DNA from: Amphiscolops sp. MND2022 | Lineage: Eukaryota | Reading direction: 5' to 3' | DNA length: 64,000 bases | Assembly: GCA_964187785.1 (NCBI GenBank) | Contig: OZ076409.1 | Location: 36,272,001-36,336,000, forward strand | Shown: positions 1-64,000 of the stretch, in pieces | Numbering within the stretch: position 1 is the stretch's first letter | Layout of the letters: the number at the start of each line of letters is the position of its first letter | The notes under the pieces: generated by a model | Seen by the model: the letters and a program-made list of their open reading frames with translations, nothing else | What the model was told of the DNA's origin: nothing | The model's database searches: none | Program-made: the position numbers and the translations under genes

Positions 1-150
1 CTGAATTAGCTACAATACGTACCGAATCAATTCAACATTCAATTCATCATTGTTTTCTACTGAGTTAATCCCAATTGCTCTATAACACAAAATGATTCTG
101 CAACTGCGCAAAATGATTCGGCAACTGCGTCAACTTCGTTATCTCATTTC

Positions 151-921
151 GTGGGATTGCCAGTTTATTGCCACGATGCGAATGCCACACCATCGATGGA
201 ATGGGAGAAGTGGCTTGACTTGTTCCAAGTCGCCTATTATAGCGAAGTATTCAATTTCCATCAGATTTCCATCACGGAGATGACCAGAGAAGTCACAGAG
301 CAGCAATTGAGAGTGCATTCATTGATGGGAGATTCAGATGAAGATCCTGCCAATAAAAAGGTGGTAAGCACGATGTATTTATCCCTTGGCGAAGCTGCCA
401 GAAAACAGTTTACTGACAAATTTCCTCATGCAATATTGTGGGCATTGGAAGCGAGTGAATTAATTCAAATATGCAACTATTGTTGTCTGAAGAAAAAGAA
501 CCGGACGCTCGACAGACACCAATTTTTCGCGAGGATGCAACAACCGGGAGAGACGCTGTACCAAATCTGGCACGAGTTGAGTGGCCTAACAGCTACATGC
601 ATCTTCGGAGAATTTACGTTGACTTTGGTATTGAACAAGTTTATCATCCAAATGACCAAAAAAAACGTTCAAGAAAAACTTTGCAACGAACCCAAGGATC
701 CTGAGCAGGCCTTGGAATATGCATTTGCCTTTGAAGAAGGCATGAAGCGACCAAAGTTCTATGAGATGCAAAATGCTGAATTGTCAAAGTCGACTGTAAA
801 AAGTGAGCCCGTATTTGCAGTGGAGAAGAGTAACACGAGGGAGTGCTTCAGATGTGGGGAGTCGAATTTCACCATGGACCACATAAAGAACTGTAATGAA
901 AGCAACTACAAACGTAAATAG
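151..921 (+). pseudogene. Gypsy gag remnant
   Basis: WEKWLDLF, FFARMQQPGETL and CFRCGESNF motifs; second zinc knuckle interrupted by a stop at 919-921. Confidence 0.85.
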
Positions 922-1099
922 TGTAATTTAGTGGGGCATATGGAGATTTGCTGCAACAAGAAATCCCCCCACAGACGTAAAGCAATGGTGCAAAGGTTAA
1001 AATATTTGACCAACAAATGCGAAGAGCAAATTCTATTGATGGAGACGACTCTGAAGAAAAAACAGATGATGTTGATGATGAAGAGCAATTAGTGTTGCG

Positions 1100-3586
1100 C
1101 GTCGATGGAAAGGACCAAAAGCCGTTTTACATGGAAGACCTAATTTATGGGAAGCAGTTCAAAGCCATCATTGACATCGGATTGCTTGTATCGATTTTCA
1201 CAAAAACAAACCTTCGACAAATCATCGGAGAACGGAAAGTAGTTATTAGAGAGGTGATAATAAAGGACCGTTGAAATTGTTGCGGGTATCAATTCGTTCG
1301 TCTAGAAGTTGCAGGGGTGACGGCATCAAAGGTTCGAGCTCTTGAAGCTTCAAGTTCTAGCAAGTCCAAAGTGGGACGCGATTGGCTAATTGTTCTTCGC
1401 TATCAAGTCAAGCAGCCATTAGAAAGCGGTGAGTGTGAACAAAGTGGTAAAATTGTGAATTTTGACAAAACAATAACTAATGTATATATTTAAGACAATA
1501 CAAATCCCGAGGTTCAGCAATTATTGAGAGATTTCCCAATTTTCTTCAGCAGACAAAGTCAAGCAGAAAATTACGAAATTAAAATTGTTGTGAATGAAAA
1601 TGCAAACCGTTTGCAACAAAAACGCCACAGAGTACCATTTCAATTACAAAATCAATTTGATAAAGAAATCTGAAAATTGCTAAAAGAGGACCACATTGAA
1701 CGTGTAGAGAAAATCCAAGACGACGTATTTATCTAACCAACCATAATTACAGTGAAAAAGGACAAATTGGTCAAGATAGCCATAAATGCCAGAGCAATGA
1801 ACTAGTCAATATCCAAAGGCAAATACTAATGCCGAATACAGAAATTCTAAACGATAAGATAGCTGAAAAGCTAGACAAAAGCGAAGAGGAAGCATGGTAT
1901 TCGTCGGTGGACATAACTTATGCACATCGACAAGAACCATTGCATGAATTAAACAAAACGCATTGCAACTTTCAAATAGTGGGAAAAAAATCCAACTGAA
2001 TATTTTAAAAATTACGTAAACGGAGTGAAAATCAAAGTAGTGTCTGACCACAGAGCGTTGATGTCTGTGCTTAAACCCAATAGAAATGACAAGGTTTTAT
2101 CTAGTAGAATAACTCAATGGATAGACAGACTATTACCATTTGACTTCGAAGTTATTCATACAGGTGGAAGAACACTAGGCATGGCGGATTACCTATCAAA
2201 GCATCCCAATGAATTAGAAGTGGCATCAGTAAAGGCAGAAAAGCTCTGCGTGGTTTACTGTTGACAGCGTAGTCAGCTTCAATGATATTTTGGACAGCAG
2301 CGCGAAAGTTAACGAGAGAAGCAAGCCGGAGAAAGTGAATAGTGAGAGAGTTAGCGTCAACAGAGTGAATAAAGCAGAAATGAAGCAACCAATCACATCG
2401 CGGGAAAAGCGCAGATTGCGGGAATCAAGTAAGACTAGTGTTAGTGCTACCAAATTGAAAGCGAGAACAAGTCAGAGCACGTCAAAGCGCCCGTTGAACA
2501 AAAAGTTGTTACCTGCCAATTATGCGGCAGAGTAACTTCTTCAAAAATAGTTTCATTTGTAAAAATCTATAACCGTACTGCGGTAAGACGGCTCCCTTCG
2601 CCTGGGCGTGAAACATTTCAGTCAATCTCACTAGATGAGAGATAGTTTCTTTTACATAGATAACCGCCTCGATAATCCGCACGCTATGCCTGCTATGATA
2701 ATGTGCTTCTTAAATTACGGACACCCGGGTCGGGATGCCATGTTAGGCGTGATATCGGATATCTGGAGGCCAAACATACACCGGGAGGTGGTCGGCCAAG
2801 TGAGACTGTGTGAACAGTGCCTACTAACAGGTAAGAATTTGAAATGCGTTTTGGAACAAAAGCAAATAGGGAAGTTACTGGCAACTGAAGAAAAGAATGA
2901 AGTGATTTCGTTATACTTTGCAGGGCTTTTTCAGAAGGCTAGGCATGGAACGAAAGATTTAGTAGTATCTTAGTTCATTTTTCGGGATGGCCAGACGCAA
3001 AATTTTTATATAGCACAACAACGAAAATAGTAATTGAATTTCTGAAATATTATATTTGGTACTTTGAGGTTACGAAGAGAATAAGAACCGATCCGGGGTC
3101 ATTATTTTTAGGCGGTAATATTTGCAATTTTGTGAACAATTTGGAATAGAACACATAACTTGCCCAGTGCGCGACCACACGGGAAATGGCAAAATAGAGC
3201 GGCTGATACGAACAATAAATGAACAGCGGCGCGCGAATAAACAAATAGTGGTGGCAAACGATAAATCTGGGCTGTCGGGAGTTTTGCATGCGCTCCGAAT
3301 AAGTAAGAAGAAGGACGGGAGATCATCGTTTGAAAAACAGTTGAAGAAAGAACAATACACTGTAAAATCCAACGTAGTCAAAAAGTTGTTGGATGTTTTA
3401 GAATTTGAACCCATGTTAAAGCTGCAGCAGTCTGACTTCCAAGAAGACCTGGACTCCACGGTCCTTGTCAGAGAACGAGCGAGAGGGTCGAAAGTGGAGG
3501 GATTGTACGACCGCGAGGCCGCCGAAGTTCTAAAAGAAATAATTGTGCTACCCGGAATTCTGGCAAACAGAAGACATACGCCATAA
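1100..3586 (+). pseudogene. Gypsy pol remnant (PR, partial RT, RNase H C-end, integrase)
   Basis: Fragments in ORFs 1017-1274, 2025-2264, 2635-2973 and 3122-3586 carry recognisable pol motifs but are broken by stops and frameshifts. Confidence 0.85.
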
Positions 3587-4223
3587 GAGCGAGCAAAAGA
3601 AGAGAACGAAGAGTTTGAGCGAAAAGAGAACAAGAGACAATAGCGGGCAATGATTGAGTCCTCAAGTTCATATTAGGGACAAAGGACAAAGAGGCAAAAG
3701 AAGAGAATGCGGCCGGAGAAGCAGTGGCCCGAAATGGTGATTGAATGCGATGAAGAAGAAATCCCTTGTAATAATGACATTGCCCCAAGTAGCGTCAATA
3801 GAGACACACCAGCAGCCAGTGAAGTGACAGCAGCAACTGAGAAAGTGACGAAGCGTGAAGAGCCGCAAATTGGAGGAACATACAGCCGAGTAAAAAAGCC
3901 GCAATCCCACATTTTAGCCAATTGCAGGGCCCAGTGGAGCTAGAGGGAACGAACCAACATAGATGATGGAGAGAAAGCGAACAGTCACACAAAGATATGG
4001 CATCGACGTGATGCAGATTGATATTGAATGAAACTGAAGAAGTTGAAAAACTTTTACATTAAAGTTACATTTGAGTTTCACTTATTAACAGTGCCGTTAC
4101 CTAATTAACATACTTTCATTACCGGTAACATTTTAAGTTGTGACAATTTTGATTAAATAATACCGTTGAATGACTTTGATCCAAGTTTACTGTTAAACTA
4201 CTTTGCCACTAACAAAAGGGGGA

Positions 4224-4411
4224 TGTAGTGGAGGTCAAAGTTTGTAAAATGTGCACGAATTAATGCTAGCATTAATGAGGTACCTGTCAAAATACATTAT
4301 TAAGAAGAATCAGTTGAGCAAAAGACTGAATTAGCTGCAAAACGTACTGCAGCAATTCAACATTCAATTCATCATTCTTTTTTACTGGGTTAATCCCAGT
4401 TGCACATAACA
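4224..4411 (+). repeat. 3' LTR (188 bp) of decayed Gypsy
   Basis: TGTAGT...ATAACA, downstream of the PPT; distal part repeats window positions 1-87. Confidence 0.9.
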
Positions 4412-4461
4412 GTTTGTCAGCTTGTAAGCTTAAATTTACATACATTTTTAGTCAGCACTTT

Positions 4462-5061
4462 CATTACGAGACTCATCCCGGTGACGAACTACCAGGATCT
4501 CATTAGCTCGAGTTTTGTCCAATCAGAGCGCGAAATTATTTTAGAAAGATTTACACTTGTCACACAGTACACGCATTGATAAGTCATTACACTAGTAGAC
4601 ACAGCTTCGTAAGTTAATCAGTTTTCTCCATCGGAATATACAGTAATAGACTTGTTTACACAAAACATCGATTTTTGAATCATTGTTTAACTTGACTGCT
4701 TTACGATGTGGTGGTATGAATTGAAATTAAATTGAACACGGATAAATTAATGCATATAGACATGGAGTAAGGTAGTCAAAATTTGACAACATTCCACTTT
4801 TTTGCAAATTGCAGACCGCTTTACTTGCAAACAATGGAAGTTTGACTAAATGACGGAAAACTGTATTTTTGGACTAAATTCAACTTTTCACTAACTACGC
4901 GCCTTGACTAGTTTACACTATTTTCCATTACGCGCTTTGACACAGCTACACCGTCCAAGCGTAGACCGTATTGACTGACTTACGCTGATTGACCATTTCA
5001 CGGAATAAACAGATTACGCTGCATGACTGAAATTCACTTTACCGGGATGTGTCTCGTAATG
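4462..5061. mobile_element. Non-autonomous DNA transposon (MITE), CATTAC termini, 2-bp TT TSD (CACTA/EnSpm-like)
   Basis: 21-bp TIR CATTACGAGACTCATCCCGGT versus ACCGGGATGTGTCTCGTAATG (1 mismatch), flanked by TT on both sides; no coding capacity. Confidence 0.85.
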
Positions 5062-5066
5062 TTTTG

Positions 5067-5110
5067 AAAAAGCCGGGAATGGCCCAAGTCGGCGCAGCAC
5101 CTAAAGTTCA
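5067..5110 (-). mobile_element. Additional family-A hairpin/subTIR end (partial, possibly the host of the nested 5264-5803 copy)
   Basis: AAAAGCCGGGAATGGCCCAAGTCGGCGC matches the family-A end. Confidence 0.55.
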
Positions 5111-5263
5111 CAAAAAGCAAGTTTTTAAATATGCAAGGAGACACTGTTGTGAGACTTTTAACACATTTACAGTGCTCCGAAAACCACCGAAGGAACACAC
5201 TTGAGATTTTAAAAACGCTTTTTGCCATATTCTGAAAGAATTCTCAAACGTTCCACAGGATCG

Positions 5264-5803
5264 AACAAGCCGGGAACGGCCCAAGTCGGCGCCATTTCTA
5301 AGGCTCAATAAGACTCGAAAATCACAATCACTTTTTCGGCAACTGGAGACAACAAAAGCTCTCAAAAAACTAAAAATAGAGGAAAAATTTTCTCCGAAAT
5401 TTTTTTTGAAATTTTTTTGAACTCTCGGGTAAGTCGCATAGTGCCAAAAAATGTAAAAGGGGGACCCTTCGGGATTTTTTGAACATCGATTCTGTTGCAA
5501 AATACCAAAAAAATTCATGGGGGAGCAATGAAAAAATTTGTGAAAAAAATGAGAAATTTGAGCAGTCTCACAGTGCCGAAAAAAGGGGGAAAGTCTCATA
5601 GTGTCGAAAAAAGTGGAACGGGGCACCCTCCTGCTTTGGAATGGCTTTTTATCTCATGTTAGAGGCTCTGGATGCGTTGAAAGATAAGTACTAAGTACAT
5701 ATGGTAAAAGTGCATAATGCACAAAAAGTGCACTGATCGCGTTGAACTTACGAAAAAAAAAGCAACGGTAAGACTCGGGATTTTCTTCGAAAACGCCGAC
5801 TAA
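5264..5803 (-). mobile_element. Helentron-associated (HINE/DINE-1-like) non-autonomous element, family A
   Basis: Asymmetric subterminal inverted repeat AGTCGGCG (5284-5291) / CGCCGACT (5794-5801); terminal hairpin GCCG-GGAA-CGGC (5269-5280); A-rich flanks and no TSD; related copies elsewhere in the window. Confidence 0.65.
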
Positions 5804-6456
5804 AAATGATAAAGAGGTTACCCTTAGGACTCGGAAAAGAGTCAACCTCACAGAAACACTCAGTAACTAGAAATTTTCAAGTTTTTCGAAATATTTTCCA
5901 CAACTTTTATAATACGGTAAAAAGCATTGTGCCAAAAATCTAAAGTGGCCCCTTATGCTCCCCAAACGCTTTGTTTTTGCAAGCAGGTACTTCGATTGAA
6001 AAAACATCGAAAAAAAGCGCATCGAAAAAAATAACGAAATTTCCAAAGTGTGGATCACCTGGTTTCCCTCTACTTTTGCCAGAATAAAAAAAATTAACTA
6101 GAGCAAAACTCGAATCCATTTGCTCCTGATTCGCGAACTTTAGAAAATTGGGGTGAACCTCTTGTCAAGTGGCAGTTAAAAGTCACAAGTTTTAAAGAGC
6201 TTTAGAAAAGTGCCTATAGAAAAAAGTCAGCTCGCTGGTCCTATAAAAGCCCGAAAATTCACACGAACTTTACAGCGGTAGAACTTTTCAGGCCTCATCT
6301 TCGGTTATTTGTGTCCTTTAAGACTGATGAGAGTTTTCTCAATACCCACGGAAAAGATGTTAATTTTTTCGGCGCTATACTACTTTTTTTGGAACAAAAA
6401 GGTTCAATCAGTCGAAGTCTAGCCTCTTCATTTAAAAACAAATTTTTGACTTCGGA

Positions 6457-7055
6457 ATCTTGGTTGGATCAAGGATCTTAGAGGTCCCTCCAAAATTTTG
6501 CGTGGATCAGCGACCTTGAAGATGCCTCGAAGATCTTTGTTGGGTCAGTGATCTCGAAGATCCCCCAAGATATCAATTGCATCAGTGATCTCGAAGATCC
6601 ATCCAAGGTCTTGGTTGGATCAATGATCTCGGAGATCCCTACAAGATCTTGGTGATATCAGTGATCTCTGGAACCTCCTCGAAGATATTGATTGGATCAG
6701 TGATCTCGGAGATCCTTCAAAGATCTTGGTTGTATCCATGATCACGGAGATCTTTTAAAGACCTTGGCTGTATTCGTGATATCGGAGCCTCGTCCAAAAT
6801 ATTGGTTGGATCAGTGATCTAGGAGATCTCTCCAAGATCCTGGTGGTGTCAGTGATCTCGGGAACTCCTCGAAAATCTTGCTTGGATCAGTGATCTCGGA
6901 GATCCTTCAAAGATCTTGGTTGTATCCGTGATCCCGCAGATCCTTGATAGACCTCAGTTGTATCTGTGATCTCGGATCTCCTTCCAAGATCATGGTTGGA
7001 TCAGTGATCTCGGAGATTTCTTCAGAATCTTGGTTTTGGAGCAGTGATCTAGAGG
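6457..7055. repeat. ~38-bp GATC-rich minisatellite, about 15-16 diverged units, 190-bp higher-order repeat
   Basis: Consensus about GATCTTGGTTGGATCAGTGATCTCGGAGATCCTTCAAA; an identical 46-bp block recurs at 6692 and 6882. Confidence 0.9.
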
Positions 7056-7289
7056 GTTCCTCTGCACAAAGATTTTTTTCGGTAGCTTTTTTTCGGGAAT
7101 AGACGACCAGAAGGAGCGTTGATTTTCCGTAGAATATACCTTAAGACAATATCAGTGTAAGACAACATCAAAGATTTAAAACAAACAGTTACGAATGAAT
7201 TTACATTGAATTAAGTTTCAAATCAACATTTTTTGTTCAAAGTTTTTTCTTCGCTGGCGGTTTTCTTGATCCGAGTGGAGTTTTTGACA

Positions 7290-8669
7290 CATGGATCTAC
7301 GCTTTCAATTGTTGTCGCACTTGAATTTTATCTTTAGCCAAGTCATCACCCCCGCTCAACAGTCCACAGCAATTAGTTCCACTGACTGTAGAAGCACTCA
7401 CCAGGCTCTCCTTTGACTCTTCAAAAGTCAGTCGAAGTCTCATTGATTTGAGTTTTATGAGGATATTTCGTTGACTGAATTTGATAAGTGACCCGCAACA
7501 AAGAATAGGATGGATAGACATCAATGTGTAGTTTTTCCCTCTAATGCATCCATACAAGCAGAATGGTGATGAAGTTGCTGAAAAATTTTAATCAAATTCT
7601 GACGTGGCATTGAGCATGTGATTGCTTTTAGTTGTTTTAATTAAAAAACGAGGTCAAGAGCAGTTGAGAGGACGCCACACGCACGAAGATAGTAGAGCCG
7701 GCAAACCAAAACAAAATCTTTTTGGAAGATTCAAAATTAGAAGGTGGGAAGCCCACTTTTGTTGGAGTTTGATGTATGATTGCCTCATTTTAGCAAGACT
7801 CTTCCTTAAGCAAAAACTGCAAAAATGAGACTTTCGCTTGATTACTTTCGTTGAATCTTGGAGCCCCAGCTTACTAGCTGTGTGGACTGTCATGTTGGTG
7901 TTTTGCTGTTTTGAGTTTGGCTGTCATCACCTTGTTTGGCTGTGGATTTGAGCTCGTGAGCTACTATTTAAGATTTTGGCGTTAGGCTAGCTATCCCCGC
8001 AAATGGAATTGTTTCATTGGGATTGTTGTTGAAAGCTATGGGAACGGTGGTTCTGCAGAGACAAAGTACCCGTTGCCCCTAGCAGTGACTGACCAAGACA
8101 AACCGGAAGATTTCTTTATGATGCGGTACCCAAGGGAAGAAAAAGGGCCTACTGCTAGATGGGAGCCCGTCCTTTGCAACAAAACCCCATCCATTTAGGT
8201 TTCTCCCACTCATGTGACATAGTCAACCTACGCGGCAGCTTGACGTTACATTGTTTGTTCTCGAAAAAGTACGCTAAAGAGTCATAGAATTACTTCAATT
8301 CTATGTAGTCCAAGTCTCAGCTGCGTACCATCGTGTTCAGAGTGCAATAATGTCCTTGGGAAGCAAGCTGCGTACAACTTAAACCAATTTCCTTTTTCTT
8401 GTAAATTTCTAATCGGTTTCATACGTCACTCTCGCAGAGAAAAGGGGCCGGAAATTTGATAAAAGTGAAGAGAACATGCATTGGGCGACAAATTATGCGA
8501 GTTGTTTCCTTATTTCATGTATTGCGGTGGATAATAAAGCAATTTTCTCAAAGACGACAAGCTGTTACACCTCATTACAGAACTTCCGGTTCGGAGAAGT
8601 GATAATTTGCATTTTTGATTATTGTTCTTTTAAATCCTTACCATTGTCTTGTTCAAAATACAAACGCCC
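7290..8669 (-). pseudogene. Highly decayed non-LTR retrotransposon ORF2 3' part (apparent target of the Gypsy insertion; may continue at ~22937-23700)
   Basis: Minus-strand remnants FKLYAACFP, YAAETWT (LINE YGAETW-like motif) and SPFCLYGC...H.ILC (C-terminal zinc-knuckle-like); otherwise heavily disrupted. Confidence 0.4.
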
Positions 8670-10148
8670 TCATATGTAGGATTTTTGACTTTTCGCTCAT
8701 GTTATGGTGTTTATTAAATTTTAGTTCATCAGCAAGGTAGATTTTACGGGGTGATATCGTATAAAAGTAAAGATTACAATAAGTACCTCAAGTACCTCAC
8801 ACTATTGTTTAATGTCAATAATATTGTCTTTAGTCTCGCGGACTACTAAAAGAACCATTCTTAGCTGCTATGAAGCGACCGCGCAACGTACTAATGCAGT
8901 GAGACGGCCGCCACCACTCAGACCTATGTAACAAAATTCTATTCGGAACGAAACTTTAACATTGAATTTCTCAATACCTATTGCGAATATAAGAAAAATT
9001 AAACCACCAAAATGTTCCTTTCTGACCTGAGTACGTGTTGAGTAAACATTTAGGAACTTTTCAGTAACGAATTTCCACAGAAAAAGCATTAGAAGTCATA
9101 AAATACTGTGAATAGAAATTTAGTCAAATTACTATGTTAATACATGTGTTTGAGGGTATGCGAGAGTGAAACTTCACAGTACGCGGTATAAGCATTGAAT
9201 GCAACTCAGCTAAGCGTGGCAGAAAGCGAAAGGAATGAAAATTAGAACGCGCTGTGAGTGGCTGTACGCGTAGCTAATAAGAAAACGGCCGCCGCACACT
9301 TTGAATTAATCCCCCCTCTTGATAGAAATTAAAAATCAAAACCCGATTTCTCAAAGATGAAAAAAGATAGCAACAAACGGTTTTCAGCATTCGAAAGCCC
9401 ATCCAAAGGAAAGCTTAAGTTGAGGATATGAGCGTTGTGCGACCCCGGGAACATATCGGGGGGAAGCTTAGAAAATAAGTGCATTGAAAATTTTGACGAT
9501 TTTCCAAAATTGAGTTTCCTTTAAAAATTTTGTGTGATCGCTACAGTTGTCAGAAAATGTTCGGATATGGCTTAAATTAAAGATAAATGAATGCCCTAAC
9601 TTGTGTTAATTGGAAAATAAATAATAATCAGTACTTTTTGAGAACTGAGCCAGCAAACGTTAAAAACAGCCCTAAAATGGCCTAAAAAGCCGTTTTTCGC
9701 ATGTTATCGCTTAGTACTCAACGTGTAAGCGCACAATAGCCGCCCCCTTCACAGCGTACTTGAGAATTGAAGTGGAGGAGTGAATAGAATAATAAATAGA
9801 GTGCTGCGGTGCGCTAGCGAAGAACCCCCAAGAATTTAAAGTTGTGATTTCTTTCAGCCGATAGGGATGTCGACCTACCAAAATGCGAACCCCCCCCCCG
9901 CACGTTTTGGGCGATATCGAGCTGAAACTTTCAGGGTAGACGCACAAGACCCAGGCGCACAGCGTTTAGCAGAAGCGTTTTTCCGAAAAATGCCCTGGTT
10001 TCAAGATATTGGCCTCCAAAGTTGAAAGTCCAGACATAAAAATCGGGAAAATGACTACTTTCAGAAAAAGTACTATCAAATTTTGTTGAGAAAAGATAGA
10101 GACCTCATCTAAAGTGCAAAATACTCCTAATGGCTTGGGCTAACGATG

Positions 10149-10156
10149 TATATAAG
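10149..10156 (+). promoter_or_regulatory. Candidate LTR TATA box (TATATAAG)
   Basis: Present in both LTRs and conserved (ATGTATATAA) in the diverged solo LTR near 26260 on the minus strand. Motif-only call. Confidence 0.3.
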
Positions 10157-11085
10157 CCCCCAGCCTGTATCTTTCAAATTGACTGAGTACTAGCACTCCA
10201 AAGTTGAGATTTGCGTGAAAACCGATGGGTGATTTTTGACTACCACACTTTAAAGGCGTTTTTCACTGTGAAGGAGTTGAAATAGAAAGAAAACCATGGA
10301 GTAAGCTTTTGTAGCCCACGAATTGTACTTTCAAATGATGTACTTGGTTTTTGCCCTCCCTCATCGAAACACCTTGTTTTTGCCCTTAGAAGTTGTAACA
10401 CGAAAATCGACTTTTTTTGATATGAATTAAAATCGCCTTTTAGGTCATTGTAAACTGTAGAAAATTATTTCCTTCAGCCAGATTTAGCTGGAGAGAGTTG
10501 TCAGGAACCGCGTGAGAAAAAGAGACCTGGCAAAAAGTGCAAATGTCAATCAGTAAGCCGAAGTTCAAGTCGTGCTTACAAAAGTGGGAAACACTGAGTC
10601 AGTAGCACCACCCCTTAAATTCTATTGAAAACGAAGTAAAACCATCAGTCATGATTGACAAGGAGGTGGAACTAGGACCGACTCGTGTTGAGAAAATGTA
10701 CTTCTAATGAACTTTCAGTACCGAAGTAGGAAAAAAACTGTATTGCTCAACACTTAGTCAGAACCCGAAAAAGGAAAGATGATAAACTATGAATAATGAT
10801 ATGACTAAACTGCCGAAAAAGTAACTTAGGCCGAAGTGTGCGCCATTTTAGCGACACACAAAGTGAGTTGAAATCTAGAGAGCGGTTTGCTGCTTTGCGT
10901 CCGATAGCATCCCGCATCAGACGCCGGACTATCGAAATTGCAGATTTACTTCGTCTGGCCGGTTAGCCCGTGCCTTCAGCCTAACAACCTGAAGTTGCCT
11001 GATTTGTTGCTACCCCGCTTTTCGCTAGTGCGGATTTCGACCCGGGAGTAGGGTGGACTGCTGGTCTATCGTATTACATGTAAAA

Positions 11086-11289
11086 GAGCCTAAGTGGGCT
11101 GATAATACACGGTTGAGCCTAAGTGGGCTGATAATACACGGTTGAGCCTAAGTGGGCTGATAATACACGGTTGAGCCTAAGTGGGCTGATAATACACGGT
11201 TTAAGCCTAAGTGGGCTGATAATACACGGTTTAAGCCTAAGTGGGCTGATAATACACGGTTTAAGCCTAAGTGGGCTGATAATACACGG
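11086..11289 (+). repeat. LTR-internal tandem array, 7 units (4 of the 29-bp type + 3 of the 30-bp type)
   Basis: Units GAGCCTAAGTGGGCTGATAATACACGGTT and TAAGCCTAAGTGGGCTGATAATACACGGTT. Confidence 0.97.
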
Positions 11290-11868
11290 ATTGTTGTTTT
11301 CACTCCAAGACCGATAGAGATTTTGCGGCGAGTTGATTCTTCCGATATCTTCGATATCACCCCCATCCTTACGGATACAAAAACTTAACCTTGCTGAAAT
11401 TCTTGTGTACTGTTCTCTTGTGTTATATGCCTCCTAATATGCCTCCTAATATACTCAGTAATATTCTCCGCTATTATCGATGTTATCATATTATTCATTC
11501 TATTATTCGTGGATGTGAAATTGTATTTGTGTCTATTACTCGACTTATTTATTTGATGTATAGTAATTAAAGTTCAACCTGCTTCTTTTCATCAGCGAAA
11601 AGATAATTTCAAACAGTCCAAGAGTAGCGAGACAAACCCCTGAAAGAGGGAAAAATAGCAAAGTTGTAAAGATCGTGATTTCCTTGTCACACTTACCCCC
11701 ACCGCTTTTCGATTAAGTTGATTCGTCTCTTCTTCGGAGTTAATAAAAATTTATGTAGATACTCAGCCAGTCCTTGTCTCGTGCATGGTACCTACGGGTT
11801 TAATTGAGTTGTAGTGGAGCTATTCTCAACAAATAGTTAAAGCTACTGGAAAACTAAAAATCTTACAT

Positions 11869-11887
11869 TGGCGCTCCTGGGTGGGCT
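11869..11887 (+). promoter_or_regulatory. Primer-binding site, tRNA-Asn type
   Basis: TGGCGCTCCTGGGTGGGCT one base after the LTR. Its reverse complement AGCCCACCCAGGAGCGCCA resembles the 3' end of metazoan tRNA-Asn(GUU) as I recall it (AGCCCACCCAGGGACG-CCA). Confidence 0.8.
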
Positions 11888-11979
11888 TTCTTTGCGTCTT
11901 TGTTATTTCCTCTTTCTTTGCTTACTTCTTTCCCATACCTTCCCTTCACCCCTTGTGAGTTGCTGAACCCTTCTTGACG

Positions 11980-13374
11980 ATGTCTGGAGACGACGACAAC
12001 GATCAGCAGATTTCCCCCGTCACCCAAGAAGATTCCAACGGCACCCATACTCCCGTCACAGGTGGTAGTAAACCACTTCTCAGTAAGTCCACTAAACTTT
12101 CCTTCGTAGGATTGGCCGACAAGGAAAAGGAGTGTAAACGAGATGCTTATCGGCGATTGAAAGAGATGGAAAAAAAAATAAAAAGATTCAAAATTGAAGC
12201 AGACTTAGATTCGGACGACTCCATGGTCCTTGAAAATGAATTTAGAAAGAGACAAAAACCCCTGTACGAAAAATCGCCAAAAAAACCAGAAAAGTTCCCC
12301 GGCAAAGATTACAACCGCTGGGAAAATTGGGTAAAACACTTCAAAGCAGTTGCCAAAGCCAATGGGTGGAATGATAGTCAAAAAATTGCTGCAATACCTA
12401 CTTGTTTAACATCTTGGGCTATTGAAGAATTTGAAACTGTCCCCAAAAGATATATTGAAAAAGAACCCGGTTCTTACCCCCCACGTTTTGATGAACTCCT
12501 TGAAATTTTGAAACCCAAAATGCAGCAATATCGCAGCCAGCGAGCTACGCGGTCGGAATTTAAAGCAGTTAAACAGTGGGAAAATGAAGACCTAAGAGAC
12601 TACTCGAGAAGAGTACGTCAACTCGCTGATATAGCCTTTCCTGAAAAATCGCTCCGGGAAAGAGAACGCGATATGAGAGATCAATTTATTGAAGGGCTTT
12701 TTGATTCGCGAATACAACTTAGTTTGTATGAAGACGAGCGTGACCGTGATTTCGGGGAAACTTTGCAACGAGCACAGGAACTCGAAATAATCCACAAGAC
12801 TCATGAATCAAAAAGAGAGCGGAAACTTGATAAATTGCGCTATTCGTATGACGAATATGAGGATCCCGATCTAGTGAGAGCTGGCTATTCGAGTAACAAC
12901 CAAATCGAAGAAAAATTTGCCGCCCTTCAAACATCTTTAACCAATGTGGCAAGTCGCTTTGATCGATTTGAAAATTCCATCTGTCAGCAAATATCCAAGC
13001 AAACCGATCAAATAACGAAAAACTTAGAACAAAGTTCCTCGAAACAAGTCGAAATAATGACCAGACAAAACGAAATCCTAATGCAGGGTATGAAAGACAT
13101 GTCATCTGCGATCGTAGGAGCGTTAGGAAGTTCGCAAAGGCAGGTTGGTGGGCAGCCTCAGAGTTGGCAACCTCCCCGTTTTCAAGCCCCTTTCAATCCT
13201 AGTTATCGTGCGCCTCTAAATAGGGCAGGATCGTCGGGTCAGCTGAATGTTTCGCACCCTCCCCCCGAAGAAGCGGAATGTTTTAATTGTAAGGCGATAG
13301 GTCACTACGCTAAGCAATGTCCAAGTCTTCCGCAGTCTAATTCTTTAAACTACCGACAGCCGAGTATGCAGTAG
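11980..13374 (+). CDS. gag: Gag polyprotein (464 aa from ATG 11980) with CCHC zinc knuckle
   Basis: Uninterrupted ORF; PEKFPG..WENWVKHF..A.ANGW capsid-type motif, DQFIEGL, and CFNCKAIGHYAKQC. Confidence 0.93.
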   Translation: MSGDDDNDQQISPVTQEDSNGTHTPVTGGSKPLLSKSTKLSFVGLADKEKECKRDAYRRLKEMEKKIKRFKIEADLDSDDSMVLENEFRKRQKPLYEKSPKKPEKFPGKDYNRWENWVKHFKAVAKANGWNDSQKIAAIPTCLTSWAIEEFETVPKRYIEKEPGSYPPRFDELLEILKPKMQQYRSQRATRSEFKAVKQWENEDLRDYSRRVRQLADIAFPEKSLRERERDMRDQFIEGLFDSRIQLSLYEDERDRDFGETLQRAQELEIIHKTHESKRERKLDKLRYSYDEYEDPDLVRAGYSSNNQIEEKFAALQTSLTNVASRFDRFENSICQQISKQTDQITKNLEQSSSKQVEIMTRQNEILMQGMKDMSSAIVGALGSSQRQVGGQPQSWQPPRFQAPFNPSYRAPLNRAGSSGQLNVSHPPPEEAECFNCKAIGHYAKQCPSLPQSNSLNYRQPSMQ

Positions 13375-13391
13375 CAGGTTCTACTCGCGCT
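13344..13391 (+). promoter_or_regulatory. Programmed -1 ribosomal frameshift signal (T TTA AAC plus downstream stem)
   Basis: Heptamer at 13344-13350 is in the correct X XXY YYZ phase of gag; 7-nt spacer; stem AGCCGAGTA...TACTCG(C)GCT; the -1 frame is open from 13350 into the protease. Confidence 0.85.
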
Positions 13392-14216
13392 TGGGATTCC
13401 ATCCCTTCCCCAGCTGCTACAAATTTTCCGCAAACAAGTCAGCGTGTTCGTTCTTGGTCTAGGAGTAACGATAGCCATTTGCGACAGCGCAATCGCAGTA
13501 GGCGGATCGACCCCGAAACTTGGAAACAAATGTGTGATGAGTTTGGCCCGGGAGGTTTTTTCCCAAAAGAATCCCATAACCCTGTTGTAAATAGTCCCCC
13601 CATACAAAATCGTTTTAAGAATAAACAAGCTGAGCCTGGCTCTGTGAACATTTTGTCCAAGAAAGAGCCCGAATTTCCAAATCAGGCCCGGTCTGATGAG
13701 GTAAAATCGAGAAAACTGACCCATAGTCAATACATTCCAGGGGCCACGCTTTTAATCCCCTATGAAGTAGAAAGCCTACGGTGTTGGGCCATGATAGACA
13801 CTGGTGCGAGTAGAAGTTTGATGAGTTTGGAATTGGCTAAGACTATTGGTAACCCAATAGCCCCCAATCCCAGTCGTTTAACAGGCCCAATAGCCAACGA
13901 GATGCCTACCAAAGGTATCGTAAAAGCAGAAGTTAAAATCGGAACGTGCGTTGCTTCCGATGAATTCGTGGTTGTAGAAGATCTCTACCCTGAGATCATG
14001 ATTGGCTTAAAGTTCATGATGGAAAATCAATGCTCGACTGACTTAGTCGAACAGAAACTAACGATCCCCAAAGATGATGGTTTCATCATCAAAGTACCCA
14101 TGCAAGTCCTAAGCGGTCATGTTCCCCCGCCGGAAGATGACGCATTTGTTTGCGAAACGGTACCCGGTCCTGACAGCGGCCTCCGAAATAAACGAAAAAC
14201 TCGAACAAGAAGTTGA
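13350..14216 (+). CDS. Aspartic protease region (reached by -1 frameshift from gag)
   Basis: AMIDTGASRS active site and IMIGLKFM motif; stop-free from 13350 to the TGA at 14214-14216. Confidence 0.9.
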   Translation, partial: LPTAEYAVAGSTRAWDSIPSPAATNFPQTSQRVRSWSRSNDSHLRQRNRSRRIDPETWKQMCDEFGPGGFFPKESHNPVVNSPPIQNRFKNKQAEPGSVNILSKKEPEFPNQARSDEVKSRKLTHSQYIPGATLLIPYEVESLRCWAMIDTGASRSLMSLELAKTIGNPIAPNPSRLTGPIANEMPTKGIVKAEVKIGTCVASDEFVVVEDLYPEIMIGLKFMMENQCSTDLVEQKLTIPKDDGFIIKVPMQVLSGHVPPPEDDAFVCETVPGPDSGLRNKRKTRTRS

Positions 14217-17200
14217 CGAAATTTTAAATTTAGCCACCCCTGGACTCGAGAACGCCGAAATAAAGGAAAAATTGCGAGATTTGATTCGTGATTACAGAGA
14301 TGTGTTTTCACTGCCTTCAGACCCGTTAGGAACCGCTGTAGGAGTAGAACACCGCATAGACATAGGCGATGCGAAACCGTTCAAAATTTCGCCCTACAAA
14401 ATTGCTCCGCATAAATTAGAAGCCGTTCGTGAAGAAATTCGCGAGATGCTTGAGAAAGGAGTGATCGTACCGAGTAAAAGTCCTTTCAGCAGTCCCATAG
14501 TAATGGTACCTAAGAAAGATGGCTCAAACCGAATGTGTATAGATTATCGAAAGTTGAACGACCTTACCGTGAAGGACGCGTATCCGTTGCCCCGGATCGG
14601 TCAAACGATTGATGCACTGCAAGGGGCGGGAGTCTTCTCGTCTCTCGATTTAGCAAGTGGCTATTGGCAGATTCCAGTCGCGGCCGAAGACCGGCACAAA
14701 ACGGCGTTTTGCACTCCGGATGGAGGATTATATGAGTGCTTGAAAATGCCGTTTGGCTTAACGAACGCCCCGCCAACTTTCCAAAGGAACATGAACGACA
14801 TTTTTAAAGAAGATCTATATAAACATGTGCTCATATTCCTAGATGATGTGCTAACGTTTAGCAAAACTCCAGAAGAACATTTGGAGCATTTAGAAAAGGT
14901 GTTTATAGTTTTGCGCAAAGCCGGTTTACGTCTTAAACCGAAGAAATGCAACTTATTCCGCACCGAGGTCCACTATCTAGGTCATGTGATTAACAAGGAA
15001 GGGATCCAACCGGATCCGAAAAAGTTAGCGGCAGTACGCGAATGGGAGCCTCCGACCGACGTCACCGGAGTTCGCTCATTTGTTGCCTTCTGCAACTATT
15101 ATCGGAAGTTTGTCCAAAATTTCGCGGAAGTAGCTAGGCCACTTTATTTGTTGACGAGCAAAGGATTAAAATTCACATGGACCGAAGAACATGACAAGGC
15201 GTTCCGAACGCTGAAGAAAAGATTGTTAGAAGCTCCAATTTTGGCATTTCCAAATTTTGAACTTCCGTTCATTATTGATACCGATGCTAGTGATACGGCG
15301 CTCGGCGCAGTTTTGTCGCAAGTGATCGATGGGATAGAGTATCCAATTGCCTTTGAGTCGCGAGTTCTAACTAAAACGGAGGTAAATTATGCAACAACCA
15401 AAAGAGAAGCGCTTGGTGTAGTTCAAGCCGTCCAGTGGTTCAGACCGTACATTTACGGATCCAAATGCATTATCCGCACGGATCATGCAAGTCTTCAATG
15501 GTTGTTTAGGCAAAATGCGGATGGAATGACTTTTCGAATGGTTCAGAAACTTCAGGAGTATGACTATCAAATAGTACATCGTCCAGGTGATAAACATTGC
15601 AATGCGGACGGTCTTAGTCGACGACCGAATGACGTACCCCAATGGCTCCCCGGCGAAGAAGATGCGTTAAGAGGACCGATTCCCGAATTCACCGAATTTG
15701 ATAGTGCTTTGTTTGAAGCCGAACGCGATCTTCGAGCCGCCCGAACCAAAGCCCGTGAGAAATTGGAAAACTCAGAGGATGTAGCTCGGCATTTGAAAAT
15801 GCAAATTTCTCACCCACCTAGAGAGGTAGTCCGTTATCGAGAAGGGGATTTTTTTGAATCCCTCGATTCCTTAGTTTTGTGTGTATCTGCCGACATGAGA
15901 GTAGCCACTGCTCCCATGAAATCGTTCGTAAAAAAGTATTCCCATTTACCACCTCTCGCAGAGTCGGTAGATCGTGTTGGAGGCTTTCTAGTGTACCGAG
16001 ATGTTGAAAAAGGACGTTATGTGTACATATTGATCTCCAAGCATTGTAAAGGAGAAGTTGCTAAATACGATGTACTAAAAGAAAGTCTATTGAGAGTGAA
16101 AGAACATGCTAGTTCCCATGGAATTTCCAAACTTGCAATGCCTAGAATAGGTTGCGTCGATGACGAATTGGAGTGGGTAAATGTAGCTATTTGTCTAGAG
16201 GTTGTGTTTCAAGATTCGTATTTTCCGATCTCCGTGTATACGCCGAGAGACCAAGAGCAATTGTACCCTTCGACTTCGGCAAGACGAGGTACCCCGCGTT
16301 CATCAAGTGTAGATTCCGCCTGTTCCGTCGTTACCCCTGAAGAAATGTTAGTATCAGAGCAAGTGGGGGGGCATATCTCATGGACTAGATCAGATAGCGA
16401 CCTAGCGTATGGTCAGAGAATGGATCGTAGTACGGGATTACTATTTCGTGAAATGGTTAGACGTGGAATTCGGATAGATGGTACATTGGAAGATTTAGGG
16501 CCCAACCCCATCCCCAGAGAAGTAGCATTAGGATGGAGTTGTCCAGAAGCGTTAGAACTTTGGAGTAATTGGGATCAGCTAGCGCTGGCCAATCGAGTCC
16601 TTTATCGAAAATGGAAACCTAGCAATCGTGAACGTGAAATATGGCAGGCAGTAGTTCCTTCGACTATGAGAGCCGAAGTGTTACATCAGTTACATGACTC
16701 CCCTCTTAGCGGAGGTCATTTTGCAGCCGAGAAAACGTTATCAAGGATTAAACAGAGATTTTGGTGGCCTGGTCTCAGGTCAAGTGTAGAAAAGTATATT
16801 GCAAAATGCACGCGTTGCGCGGCTAGATCAACGGCGGGAAAAAGTCGAAAAGCTCATTTGCAAACAATCGAAGCAAAGGCGCCGTTTCGTATTGTTGCAG
16901 CAGATATCTTGGGACCCGTAACGCTGGCGAAAAAGTCACAGGCGCGATACATTTTAGTCATATCGGATTTGTATACAAAGTATGCGGTTGCCGTTCCTTT
17001 GAAAGACATGACGGCTAAGACGGTGGCCACGACTTTAGTCGATGAATGGATTTTGAAATTTGGGGCTCCCGATACTTTACATACGGATCAAGGAACTAAC
17101 TTCAACAGCGAAGTAATGAAAGATATTTGCCAAGTTTTCATGATCGATAAAACTAGGACTTCTCCGTATCATCCCCAAGGAAATGGTCAAGTAGAAAGAT

Positions 17201-18171
17201 TCAATAGAGTCATTGCCGATACTATCTCTAAGTATTGTGCCGAAAAACCACAAGAATGGGATCTCTACTTACCCCACGTCAATTTTGTGTACAATACCAC
17301 CGTACATAAGACCCTCGGTACGACCCCGTTTTCGATGTTGTACGGGAGAGAAGCACAATATCCGATCGACTTATTCTATCCGAAACCTCCTGGCGACCCC
17401 CGTTTAGAATTAGGCGAGGTAGGAGCCGAGTTGAGTGATAAACTATTCGAAGTACATAGTCATGCGCAACTGACTATGGGGAAAGAACAACGTCGTCAGA
17501 AGGATTATTATCAGAAAAAAGTCCATGGAGAAAGTTTTAAAATAGGAGACCGAGTGTGGTTATTCGAGCAACACAAAGCGAAATCCCGAAAGTTCCATCT
17601 CCCTTGGCACGGTCCATACGAAGTATTGAGTCAGACCAGTGAAGTGAACTATCAGATTTGCAAGCCAGGTTGCCCGGAAAAGTGGCAAAATATCCATTTT
17701 AATCGTCTTAAACCGTATCTTGGCGAATCCCTCCCGAAACGATCCGAACGAGTGGCGACAAAAACGCTTCCGAGTTATGAAGAAGTCGCAGATGAATCCG
17801 ATTCATCCGATCAAGAAACCGAAAATAGACCGTATCATGTTTTCCGCCCTACTTCGGCGGAAATCCAAGCCAATAGAAACCGGCCGCACGAGTCGTTCGA
17901 CGACAGTCCCCGCGTGATAAGCGCCGAAAATGATGAAGAGGATTCTCTGATTAATTGTCCCTTGTATATAGACGTCCCCGAACCATCAGAGAGATCCTCG
18001 TTTCCCGTTTATGAAGAAATACCCGAGAGTAGAAATACTCCGCCCCCTCCAGATGAGGAAGACAGCGAAAGTGACCGATCAGATTCGCTGATAATAGAAA
18101 CGACACGGAGTCGTCGACCGCCAGTACGCTTTGGCATAGACGAGTACGTGGTAAAGCCAAAAGAACATTAA
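14119..18171 (+). CDS. pol: Pol: reverse transcriptase, RNase H, TARG1-like macrodomain, integrase
   Basis: 1350-aa ORF with RMCIDYRKLN, LDLASGYWQ, MPFGL, FLDD; RNase H DTDAS, REAL, TDH; integrase H-H-C-C, DILGP, TDQG, VERFN and GPY. Confidence 0.97.
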   Translation: MFPRRKMTHLFAKRYPVLTAASEINEKLEQEVDEILNLATPGLENAEIKEKLRDLIRDYRDVFSLPSDPLGTAVGVEHRIDIGDAKPFKISPYKIAPHKLEAVREEIREMLEKGVIVPSKSPFSSPIVMVPKKDGSNRMCIDYRKLNDLTVKDAYPLPRIGQTIDALQGAGVFSSLDLASGYWQIPVAAEDRHKTAFCTPDGGLYECLKMPFGLTNAPPTFQRNMNDIFKEDLYKHVLIFLDDVLTFSKTPEEHLEHLEKVFIVLRKAGLRLKPKKCNLFRTEVHYLGHVINKEGIQPDPKKLAAVREWEPPTDVTGVRSFVAFCNYYRKFVQNFAEVARPLYLLTSKGLKFTWTEEHDKAFRTLKKRLLEAPILAFPNFELPFIIDTDASDTALGAVLSQVIDGIEYPIAFESRVLTKTEVNYATTKREALGVVQAVQWFRPYIYGSKCIIRTDHASLQWLFRQNADGMTFRMVQKLQEYDYQIVHRPGDKHCNADGLSRRPNDVPQWLPGEEDALRGPIPEFTEFDSALFEAERDLRAARTKAREKLENSEDVARHLKMQISHPPREVVRYREGDFFESLDSLVLCVSADMRVATAPMKSFVKKYSHLPPLAESVDRVGGFLVYRDVEKGRYVYILISKHCKGEVAKYDVLKESLLRVKEHASSHGISKLAMPRIGCVDDELEWVNVAICLEVVFQDSYFPISVYTPRDQEQLYPSTSARRGTPRSSSVDSACSVVTPEEMLVSEQVGGHISWTRSDSDLAYGQRMDRSTGLLFREMVRRGIRIDGTLEDLGPNPIPREVALGWSCPEALELWSNWDQLALANRVLYRKWKPSNREREIWQAVVPSTMRAEVLHQLHDSPLSGGHFAAEKTLSRIKQRFWWPGLRSSVEKYIAKCTRCAARSTAGKSRKAHLQTIEAKAPFRIVAADILGPVTLAKKSQARYILVISDLYTKYAVAVPLKDMTAKTVATTLVDEWILKFGAPDTLHTDQGTNFNSEVMKDICQVFMIDKTRTSPYHPQGNGQVERFNRVIADTISKYCAEKPQEWDLYLPHVNFVYNTTVHKTLGTTPFSMLYGREAQYPIDLFYPKPPGDPRLELGEVGAELSDKLFEVHSHAQLTMGKEQRRQKDYYQKKVHGESFKIGDRVWLFEQHKAKSRKFHLPWHGPYEVLSQTSEVNYQICKPGCPEKWQNIHFNRLKPYLGESLPKRSERVATKTLPSYEEVADESDSSDQETENRPYHVFRPTSAEIQANRNRPHESFDDSPRVISAENDEEDSLINCPLYIDVPEPSERSSFPVYEEIPESRNTPPPPDEEDSESDRSDSLIIETTRSRRPPVRFGIDEYVVKPKEH
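15826..16242 (+). other. Macrodomain, TARG1/OARD1 (Poa1p-like) class, embedded in Pol
   Basis: Y.EGDFF..DSL..C.S.D, GRYVYILISK, Y..L..SL...KEH....G...L.MPRIGC..D.L.W.NV....VF.....I.VY; collinear with human TARG1/OARD1 as recalled. Confidence 0.9.
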
Positions 18172-19700
18172 TGTCTTCGGGTGATGGTCAGGTGAGTTGA
18201 ATCATCCGAAGTAGTGAAGCTCATCATTCGTTCAGCCGTTCGCGAGCACGACTAATTGAATTAACTGAAAGCTCAGACCGTCAATCATGAGGTGATGAGT
18301 TGGAAAAGTAGTGTCATCCGTGTCGCTACCGGCTCTCCTTCATTTAGTTTTGCCTTAACCTAATTACCTCAGTCACTATAATTGAAAAATTGTAGTAATC
18401 GCCCCTACAATCAATTCGAATGACTTTAAAAAATTATTACCGTATTTAACCTCTATGTATCTGTGTTTCGTGTTGTCGGAAAATTTTTTTTCCATGCTTG
18501 AATAATTCGACTCGCTAGTATAGTCGAAAGATAATGTAAATGTAGTATTTGTGTTGACGTAATCGGGTACCTGCGTGAAAAGGAAGAACTCGTTTGGAAC
18601 CAGCGTTGAGGATTGTTCGCCTAGGTTCGCGCGAAGGACCTTTCGTAACTACGAAATCGTAGAAATGACATGTCAAAACAATATCGCCAACAAAGTCTCG
18701 GTATGTTATCTGAAGAAGATCCAGAAGAGAGACTATCCCCCCTTCCTGAAAATATTCGAGTTCCAGTCGTATACAGTTTCAGACACGAAAGATTTGCTAA
18801 GGGGGATTGCAAGTTTATTCCGTTGTACTGACTCTGCAACCTGCCTGAGGTAAATTCAGCGAAGTAGTTTGCTTCTCCACGACTACTATTCAGAAAAGTG
18901 AAAGTATTCATCTTCAGTAATGTATCACAATTTTGGGGGGTCTTAATATTGTTTGGGATGTTATATATGCCGACCGAAAGAACAACCAACAACTTGGCTG
19001 ATCTCGGAGAGAGAAGTGTGTTTCGACTTCAGCAACGTTGCGGTTCAACACTCCCCTTGTCAACAAGACGACAATGTGTCCTGAGATGATCCGAATGTTA
19101 ATTTTGGGTGGATGAAGCCTATCAGCGCTAGTACAGAACCCTACACGTGAGATGAACCTTTTCACAATGATAAATTGTACCCAGAATAAATCCACGCACC
19201 TTAAGACCCCCCTGTATTTATTTGCCCTAAAGAAAGGCTCAAAAACTATATTTTCCTCGCTTGGACAGAAAATTGAAATAATTAAATAAATAATAAATTC
19301 TAGGGAATAAACTAAGAAATCCAGTCTGTAAGAATGTGAATTACAAAAAAAAGATAGAGAAATGGTTCTTTTTAACAAACAACCCTTTATTTTCCAAAAT
19401 CTTAAATTGGATTGAAAAAGAGGAAAATTTTGAGAAAGAATGAAAATTTTTCATGGATGTAATGTATTTTAAAGAAAAGAGTGATTTCGTATTTAAGTAG
19501 GAGGATTGTTAATAGAGTGTGAAGTGATTTTTATATTGTTATCATTGTATTTCAAGCACTTGTTTACAAAATAAAAGAGATTAAGTTGATGAAACAAGGC
19601 TACATTACAACCTGACTGGACTACGAATTGACGAATAAGAACGCTCCTACTAAGGGAATAAAATTTAAATAAACCAACTACTCAGGAGAGTAGTAGTCCA

Positions 19701-19712
19701 AGTGGGGGGGAA
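19701..19712 (+). promoter_or_regulatory. Polypurine tract
   Basis: AGTGGGGGGGAA directly before the 3' LTR; preceded by hairpin ACTACTC-AGGA-GAGTAGT (19677-19694). Confidence 0.9.
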
Positions 19713-22700
19713 TGTAGGATTTTTGACTTTTCGCTCATGTTTTGGTGTTTATTAAATTTTAGTTCATCAGCAAGGTAGATTTTACGGGGTGATATCGTAT
19801 AAAAGTAAAGATTACAATAAGTACCTCAAGTACCTCACACTATTGTTTAATGTCAATAATATTGTCTTTAGTCTCGCGGACTACTAAAAGAACCATTCTT
19901 AGCTGCTATGAAGCGACCGCGCAACGTACTAATGCAGTGAGACGGCCGCCACCACTCAGACCTATGTAACAAAATTCTATTCGGAACGAAACTTTAACAT
20001 TGAATTTCTCAATACCTATTGCGAATATAAGAAAAATTAAACCACCAAAATGTTCCTTCCTGACCTGACTACGTGTTGAGTAAACATTTAGGAACTTTTC
20101 AGTAACGAATTTCCACAGAAAAAGCATTAGAAGTCATAAAATACTGTGAATAGAAATTTAGTCAAATTACTATGTTAATACATGTGTTTGAGGGTATGCG
20201 AGAGTGAAACTTCACAGTACGCGGTATAAGCATTGAATGCAACTCAGCTAAGCGTGGCAGAAAGCGAAAGGAATGAAAATTAGAACGCGCTGTGAGTGGC
20301 TGTACGCGTAGCTAATAAGAAAACGGCCGCCGCACACTTTGAATTAATCCCCCCTCTTGATAGAAATTAAAAATCAAAACTCGATTTCTCACAGATGAAA
20401 AAAGATAGCAACAAACGGTTTTCAGCATTCGAAAGCCCATCCAAAGGAAAGTTTAAGTTGAGAATATGAGCGTTGTGCGACCCCGGGAACATATCGGGGG
20501 GAAGCTTAGAAAATAAGTGCATTGAAAATTTTGACGATTTTCCAAAATTGAGTTTCCTTTAAAAATTTCGTGTGATCGCTACAGTTGTCAGAAAATGTTC
20601 GGATATAGCTTAAATTAAAGATAAATGAATGCCCTAACTTGTGTTAATTGGAAAATAAATAATAATCAGTAGTTTTTGAGAACTGAGCCAGCAAACGTTA
20701 AAAACAGCCCTAAAATGGCCTAAAAAGCCGTTTTTCGCATGTTATCGCTTAGTACTCAACGTGTAAGCGCACAATAGCCGCCCCCTTCACAGCGTACTTG
20801 AGAATTGAAGTGGAGGAGTGAATAGAATAATAAATAGAGTGCTGCGGTGCGCTAGCGAAGAACCCCCAAGAATTTAAAGTTGTGATTTCTTTCAGCCGAT
20901 AGGGATGTCGACCTACCAAAATGCGAACCCCCTCGCACGTTTTGGGCGATATCGAGCTGAAACTTTCAGGGTAGACGCACAAGACCCAGGCGCACAGCGT
21001 TTAGCAGAAGCGTTTTTCCGAAAAATGCCCTGGTTTCGAGATATTGGCCTCCAAAGTTGAAAGTCCAGACATAAAAATCGGGAAAATGACTACTTTCAGA
21101 AAAAGTACTATCAAATTTTGTTGAGAAAAGATAGAGACCTCATCTAAAGTGCAAAATACTCCTAATGGCTTGGGCTAACGATGTATATAAGCCCCCAGCC
21201 TGTATCTTTCAAATTGACTGAGTACTAGCACTCCAAAGTTGAGATTTGCGTGAAAACCGATGGGTGATTTTTGACTACCACACTTTAAAGGCGTTTTTCA
21301 CTGTGAAGGAGTTGAAATAGAAAGAAAACTATGGAGTAAACTTTTGTAGCCCACGATTTGTACTTTCAACTTATGTACTTGGTTTTTGCCCCCCGTGATC
21401 GAAACACCTTGTTTTTGCCCTTAGAATTTGTAACACGAAAATCGACTTTTTTTGATATGAATTAAAATCGCCTTTTAGGTCATTGTAAATTGTAGAAAAT
21501 TATTTCCTTCAGCCAGATTTAGCTGGAGAGAGTTGTCAGGAACCGCATGAGAAAAAGAGACCTGGCAAAAAGTGCAAATGTCAATCAGTAAGCCGAAGTT
21601 CAAGTCGTGCTTACAAAAGTGGGAAACACTGAGTCAGTAGCACCACCCCTTAAATTCTATTGAAAACGAAGTAAAACCATCAGTCATGATTGACAAGGAG
21701 GTGGAACTAGGACCGACTCGTGTTGAGAAAATGTACTTCTAATGAACTTTCAGTACCGAAGTAGGAAAAAAACTGTATTGCTCAACACTTAGTCAGAACC
21801 CGAAAAAGGAAAGATGATAAACTATGAATAATGATATGACTAAACTGCCGAAAAAGTAACTTAGGCCGAAGTGTGCTCCATTTTAGCGACACACAAAGTG
21901 AGTTGAAATCTAGAGAGCGGTTTGCTGCTTTGCGTCCGATAGCATCCCGCATCAGACGCCGGACTATCGAAATTGCAGATTTACTTCGTCTGGCCGGTTA
22001 GCCCGTGCCTTCAGCCTAACAACCTGAAGTTGCCTGATTTGTTGCTACCCCGCTTTTCGCTAGTACGGATTTCGACCCGGGAGTAGGGTGGACTGCTGGT
22101 CTATCGTATTACATGTAAAAGAGCCTAAGTGGGCTGATAATACACGGTTGAGCCTAAGTGGGCTGATAATACACGGTTGAGCCTAAGTGGGCTGATAATA
22201 CACGGTTGAGCCTAAGTGGGCTGATAATACACGGTTTAAGCCTAAGTGGGCTGATAATACACGGTTTAAGCCTAAATGGGCTGATAATACACGGTTTAAG
22301 CCTAAGTGGGCTGATAATACACGGTTTAAGCCTAAGTGGGCTGATAATACACGGATTGTTGTTTTCACTCCAAGACCGATAGAGATTTTGCGGCGAGTTG
22401 ATTCTTCCGATATCTTCGATATCACCCCCATCCTTACGGATACAAAAACTTAACCTTGCTGAAATTCTTGTGTACTGTTCTCTTGTGTTATATGCCTCCT
22501 AATATGCCTCCTAATATACTCAGTAATATTCTCCGCTATTATCGATGTTATCATATTATTCATTCTATTATTCGTGGATGTGAAATTGTATTTGTGTCTA
22601 ATACTCGACTTATTTATTTGATGTATAGTAATTAAAGTTCAACCTGCTTCTTTTCATCAGCGAAAAGATAATTTCAAACAGTCCAAGAGTAGCGAGACAA

Positions 22701-22931
22701 ACCCCTGAAAGAGGGAAAAATAGCAAAGTTGTAAAGATCGTGATTTCCTTGTCACACTTACCCCCACCGCCTTCGATTAAGTTGATTCGTCTCTTCTTCG
22801 GAGTTAATAAAAATTTATGTAGATACTCAGCCAGTCCTTGTCTCGTGCATGGTACCTACGGGTTTAATTGAGTTGTAGTGGAGCTATTCTCAACAAATAG
22901 TTAAAGCTACTGGAAAACTAAAAATCTTACA
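19713..22931 (+). repeat. 3' LTR (3219 bp)
   Basis: Repeat of 8675-11867; the +26 bp length difference is accounted for by +30 (extra tandem unit), -3 (C run) and -1. Confidence 0.97.
22121..22354 (+). repeat. LTR-internal tandem array, 8 units (4 of the 29-bp type + 4 of the 30-bp type)
   Basis: Same units as 11086-11289, with one extra 30-bp unit and one G>A variant (TAAATGGG). Confidence 0.97.
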
Positions 22932-24007
22932 TCATATGTTGTGAAGATATCCGAGTGTCGTTCTTTGCTCTTGTAAGTTCCCTTTTTGATTCGCTCAAGT
23001 AGAATAGCAAGAATTACGAAAAAAAGTGTTCTGAAGAGGTTGAAATCTTTTATAAAAACGTTCACTTTGAAAACACTATCCTTTGGTTGAAGGCTATTCA
23101 CAAATTTTCATTTTATTGACAGTCAGCCCAGTCGAGCAGGTAAGACTGTTATATTCAAAATCTTAATCTTGGTTTGCTCAAAGTCTTGAACTTCTTTTAC
23201 ATATAAGATTGTCGATGCTTATAATGCGGTTACATCAAGCAGTTAAAGAAATTCAACTGAAAACACAGTTTTATCTTAAAAATGATGAACTTACTTTGTT
23301 TAGAATTAATGCTCTTCATTGGGTGAAAAAAAGCGTTTCCACATTTCTGAAACTGAAGAAGATAAAAATTAATTAGACCCTTCACAAACAAGCGATTAGA
23401 TAATGAACAACAACCAGTTATCGACAGTAGTTTAAAAGGACTCAAGTTCAGGAGTTCTAGAAAAACTGAATGTCGTAAATTTGTTCATCCATGTTCATCA
23501 TGGTCGCGCTTGTCTCTCAAAAAAATAAGCCGTAGGCGCTAAGGTGCTTATATCTATCATAGAATAGGAGAAGAAGGCTTCAGAGTTGAATATATTCTGA
23601 AAATGTTCCAACTTACGAAAAGAGTACGAAAAATAGATCACGCCATGAACATATGGGGACCTAAGGTTTTCTTGTTCCGCTTGGCTTGAGTGAAAATGTG
23701 ACTGTGGCTGCTTCTTCGTTAAAAAATCTTGAAATTAACAATAAAATGCATTTGTATAATTTGTTTTTCATCTGAAGTATTTTTAATCTCGGGAATTGAT
23801 GATAGAAGAGTTAAAATTAGTTTCATTTCCTGTGGAGACATGCTTCAAGTTTTTTTTTCGTAATTCTAAGATTTTTGATGGAGTCATGTGACAGATTGAA
23901 ATTTGTCAGAAGGTTATATAGCTAAAGTATCTGCCTACGTACTATAAACGTATTCATGGTCTAGAACATTTGTCATTGTTACATTTACGAATCCAGCGAG
24001 CAGAATA

Positions 24008-24374
24008 CCAGGTGAACAAAAAACGGAACGCATAAAAATTTTTTGAGCTCTCACAATGTCAAGTTTTTGTTAACAAACATTTGATAACTTTGAACATTAA
24101 AATTCAAATTGTCAATCATTGAAGAATTTGACAACATTGCTTTCACACCTTTGTGTCATATAAATTTCAAACATCAGAAGTGCGAATAAAGTGACTAATA
24201 AAGATGTCTAGCCTTTCTTGGAAGGTTTATGCTCAATTGTGATGTGATTACGCAATGAAAGCTTCATTTTGAATGCTCGACTGAAAATAAGAATGCTGAT
24301 CAGCGAATTGTTAACAAATATTAAAATTTTTGAACAGTGAAATTTTTGTGCGTTCCGTTTTTTGGTTCACCTAG
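24008..24374. mobile_element. Tc1/mariner-like MITE (~367 bp)
   Basis: TIR CCAGGTGAACAAAAAACGGAACGCATAAAAATTT versus AAATTTTTGTGCGTTCCGTTTTTTGGTTCACCTAG; TA on the left flank (TT on the right); inner inverted TTGTTAACAA blocks. Confidence 0.7.
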
Positions 24375-24775
24375 TTCAGTATTGACTGAAACGCCACAGA
24401 AATTGACTACCTTTCAGCGAAAAATGTTCCAAAAAGTTTCGATTTCATGACCTTTATGGCATGACAAAATCTCAAAAAATCTCGCTCACAGATTAATAAC
24501 TGATTTGCACCGAACTGCTTTGCTCACAGAACTGTTTGCACCCTGGTGAAGCCATTCTCCCAAGTTTGTTTTTACTAAACAATTACCACTTAAATGCAGT
24601 ACCAGTCTGAGTTCCGTTACTTGCTTTGCCGATCTTTTTTGATATAAAATTCAGTATTTGTCAACTTTCAATTTTTGCCACCCTAACATATGATAATTGG
24701 CAGCAGTCACAAACTCCATGTGCACTTCTTCCAAAAACAAAACATTCGTTCAAATTTTGCAAAGTCTTCGGATGT

Positions 24776-27703
24776 TTTTAGATTTTTGGTTTTCAGTAGC
24801 TTTAACTATTGGTTGAGAATAGCTCCACTACAACTCAATTAAACCCGCACGATACCATGCACGATTCAAGGAAAGGCTGAGTATCTACATAAAATTTTAT
24901 TACCTTCGAAAAAAAAGAAGAATCAACACGATCGAATACGGTGGGGACAAGTGCGACAAGGAAATCACGTATCTTTTACAACTTCGAATATAAGCCTTCT
25001 TCAAGGGCTTTGTATCATTACTTTTGAGTTGTTGAAACTTTTTTTCAGAATGAAAAGAGCAGTTTGAAAGTCAATTTATACACAATAATACTATAGGACG
25101 ATTAAAAGACACACACAAATTCACATCCACAAATAATAGAATGAATACAACGATATTATCTGAGGATAAAACGGATTATAATAGGAAGGCATATAACACA
25201 AGAAATCAAAAAACAAGGCTTGCAGTAAGGTTGATTTGTTGAGGTAAAATTGGTGAGATATCGAAATACGCAACTCTTGCGCAAGTTCTCTCTATCGAAC
25301 TTGGACTGAAAGCAATTAGTGGACTCAGGGCCATTAAACCGTATTACATGTAGAGACGATAGACCAAATGTCCACTCTGCTGCCGGGTCAAAATTCGTAT
25401 CAAGGAGTGGCGGATCGGCGATCTGTCAGGCAACTTCTAGCAGAACGCTCGGGCGCCACTGCAAACAAAAAATCTGCATTTTGATAATCCGGTGCCTGAT
25501 GCGGAACGTATTCACTCCGTAAAAACTGCAAATCGTCTTTCGGAGATTGACTATCTTGGTGTGTTTTCGTAATAGCGCACACTTCGGTCAAAGTTAGTTC
25601 TTTGGCAGTTTAGTCACTGAGGTTTTCGTAATTTGTCATCATTCCTTTTTTGGGCCTGACTAATTGCTGAGTGATATATGTTTCCTACTTCGGTACTAAA
25701 GGTTCATCAGAAGTACATTTTCTCATCCTTAGTCAGTCCTGGTTCCACCTTCTTGTCAATCATGACTAGTGGTTTTACTCCGTTTTCAAAAGAATTTACG
25801 TGGAGGTGTTACTGAGTCAGTATTTCCCACTTTTGCAAACAAGACTTACACTTCGGCTCAATGGTTGACTTTTGCCCTTATTGTCATGTCCTTTTTTCCC
25901 ACACAGCTCCCGATAACTCTTTTTTGCAAAATATGGCTAAAGGTAATGATTCCCAACAAAATTACAATGACCTAAAAAGCAATTATGTTTCACATCCCAA
26001 AAAGTGGATTTTCGAGTTACACCATCTCAGTGCAAAACCTAAGCGTTTCAACCACTGGGAGCTGAAACCAAATACACCATACAAACGGAAATTTGAAAAG
26101 TTACAAAAACGTTCCTCGTCGGGACCTTTCTATTCCAACTCCTTTACGGTGAAAAACGACCTTGAAGTGTAGTTGTCAAAAATCATGTATCGACATTTGC
26201 AAAAATCTCAACTTTGGAGGGATTGAATTCGTTCATATTGAAAGGTACAGCGTGGACGATTATATACATGGATAGCCCGAGCTATAAGGAGTAATTTGCA
26301 CTTTAGATAAGGTCTACATCTTTTCTCAAAAGTTGGTGGCATTTTTGTCTGAAAACAATCAATTTTCAGATTTTGACCTGACCTTCAACTTTAGAGGTCA
26401 ATATCTCAAAATCAGGTCACTTTTAATAAAAAACGCTCCCGCTTGTGCGTTAACATACCATACCGTTGTGCGTCTTTCCTGAAATTTTTAGCTCGATATC
26501 GCCCAAAACCTGCAGCGGAGGTGTTAGCATTTTGACAGGTGGATTTCAGTTTTATCACAATGACTTCTCAACTTCCAGTTCTTGGAGGTTTTTCGCTAGC
26601 GCTCCGCAGCGCTCAATTTACTTCTTCATTCACTCATCCACTTCAATTCTCAAGTATGCTGCAAGGGGTACCTATTGTGAGCTTAGACGTTGAGTACTAG
26701 GTAACAATTTGCGAGAAACGGCTATTTTGACCTATTTTAGCCCATTTGTTATCGTTTGCTGGCTCAAATTTCAAAAAGTGCTGAATAATATCTATTTCCA
26801 ATTGACACAATTTGAAAAATTCATTTGACTTTAATATTAAGTTTATCCAATCTTTTTTTGACGGTTGTAGCGATTATACGAATTTTTTAAACGAAATTTT
26901 TCTGAATAATTCAAGAAATTCGTCAAACGTTTAATATTCAAAGCCTCCCCGGGCCAACTTTTCATTGTCGCACAAGGCTAATAGCTTCAACTTAAGCTTG
27001 TTGATATATTTTTCCTTCTTCGAGAAATCGGGTTTTGATTTTCATTTTTGATTAAGGAGGGGGATAATTCCAAAGTGTGCGGCCGCCGTTTTCTTATTAG
27101 CTGTCCGTACATCCACACACAGCGCGTTCTCAATTTCATTCCTTCCGCTTTCTAACACACTTTGACGAGTTTCATTGTATGCTTATACCTCTCACTGTGA
27201 AGTTTCACTCTCGCATACCCTCAAACAATCGTATTACCGTAGCTATTTGACTAATTTTCCGTTCACTGTGAAAACTTAACTTCTGGTTCCATTCCTGTGG
27301 TATCCAATCCTGAAAAGTTCTTTACTGTTTACTCAAAACGTAGTCAAGTCAAATAGGAACATTCGTTCGATTCAATTCTTCTTACATTAGCAATAGGTAT
27401 CGAGAAGTTCGATGTCAACGTTTTTTTCTTAGTAAAATTTTCATTCATAGTTTTATGTGGTGGTGGCGACGGCCGTATTGCATTAATACCTTGCGCGGTC
27501 GCTTCATAACAGCTAAGAATGGTTATTTTGATTGTCAGGGGGACTGAAGACAATATTTTTGACAATAAACAATATGGCGAGGTGCTTGAAGTACTTACTG
27601 TTATAATTACTTTCATACATATCACACCCGAATAGTCTATCTTGCTGAAGGTGTAAGATTTAATAAACATCATAACATGAGCAAAAAAGTGAAAATCCTT
27701 ACA
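24776..27703 (-). mobile_element. Diverged solo LTR (~2.9 kb) of the same family as the 8675-22931 element, inverted
   Basis: Collinear reverse-complement similarity to the whole LTR from end to end (e.g. AATAGCTCCACTACAACTCAATTAAACCCG; GCCGTTTTCTTATTAGCT; ...AAAATCCTTACA); no internal domain adjacent; no TSD recognised. Confidence 0.92.
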
Positions 27704-29021
27704 AACAAGTAGGTAGACTTTATTTTGCTTTGTTTTTTTCTAACTTGATGCTGAGACCTTTTCATTCTACCGATCATGTTCAATGCCGATCTTTTTCAGT
27801 CACTCGAGGGCAACTTTGCATAACAATCCTAGCTGAATCTGCTAAATATTTTTATATCCTGTTTTCATGCAGACGAGGGTAATTTCTTTACAAAACACGG
27901 AGAACTTGGTGTGCTTGTCTGGAAAGACTTTGTACGATTACAAGCGTTTTTCACTCTCTTGTTTCTCTCGATTACATACCAAATAGACAGTGTCATTGAT
28001 AATAAGTTTATTATTTCCACAGCAAAACTCGGTGGCACGACTCGGCATTCCTCCTTCTTCCTTGTAAAAAGTTCAAGCAGTTTCAACCAGGGAGTGATTA
28101 CATCAGTTGAGTATTCGAAATTGTGAAAAACAAGCCTTCGAGTCGGAAAAGATGAGAAAAAAATGCAAATTTTCTTTTATGACTGCATTCTTAAAAGTTT
28201 GCATTCATGCTTCTTGATATATTCATGTCGAGTGAAATTTAGCTTGTATGGCCTAATGACATAGACATTTTTTCGACACCTTCAACTAATAAACTTTCTG
28301 GGATGGATCAACTTGCCTAACCAGTTTGACCGTGTTACAATCATAAAAGGTAAATTTTTTTAACGCTGACGTCGTTTTGAAGTTAGTGACGTCAAGATAT
28401 CTAGATCAACCTTGAGTTATTTTAAATACCATTTTGAATGCATCTGTGTCGCTAATGAGGCGTCTTTAGTGTATTAGTTACAAAATCTGGCTAAATTTAA
28501 CTCTCAACTTTGTTTCAACCTTTTAAGACATTCCTTCTGCTTTGTTTGAGTTATGTGGAATGTATACAGTTCGCAATGCTTTTTGTCCTATAAAAACTTC
28601 CTATTTCATATTCAACAAAAGCCCATTGAACTCTCTTCCTTTATATAAAATATTCCACCAAATGATTGTCAAACCTTTCATCAGGATTTTGCTTGAAAAC
28701 TTGGTAATCATCAATCAATTCTTAACTCGTTGACTCATTTAGATAATAATTGTTTTTGTTGCAATTGCATAATGTCAAGAATTCATCCCGAACTTGAACC
28801 CTGTTCAGCCAGCAATGAAAAAATCTGACTGCGCATGAAACAATCAAACTCTTAAGTATGTCTGTCAGATATTGTTTTCAGCAAAATTCGAAGAGATATT
28901 TTTGTCGGTCACACATGTTGGGAATTAGAAAATCACAGTAGGATGCAATTTGATGCCATGGAATAAAATGGGAAAATATAATTATGTCTACATTCATGCT
29001 TCTCGTTTTCCTTCATCATTG

Positions 29022-29326
29022 TTTAGGAGTCGGAAAAATTTTTCGACTACTTATGCAACCGTGTTGTTTTTTTCTCCCTACCTTTCAATCAAAATTTCAA
29101 ACTTCTCAAGAAATGTGAGAAACATAGTCAAAATTAGCCCTAAAAAGTCATTTTTCGATTTTCTCAAAAATACTCCATACGTTTTGAACGAAATTATCTA
29201 CAGTCAATATACGCCATAATATGGTCCTATGAGTCCAATTTCAATAAATTCGTATGACTGAGAGTCGAGCGATTCAGAAGGAAAAATACTTAAGCCGACT
29301 CGTTTACCGCATATGCGGCTCTGGTT
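29022..29326 (+). mobile_element. HINE-like non-autonomous element, family B
   Basis: SubTIR GAGTCGG (29027-29033) / CCGACTC (29295-29301), followed by hairpin CCGCATATGCGG (29307-29318) and CTGGTTTT; T-rich flanks. Confidence 0.55.
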
Positions 29327-29439
29327 TTCTTTCATGTCATCAGTATCGTCATCCACAGCAAGCACAGTGGCACTGAAAGGGTTGCAGCATCTTGTGGCAA
29401 AATTAGAAGTTTTAACAGTGACTTACAATGCCCCGTGCA

Positions 29440-29866
29440 TGTTACTGACCTCGCATAATGGATGAATTCGTTTAGCAATCGTGAGGAAAGTGGCCATAAA
29501 ATGATTGGTCAGGATATGCCCGGAAACACTGACTGGGATTAGAAAAAGGTTGACGCCAGTAAAATAACTGATATTATATAAAGTGTATATATTATATAAG
29601 AGTAAAGAGAAAAGAGGAGGGGTAATACAAAGGGGATCGTTTCGAAATATATTTACCTGAGGAATTTGTTTTCTCTTTCTCTTTTCTTCTCTTGACTTTC
29701 GTTTCTATATCTTGCAAAGACGCAAAGATTAATTTTCGAATGATTTCATTCAGGAAAACTTGCAATGAGCTATTCCAATAATAAAAAAACTGAAAATCTT
29801 TCAAAAGATTTCACGAATGAATCACAATCAAAGAAATTAATTCAAACGAAATGTTGAGTCACAACA
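29440..29866 (-). repeat. BEL/Pao 3' LTR (427 bp, shorter copy)
   Basis: TGTTACT...CACAACA; matches 36001-36007, ~36490-36810 and ~37080-37199. Confidence 0.88.
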
Positions 29867-29905
29867 TATTTCGCCCCCCAAAAAGGGTTTAGACGATAAT
29901 TGTTA

Positions 29906-32900
29906 TCACTGTTCAAGTGGAACAATTGACACTGGTAAAAGTAAAGCGAAGTTTCTTGTTTTATTTACGAAGTCGACAGAATATTTTGACAACTTTTTTA
30001 CTGGTCTGTGAATGTAGCCATATGTCGTTTTGAGTATGCAAGATCGCAAGACTCCATCCGCCCCCGGAAACACTTCGTCGACTCTTGTCATTGGCCATAA
30101 CCCACGAGGTGTAAAATCTTCTAGAAGCCAAACCAAGTCGCCAGGCTGCACATTTGGAGTTGGAGTGGATCCTTTACCACGCTCGAAGAGTGTAGGCATG
30201 TATTCTTTCTGGAAACGATGCCAAAACTGTTCGTAGAGCTGTTGCGCTTGCTTCCAACTGCTGCAGTTAGTAACTGACTTATCCGATAAGATGTCGGGTA
30301 GAACATCTGGTGATGGTCGGCCTTGCAGGCAATGGTTATGTGTGATGTTCCACATCTCGAGAATCACTGGATACTTCAGTTAGAGGTCGATCATTCTTCA
30401 TTCCAGCTACCTCGCACACAAGGAACGCATGAGTCAAAGTTCGAGAACGAATTACACGATGAAAGGCGTTCTTGAACACTTTTACCAAGTCTCCCAGGAT
30501 CCACCAAAATGAGGCGTTGATGGAGGTATAAAGCGCCAATCCAAAGGAGTTGTACCAAGGCGACGTACCAAAGTTTCTCAAAACCATTATTTAATTCTTT
30601 ACTAGCGTTGGTGAAAGTTGTCGCGTTCATTACGATACATATGCTGCTAAAGTGGAAATTATCATCAATTGTACAATGTATTTTCCGTAAAACGAGAGCG
30701 AACTGTATTCTAGTCAAACAGCGCATTGTGTTCATCGCGGATTGTGATGCACAGTGTAACCAGATATTCGGTACACACCGTGAGTAAAATGAACACCAAA
30801 CGTTGCTTTTATTCGTGTGTGAAGTAGCAACCAGTCAAAGTAACTAATTGTAGAGAGTGTAAAGTAGCTATTTACTGTATTTTGATCACTACGCGTAACG
30901 CCAAATCACACAGTGTAACGAGCAAAACTCGTAACGCGTGTCAGAAACTAGAACGCGATTTTATTGGCTGTTAATCGAACTAGCAAGATCTTGCTATTTC
31001 GTTGCGGCATATGTATTGTAATGTTGTCGGAGTAGATTTGTTGTGGATTTCCACACAAAGAAATGAAACGCCGTTTTGCCATGAGCGTGTCTCTGTATTG
31101 AGATCAGCCCAGGTTTCGATATGAACAGCCCTAGTGAAAAGGCAAGAAGAGAACAGGCAATATCGTTTCCCGAAACGACCAATGTCTTTGATGGGAAACG
31201 GACCAACGAAATCGAGTCAAACAAATGGAAAATGGTTCGCAGAAGGAAAGCGACAATCAGGTAGATCAGCCATTGTCGGATAGTCGACGTGCTGGGTTAT
31301 CCTTCTTCAAGGAATAAAACGATGGATGATGGTCTTGAGGGCAGACCGACTACCCCCAACCCAAAACTGCTCTTGACTTGAACAGTGCTACGAGACGGTT
31401 CGAGGCTAGCATGGGAGTTGCTTTTGTGTGTATGGAAGAGAAAGAGTTTTACTGCCGGATGCTTCGAATCACGAATGATTGGGTAACGTGTGACAAGGAG
31501 ATACTTTGCTTTGGAAAGCCTGCCGCGAGCGAGAAGAAGGACTTCCTGATCGAGAAATGGAGTGATGATACTCGTGAGTCAGGCGAAGGAAGTTTTAGTC
31601 TTGTCAAGGCGTAGAATTCTTTCGGAAACGAAGTTCTTTGAGTCTCCAAAAAGATCCATCTGAACGCTTCCATAAGATGAGTAACCCCCAGTCGATACCT
31701 GATGCGACAATGTTTGTCCAGCAAGAGATAACAGAAACCAACAGTTCTGGATAGACGAGTCCCTTGACTAAAGTTTTGAAACGAGACGACTGAGTCAACC
31801 CGGGTCAGAGGAAAACAAATGTTTGGACATTCGAGAGCATTATTAGATCTTTCTGGTCAAGTTTCTGGAATATTTAGAAAAAAATCGGGTTCTTCGATCC
31901 ACAGTGACCTGATGTAAATTCTAAAACCGGTTTTCCTCTATTACCATCATCAGCCAGGTTCAAGGCTGTGGGAACGTAACGCCACTGGGACGCAGTCGAA
32001 GTTGAGAGAATGATGGATAAAGGATTGACTATGAAAAATTTGTGTCGACTCTCGGATGAATTGGTCCAGGAGAGAACAGTAGTGCTGTATATCCAATAGA
32101 CGGTTGAATCAAAAGAAAAAGTTTGCTCTTCTTTGATGAATTGAGCTAGTTTGGCCAACAGTTCGATGTTGGGTACCGTCATTTTTTTGATCGATGCCAC
32201 TCGAGTTTTTCCGAGAATGAAATTGACACTCAGAGAGTTGTCGGCGAACACTGTACGAAGAAATACACTATTGGCTATCGCTTTTTCAGAAGCATCGCTA
32301 AAATGGTAATCTTTTATTGACTGGTTGTTTGGAAAGATCCGCTTCTTCTTCGAAAAATTCTTTCAAGTCATGGTAGTTTCCAAGGGAAAGTACCGATCCC
32401 AGTGCTGATTGCCATTCCAAATTAGCGAAAGCGAATTTGAACAGGTGATGACATACCAAGAGAGTCAAAAATTGGAGAAACCTACTTAGCTTTTTTGAAG
32501 TGTTTTGAAAATTGGTATTAGTGTTTGATTCAACAGGTGCCGAATTTGACCTGTCAGATTCCGGAAAGGACTGATTGAATTCAAGATTGTTGGACGTCCA
32601 TTTCGTTAGATTAAAACCAGCGGTTGCTAAAACTGCTTAGAGGTATCGGCGCAATTTCTTTGCTGTTCATGAGTATCAGTGGACACATAGAGATCATCCA
32701 ATTAGATGTGTTGAGCCACTAACTTTGGAGCGTCAGCTTAGACCGTTTTGTTGTCCTCAGCACTCAGTCGAACAGCGTAGCAAGCAGCACACGGTGAGTC
32801 TGTTGCACGAAAAAGTGGCGATTTTACTCATGAGTTTTGTCATGCCATTAATATCGTAAAAAGCGTCTATCTGAAAGGGGTGCAGATACCTTGCATGAAC

Positions 32901-35400
32901 ATTGCTTCAATGTCAGCAGATGAGGCAACACATTTTCAACGAAAGCGCAATATCAAACCAGTAAGGTTACACAATATGTCTGGTCCTTTCAGAAGAATAG
33001 AGTTCAGCGAAGGACCTTGATAAACTGGTGATGCATTGGTTACTCTTCGAAATTTACCACGTTTACCTACATTGGTAACAGGGTGGTGTGGATGATACCA
33101 AGCGTCTTCTCGATTCGCTTCTGAGTTGGGTACAACAGACACGTAGCTTTTTTCGATGTCAGTCTCAAAAGACGCTTCGTAAATGGAACCTAGTTGAGGT
33201 TTTCGTGCCAACTTGATTTCAAGTGAAGGCAGCTGATGGCTAGCCATTTGTCATTAGACAGACTTGGTTCTTCCAAAAGAGGCCGATTTCATAGTGCCCG
33301 TCAACAAGTTTGGTGGTTTTCTTCAAGATAAAAAGAGCTAGGTGATCTTCGGCAGACAGACTCTTTTTGTCACTCGAGATGTCAGAGCAATCAATGTGCA
33401 GCCACTCTTGAACTTGGTGGAAAAGAAAGTCATTTCGAGATCGAATACTCGTGACATTTGTAGCAGCTGTTGTCGGAAGTGTCGAACGACCGGCAATTGT
33501 CCAACCAAGTTTGGTCGACTTAGCGCCAGGGGTGTTGGGTGGCCCTCGAAGAATTACAGTACGACTATGTGTTTCAGGTGAGGGTCTGACGTCACAACGA
33601 ATTAAAGGGCGCTGAATCAAATGGGCGGTGGTTCAAGGTAAGCACCGCCAAAACATTGCGCAACGGCATTGCCGCTGGAGCTTTGTATGGAGCAATAGTC
33701 AAGTCGAGTGCTATAGAAACAACCGTTGATGTGGTATTGACGCCTTCAACAAGCATAGGGAAACACTCTGGTTATCGACCTTCGGCAAAATTCATGGTGA
33801 TCAAAGACACTGAGCTGTATGTGTCTAGTAGGGCAAAGACGTCTGCAGTTTTACCACCCAATGAAACAGTCACAGACACCATTGAACGGATACCGGGGAT
33901 TAGCAGCCGCAAAGTGGACAACCTTGAAGATTGAATTTCGTTGTGACCTTGTCTGTCAGTATGGAGCAAGGTGTGGTGCCTTTTCATACATCCAGGCTGC
34001 TGACAAACTTTTGTCGACTTGCAATCATTGAAGTTATGGCCCTTTAGACAGTTGAAGAACAAATGGAACTTCTTTTTTGCGTAGTTTTTGCGGTTTATTG
34101 GAGAAAATGCTTTTAACTGCTCGCAGCTCCCCAAGTAAACACAACCTTTCTTCTCCGGACTTGAACTAGATTGAGAAGAAAAAGGCTTGACGAAGAGCGT
34201 TTTCGAATTGTGGTCTTTTGTTCGCGCATTTGTTAATGAGGAGGAGCGCCCGTTTGTTTTGATTAGTGTCAGGGAAAGGAATAAAGCTGTCACGACATGC
34301 TGTAGCGAAGTTGTGAAGCCAAGGAACAAAATTTCTGAGCGACGGGTCATTGATATTTTCCGAAAGCATGGGCGATCCAATTTAGCCTAACACCGGCCGG
34401 CAATTTCGAAAGTGCTTTTGTAAGATTTACCGTGGAGTGAATATTATGCAGAAAATTCAATTGTGTGAAGGTATCGACAAGAAAAGCGAGGAAATTTGCA
34501 TAGTTCGTGAAGGAGTTTGGATCATCAGTTGATGGTTCCCTGAATGTTTGGTGACGATGAAGAAATGACATCACCATACGATCAGTTTTGCCGTAAGTTG
34601 ACTTCAATATAGATAGTGCATACTGGTGGTACATCGTGGGATTACAACCATAACCTGCAAATAATGCTTTTTGTTCTCCACAGATAAGAGTTTGTAAGTG
34701 GATGATCTTTTCCGCTTGCGAAAATGCAGTGCTGTCGATGGTAGCTGGAAAAAAAGACCGAACAAATCAAACCAAGCCAAGCGATCACCCTGGAAAACAG
34801 GTGGTTGATTGTTTCGCAAGCTTAGTCGACGTTGTGGTTGCACAGCATTTGTATTGTCATGAAGGGCGTTGGTCGTGCTGGTAGACACCGGATCAATAGC
34901 ATTAACATGGACCGATGGGTCAAGCGATTGCATAATACCGAAAAAAAATGGTTTGAAGATTGTTTGACAGTGGCATATTGGGCTCAAAAGTGGTTAGTGA
35001 AAATGAAACGGCATTGGTTAACGTGGGTACAGCAGTAGAGTTGTCTCCGTGGAGATGATGCGAAGACGATAAAAAAAGGAATGTCGGGTAGAAGGTCAGA
35101 CGTTGCATCGGCCGGTGTCTGAGGATCGTTAGAGTTACTACCATCACAAGAATCACAGGAGGACCTTTTGTTTCTAGCCACTGATATCTTGATGCGACGA
35201 ATTTCGAGCTTGATGGATGTTAATTTATTGGCATGAGGTGCGAAGTCAGTTGTTGAGATGTGAAGGACTGAAGATTTCGTCAATTGAACTAGCTCAGCTT
35301 CAGCAATTGTTAATTCCGACGTAACAGAGCTAATATCATCGAAATCAGAGTCGTTAGTTAGCAAATCGTTGCAAAAGGATAACAAACTTGCAACTTCTTC
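29906..35400 (-). pseudogene. BEL/Pao gag-pol remnant
   Basis: ORF fragments 34984-35385, 34347-34634, 33772-34380, 33240-33620, 32936-33247, 31874-32251 and 29906-30367 are in Pao domain order and multiply frameshifted. Confidence 0.9.
30628..31023. mobile_element. CATTAC-ended MITE (396 bp) nested in BEL integrase, 2-bp TT TSD
   Basis: 20-bp TIR CATTACGATACATATGCTGC versus GCGGCATATGTATTGTAATG; removing it plus one TT restores TCC GAC AAC GCG ACA (S-D-N-A-T) on the minus strand. Confidence 0.9.
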
Positions 35401-36000
35401 TGCTGTAACAAAATGAGACTGTGGATAGTGTTCATTTCAGAAGGCTAAGATTCGACAGTCTGAGTGTCGGCTGAGACGTCAACATTGGCATCGTCACCGT
35501 TAAAGGGCTCACGATTGTGTAAATTAAAATTTTAGGAGGCATTACGAAACCGTTGAAAATTTTGGATGGAAAGAAACGATGTTCTTTTTTCCGAAAAGAT
35601 GTTACGAACGACTAATCTCCCCTAATCGACCGACTCGTGCGAGTTACCGCATTTTAAGTGTCACAAGGATCAAAAAGTCGTCAGCAACAGATGTTAATAA
35701 TGAGCCTGGGAGGACGGCCTGTCTCGCTTATTTTTGCGCTGTTTTTTCAGAAGCGAAACAAAGTTTTGTTGATGTTTGAGTACAATGCGGAGTAGAACGG
35801 ATTACATAAGGAGTAAATTTACAACGATTTATTTTTAGCGTCTAAATTGAGAATTCCAGATGAAAAAGTTCCTTCAGGATGTTTGGACTTCTGCTCCGTT
35901 GAGAACAACGCGCGGATGCGATTTCGGAAATGAAAGAGCAGTTGAATCAACTGTTCAGGTGACAGGGATGTATAATTATTGCTCTGATGCTTCGAAATGC

Positions 36001-37199
36001 TGTTACTAATGACGTGGTGCCAAATGACTATGTTTTGGTTGCGTGCTAGTAGGCCACAACATTGAAGGTTCTGCCAAACTTTGAAACGATATTTCGAGGA
36101 AGCGTTGAAACTGAGTCTTCGTTGTACAAACGATCTTTTGGAGAGTGAATAACGAAAAAAATGAGGGAGTGAATTGACCTTGACTTAAGATATTATCGAG
36201 ACAACTGGCTCCAATAATAAACATAATGAAAAACGTAAAAGATGATAATAACGTAACAAATGCGAAACATAATGAATTGCATGAAAAAGTAAGTAAAACA
36301 GAAGTTTATACTCCTCAAAATTGTTCGAATTCTTCAAATAAAACAAAAACGATGGATGAACAAGAGACGTAACGAAGATTGGAACAAGTGGAAAGAAGAA
36401 TCCCAGAGACGAAACGAATTGAAACCAACGTGGCAACAGACACAAAGAATGGGATCGACTTTCCACGTTGAGCGCCAAAAATTATTTCACTGACCTCGCA
36501 TAATGGATGCATTCGTCGTAGTAGTCGTGGAGACAGTGGCCATGAATTGATTGGTCAGGGAATGCTCGGAAACGCTAACTGGGATTAGAAAAAGGTTGAG
36601 GCCAGTAAAATAACTGAATTTATATAAAGTATATATAATATATAAGATAAATGAGAAAAGAGGAGGGGTAACACAGGGGGATAGTTTCGAAATATATTTA
36701 CCTGAGGAATCGGTTTCCTCTTTCTTTTCTTGAATTTCGTTTCTATATCGTTCGCAAAGTTTGAATTTCTAAAAAATTTAAAACGCAAAGTTTAAATTTC
36801 TAATAATTTCATGTGTCGTGTACTTTTCTGTTCAATGTACACATCGAACGCATTTGAAGCTGCTAGGTGAAAAATCGAATGTTGTCGTAGTATTTGTTAG
36901 AAGCGAAGAAAGTCGACGAAGAATATAACGATTCGGCACAGAAACTTAATTTGATTTGAAAACTTGGTACACTCTCAACTTTATATCGTGGGATTTGACA
37001 TTTGATCTTTCAGTTGCGTTAATCTTGTTTTGTTTTGTTCTTTGTATAATGAATTTAATTTCTTCATACAATCAAATAATTTCATTCAGGAGAACTTGCA
37101 ATGAGCAATTCGAATAAACAATCTGAAAATTCTCTAAAAGATTTCACGTATGAATCACAATCAAAGAAAATCATTCAATCAAAATGAAGAGTCACAACT
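36001..37199 (-). repeat. BEL/Pao 5' LTR (1199 bp)
   Basis: TGTTACT...CACAACT, followed by TSD GTGCA. Confidence 0.85.
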
Positions 37200-39213
37200 G
37201 TGCACAATATTCGAAAAATAGTTAAGAAATAGTTGCAATGCGCCAAAAAGATCAAAGTTGCGACTTTAGAAAGTCATTCATTATCCCACAATGCTTTGAT
37301 TAAAAATATCTTCTAAAGTGTTACCTTATGTACCTTAACTACCACTCATAGTTGATTAAAAACTCAAATTTTGCATGTAATTCGCAGTAAAAGAGGAAGC
37401 TCTTAGAGTACTTCTAGTTTAACTTTTCGGTTCGACAAAACAAACTGATTCTAATTTTAATCATCAACAATCTCCCAGCCACAAATCTCCCTGCGATTAG
37501 ATCAAACTCTGAAGGGAGTGAAAACCATTAAAGTAAATTAAACTTTTTCAGATAACTGTTATTTCCCCAGAAAAGAGCGTGTACTTTGAATGGTGATTAG
37601 CAAAAACTGTCAGATTTGCAGGAAAAATCATTCCTTTTCCTCAGACCAATACGCTTTAGAAATGCCCCTTTTTCCATATCAGTTTGCTAGTTTTGACGTC
37701 ATTTTTTTGAGTTACGTTCAATTAATAGAAAAAGTTGACGCAATCACGTTCTGATAAACTGAATGAGAATTAATCAGCAGAGATTTATCATTTTACGCGT
37801 TATTTAATCTTTCCTATAAAAGACAGAAAGAACCTTCGATAAATTACCGGCCTTAAATTGATTTCCTGCCGTAAAGTTGCTTCGTTTTTCGGACAAATGC
37901 TGCCATGTGACGATAAGCGGACATTTTGGTTATTTTGGGCTCTTTGTTTCACAGGAATATATGCCATCAGTGTTGAAGGCAACTATTATTGTCTTCGCAA
38001 TACGTATAAAATGCAAAATTTATTGATTCGCTTCATAAATGTGGGCGGATCGCTGCTCGAACTTTCAAGTTTATCGAGCCTGGTTCCTCTGCCATCAAAA
38101 GAAGAAGCGGAATAACGGAGGAAATATTCGAGACGCAATCTAGAAAAGATTGAAATGGCATTTCATTAAAAAAATTATTGTGGCAAGTAACCAATTGTTT
38201 GAAACTTGAATGATTTTGGAAAAAAAGCACAGCATTCTACAACAATACATTTGCTTGGCAATATCACAAAGAACACTGAAGAGTGGCTAAGGATTTATGA
38301 ATTACACAAAATTACCCAAACTGAATTAGATTGCCTCGAGTGAGAAGTTTACATCAAATGTATCATTTCTAGCTCTGCTAGTTTTTTACAGCAAATCTAA
38401 AAATTTTACAAATTTAGAAGCGGAAGAAGAAGTTTCCTTCCAAACAGAAACTCCAAGCAGATTGTGGGGTGAACTCATTCAATAGGTGCAACGTTCTTGC
38501 AACTTACTTTTTGTTTCACGGACATATTCCCTGAAGTTGAGAACAAGTAAGGCATCAGCTGCGTTTTTTCTCCAATTTCATACTCAAAAAATAAAAGTTC
38601 TTTCACAGAATTAAACTACCACAAATTTCTTTTACCCATTTGTTTTTCTTATTATTTTTCAAAAAATGAATCGGGAAATGCGTGATCAAGTCCCATTTGG
38701 AATAGGACAACAGATGAATCAAAACTAACGTTAACCAAAGACCAGAAGGCTTCAAGTTGGTTCACACTTGAAGCTCGAAAAATGCGAAAAAAATTAAAGT
38801 AGCTAAAATTAGTTAAATAAAATGAAAATAGTTTCATGCTGAAAGAATAAAATTTATACACAGAATTATTTCTAGCAATGACCAAATATTACTCATACAT
38901 CTCTTTAGATAAAAATCACATGATGATGGGTACTTAGAAAACAAATGAACAACTGAAATCCGTTGCTTCGCTTGATTGACTGTTCAATTCCATAAAATCT
39001 CATTTCGCCCTCTTGATTGCAAAAATGAACACCATCGGATAAACTGAAAACGTCGACCGGTTGTTCAGTACTGCAAGGAAATATTTAGCGTTTAAATTTA
39101 TAACTGACAGGCTGAACTGAAAACGATAACCGACAGGCATCACACAGCATTGATGTTGCACTGAGCGGACGTGTCTATCAATGACGAGATTCTAGCGAAA
39201 CTTAACATCAGCA

Positions 39214-42200
39214 ATGGCCGAAGTCAACTCTGAAAATTTGCAAACTGTGATGTCAAAAATAGATGATGAAATTTCTCGAAACTTATTCAAATTGATGTTC
39301 CAAAAACTTAGCGAAAAAGACCAAGAAATTATTCAACTTACTAACAGAGGGGTAGATTTGGAGAAGAGGGTACGGGAGCAGGAGCGTTATTCATCAAAGG
39401 ATTCCCATATTTTTTACAATGATCCAATTTGCAAAAATGTAGGCCTGGAAAAAGGTTTGTGTCAGTTTTTGTTTGATTATCTGAATATAAGCGCCTACCC
39501 TGAAGACTTCAAAGCTTGCCATTCCCTTGGAAAACGAAAAAGTAATTATCCCGCGCCTATCAATCAAAATTGTCCTCTTCAAAATGAACAAGCCGAGAAC
39601 GGCCAAAATCGGCGCTATATCTAATTCTCAAATTGTAAAAGGGGGGACCCTTCGAGCTTTGTGAATCTCCAGCTGGATGCAAGTTATGCAGCTCAACAAA
39701 TTTTATTAACCGAAGGCCCATACTTAATAAAGATCGTTTGCTAAAATTTGACCAATACATCCAGAATGAAGCTTCAGAGATTAATTTGGTCACTACAACT
39801 CGTAATTCTGAAGTTCGCGTGTTTGTGAAAAAAATCAAACAATCAAGTACAGTATATCGGAATCAAAAGTTCGCAAATGTTAAAAGACTTGGCTCCACGA
39901 GCGGTTCAACGTGAAAAGCAACATGCCAATAAGACAGAAAGTAATTTCAGCATTAGATCTGAAGTGGAACAGACACCAACATCGAAAAAATCAAATGACC
40001 AAAATCCCCTTATAGATGGTAAAACAGTAGCTTAGAGAAGCGATTGTTTTTGTTTTTCGGTAAATAAAATAAAAATCCACTAAAAACTAAGTGCTAGTAG
40101 TTTAAATGTTTGTACCAACTATCGCATTTCTATCAAATAACTCTTCCATCTTTCAATTTTCTTGTGAGAACATTAGGTTTTGTATCAAGAATCAATTAAC
40201 AGCAGCGTTTTTTTAAACCAAACATTACAATATTTTACTGGGCCTAAATCTTCAATCATTGAGATGTCATCATTATGGTTTCCTCAATGAGCTAGAAAAT
40301 TGATCGAAGAAGTCTACAGTCGAACCAGATTCCATTACCGAACTAACTCTTCCCGGGTATCATCCTCTTGAATGGAAACCCCGCACCTCAGGCCAAGAGC
40401 GAAAAAGTTTGACGTTTTTTGTTCGGGAATTCGTTTCATACAAGCCCTAGAACTTTGAAACAAAAAAGAATGTCTTATAAAAGAGGTGGATTTCGATAAC
40501 AACCAAATACTGTACGTTTTTGTCGTATATAGACCTCAGAGTCATAAGCTAAAAAACGTGTTCCGCAGTTTGAAGACTTATTGTCATTTTGAGAAGCCTA
40601 AGACATGATACTGATATGTTTGGAGACTCCAATATTGATACACTTGTAGACTTTAAGTCCAGAAGTGAATATGAACCTTTACTGTTTGTGTTTGATATAA
40701 AACAGCAAAGTTTTCAGCCAATAAGGGTTATCGCAACATCATCCACTTGTTTGAATCATTTTTTCACTATCTTCCAAACAGAAGCGCAAACAATCCCACC
40801 AACAATTTGTCATCAGTTTTCTGTTCTAGGTGAGATACTTCCTTCTATCAAAATATGGAATAAAATAAAAACCCTCGTTACGAAAAAAAAAGACTTTCGG
40901 GTTATTAGTGGAGGAATGGCAATGAAGTTTCTTTTTTGTTGGATCAAAAACCTAAACAGAACTATAACGGAAGGATTATCCAAACGGAGAAAATCGCACA
41001 ATCGGTAATTGAATGTGTTGATTGCTTCGCACCAGAAGTGGTGCTGTGCGTTAATAATGCTGTGACGAAATGCGACGAACTTTTCCACAAATGGGTATCG
41101 GACCCCAGTAATTTTTTTAGGGGAACATAAAAAACAGCGCAATTTAGTCACTTCAGTCGAAGGAACCGCACAAAGAGAACCCAATTTAAACGAACTTGCA
41201 ATAATGCATCTGCCAAGACGAGGTATAGACGATTGAAATGCCAAACACGAAGTAATCAATCACGAGATTTGAAAATTGATATTGATGAAATGAACAACTT
41301 TTTCGCATACATAGGTCCTGAATTCTCCCGGCAAGTACCAAACCCTCGTCTTACCATTGATTTCCCATGTTTTGATAACAAAATGGTTTTGAATGATTCT
41401 AGTCCCGAAGAAATTGCCCAATATTTTGAATATTGAAAACTTGAAAGATTTCCGGGTCTGATAGTGTTCGCAATGATAGACTGAAATACTGCTCACTTGT
41501 TGCAGGGGAGCATCTCTTTAAAGCTTTGAAAGAATGCCTCCAGATTGTAATTTTTCCAAAAAACCTTGAAGCTTTGAATTTGCACAGGTTATTGCGCTCC
41601 ACAAAAATTGATTACAGTGATCCTGAAAACTTCCGTCCGATTAGGCTACTAGGTTCACTGAGTAAGGTTTTCGAAAAACTGTTGTACAACCGGATGATTC
41701 ACTTTTGTTAAGAAAGATCTTTTTACACCAGCACAGTTCGGTTTTCGGTCTAACTATTGCTGTGTTCATACAATAGGTGAAACCATCAGTTTCATACGTG
41801 ATGCAATCGACAACAGTTTATTGGTCAAATCTCTTTTATTGATTTCAGAAAAGCTTTTGATTTCTTGGACCATTGTCAATTCCTTAACAAATTGTTACAT
41901 TACGGCTTCAGAGGATCTATATTTCATCTCATGAGTGACTACCTAAAACAATGGCAGTAAGTATTTGATAATGAAAAAATTACCGAAGGACTTTCTGTCA
42001 TTACCAGGGTTCCATCTTGGGACCTTGCCTTTTTCTATTTTCTATCAAATGACCTGCCTGCTGTTTATTCAACAAAAAGTAAAATCGCAATATTTGCAGA
42101 CGATACTTCTCCGTTCCAAACAGGAAAACAAGGTTTCCTAACGATCCTAAATGATTTTATGAAATGAGAAAATGATTTGCTTGCGACAAACTTTCCATCA

Positions 42201-43153
42201 TTTCTTCAAAACTTGAAAATATTTTGTTTGGTATCGGCAAACATCCAGGGTTGATAATTGATAACCTTAACTTCCCTGACAAAGCTCACAGCAATTACAT
42301 AGGGGTTAATTTGGACCCTCAGCTCAATGTCCGCGAACATATCAGCTACGTTCCAAAAAACTGAACAAATTCTGCGGACTGATGTTCATAGTCAGGTATA
42401 TATACCCGAAGAAATGTCGTTCAACTGTTTAAAGCTCTTATGCTAAAAGTATCATCAGATATGGTTTGTTAATCCAATTGAGTGCCCAAAAAAGCAATTG
42501 GCAAAGTAATAACCGAGCCCAGCGTCGTATTCTCAGAGCATTTTTTTTTCAAAAAAGTTTGGCAGCCTAAGGGAAGTTTACAAACAAACGAAACTTCTGA
42601 CAATTTACGAGATGTTCATTGTTGAAATTTTTTGCGAAATCATTGTTCAATTGCGATATAAATTACTGCTAAATGTTCCAGATGAATTGGATAATCGGAA
42701 TTTGTATGAAAATTGACGTTCTGTGAAAGGATTACTACCCATAATTCACAGTCGAACAGTCACGCAAAGTAAATCATTGAGAAACACTCAACGCAAAAGC
42801 TACAATTGGTTGACTAGTATGGGTCTGCTTCCCTCTAACCTCAAGACAGTCAGGACTTGAAAAACTTGTTTTTCAAATGAATGTTGTTGACACTTGTCTT
42901 GTTTCTTCATTTCACTACCCAAAGTTTCTTTTTTTATCACCTATTTTATTCTAGGTAAAACATTTTAAATGTGATGATGAATAGTGAAATAGTATATTAG
43001 GTTGCATAATTGATTCCCAGGGCAGAGAATCGATGAGCTGTATTAGCTCATTCTGTGTCCTTTTTAGATGCTATCGATGTATCTATATATTTATTGATAT
43101 ATACGTTTGGTGTTTGCTTCTGAGTAAATAAACATTTTTTTCTTTCTTTCTTC
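39214..43153 (+). mobile_element. Decayed near-full-length LINE (CR1/L2-like): ORF1, APE endonuclease, RT, simple-repeat tail
   Basis: ORF1 coiled coil with EQERYSSKD and FKACH.LG; APE remnants VVYRP, FGDSNID, TCLNH; RT ENFRPI.LL..LSKVFEK, QFGFR, IDFRKAFD, FADDT; ends AATAAA then (TTTC)n. Confidence 0.85.
39587..39690 (-). mobile_element. Truncated family-A HINE-like fragment inside LINE ORF1
   Basis: AACAAGCCGAGAACGGCCAAAATCGGCGC...TGTAAAAGGGGGGACCCTTCG matches 5264ff and 5452ff. Confidence 0.6.
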
Positions 43154-43545
43154 CAAGCATACACAGAAGGTTGATTGTTTTATACTCAGATAAAGTTTTT
43201 TCATTGGTTGCTCAACACATATCAAGCTCTATGTGATTTTTAAAAAAATTATGCAAATGTTTTCAGTTTAGCAAAATTAAGGTTTTCGTTTTTCATTGAG
43301 TGTTTAGAGTGTTCAAACAGATGGTAAAAGTTTTCAGGTATGTCCGTTGATTGGCTCAATTTCTCCAGTCTGACATGAAGAGTCTGCTGTTTGGGTTAGT
43401 CAGATGTATTCAATGTCTTACCAGGGAATCTTCTACAACAGTTTCTTCTACTGTTGAACAATTGAGGAAACATATTGGTTTGCAAAACGCAAAAAAGCTA
43501 TAAGTTTAAGAACCCGTATCGACAAAAATTTGAATTCCAGGTCTG

Positions 43546-43660
43546 CCAAGGATTCCAAAGGACTGGTAAGGACTTGTCAAGTTCTGGACCAGTCCTTACA
43601 TGTGCCACATTTACCCTTACGAAGCCTGGACCAGTCCTTACCAGTCCTAGGGATTCCTGG
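43546..43660. repeat. Imperfect inverted repeat (~28-bp arms), probable MITE remnant
   Basis: AGGACTGGTAAGGACT versus AGTCCTTACCAGTCCT is a perfect 16-bp core with imperfect extension. Confidence 0.55.
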
Positions 43661-44682
43661 AGATACGCTGCAAAGTACTAGAACACGGAAAAATCCAAAA
43701 CCGATTCAGGGCTAATAAGAGGAGAATAGGTGCTATATTTAGTTGAAATGACTGTTATTGGGTGCAGGAAGAAGAGGAAGAAGGTTTTTTCAGTATGTCA
43801 CCTTACAAAAATTGAGAAAAAGTCTCTCGTCAAATAATCATAAAACGATCTCCCAAATATCCGTTTTTATAGTTTTGGACTGAGAGTTTTTGGGAAGGAT
43901 TCAGTTTCCGAGAAGATCAACCTGGAACAAACTATGCAACGTTCAGACTTGAGGACGACGAGTTTGCTGAAATCAATGTTCACCTTCTAATTTCCCGCCA
44001 TAAATCTATTTTGTCAGCAGATTTTCCCACGATACGATGTTTGTTCTTTCGATACGTTTGTACAGGAGATTTTAACGTTCCGTAGCAAATGTGTAAACTT
44101 TTGATATTTGTTTGTATCGAATTTGGAATTGTCTGAATAAAGCGGCCCACCAGACCATTGCTGCGAGAACAAAAATGACTGCAGTTCAAAGCAGCAACTT
44201 GTGAGTTGACGATTTTTTGAAATCTGCACTTTCAAAGCTCGGCCATCTTGAAAACTCGTATACAATTACAAGTAAAATTGGAGAATGTTAGACGTCTCGT
44301 GATAACAAACACTGATGTCAAAGTTGATTGTCTGGTAGATTCTATCAGGTGTTTTAATTTTTTGTGAGGAACATCTCGCTTAAAATCTGCTTCATCTGTT
44401 TCACAACTGACTGTACAATTCTTTACTAACTGAACTGCTCAACATCCTCAACCGAAGTTTTGAAGTCATCACTTCTAAAATCATCTTCAATGTGGTATAA
44501 CATTTGATAAACGACGAACTACTACTAATCGATTTCCATACAAGAGGTCCTTTTTTGGCCAGCCATCAATTAGAAACCGGCTTACTTCGTTGAAAACTTT
44601 CGTGTAGTCGAACTTTTCGCTTTTTCCACGAAACAACGTGGACCAGTTGCCAAACCGATGAATGTCAGAGTTTGTGCAAGGA

Positions 44683-45515
44683 CAAAAATGGCGGGAAAGT
44701 CTCAAGTAGGCGCTATTCAGGGCTCAAAAAGCTCAAAATGCTCCGGCCTTTTTTCATGAGAAACACAGATAAACACGCCAAAACATGCCGAAACACGCCA
44801 AAAGTGCCTTTCGTGGTCCGAAAACACTTCAAAAGTTGGGATATTGCGTGCTGACACAAATGCGAGCTCTATTTTGGATCAAACTCCTCCTCCTCCTCAG
44901 TGAAACTCAATTTACGGATATAACGTCAAAAAATGGGCTATCGCGTGCCGAAACAATTGGGAGCGCTTGTTTTTGAACCTCTGCTCCTCCTAAGTAAACA
45001 CAATGTGGTTCGGATGTAACGTCAAAATTTCGAATATAGCGCAACATTTTCGAATCTCCACCGCTTTTCAGTGAAACGCTATTTGCTTCGGATATCACGT
45101 CAAAAATCCGAAGTTTAGAAAAAAATTATTGGTGGATATGTTTTGAAAAAAAACTAACATCAGACGAAAAATGAGATTTTTTAACAGTCTCAAAATGCCA
45201 AAAAAAAACGTAAAAGTGGGACCCTATGGGATGTTTTAAAATCCATTCTGTTGCAAAACATAAAAAAATTGAAAGGGAACCTTTTGGAGACAAGGAAAAA
45301 TTATCAAAAATCGAAGGGGTTCATTCTGCTTTGCAATGGTTTTGTATTTCATGTTAGAGGCTTTGAATGCGCTCAAAATCAAGTACTAAGTACTTATCGT
45401 ACATTTGCACCATGCAGAAAACTGCATCATTCAGAGTGAGACAAAACAAACTAGTCACTGTAATATTCGGACAAAGTTCCCATCAAAATGTTTTGAATCC
45501 AAATACGCCGACTAA
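44683..45515 (-). mobile_element. Family-A-related HINE-like element
   Basis: CAAGTAGGCGC near one end and CGCCGACTAAAAA at the other; internal CATGTTAGAGGCT...AAGTACTAAGTAC block shared with 5655-5700. Confidence 0.55.
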
Positions 45516-45819
45516 AAACACTGAATGCACAATGTTTTGATTACTCCATTTTAACGTAATCTTTCATCGCAAGAGGTATACTGCTATCATTTACACTTAC
45601 TAGAGCGAACGTTTCATCAATCACTGATGACGATACACTTTTTGTGCAAAATCAGGGGTTCAGGTGCGATCAGTTTCAAACGTTTCGTTCTCAATACCTA
45701 ACCATAGTTTCTCTTAAACGGCTCAGTTTGTAAACGATTAAGTGGTTTGTTGTTTATTGATATCGAAACAAAAATAAAATTTCAAGTACATCAAGTCCAG
45801 TTAGTGACCTCACCTGGGC

Positions 45820-46772
45820 TTAATGAATATCTTGATTGGAAGAAGATACAGCCTTTATTGCCAGTTTCTTGAGCCATTTTGCCAGTTTTTAAAAAGACAG
45901 GCGTCAATTTGTATATCACAATGGGGGAACAACATCAAAACACCTGATTACTACGGGTGTCCCACAAGGATCTGTGTTAGGGCCATTCTTTTTCCTTTAT
46001 ACATAAATGATCGACCGACTGTCATTGAAAAAAGTCAAATAACCACGTTTGCTGATGATAGAGGTCTCTTGAAAAGTGGGAAGAAAGGCGAACATTTAAT
46101 ACAGCCAATGTTGAAAGATTATGAAACTGGTTCATTAGTAACAAATTATCTATCAATGTCGAAAAATGTGAAATTATTTCATTTGGCATTGAAGTTCCAC
46201 AAGAGCATCATCTTTTGGAGAAACCTTTGACTTATAAAAAGTCATGCAAATACTTAAGGCTGCATATAGATCGATCGTTGAAATTCCGTGAGCACATAGA
46301 TTATGTTGGTAACAAACTCAATGGGTTTTGTGGATTATTTTATAGGATACGAGAGCAATACACTAGGTCCTCGCTTTTGATGTTCTATAATTCGTTTTCC
46401 AAGTCTGTCATAAGCCATGCTTTAATATTATACGGAACTGCTGCTAAAACTAACCTAATGAAAGTTGAACATGCTCAACGCAGAATTCTTGGAGCAATTT
46501 TCCAGACGAAAGTTCGATTCCTTGAACAACATCTGGTACGAACACAAGCTCCAGACTGTAGTTGAAATGTATATTGCAAAATTGGTCAAAGAGAAGTTCA
46601 AACAGATTAGATTGGAGTCTCCTGTACAATTTTTTACGCCACATACATGCAAAGAGCCCCATTTACCAACTCGTGGGAGCTCAAGAAACAATATTCCTTC
46701 GAAATATTATAGGACAGTCGTCAAGCGTAAATGTCTTGAAAATTCGTTTCGGAAAATTTATAACTATTTGTG
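45820..46772 (+). pseudogene. LINE RT C-terminal fragment, related to the 39214-43153 element
   Basis: GVPQGSVLGP, LYIND, FADD, KYLRLHIDRSLKFREHIDYV and AQRRIL, frameshifted. Confidence 0.85.
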
Positions 46773-46775
46773 CTA

Positions 46776-47182
46776 GTTATTCAGCAGCGTGAACAAACTG
46801 TACAGTTTGTGAACAAACAGAGCGAGCCGAATGAAACAGTTTCCTTTGCACGGAACGATCAATTACGAAAGAAGAAAACCGGAAATGGCAAAATTTCAAC
46901 CGGCATCCTCAACAAAGCCAAAGAATGCCCGAAATGCGGAACGAAGCATGAACCAAGAAGTTGTCCGGCCTTCGGCAAAACATGCAACAACTGCAAGAAG
47001 CCGAACCATTTCGCAAAAATGTGTCGGATGAAGAAACAAACGAATCATTTTGTTCGTGAAGAAGCCAATATTGAAGAAAACAATGGCAGTACCTCCGATT
47101 ATTCGTATTTTATTGGGCATACCGACTATATCAAGAATGGTACAATGGAGAAAATCAAAGTGAATGGAAAAGAAATGCCAAT
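46776..47182 (+). pseudogene. Gypsy gag C-terminal fragment with tandem zinc knuckles, running up to the protease
   Basis: CPKCGTKHEPRSCPAFGKTCNNCKKPNHFAKMCR, then IKVNGKEMPI, cut just before the expected DTG motif. Confidence 0.85.
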
Positions 47183-47840
47183 TGTTACGACATATATTTG
47201 GGTCGTTTTGCGTAGAAGTTGTTCTAACTGATCTTGTTGGAGTATGAAAACTCCAACAGTTTCGTTTTCCATTTCCTCATCGATGTTATCCCTAGCATTC
47301 TCTCTTATTTCAGGTTTTAGGAGCTTCAACATTTCCTTCTGAGATTCAATGAGGAGGGTTTCGATTTCGGATGTTATTTCTTCTTTCAAAGAAGCCCTTA
47401 AGTTCTCCAAAGAACTATTTTCAATGCGAGGAGATTTTGATCTAGAAGGGCCCGCTACTTCTACGTCCCGGATTGTGGAACAGGGATTTTCTACTCCTAT
47501 CGGTGAAACAAATCCTTCACTTACGTTTCTATCACCCTTTTGTTGATCATTCTTTCTTTTCTGGCTTCTTGTTGTTGACATTTTGTTGTAGGAAAGTCTT
47601 ATCTTGGAGAATTGAATTTCTTTCAGAGATACTTTCTTACAAAGTTAGGTGAGAGTTTTAGCGAAATTGAGAATTCAACTGAATTGTACAATTGCAAAAG
47701 ACTGGGTCCATCAGCCAACTAAAATCATCGTATATATACCCTCCTAGCATCATTTGATCACAAGTTAAAATCTTAATTTCCTTCGAACAATTAGTCATTT
47801 CCTGTATTTTCGATGAAAAAATCATTTGTTCCCAATTTTA
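47183..47840 (-). mobile_element. Probable LTR of another retrotransposon (ends ...GTCGTAACA) containing a gag-like ORF start; runs toward the gap
   Basis: Abrupt junction at TGTTACG (47183); minus-strand ORF from ATG 47581 MSTTRSQKRK...SLKEEITSEI (coiled coil). Confidence 0.6.
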
Positions 47841-48040
47841 NNNNNNNNNNNNNNNNNNNNNNNNNNNNNNNNNNNNNNNNNNNNNNNNNNNNNNNNNNNN
47901 NNNNNNNNNNNNNNNNNNNNNNNNNNNNNNNNNNNNNNNNNNNNNNNNNNNNNNNNNNNNNNNNNNNNNNNNNNNNNNNNNNNNNNNNNNNNNNNNNNNN
48001 NNNNNNNNNNNNNNNNNNNNNNNNNNNNNNNNNNNNNNNN
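47841..48040. other. Assembly gap (200 N)
   Basis: Run of N. Confidence 1.
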
Positions 48041-48770
48041 CTTTTCACAACAAAAAGATTCACTACAAAATACTTTAACCTATTAGATGCACGTAGAAAC
48101 GTAGTTGATTCTTTGTTTTTTTTTAAATTGAATATGCCGCAACAATATATCGCAACAATTTTCTCATTACAAAGGTAATGCCCTGCACGTTAGTAAACAA
48201 TTCGTGCGCTTTTCATTTTGCGTCCTTCGCCAACCTAGCTTTTTGCACGCGTTTCCATGTTTTTTGCTCGTTTCTTGATCTAGCAAGATGGGAACTGCAA
48301 AAGTCAACGCCTTGTCCAAAGCAAAAAATAGCAAAAGTACTTGAAAGCGTCATTCTCTGTTTGGATTCTCTTATGAGTGAATTCTCAATTTCGCAGACCG
48401 GAATTAAACCAAAATGGACACTTTTTGGGCATAAATGGGCTTTTTGCTTTTTAACAGATGCTCTTACCAGAAACATCAGAAGTTTCTGCTTCTTTTCTCA
48501 ACTGAATCATCAGAAAATACAAACCCGTGAATCTTGAAATGAAAGTTTTCCCAAAAAAGTCGCACAGTGCCGAGAAATTCAAGGCAAACACTTTGGTTTT
48601 AAAGTTTTTTCATTGCTTTTATTCTCACAAGAAGCAACAGAAGACCTAAGCTTTTCTCACCAGAAAAACCAATTTCCCGATTATTATTGGTTTGCCCAAA
48701 GTTCTCAAATCGTGTTGGTTTATCTGATGCCAAATTTGAGTTTTCTTGGGTCACTTGCATTTACAAACTT

Positions 48771-49326
48771 AAACAAGCCGGGACCGGCCCAAGTCGGCGC
48801 CATATCTAATGCTCAAAAATAGTAGAAGGACTTCAAACTGTCAAGTATTTTCTTTTACAGTGCCCGAAAAACCCAAAAGTTGGACCGAATTGGCGCGCTG
48901 AAAGGGGGACCCCTTCAACATTTCTGTTGCAAAATATCAAAAAATTGAAAAGGGACCCTTTGAAGACTTCAAAAATTTACCGAAAAAAGTCTCACAATGC
49001 CGAAAAAAACTGAAAGGGGACTCTTTGTGATTTTTCAACATTCATTCTGTCGCAAAACTTCATTAAAATTGAAGGGACACTTTGAGGATTTTTTTTCGAA
49101 CAAAAGTGTCACAATGCTGAAAAAACTGAAAGGGACCCTTTAGTCTCGCCCGGTATTGTATGTTACGCGTTACCTTTTTGGTTCAGTTCCCTGGGCCAAC
49201 AGGTACAATTTAAAATTTTGTAGAACTTTTGGTAGAACTATTTTGGTCACTTTAGGTGAATCGAAAAGACACTGACGAAAAGCCATGACTATTGTCGACT
49301 CTTTTCTTAAGAAAAGGGCCGACTAA
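48771..49326 (-). mobile_element. Family-A HINE-like element
   Basis: AAACAAGCCGGGACCGGCCCAAGTCGGCGCC...GGCCGACTAAAAAA; internal repeats of CACAATGCCGAAAAAAACTGAA(A)GGG. Confidence 0.65.
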
Positions 49327-52300
49327 AAAACATTCCCATAGTTTTAGATGCCTATGTTTTTGACATTTTTCAGTCAGCATCAAAATGCATAAAAATTCCT
49401 ACTGCTACAAAATCGTTTTTTTTTCAAAGTGTTCCTTTATTTCTGACTTTTATCCGAGAGGTTTTTGGAGATACTTCTGCTTAGGGTCATTTGTGTAGAG
49501 CCATTTTTCGTAGTTTGTGCTTTTGTCGTGAAATGGTTGTTCAAAAATGACATAAAAGATTTCTCTCGACTATTTTATAGGCCTAATAATTACTTTAAGG
49601 ATGATTTAGATGGAGCCGATTTCGAGGTTTTAATGTAATTTCAGAAAAACGTCATTAGAAATTATCAAAAAGTGGCAATTTTTGACTTGAATTTTCAAAC
49701 AATGCTCCACTATTTTTCCGAGCGCAGTCAAAAGTTTGACATTTTTGGAAGCAATCCTGTTTTGCGAATGTTTGTTCAATTGTTCATTCTCTATGATTTA
49801 TCTTGGGCTAGATTTGTATTCCATTCATTGTCAACAAAATGTTTTCTAAATTAATCTCATTCGAAAAAGAAACATTTTTGAAATAATGGCGCCAGTTTTT
49901 GAGACCTTGATTCAATTTTGCAAGAAAAGTGGTTGAAAGTATTAAGGAATGTCTTGCCCAATCGGAATCAAAACGAGTTTCCTATCGAGAGAGAACTTTC
50001 AGGGTCAGACTAGATTGGCCGATTCGCCCGTCACTTTATAGATTCTTCATTTGATTTTTCAATAATCTGAAATCTTGATTACTTCACATTTTACTTTCCA
50101 ACATGCTAGTTCATTTAGGATTTGACTTTGACATTAGGACGGAAAAAGTAGGAAAAAGTTTTGGTGATTTTGGTGCACGGTGCCAGCTTTTATCGATTCA
50201 ATTATCCCAAGTCACCCCCATTCATTATTTCACAAATTTTGGTTTCAGTTTCACACCAAAACCGAATAAAAGCCACATGTTTAGTTGAGAAAAATCTCAT
50301 TAGGCAATCCTTTGTTTCATTTTCTAAGAAAAAATAAACCAAGAAAAAACATAATCTACAAGCTTCTATTTTACAATCTTCAATATAAAAGAGCTTCAAA
50401 TATACTGCTCGAACGATAACAAAAAAATTCCAATAAATATCGAATTGGTGCTATTTATCATAACATGATTTTTTGCACGCTTGATTTATGGTTTGGACAA
50501 TACGAAGATTTAGCGTGCAATTTGGATTTGCACTTCAAAATGCACTTCTGATAAGGTTACTGAGCTACTTGCTGTCAAACTTACTAGGCCGAAGTTTTAC
50601 AATTCTCTTGAAGTTTGTAGTTTTGTTTGCCGCAGGATGTGTAAATTAGATCATAAAAACTTCAGAACACCCGCGAGTTGAATGGTTTCACTCACAAATT
50701 TTTGTTGTAAATTTTCGATTGTTTTTCGCCTCTTATTGAATACTTTCGGAGCCATCTGTCGTTTTTATATCGTATAATATTATGCCTGTCAATCTACTGT
50801 TTTTTTTACTATTTACGAGACCTATAACTTTATATTATTAACTGTGAGTTCTTTTCCGTCTAAAATTACTTTTTCAAAAATCTCCATAAACTGTGAAATT
50901 ATTCAAACTTAGTCTTCAATACACAAAAATGCAATTACTCGTAATAATCCTGGCGGACCAAAAAAATCAAGCGGACTAAAAATCACAACAAAGAAAACAT
51001 TTTGTGAAAACTTTACTTAGACCCATTACCTCTTATTAGTCCGAGCCATAAAATTCCTAGTGCAGTAACGTTTTTTTTTCAACTTTCGATTGGATAATTT
51101 TCTTCTAATCCTATAAATTTTTATAAAGTTAATGTAAAGTGTAACCAAGGCGCACATTATATACCTTTATTTTGTTTTCAAAACTAGACGAGACCAAAGG
51201 GCATCCCTTTTAGTTTTTCGGCACTGCCCTTTTTCAGTGGAAGAAAGTTTGTTTCACTCAAAAGTCCTACACCTTTTAGACTTTCTTCGACGCTGTGATC
51301 TTTATGTGAATCACCTCAATAAATGCCCCTGGGCATATTTTAAGTATTTTGCCCTATTTGAGTTTTCTACTTTTTTTGCTCGAGATCTATTAAAAATTCT
51401 AGCTCATAGTTGCGTGATCGTTGATACTTCACGTGAACAAACTAAAAGTGACATTGAAGTTGCAATTCGTTCATCTTGATGTTGGGAAAACCCTTGTTGA
51501 ACATGCTTGAACTTTTTACATGTACTTTAATGTTGCCAGCAACTTTTATTATGATTTTCTAAATATCATACGGAAACTTTAATGCGTTAATATTTCACTG
51601 TTGTCGCCAACTTTTATCAAGCTGCTTCAAAGAATCATGAAAGTTTTGGCGGCAATTTCTTGCCGCGAAGTTCTGCAAGTTTCAAAATGCATCAGTTCTA
51701 ATTTTAAATGCAGCTGAGACGTCAACAATTTTGCCGCCATTTTAATGCGAAGTAACTTCATTCACGATGTAAACAGCAAACTAGCGTCATCTTCAGCGTC
51801 CTATTTGAGAAGCGGTGATTAAATCAGATGAGTAGTAGTAGAAATCAATGTGTGAATACAACGTGATCGTGTCCGTAAAAGAAGTGGGAAATATTTTCAA
51901 ATTTAATAGCAGTAGTGGGAAATGCTGTGTAATTCTACAAGATTTACCACCGGAACCTTACTGAATTTTCTAGGTTTTATAAAAAGTTACCCTGCATGCA
52001 GGCCTGCAGCATGTAAAAAGTTCCAGCAGTCTCAACTAGGGAAAGCTAGAGGAAGGAAAATTGTGAACAAAATTTTTTGATTGGCGGATTAAAACGGAAA
52101 CTGGCTTTGCAAGCAAATAATATGTGCTGCCTTGTGAACAGAATAAAGACTACTTTCATTGTATCATTTCAGTTGCCGCAAACATAGCCCCGTGCCTGGA
52201 GGAAGGATTTGATCGGAGGCATTAGTCGATAATCGTGATAATCACGATTGAAACCCACCACTTGGCATTGTTCTCTTTAATTTATTCCAACGACTATTCC

Positions 52301-55300
52301 CTCTTAATCTGCCAGCCGCTTTCCCGCCGGTTGTCTGCCTTTCCATATCCCCCAATATCACTTGTCTCCCTAATTTTCCCGTCGTTGCTCTCCAATTTTC
52401 CCGACTATTTCTTTCGACCGGTTCCTCAGTAGTTTGCAAATTACATCATTCGACGGGATACCGAAGCAAAAATGTGCAACTTCATCTTTGATTGGAAGCA
52501 GACAGGAATTGAGTTGGAGACAAAAGATTAAAAAATCATAAATTCATAAAAGACTCAGTTTTTGTGCAACATCTTGACTTCTTCAACAAGGTATGTCGAT
52601 TAATTCCTTACTTCAAAATCTGTCACCTTCAAAACTTTTTAAAACTGACTTTTAATTGCTAGATTTAATTCGAAGAGAGGATAAAACTCGAATAAAACCA
52701 AAAAGTGTGAGTTGATGGGAGTTTGAACTGTGTAGAAATTTTAAAACAGATGGCTTCCTTTCTTTCTTCGTCAGCTGAAAGCTTTTGGCACGACCTCAAA
52801 TTTTGAAATTTTGGTTTGAAGACTTATTAGAAACTTGAAAAAGATTATCGAAGAGTCAAAATTGAGATTTTTTTGTCCATTCAATAACCTTACCTAAAAG
52901 TTTTTTCGAGAGATTTTCCATTAGTCATGCTCATCTCGAAATTTTTATTCATTGCTTCCGCAGATTTTTAATGTAATGTATTACACATTACGTATTTCAA
53001 TTTCTTTCCTTATTAATTTAGAAGCATCTCGTGGTTTGACCTGAGCCCCTCTCTGGGGAGGCATTAACGGGAGATGAGGGGCATTTGCATATAATAGGAA
53101 GACTTTTAGGATGTGTTGGAGATTTTTACAACGTCTATCAATTCAGACCTGAAAATGTTCTAGAAATGACTAGTGTTATTTGCATTGGTATATATTTAGT
53201 CCAGTGTTTTTTCCATACTAGCATGCTACAATGGAATGAAGTCGGACGATTCGATAAAGTGACCTTAGCAACCCCGTCATTGAGTGATGCACCCGAAGTC
53301 TTCCATTTTCTAATTTTGACTGGCCAAAAGGAACAGTAGGCACAGGCACAGCTACCACCGATCAGGTGCACGGAAGTGTCCAATTTACAATGCAACTTCA
53401 AAAAATTTTACAAAACTTTAATATGACTGCTTCCGAGGTCTTTCACAACTCAATCAGAACTTCTGAAAACTCAAGTTTTGATTATTTCGATTGTTTGAAT
53501 CTGTCGTCTTTGCCAGAGCAAACGTAGGCCAAATACATGGGAAAATGAAAAATGACCAATCAACAGAAAAAAAAACGAAAAAATAGGAATGATATCCTTC
53601 AGTCAGATTAAAGTCAAATAAAGAGAAAAGCGATAATTAACAATACTTAGAAAGACGATGAGATGCAATTTCCATGCTTAGTTGCTCACCAACTCAAAAA
53701 AGTGCATGAGCATGGAAAGGGACGAGGAAAATTGAAGATATCATAATTAAAACTCAGAAGCCATACCATTGAGTGACATTTTATGTAGATATTTTCAATA
53801 ATGTCACCTCCTGTATATTCAATTTCATTACACAATTGAAAATGAATGTTTTCAGTTTTGTTGATAATATTTCCTATTTCACGATCGGAAAATTCAGCAA
53901 ATACCCTTGAAACCTGAATTGCAAGAGACTACGTTTTCAGCCATACAATTGGCAAAAAGTGTGGTTTTTGAAATTCAAATGAAGTGATCCACGATTGGCA
54001 TTTTCTAATTTCTTTTGAATGAGATATCAGCTATTATGAAATAGGAAACATTTAATTTTGATGCTTTCGAAGAGAAGTTATTGAAGAGCGTATGCTTCAA
54101 TGATGTCATCATCTCGACAAAGACTAGATCTTGTTCCAGCAGAATGAATATCAGGGACACCGACAGCTTAGACTGCTTTTTAAAACGTTCGAAGAAGAAA
54201 TTATGTAAATTTGGTCCTTCAGGGTGACTTGCGGAATAACATCTAAAGTTGACAAAATAGTCATAAAATAACAATGTACATCAATCACGTCCACAACAAT
54301 TATTTGGCAATATCCACATTCAGCTCGTAAGCTGCGGCACCACAGGAACAGATTCGTAAATTAGACAAAACGACTCTTCTTTGCGGTTTCCGCTACTTAA
54401 GGTAGTATTTTGCTGAAATAAGGAGGTACCGGGTGTTAGCACCTTTAAAAGAGTCTATTTCCGGAGGTTTTTGCAGTCTCTGGCCTCTGTGATGGCGGCT
54501 GCTCTTGTGTTTTTGCTCGATCTTGCTCTTTATTTTGAAGTACCTGCCAATTTCGTAGAAACAGCGAGCATCACATGCTCAGTGCCACGTCAAACATTCA
54601 GTTAGAATTTTTCACCAAATTTCTTCAATCTCAACATCACTGAATTTGGATATTAGAGGTGACCGTTACAATTATTCATTTCATTATTCAAATGCGTCGT
54701 TCTGAACCTTTAACTGCTTGCTGGAGAGAACTCGCAAACGCTGGACGCGACTTTGTATAAGCTGTTTTTATACGATTTATTTCAAGTTTTTGCGGCATTT
54801 TGTTTTTTTATCATGCCGAAATTGTTTGCCGAAAACGGTACACTCGTGCCAATTTCAGCACCAAAAAACGCTTTCAATTGCCGATAATTGGTCCCTGATG
54901 AATATTCTACGGGACTTACGAAACGACGCCGAGGTCGTTAAAGAATCCGCAAAGAAAAGTCAAAATAGTCGAACTCTGCTTCGAAGATTCTAATAAACGT
55001 TTTTTAAAATGCAGATTCGAATGAATGCTTTTTTCGCAAAATAGTGGAACACTCTGAAGGATTCCCGGAGGATCCAAAAGTTTGATGTATAACACAGACT
55101 CCATCTCACTGGCGTGCTTCACTAGAAAAAGATGGCTCGTTACTGTGCTTCGTTTCACTCTTGTGAGTACTCGACTGAAGGTATGTGCCCGTTGTGTTTT
55201 CAAAGGCCATAAAGCGCCATAATGGCTGTTGAATGTTTAAGACACTTTAGATTAGTCGAAAACTTCTATCAACTTGGAAGTCTTTGATTATCCGAAATGT

Positions 55301-56546
55301 TTGGACTACATTGTTTGATCATGTGCAATTCTAATACTGAAGCGTCCGTGGGGTCAATTCTATAATATTTTTGGAAGAGTTATATATATAATTATTCACA
55401 AAAAAATTTTGAAATTTCTTACTACATAAAAAAGCAACTTTTGTTGATGATCTTCAAGTTTATTGAGTGATGATAATCTTTTAAGAAAAAAACCGTCCAT
55501 GTCTACATCGGAAAACAATTTTAATGTGACTAGTTTTTATTTTTTGCCCCATCCCATGCAGTTCAAAGAGGTTGTTAAAATATTGGCTGTAATTTGAAGC
55601 ATTACCAGAAGGCTGAAAATGTTCGAAAACCAGTTTCAATGAGTGACATTAAAGGTAACAATAGATAACGGAGAAAATATGTCCGTTGAAAATGAAGTAA
55701 TTTCCCAATATTTTCATACAATATCAGAACTAAACGTCCATGTTCTCTCGTACTTTTCATTTTGGTTGTCTTTCAGTTTGATCTAGACAACCCTACGGCT
55801 CAATGCGGTAAAAACGGCGCCCATAGTACAAGATAAAAGCGGCAGTTTTCTGAAAATACTTTGTAGTGATTGTTGTAGACCAGAAATTCACCATTTTAGG
55901 ACTTAAATACTTAATTAACATATGCATTTATAGATTAGGCATCAGGGCTGATTCTTTGAAGATATTCCAAATCAAAATTTTTCGACTATGTGTCTCAACA
56001 GTAAGCCTCGAATCAAAGATCTCTCAAATTATTTTATAAGTATTTTTTTCACTTGTTTTTTTTTTAATTCGTCGAAGATTTAAAAAGCGTGTGATTTCTC
56101 AATTCCGTATTTGACTTGTTCTTTCAGTGATAGAGAAACTTTCACGTGTTGACATTTTAAATACTCTCAAAAATGAAATAGGCGTCCGCTTTTCATATGC
56201 CTTTCGGATGTAAAATTCTCCATAAAATATAATCCTAATATTTTCAACAGAATACCATTGGCATTTTTCAAGAAGCTGTACCGTTTTCTTGTCTCTGACT
56301 GAATACAAATGATTTCCACATTACAACCCTGTACACTGCGCATCTTTGATGCTTTTTTAATGGCGCCACTGTATATGATAACATACGGGACATACAACAA
56401 AGTCATTTAGCACCCTAAGGTGATACAATTCGCTTTCATGTTGGAAAACCAGGCAACCAATCGGATGTTAGATAAAATTTCCATTGTTCAAAAAATAAGC
56501 TCACCAATTTCCCACCAGGTTTTCAAGTGTCGTGTTTTGTATCAAA

Positions 56547-57010
56547 TACCGTAATGTCCGGCGCATAAGCTCCCTTAAATGTCAAGCCGCTAGCCCCAAT
56601 TTTTGGGTCTACCTGGCGTGTAAATCCCCCAAAATTGAAAAAAACCGTGTTTTTTCAATAGTTTGAGTTATAGGAACAACAAAGAAATCATTTAGCATTT
56701 AGGGGTAAAATTCAGAATCATCAACAGTTTCATCTTCCGGAACCTGCACAAAAATGAAATCAAACCACGTCATCATCAAGTTCGTCATCAAAAGGGTGAA
56801 CTGGCACAATATCATAATCTGGTTCTTCACAATTTCCAACAACCTCAACTTCGGTTCATCCAAATTGCTGGAAATGTTTTTATTTTCCGCCCATATTCCA
56901 TATGGGTAAGTAAAATATTTAAATGACAATGTTTTTTTAAACAAGCCATGTTTCAAATTTATATCCATGTTAAAAAGTTTAACTTATCCATGTTTCGTGT
57001 ATTTGTTCAG
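56547..57010 (-). mobile_element. Possible pogo/Tc1-mariner end with decayed acidic transposase-like C-terminus
   Basis: TACCGTAATGTCCGGCGCATAAGC resembles pogo-type TIRs as recalled; adjacent minus ORF ends PEDETVDDSEFYP; second TIR not found. Confidence 0.35.
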
Positions 57011-57039
57011 ATATTTGGAATTCTTTGATTGACCCCTAA

Positions 57040-58300
57040 AGCCCCCAGAATGACCAAAAATGACAAAAACTGCGTTTTGTGCAATTTTTGTTGTCAAACT
57101 TTTGACAAACTTAGAGGATTAGAATGTTGAAAACGTTTGAAAACGAAAAAATCTTTATCCAAAAGGCCCAATTTGAAAGAATCCAAGCAATTTTTTAGAG
57201 AAAAATGCTTCGAATTGTGACCGAAACAAACAAAAATTCCAAAAATTTCCAACATTTTACGGTTTTTTTTGCAATTTTCGTCAAACTTTCGACAGACAAG
57301 GTGGCTTAGAACGTTAAAATTTTCAACAAGGATGGAATTCTTTCAGGAGGTTTTAAAGACAGTCTTTGAAATAGAAAAATGCCTCAAATTGAAACCGAAT
57401 TTCACAAAAAATCCAAAACTTCCCTAATTTTTTAAAAGATTTCTACACCAATTTTTTGTCAAATGTTTAATAGACTTGGTGGCGTAAGAAAGTGAAAACG
57501 AGGGATTATTTGTTGTGAAAAAGGGTTTTGAAGAAATAAAAACTGAAAGAAAAAAATATTTCAGTAGATTTTTGCGAAGAGATAAAAGCATCGGTTTGTA
57601 AGAAGGAAAACTTCAAATAGACACAAAAATAACAAAAAACACAAAATTTTTAATTTTTTGTCGTTTTTCAAATAATTTGTGTTCAATTTGTGACATTTCC
57701 GATGGTTTAGATGGTCCAAAACGTTAAAAGAAGACAAACATAGTTAAACAGTACGCCTTTCTGATCAGAAAGATGTCGTGTTATGTCTCATTTGGAGTCA
57801 TTCTGAAGTGTTTTTGAAACTTCAGAGTGACTGTAAATGAGACAAAAAACTGATGAACTTCGCTGTTTCTTTAGATTTAAATGTTTTTTGTGGACTTTTT
57901 GAACTTTTCGTTATTAGAATGTTGAAAGAGTTCAAATTTGAATACATTTGTTCTCAAGTAGTCTTTTTGAAGTGGTAACGGCATGCTTATATCGGAAATT
58001 TCCAATATGCCCCAAAAAGTCGGAAAAATCACAATGGACACTTTTTTGGTCTTTGTGCCTTTTTGGATGCAATTTTGTGGAACAGGTGACTATTTAGGCT
58101 CCAACCGAAATATCTGCCCAAGCATTACGCCTATATTAGGATATGTGGCAGGTTTCTTAAGGAAAACAGTACCAGTAGTTGTCCAAAACAGTTGACCAAG
58201 TTTTGAAGTTTCCTATTTGCAGAATTTGTAAAGATGTGAAAAAGTTTCGCCCTTAGAATAGTGAAAACTTTTGACAACGAACAAAGGCAGTATCAAGTGG
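57040..58300. repeat. Old diverged tandem repeat, period roughly 180-220 bp
   Basis: Motif AATTTT..GTCAAACTTT.GACA.AC......TTAGAA.GT..AAA recurs at about 57083, 57273, 57450, 57675 and 57880. Confidence 0.55.
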
Positions 58301-60095
58301 GCTCAGTGCAAAAAATGCAGTTTCTTGCGACAAACCTGACTCAAAATGACTCCAAATTTAACGGAAATATCAAATATTCCTATTTTTGATACTGTCATTG
58401 TTTTTTTTCAGATTTGATTTTGATTTTTTAATTCAAACTAAGAAGACGTTGGTGAGTTGAAATCTCCGAAATAATCCAGACATTATAACTAGGCTCGCAG
58501 CAAGGTTTCAATAGGGAAGGTAAAAAATACTTCTGAATGACCCAAATAATTCCAAAAATGTAACGTTTTTGCCGTTTTCATGCAGCGTTTCCGTACCAAT
58601 TTCGGCAAAATCGTGTCATACAATAGTGTAAATACTCAACGACAGAGCCTCGTATCCAGTAGTTGTTTCTGTCAGCTTTAATGCAAGTTCTTGTTCGAAT
58701 TGGCCTTGAAAATACCCCACTATTCAAAATGACAGAAAAATTAGTTTTTTGTCGACTTAGTACCAATTTTGTCCATTTCACGAAATTTTTTGAAGAATAG
58801 ATTTTTCATTGACCTAAACGTTGAAACAGTAGGCTCTTCAAAACGCTACTTGGCAGAGAAAATGGAATAACTTTCATCGAATTTGAGAACAAAGCACGCA
58901 GAAGTTTTTTCTTTATCGACGACAATAGAAATTCCATAGGATCAGGGTTGAAACATTTAGCTACCAGTAGGTCTCGAGAAAAACTGCAAAATGCACTACT
59001 GCAAAAAATAGAATAACCAAGTTACGAAGAAAATTTCTTTGAAATTGTACAGCTCGGTTTTAGACAATTTTGGGAAAGTTTTTTAATATTCATTAACCTC
59101 CAAACGAATTAACTACCCAAGCAGTACGCCTTTCAAAGGACAATTTTGCAGGTTTAAAGGTAGAAAAGTACGCAGAAAAACCCCTAAAAAATAAAAAAGT
59201 CAGAAGTGTTTGACGTTTGCATGCAAATCTTGGGGTGAACAATTTTTGGAAAACTTTTGAGCTATTCATCTGTTAGATTGAAGTAAATGTTCACCACCGA
59301 CTGAATCTGGTACCCAATAGGCTTTTTGGAAAAAACATGCGCTTTTCCGGTTTTGAAGAGCGTGTCAAAAAGACTCAAAGGAGTGGAGAACATCAAATTT
59401 TTCGTTTGAAACTATTTATGACTTTTTCTGACTATATACACAAAAAAATTTGGTAGGTTAAGTACGGTACTGATGTTCACTTAGTTCAACGAGAAAACAA
59501 TCCGGTTCTTAACGTATTATTGAATGAAGTGTTTTTCTTAAAGAAAAATTCTATAAGTGTCGAAGTTTTCATTCCTTTGAACTTCCATAGTTCATTGATT
59601 ACTTTTGGGCCTCAAAATCATGTCGTAGTGGAATAGTTTGTGGCGGAAAATATCCCACTGTTAGTTTTAACTTGCTCTATTTTCAACGATGAACAAGCTT
59701 CTCTGATGGCCCATTGATTTGTACCTTTTTTGATTTTTTTTGGTTTTGTTGAACTTACACAAGAGTTCTCCTAATGAATATGGAAAGAGCATACGTTTTT
59801 TTCGGCGCTGTGCTTTTTTCTTTGAAAAAATTATCTGTATGGTCAAATGGTACACCTTTCACCTTCATAAATGTTTTCTGTCTGAAAATGGCGTTTGTTC
59901 ACCTCAAAGTGCTTTTTTCGCTACTATGACACTTTTTTCCGAAGAAAAAAAGTTGTCGGAAAAAAATCAAAATTTCATTTCATAAATCCGTTTTTTGTTG
60001 TTTTCAGTTTAAAAAACGGTTTTCGAGTCTCATCGGCTGTAAATTTGATACAATTTTCACAATGATGTTATTTTGCTTACTTAAGAAACTCATTT

Positions 60096-60121
60096 TTTAA
60101 CTTGGGCCGTCCTGGCTTGTT
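60096..60121 (+). mobile_element. Family-A hairpin end in the opposite orientation
   Basis: ACTTGGGCCGTCCTGGCTTGTT is the reverse complement of the AACAAGCC..GACGGCCCAAGT end. Confidence 0.5.
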
Positions 60122-63102
60122 ATTCTCTTCAAAATCTTTTGGGTCACTCTCTATCCTTGATATAGCCTCTCTTACAATTTAGAGGAAGACAAGCACAGAT
60201 CACAAGTAATACAAATAACTTGAAAATACTCAACCTTTTTATACAAATACTGTGGGAAATATTGGTCATTGATGGTCGGGAGCTGTAAACTCGGTTATTT
60301 CTATGCATCCGTGATACAACAGCACCTTGAACTAACTTCAATCATTTCACGAAGTGCGCACAATTGTTGCTAAGATTAACAGGTGATCGCAGTACGGCTG
60401 TGTGAAGACTTGCCTCTAAGTTTCAAGAGATTTGATCCTGGAGAATTGTTTTTAAAGGTTATGACATGGAACCTCATGGCTCCATGCATAAAATTTCAGA
60501 TGTGTGCAACTCTTCGAATACTTCTGAAAATTTGAATGAATAATAACTGTTTAGACTCCGTAATCTCCACTTATCGCAATGATTTACTATACTATTATTG
60601 AAATCATACAGTAATTTGTCTGAGTTACGAGGAATAAAGCTGTTGCAAGCAATGATAATATTATTTTTCTGTGGCTTTTCATGCCCAAAAACATACTTTA
60701 TTTTGACATTTTATCCCAAAACGAAGTCCCCATCAAATGATGTTCAGCTCACAGCACGACAGAAAAATCATGTCATCAAATAGAATTGTTAGGTCTACAT
60801 TTTCCAAGCTCCGATGAATTCTAACCATTATACGTTTTGATGCCATTAGGTCAAGCTTACTTCACTAGTTCTTGTAGGTATGCTCAGAGAGAATTTGCGC
60901 CAACTCTTCACTTTTTTCAAGAAGCTAATCAGAGAGCAACAAATCGATCAACTTGGAACTAATTAGCGGTAGCAAATGGGAATCTCTGCATATTTATTTC
61001 CTATCTCAAATTCATCCATGCCTATTCTTGGCCAATTAGTGAGCAGAAAATACCCAGCCGATACGAATCAAAAGTTGAACTCTGCAGCTTGCAGTTACTA
61101 GTGATTTCTCAATAACGAAAACTCCCTCAAAATTTGAAATTCAATAGCCTGCTGCAAAGTGACACAGTGTCAATACATTGTGCCTGATGAAAAAATTTCC
61201 CTTGTGTCCTCACTTTGTGATTCGATCTGTTTTGAAACTGCTTCTGTTTCAAAGTTATTTCGCTGTTATTTTGCAAATTTTTGATCAGTACATAGTGTGC
61301 TGTTGAAAGTAAATTTGAGGTTTTGAATTTTGTGACGGAAGAAAGATTGTCGTAGGATTGCAATACAAGCCCGCAATTAGGGAACCGACGACATTCTTGC
61401 ACTGTTATTACTATATTCTAATCAGCGAAAGACGTATTCAAGTGATACTGTACGCTACATCATTTTCCACTGACATTTCAAATGGGAAAGAAAATTTATT
61501 TCTCAGCCGCGTTTTTTCAAGTCTTGCTAAATTCCAATTTTATTATTTGAAACGATATTTTTCCCACAGAATTGAACGACGAAAAAAGTTCATAGCTCAT
61601 GTTTCTTTCGAGATCTATGATTTTTTTTCAAAACTTCTCTCAAAGTGTTCCGCAAAAGGGCACTGCCTAGAGGAGCAAATCATTTGAAACCTTTAAGACG
61701 CATATTTTAGTCAGTTCATATACCAATATCCCAGCGTTGAGAAGATTTCCCCAATGAATTTGGTTGGTTTTTTGCAACTGCCATGTTTTTTACTATGCAG
61801 TTTCCTAGCGTAAAAAACTCCATCGATACTTATCCTCCCCTAGATGGTGGCATCTTTTGTAAAAAGAAATAATAGCAAAGCTAAAAAGGCCGTGCTTTGT
61901 GGAAGCATTATCTCAGTTGATTGACAAAAGTCTATTACTATCTTGTTTTTCAATTTACTTGCACTTTGTTTGAGAAAATAAGCCTATTTTATTAGAGTAT
62001 TGGTCCTGAAATTGTTGGTATAATCAAAACGTTTGATTGACTTTCCTGAAACGTGACATATGAGCCACCCCGGAACGTCAGACATCTCCATTTATTAAAT
62101 GTTATTTGGCACAGCGCTCGAAATATGAGGCATGCATTATAATAGCAGACACGTTAGCACAACTTTTGTGCTTTCTTGTGACATATCTCTCCGATTCAAA
62201 GCACAGTCCAATTAGATGTCCTATCTGAGAACAAATGAGACAACTTTGTTTTTTGGTCGGCGCCCCTGAACAAGATTATCACAATGACCATTTTTTAAAT
62301 TTTTTTTCAGCCTCAAACTTTTTGTTCAATTTATCGTCAGCGGTTTTACAGAAGACTCTTTGGGATTTTTTTGGTACTGTGGTATTTTTTGACGGTTTTT
62401 AATTTTTTTTACCCACCAAAAACTCTTTGAGTGCGCTATGCCTGTATCCGAAAATATCGAAAACAACCATAGTATCTCAGCTTATTTTCTAGTTCATTTT
62501 TTTTTCAATTCTTCACAACTTTGCAGCTCCGAATTGAATGGCACCACTTTTTTTGAGATAAATTCATCTACAAAAAGGAGATTTGATTGCAAAAAGAAGA
62601 TTGAATTTTCTCCAGGAGAACTGATATCACGTTTTAACGAACGAATACTTTTCACAGAGTAAGCATGTTTTGCAAAGCTATGAAAGGGTAATTTTAGCTA
62701 GAATCGTTTGAGAAAAGAGGTGAACTCTTCGTTGAGATAAAATAAGATTTAATTCGATTTCATTGAGTAGCCTAAAAATGCAACAATATGTGTTTGAATG
62801 CACCCAATTGGGACGTAAAAGGAGCAAAGATGCTAATCAAACCTACGCCCTTCGAAGGCAAGTTAAAAACCGAATAAACTTGAATCAATGCAGAAAAGGA
62901 CGCTTTAAAAGTTCTTTTATTGATCATGTTTAAATAAGGTGTCATCTTGGATACTTGTTGCCGTAAGCGACGAGACACTTTCCAGATTGAAAAAGGAACA
63001 TGATCAGTGTTTTTAAACCAAATAAATGCTTTTCGAATTAAGCAAAAACTTTTCACTAGTAGCAGTTCAACAAAACGTTTTTCTCTGGACTTCAAGTTTT
63101 TA

Positions 63103-63188
63103 TCAATCCGGACACCCAACTACTTATATGATTTTTTATAACCAATCAATGTGGATACCCAACTAGTTATATGATTTTATATAACCAA
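63103..63188. repeat. 43-bp tandem duplication (2 copies)
   Basis: TCAATCCGGACACCCAACTACTTATATGATTTTTTATAACCAA followed by TCAATGTGGATACCCAACTAGTTATATGATTTTATATAACCAA. Confidence 0.85.
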
Positions 63189-64000
63189 CTTCTGTCGCCA
63201 GTGCGCACGTATCGTGCTTGTTGCAGCCTGAAAACATTGCCTAGTGGTGATACGTTTCTATAGTCAAGTTGCTTTTTCAAACCATTTGAAAGCAGCTAAA
63301 ATGTCATGTTTGGGGCATTAATGAAGGTTATCGGAAAAAATTTGATTTGAATAGATTTGCAGAGATGTGATTACCCTTAAAGGTAAAGAAGAAAGTAAAG
63401 ATTCCGATTTCGTAAGTAAAGATAACGTATCTCTCCTCTGGATCATTGCCGGTTCGATATGATCGTCCTTGTCAACAAAGATATGTTTCAGGAATTTGTT
63501 AACACCCCAATCTTTCCACACTTGACGCTTGTAATCATCATTTGGTTTTTGAATACCCATGGTTTTTGCTCAATTTAAAAGTTCTTGATTTTTAAATTAG
63601 TTTTTCCGTTGTGTTTTACAGAGAAATCAAACGAAAAACCAATCAAACGATTTTTCAAAAAGAACTGAGGAAGGACTCTGATCCATATTTCTTATGTTTT
63701 TTAAAACTAATTTAAAAGAAGGTAGCTTTTATTCCTGGTGGTTTGACTGGGTTCCAGACGGAAAACAGCTCATGACACACTGCCAGATCTAATGGTCCCA
63801 TCTGTTCGCCAAATTGCTTGTAAATTACTGTTACCACATCCTCCATTATCAATCGACCAGATAGTAGTAGTACGTTCCGGAAGCTAATGCAGTCTTCACT
63901 AGAATATTATTCAATCTCATAAATTTTTGATACAATACGTGGCCTCGTTTTTGAGTTGGATATTAGCCACATCATTAACTTTGAGGCTTTTTTTATTAGT

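What the first reader, a model, noticed from the sequence alone, without database searches (positions are those of the whole stretch)
15826..16242. Gypsy Pol carries an in-frame TARG1/OARD1-type macrodomain between RNase H and integrase
Seen: about 139 aa (VVRYREGDFF...DSLVLCVSAD...GRYVYILISK...LAMPRIGCVDDELEWVNV...ISVYT) sit in the open Pol frame after the RNase H end (NADGLSRRP) and before the integrase HHCC finger, flanked by linkers. Established: this motif pattern is that of TARG1/OARD1 (related to DarG). These enzymes remove ADP-ribose from acidic residues and from modified nucleic acids. The canonical Gypsy Pol lacks the domain, while coronaviruses and alphaviruses use macrodomains against PARP-based immunity. 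Inference: a recently active retrotransposon has captured an ADP-ribose eraser or reader. It could counter host PARP/ADP-ribosylation defence, or tether the integration complex to ADP-ribosylated chromatin, as chromodomains target chromoviruses. I recall sporadic macrodomains in other retroelements, so novelty must be checked.
Basis: partly seen in the sequence, partly recalled or inferred. Interest (0 to 1): 0.92.

Follow-up and report, generated by a model that had tools for sequence, protein, structure and literature searches.

The report
Retrotransposon carries a disarmed TARG1 macrodomain
A recently active Gypsy retrotransposon carries, inside its polymerase, a captured copy of the host ADP-ribose-removing enzyme TARG1 whose binding pocket looks disabled but which selection still keeps, while other retrotransposon families in the same genome and in insects carry intact copies, which suggests that these elements take up this enzyme repeatedly.

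Summary
Bases 15826-16242 encode a TARG1/OARD1-type macrodomain in the open Pol frame between RNase H and integrase: human TARG1 E=1e-20; model pLDDT 93, Foldseek TM 0.85. It is a ~200-residue insertion absent from the next-closest Gypsy relatives. At least 150 near-identical copies exist, under purifying selection.

The eraser/reader reading is doubtful for this element. Catalytic K84 and D125 are kept, but across the lineage the pocket has lost G43, G123, H32 and P91, the adenine-binding D20 varies freely, and the TARG1 signature fails in 30 of 30 copies. One relative carries G43E, which abolishes binding in human TARG1. Best reading: a pseudo-macrodomain kept for a non-catalytic role.

The wider pattern is the stronger result. 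Four other families in this genome carry signature-intact TARG1 domains in three positions, including a Gag-protease-macro element without RT or integrase in which the macrodomain is the most conserved part. Weevil, ladybird and sawfly Gypsy Pols have it too, and three such Pols hold a second, decayed copy. Eight literature searches found macrodomains only in fish retroviruses. The scan's earlier notes held nothing similar. No function was tested.

The parts
8670..8674 (+). Left target-site duplication TCATA
   Evidence: Same 5 bases at 22932-22936
8675..11867 (+). 5' LTR (about 3.2 kb, TG...CA, with a 29-nt tandem array at about 11086-11290)
   Evidence: 27 mismatches in 3191 aligned bases against the 3' LTR
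11869..11886 (+). Primer-binding site (TGG-start; likeness to a tRNA-Asn 3' end is recalled, not tested)
11980..13374 (+). gag with C-terminal CCHC zinc knuckle
   Evidence: PF00098 E 1.6e-5
13344..13350 (+). TTTAAAC slippery heptamer in the gag/protease overlap; probable -1 frameshift site (inferred)
13341..14216 (+). Protease frame (aspartic protease about 13758-14015); in this copy out of frame with RT
14113..18171 (+). Open Pol frame, 1352 aa: RT, RNase H, macrodomain, integrase
14506..14991 (+). Reverse transcriptase domain
   Evidence: PF00078 E 1.4e-35
15178..15627 (+). RNase H domain, to the ADGLSR motif
   Evidence: PF17919, PF17917; end motif
15826..16242 (+). TARG1/OARD1-type macrodomain with altered pocket (human numbering: H32L at 15877, G43A 15910, I44P 15913, K84 kept 16039, P91A 16060, G123V 16156, L124D 16159, D125 kept 16162)
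16321..16341 (+). Conserved C-x-V/A-x-T/S-P-E motif; candidate protease site between macrodomain and integrase (inferred)
16654..17715 (+). Integrase: zinc finger, catalytic core, C-terminal domain
   Evidence: PF17921, PF00665, PF22938
18563..18853 (+). 96-codon open frame of unknown kind in the 3' region, shared with sister copies L065 and L072
   Evidence: no Pfam hit
19700..19712 (+). Polypurine tract
19713..22931 (+). 3' LTR
22932..22936 (+). Right target-site duplication TCATA

Best explanation
The domain is a TARG1-derived pseudo-macrodomain. SHOWN: an ancestor of this Gypsy lineage gained about 200 residues, including a TARG1 fold, between RNase H and the integrase N-terminal extension. 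The lineage has kept it at constant length while synonymous sites saturated. The residues that clamp ADP-ribose were replaced and a new set of lineage-specific residues became fixed. INFERRED: it is made as part of Gag-Pol by a -1 frameshift and packaged in the particle. It is cut from integrase at the motif at 16321-16341, so it stays on the RT-RNase H end or is released. It no longer binds or removes ADP-ribose. It is kept as a folded, non-catalytic module, most likely a protein-contact surface within Pol or the particle, or for a host protein. The original capture was probably favoured as an ADP-ribose eraser, the state still seen in other families of this genome. Odds: pocket dead about 0.8; protein-contact role, given that, about 0.55.
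For: Pocket: G43, K84, P91 and G123 are 54 of 54 and H32 53 of 54 among canonical homologues. In 7 lineage members G43 reads A/A/A/L/E/S/S, G123 V or I, H32 L/I/F, P91 A, and D20 D/D/H/E/I/N/N. The pattern TKx(30,35)Px[IL]GxGxD (PMC6397177) is met by 49 of 54 canonical hits and by families B-E and the host-like gene, but by 0 of 30 copies and 0 of 7 lineage members tested. G43E, I44E and G123E lose ADP-ribose binding and catalysis in human TARG1 (PMC5928194), and P0009 has G43E naturally. The phosphate loop has turned acidic (GCVDDE) and net charge is -1 against a canonical median of +4. Retention: shared variants among 30 copies are 24 synonymous to 9 non-synonymous (pN/pS 0.11). Against sister family A2, synonymous sites are saturated yet the domain is 60% identical, with dN 0.32 against 0.56 in the C-linker and tail. 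17 of the 52 positions invariant in five divergent members are residues rare in canonical TARG1s. Insertion: spacer 335-347 aa in 7 relatives at 66% or more RT-RH identity, 133-154 aa in 11 relatives at 58-64%.
Against: K84 is kept in 5 of 7 and D125 in 6 of 7 members, along with C33, P118 and G121, so residual or altered catalysis is not excluded. The human mutants were to glutamate, whereas this copy has Ala, Pro and Val. The domain is no better conserved than the N-linker and the pre-integrase region (dN 0.32 against 0.37 and 0.38). In window-versus-sister counts its ratio (0.20) is above the linkers' (0.06-0.10; the window's own changes are counted seven times there). So simple folding constraint could explain much of the signal. 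The 30 copies were picked by similarity in this domain, which biases pN down. No binding partner is identified, the cleavage site is inferred from motif likeness only, and no expression data were obtained.
Confidence: 0.55

Rival explanations
1. Passenger. The domain lost its function long ago and persists because a clean deletion is rare and a misfolded insert would poison Pol. Selection acts only on folding.
For: Constraint is close to that of the flanking spacer. A second, far more decayed macrodomain in three other Gypsy Pols shows that such inserts can drift. P0193 has an internal deletion in the domain.
Against: No indel in 139 aa across 7 members despite saturated synonymous sites. 17 new invariant residues, including the YSHL and NVAxC stretches. 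P0193 looks like a decayed copy.
Confidence: 0.18
2. Active ADP-ribose eraser or reader. It removes or binds host PARP marks on Pol, RNA or cDNA, or tethers integration.
For: TARG1 fold with K84 and D125 kept. The host has 32 PARP-domain matches. Families B, C, D and E keep the full signature, and in family C the domain is the most conserved part (dN/dS 0.12-0.16 against Gag 0.25). ADP-ribosylation takes part in L1 silencing (PMC4695847, passage).
Against: Both pocket glycines, H32, I44 and P91 are replaced and D20 is free to vary in this lineage. The phosphate loop is acidic. A candidate protease site separates the domain from integrase.
Confidence: 0.1
3. Re-tooled enzyme. The K84/D125 pair still acts, but on a smaller or different substrate (for example a modified sugar at a nucleic-acid end) that does not need the adenine and diphosphate sites.
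For: The distal-ribose and catalytic side (C33, S35, T83, K84, D125) is kept better than the adenine and diphosphate side (D20, G43, I44, G123) (roles from PMC6397177).
Against: The apparently intact sister family A2 has Arg at K84 and P0009 has Val at T83. A K84-D125 salt bridge could be kept for structure alone (inference).
Confidence: 0.08
4. RNA or cDNA binding module that helps reverse transcription or packaging, using the pocket-independent RNA binding described for TARG1.
For: TARG1 G123E and G43E still bind RNA (PMC5928194). The domain probably stays next to RNase H.
Against: That binding was ascribed to basic surface patches. Net charge in the lineage is -4 to +3 (window -1) against a canonical median of +4.
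Confidence: 0.09

Closest known systems
Human TARG1/OARD1/C6orf130 (PDB 4J5Q, 4J5R, 4J5S, 2L8R)
   Same: Fold (TM 0.85), about 35% identity, K84 and D125
   Different: Here embedded in Pol; G43, I44, G123, H32 and P91 replaced; signature pattern not met
Macro-domain-carrying fish epsilon-like endogenous retroviruses (Basta et al. 2009, PMC2748043)
   Same: An LTR retroelement that captured a macrodomain. Seen only as one sentence in the review PMC4977317.
   Different: Retroviridae, not Gypsy. I could not read the paper, so the macrodomain class and position there are unchecked.
Unnamed Gypsy Pols of Rhynchophorus (XP_076269006), Harmonia (LOC123684075) and Athalia (LOC125501328)
   Same: Same order RNase H - TARG1-type macrodomain - integrase
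   Different: Other RT lineages (shown by tree for the weevil protein); pocket motifs intact or nearly so; annotated only as uncharacterized proteins
RNase H-integrase 'bridge' domains of envelope-carrying Ty3/Gypsy elements (PMC13524379)
   Same: Extra folded domains at the same place in Pol, some restricted to small clades (section 7)
   Different: Described as pseudo-RNase H, mini and 'pseudo' 2/3 domains; the string 'macro' occurs 0 times in the main text. Figures and supplements not seen, so whether a 'pseudo' domain there is a decayed macrodomain is open.
Viral macrodomains with recurrent loss of activity (PMC10221186)
   Same: A macrodomain kept after loss of catalytic residues in a host-parasite setting (title, abstract start and two passages seen)
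   Different: No mention of TARG1 or transposons in the main text (0 hits each)
Chromoviruses and other domain-capturing retrotransposons
   Same: A host domain fused into Pol (passages)
   Different: A chromodomain sits at the C-terminus of Pol and reads chromatin; this domain lies upstream of integrase and is probably cut from it

Membership tests
TARG1/OARD1 macrodomain class (structural) | Macrodomain fold closest to TARG1 | tested here: met
   hhalign probability 99.9% against 54 canonical hits
Active TARG1 glycohydrolase | Catalytic Lys84 and Asp125 | tested here: met
   K at 16039 and D at 16162; K in 5 of 7 and D in 6 of 7 lineage members
Active TARG1 glycohydrolase | Signature TKx(30,35)Px[IL]GxGxD with the GxG phosphate loop (PMC6397177) | tested here: not met
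   0 of 30 copies and 0 of 7 lineage members tested; 49 of 54 canonical hits meet it
Active TARG1 glycohydrolase | Loop 1 and adenine-site residues D20, H32, G43, I44 | tested here: not met
   H32L, G43A, I44P in the window; D20 kept here but variable across the lineage
Active TARG1 glycohydrolase | ADP-ribose binding and removal in vitro | not testable with these tools
   Needs a bench assay
Ty3/Gypsy LTR retrotransposon | LTRs, target duplication, PBS, PPT; order PR-RT-RH-IN | tested here: met
Chromovirus-like integrase tether | Reader domain stays on mature integrase, at its C-terminus | tested here: not met
   The domain is N-terminal to integrase; a candidate cleavage motif lies between them (cleavage itself untested)
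Envelope-carrying Gypsy (errantivirus-like) | env ORF after pol | tested here: inconclusive
   Absent in the window copy. An env-like frame (hydrophobic N-terminus, RxxR motif) follows pol in L066 and L061-L063, with no confirming Pfam hit.
Neutral passenger insert | pN/pS near 1, frequent indels or loss | tested here: not met
   pN/pS 0.11 for shared variants and 0.20 pairwise; constant length

The most novel reading that the evidence does not exclude
Gypsy retrotransposons are in a recurring conflict with host ADP-ribosylation and answer it by repeatedly capturing or swapping TARG1. Intact copies erase ADP-ribose from retroelement RNA, cDNA or proteins inside the particle. Elements that encode only Gag, protease and the macrodomain deliver the eraser in trans. 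Older captures turn into fixed structural or decoy domains of the RNase H-integrase bridge. The window's domain is the middle stage of that cycle, and some unexplained 'pseudo' bridge domains of insect Gypsy elements are its end stage.
Probability: 0.3. Interest if true: 0.87.

Novelty: new variant of a known kind. Interest (0 to 1): 0.62.

Why it matters
Macrodomains are established counter-defence enzymes of RNA viruses, but whether LTR retrotransposons face ADP-ribosylation defence is largely open. One genome with intact and pocket-altered TARG1 domains in six Gypsy families, at three Pol positions, gives a natural series that can be assayed as isolated domains. It makes the question directly testable and offers a clear case of an enzyme turning into a pseudo-enzyme inside a mobile element.

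Tried and rejected
Pfam alone was inconclusive for the domain (E 0.03). The ESM Atlas gave generic Macro clusters for the window domain (0.93-0.95) and only a lead (0.80) for the decayed insect domain.

RNA runs: no RNA holder was listed, which is no evidence either way. A complex prediction of the macrodomain with RNase H and integrase gave no verdict, so contacts within Pol are untested.

The AlphaFold model of P0305 was too poor to use (mean pLDDT 42.6; the second domain mostly under 60). Its secondary-structure order matches a macrodomain but is suggestive only.

The macrodomain tree (76 rows, 159 columns, 39 of 73 inner branches open) could not name a donor or count captures. The single-copy host-like gene L031 is in no starred set, and one origin for 15 related macrodomains is not rejected (p-AU 0.73; the constrained tree scored higher than the free one). 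I therefore dropped the claim of independent captures within this genome; swapping between elements fits equally well.

The first RT tree was distorted by the long branch P0149 and was redone with 37 of 122 rows, leaving out P0149, P0202, P0132, P0192 and many redundant rows.

Papers not held: Basta 2009 and Sharifi 2013. Repbase, GyDB, Dfam and CDD could not be searched. Earlier scan notes held nothing relevant. ARAGORN found no tRNA in the window.

Full report
OBSERVATION. The 139 residues quoted lie at 15826-16242, residues 572-710 of the open frame 14113-18171, between RNase H and the integrase zinc finger. Pfam gives only a sub-threshold Macro hit (E 0.03), but phmmer against PDB sequences aligns the whole domain to human TARG1 at E 1e-20. 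The AlphaFold2 model has pLDDT 92.8 and Foldseek ranks eight TARG1 entries first (best E 7e-14, TM 0.85), ahead of DarG and Poa1p. The model's alignment consisted mostly of TARG1-like proteins, so the sequence hit is the independent evidence.

THE ELEMENT. It is a complete Gypsy insertion, 8675-22931, with 3.2-kb LTRs that differ at 27 of 3191 aligned bases, a TCATA target duplication, a primer-binding site and a polypurine tract. gag and the protease frame overlap at a TTTAAAC heptamer, a likely -1 frameshift site (inference). This copy has a frame break between protease and RT. In the 1.07-Gb eukaryotic genome all 150 scored matches (of 998 candidates) are 91-100% identical over the domain, 8 of 150 have a stop inside it, and 14 of the top 30 lie in 1609-1610-aa frames. 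One sister copy (L066) and family A2 (L061-L063) have an env-like frame after pol; the window copy does not.

IT IS AN INSERTION, INHERITED IN ONE LINEAGE. Of 112 further RT relatives, 5 hit a macrodomain profile. Seven relatives at 66% or more RT-RH identity have a 335-347-aa spacer with the domain; eleven at 58-64% have 133-154 aa without it. The spacer alignment shows one block of about 200 residues inserted between the helix after RNase H and the integrase N-terminal extension. Within the lineage the domain tree and the RT tree agree in grouping the window with P0005 and P0007, and P0009 with P0188. A motif C-x-V/A-x-T/S-P-E downstream of the domain is conserved, sits at about the distance from the integrase extension where macro-less relatives have similar motifs, and resembles the element's own protease/RT junction. 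I infer that the domain is cut from integrase; this was not tested.

THE POCKET IS ALTERED. I took residue roles from passages of PMC6397177 and mapped them through the alignment. In 54 canonical homologues G43, K84, P91 and G123 are invariant and H32 is 53 of 54. In the window and six divergent lineage members, G123 is Val or Ile, G43 is Ala, Leu, Glu or Ser, H32 is Leu, Ile or Phe, P91 is Ala, I44 is Pro or Ala, L124 is acidic, and the adenine-binding D20 takes five states. K84 is kept in 5 of 7 and D125 in 6 of 7 (P0189 may be a decayed copy). The published TARG1 pattern fails in 30 of 30 copies and in all 7 lineage members tested, while 49 of 54 canonical hits meet it. Passages of PMC5928194 report that G43E, I44E and G123E lose ADP-ribose binding and catalysis but keep RNA binding, ascribed to basic patches. 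The window domain has net charge -1 against a canonical median of +4.

IT IS STILL SELECTED, MODERATELY. Among 30 copies, shared variants in the domain are 24 synonymous to 9 non-synonymous (pN/pS 0.11; RT 0, integrase 0.07, linkers 0.08 and 0.25); singletons give 0.69. These copies were chosen by similarity in this domain. Seven copies chosen with a whole-Pol query give 0.20 against the window (RT 0.00, linkers 0.06-0.10, tail 0.28), with the window's own changes counted each time. Against A2, synonymous sites are saturated, the domain is 60% identical with no indel, and dN is 0.32, against 0.07 in RT, 0.37 in the N-linker, 0.38 in the pre-integrase region and 0.56 in the C-linker and tail. 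Of 52 positions invariant in five divergent members, 22 are the canonical residue and 17 are residues rare in canonical TARG1s. So the domain is not neutral, but it is not much more constrained than its flanks.

THE WIDER PATTERN. A search of the genome with frog OARD1 gave, among the 30 loci fetched of 150 matches, one single-copy intronless host-like gene (L031; single copy by DNA search), 12 copies of family B (RT-RH-macro-IN) and 17 of family C (Gag-protease-macro). Two further loci gave family D (RH-macro-IN) and family E (protease-macro-RT). All four families and L031 meet the TARG1 pattern. The one family C copy followed further has no RT or integrase within 5.7 kb downstream, and in three pairwise comparisons its macrodomain has dN/dS 0.12-0.16, below Gag (0.25-0.26) and the linker (0.43-0.70). 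The RT-RH of the window's lineage and of B/D are not one clade (p-AU 0.001; 37 rows), so the domain reached the same slot more than once, by capture or by swapping; the domain tree cannot tell which. The genome has 32 PARP-domain matches (exons and tandem domains are counted apart, so not a gene count). Elsewhere, 5 of 53 long hits scanned (of 150 listed) are Gypsy-type Pols with the domain between RNase H and integrase (2) or after integrase (3, one followed by a Tpt1/KptA domain). A second search gave 7 more integrase-bearing proteins among 14 hits, 6 of 7 meeting the pattern, including Harmonia and Athalia proteins. Three of them carry a second, decayed macrodomain just before the integrase zinc finger (hhalign 94%, E 1e-7 for their joint profile; 61-92% singly; 17 control spacers under 3%). 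Their likeness to the 412/mdg1 group is recalled, not tested.

HOW IT MOST LIKELY WORKS. Shown: capture, inheritance, loss of pocket residues, continued constraint. Inferred: synthesis in Gag-Pol, packaging, separation from integrase, loss of ADP-ribose binding, and retention as a non-catalytic contact module (0.55 overall). Rivals: a folding-constrained passenger (0.18), an active eraser or reader (0.10), an RNA-binding module (0.09), a re-tooled enzyme (0.08).

WHAT IS KNOWN. Eight full-text searches for macrodomains in retroelements turned up one direct statement: fish epsilon-like endogenous retroviruses sometimes encode macro domain proteins (PMC4977317, passage, citing Basta 2009, which was not held). 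A survey of envelope-carrying Gypsy elements describes several unexplained bridge domains between RNase H and integrase and does not use the word macro in its main text (PMC13524379; passages and section 7); its figures and supplements were not seen and may bear on novelty. PMC10221186 (listing and two passages), PMC12440569 (one passage), PMC4695847 and bioRxiv 10.1101/2021.11.30.470311 (passages) gave no account of TARG1 in Gypsy Pol in what I saw. The library lacks most subscription journals, and Repbase, GyDB and Dfam were not searchable. The architecture is already present, unnamed, in NCBI protein records.

VERDICT. A real feature and a new variant of a known kind (host-domain capture by LTR retroelements). 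It works like a pseudo-macrodomain, belongs to the TARG1 structural class, and fails the membership test for an active TARG1. Interest 0.62, carried mainly by the recurrent-capture pattern and the testable series of intact and altered domains.

Noticed in passing
L051 + L075, L037, L043-L060 (family C): Multi-copy element encoding only Gag-protease-macrodomain; no RT or integrase within 5.7 kb downstream in the one copy followed. Its intact macrodomain is the most conserved part.
   Followed up: partly
L073:872-3499 (family E): Gypsy-like Pol with an intact TARG1-type domain between protease and RT, in frames of about 1853 aa.
   Followed up: partly
P0299, P0304, P0305: Gypsy Pols (two from named insects) with an intact TARG1 domain after RNase H and a second, decayed macrodomain just before the integrase zinc finger; a candidate identity for unexplained 'pseudo' bridge domains.
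   Followed up: partly
P0149: Gypsy-like Pol ending in a TARG1-type macrodomain followed by a Tpt1/KptA domain, i.e. a possible ADP-ribose eraser next to a possible writer.
   Followed up: no
P0200, P0201, P0204: Next-closest relatives: P0200 has a differently decayed macrodomain in the same slot; P0201 has a decayed one before the protease and a GDSL/SGNH domain after integrase.
   Followed up: partly
L066 and L061-L063, after pol: env-like open frame (hydrophobic N-terminus, RxxR motif, no confirming Pfam hit). The window copy, L065 and L072 have a different 3' region with a 96-codon frame.
   Followed up: partly
L031:1498-2442 (-): Single-copy intronless host-like TARG1 with about 170 unexplained N-terminal residues.
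   Followed up: partly
G000, several contigs: 32 PARP-domain matches, many in single open frames of 900-2100 aa.
   Followed up: no
P0035, P0116, P0039, P0118, P0153: TARG1-type domains fused to DNA ligase/BRCT proteins, to a NADAR domain, to a divergent RT, and inside an RNA-virus-like polyprotein.
   Followed up: no
window 24780-27703 (-): Apparent solo LTR of a related family, 76-81% identical to the element's LTRs, about 1.8 kb downstream.
   Followed up: no
window 1-4411: Decayed LTR element with a Gag-like frame (64-918), an integrase-like piece (3119-3583) and repeated ends (1-87, 4326-4411).
   Followed up: no
window 29444-37198 (-): Decayed element with about 85% identical end repeats and frames that look BEL/Pao-like (label recalled).
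   Followed up: no
window 6458-7072; 47841-48040: 38-nt tandem array; a 200-base run of N.
   Followed up: no
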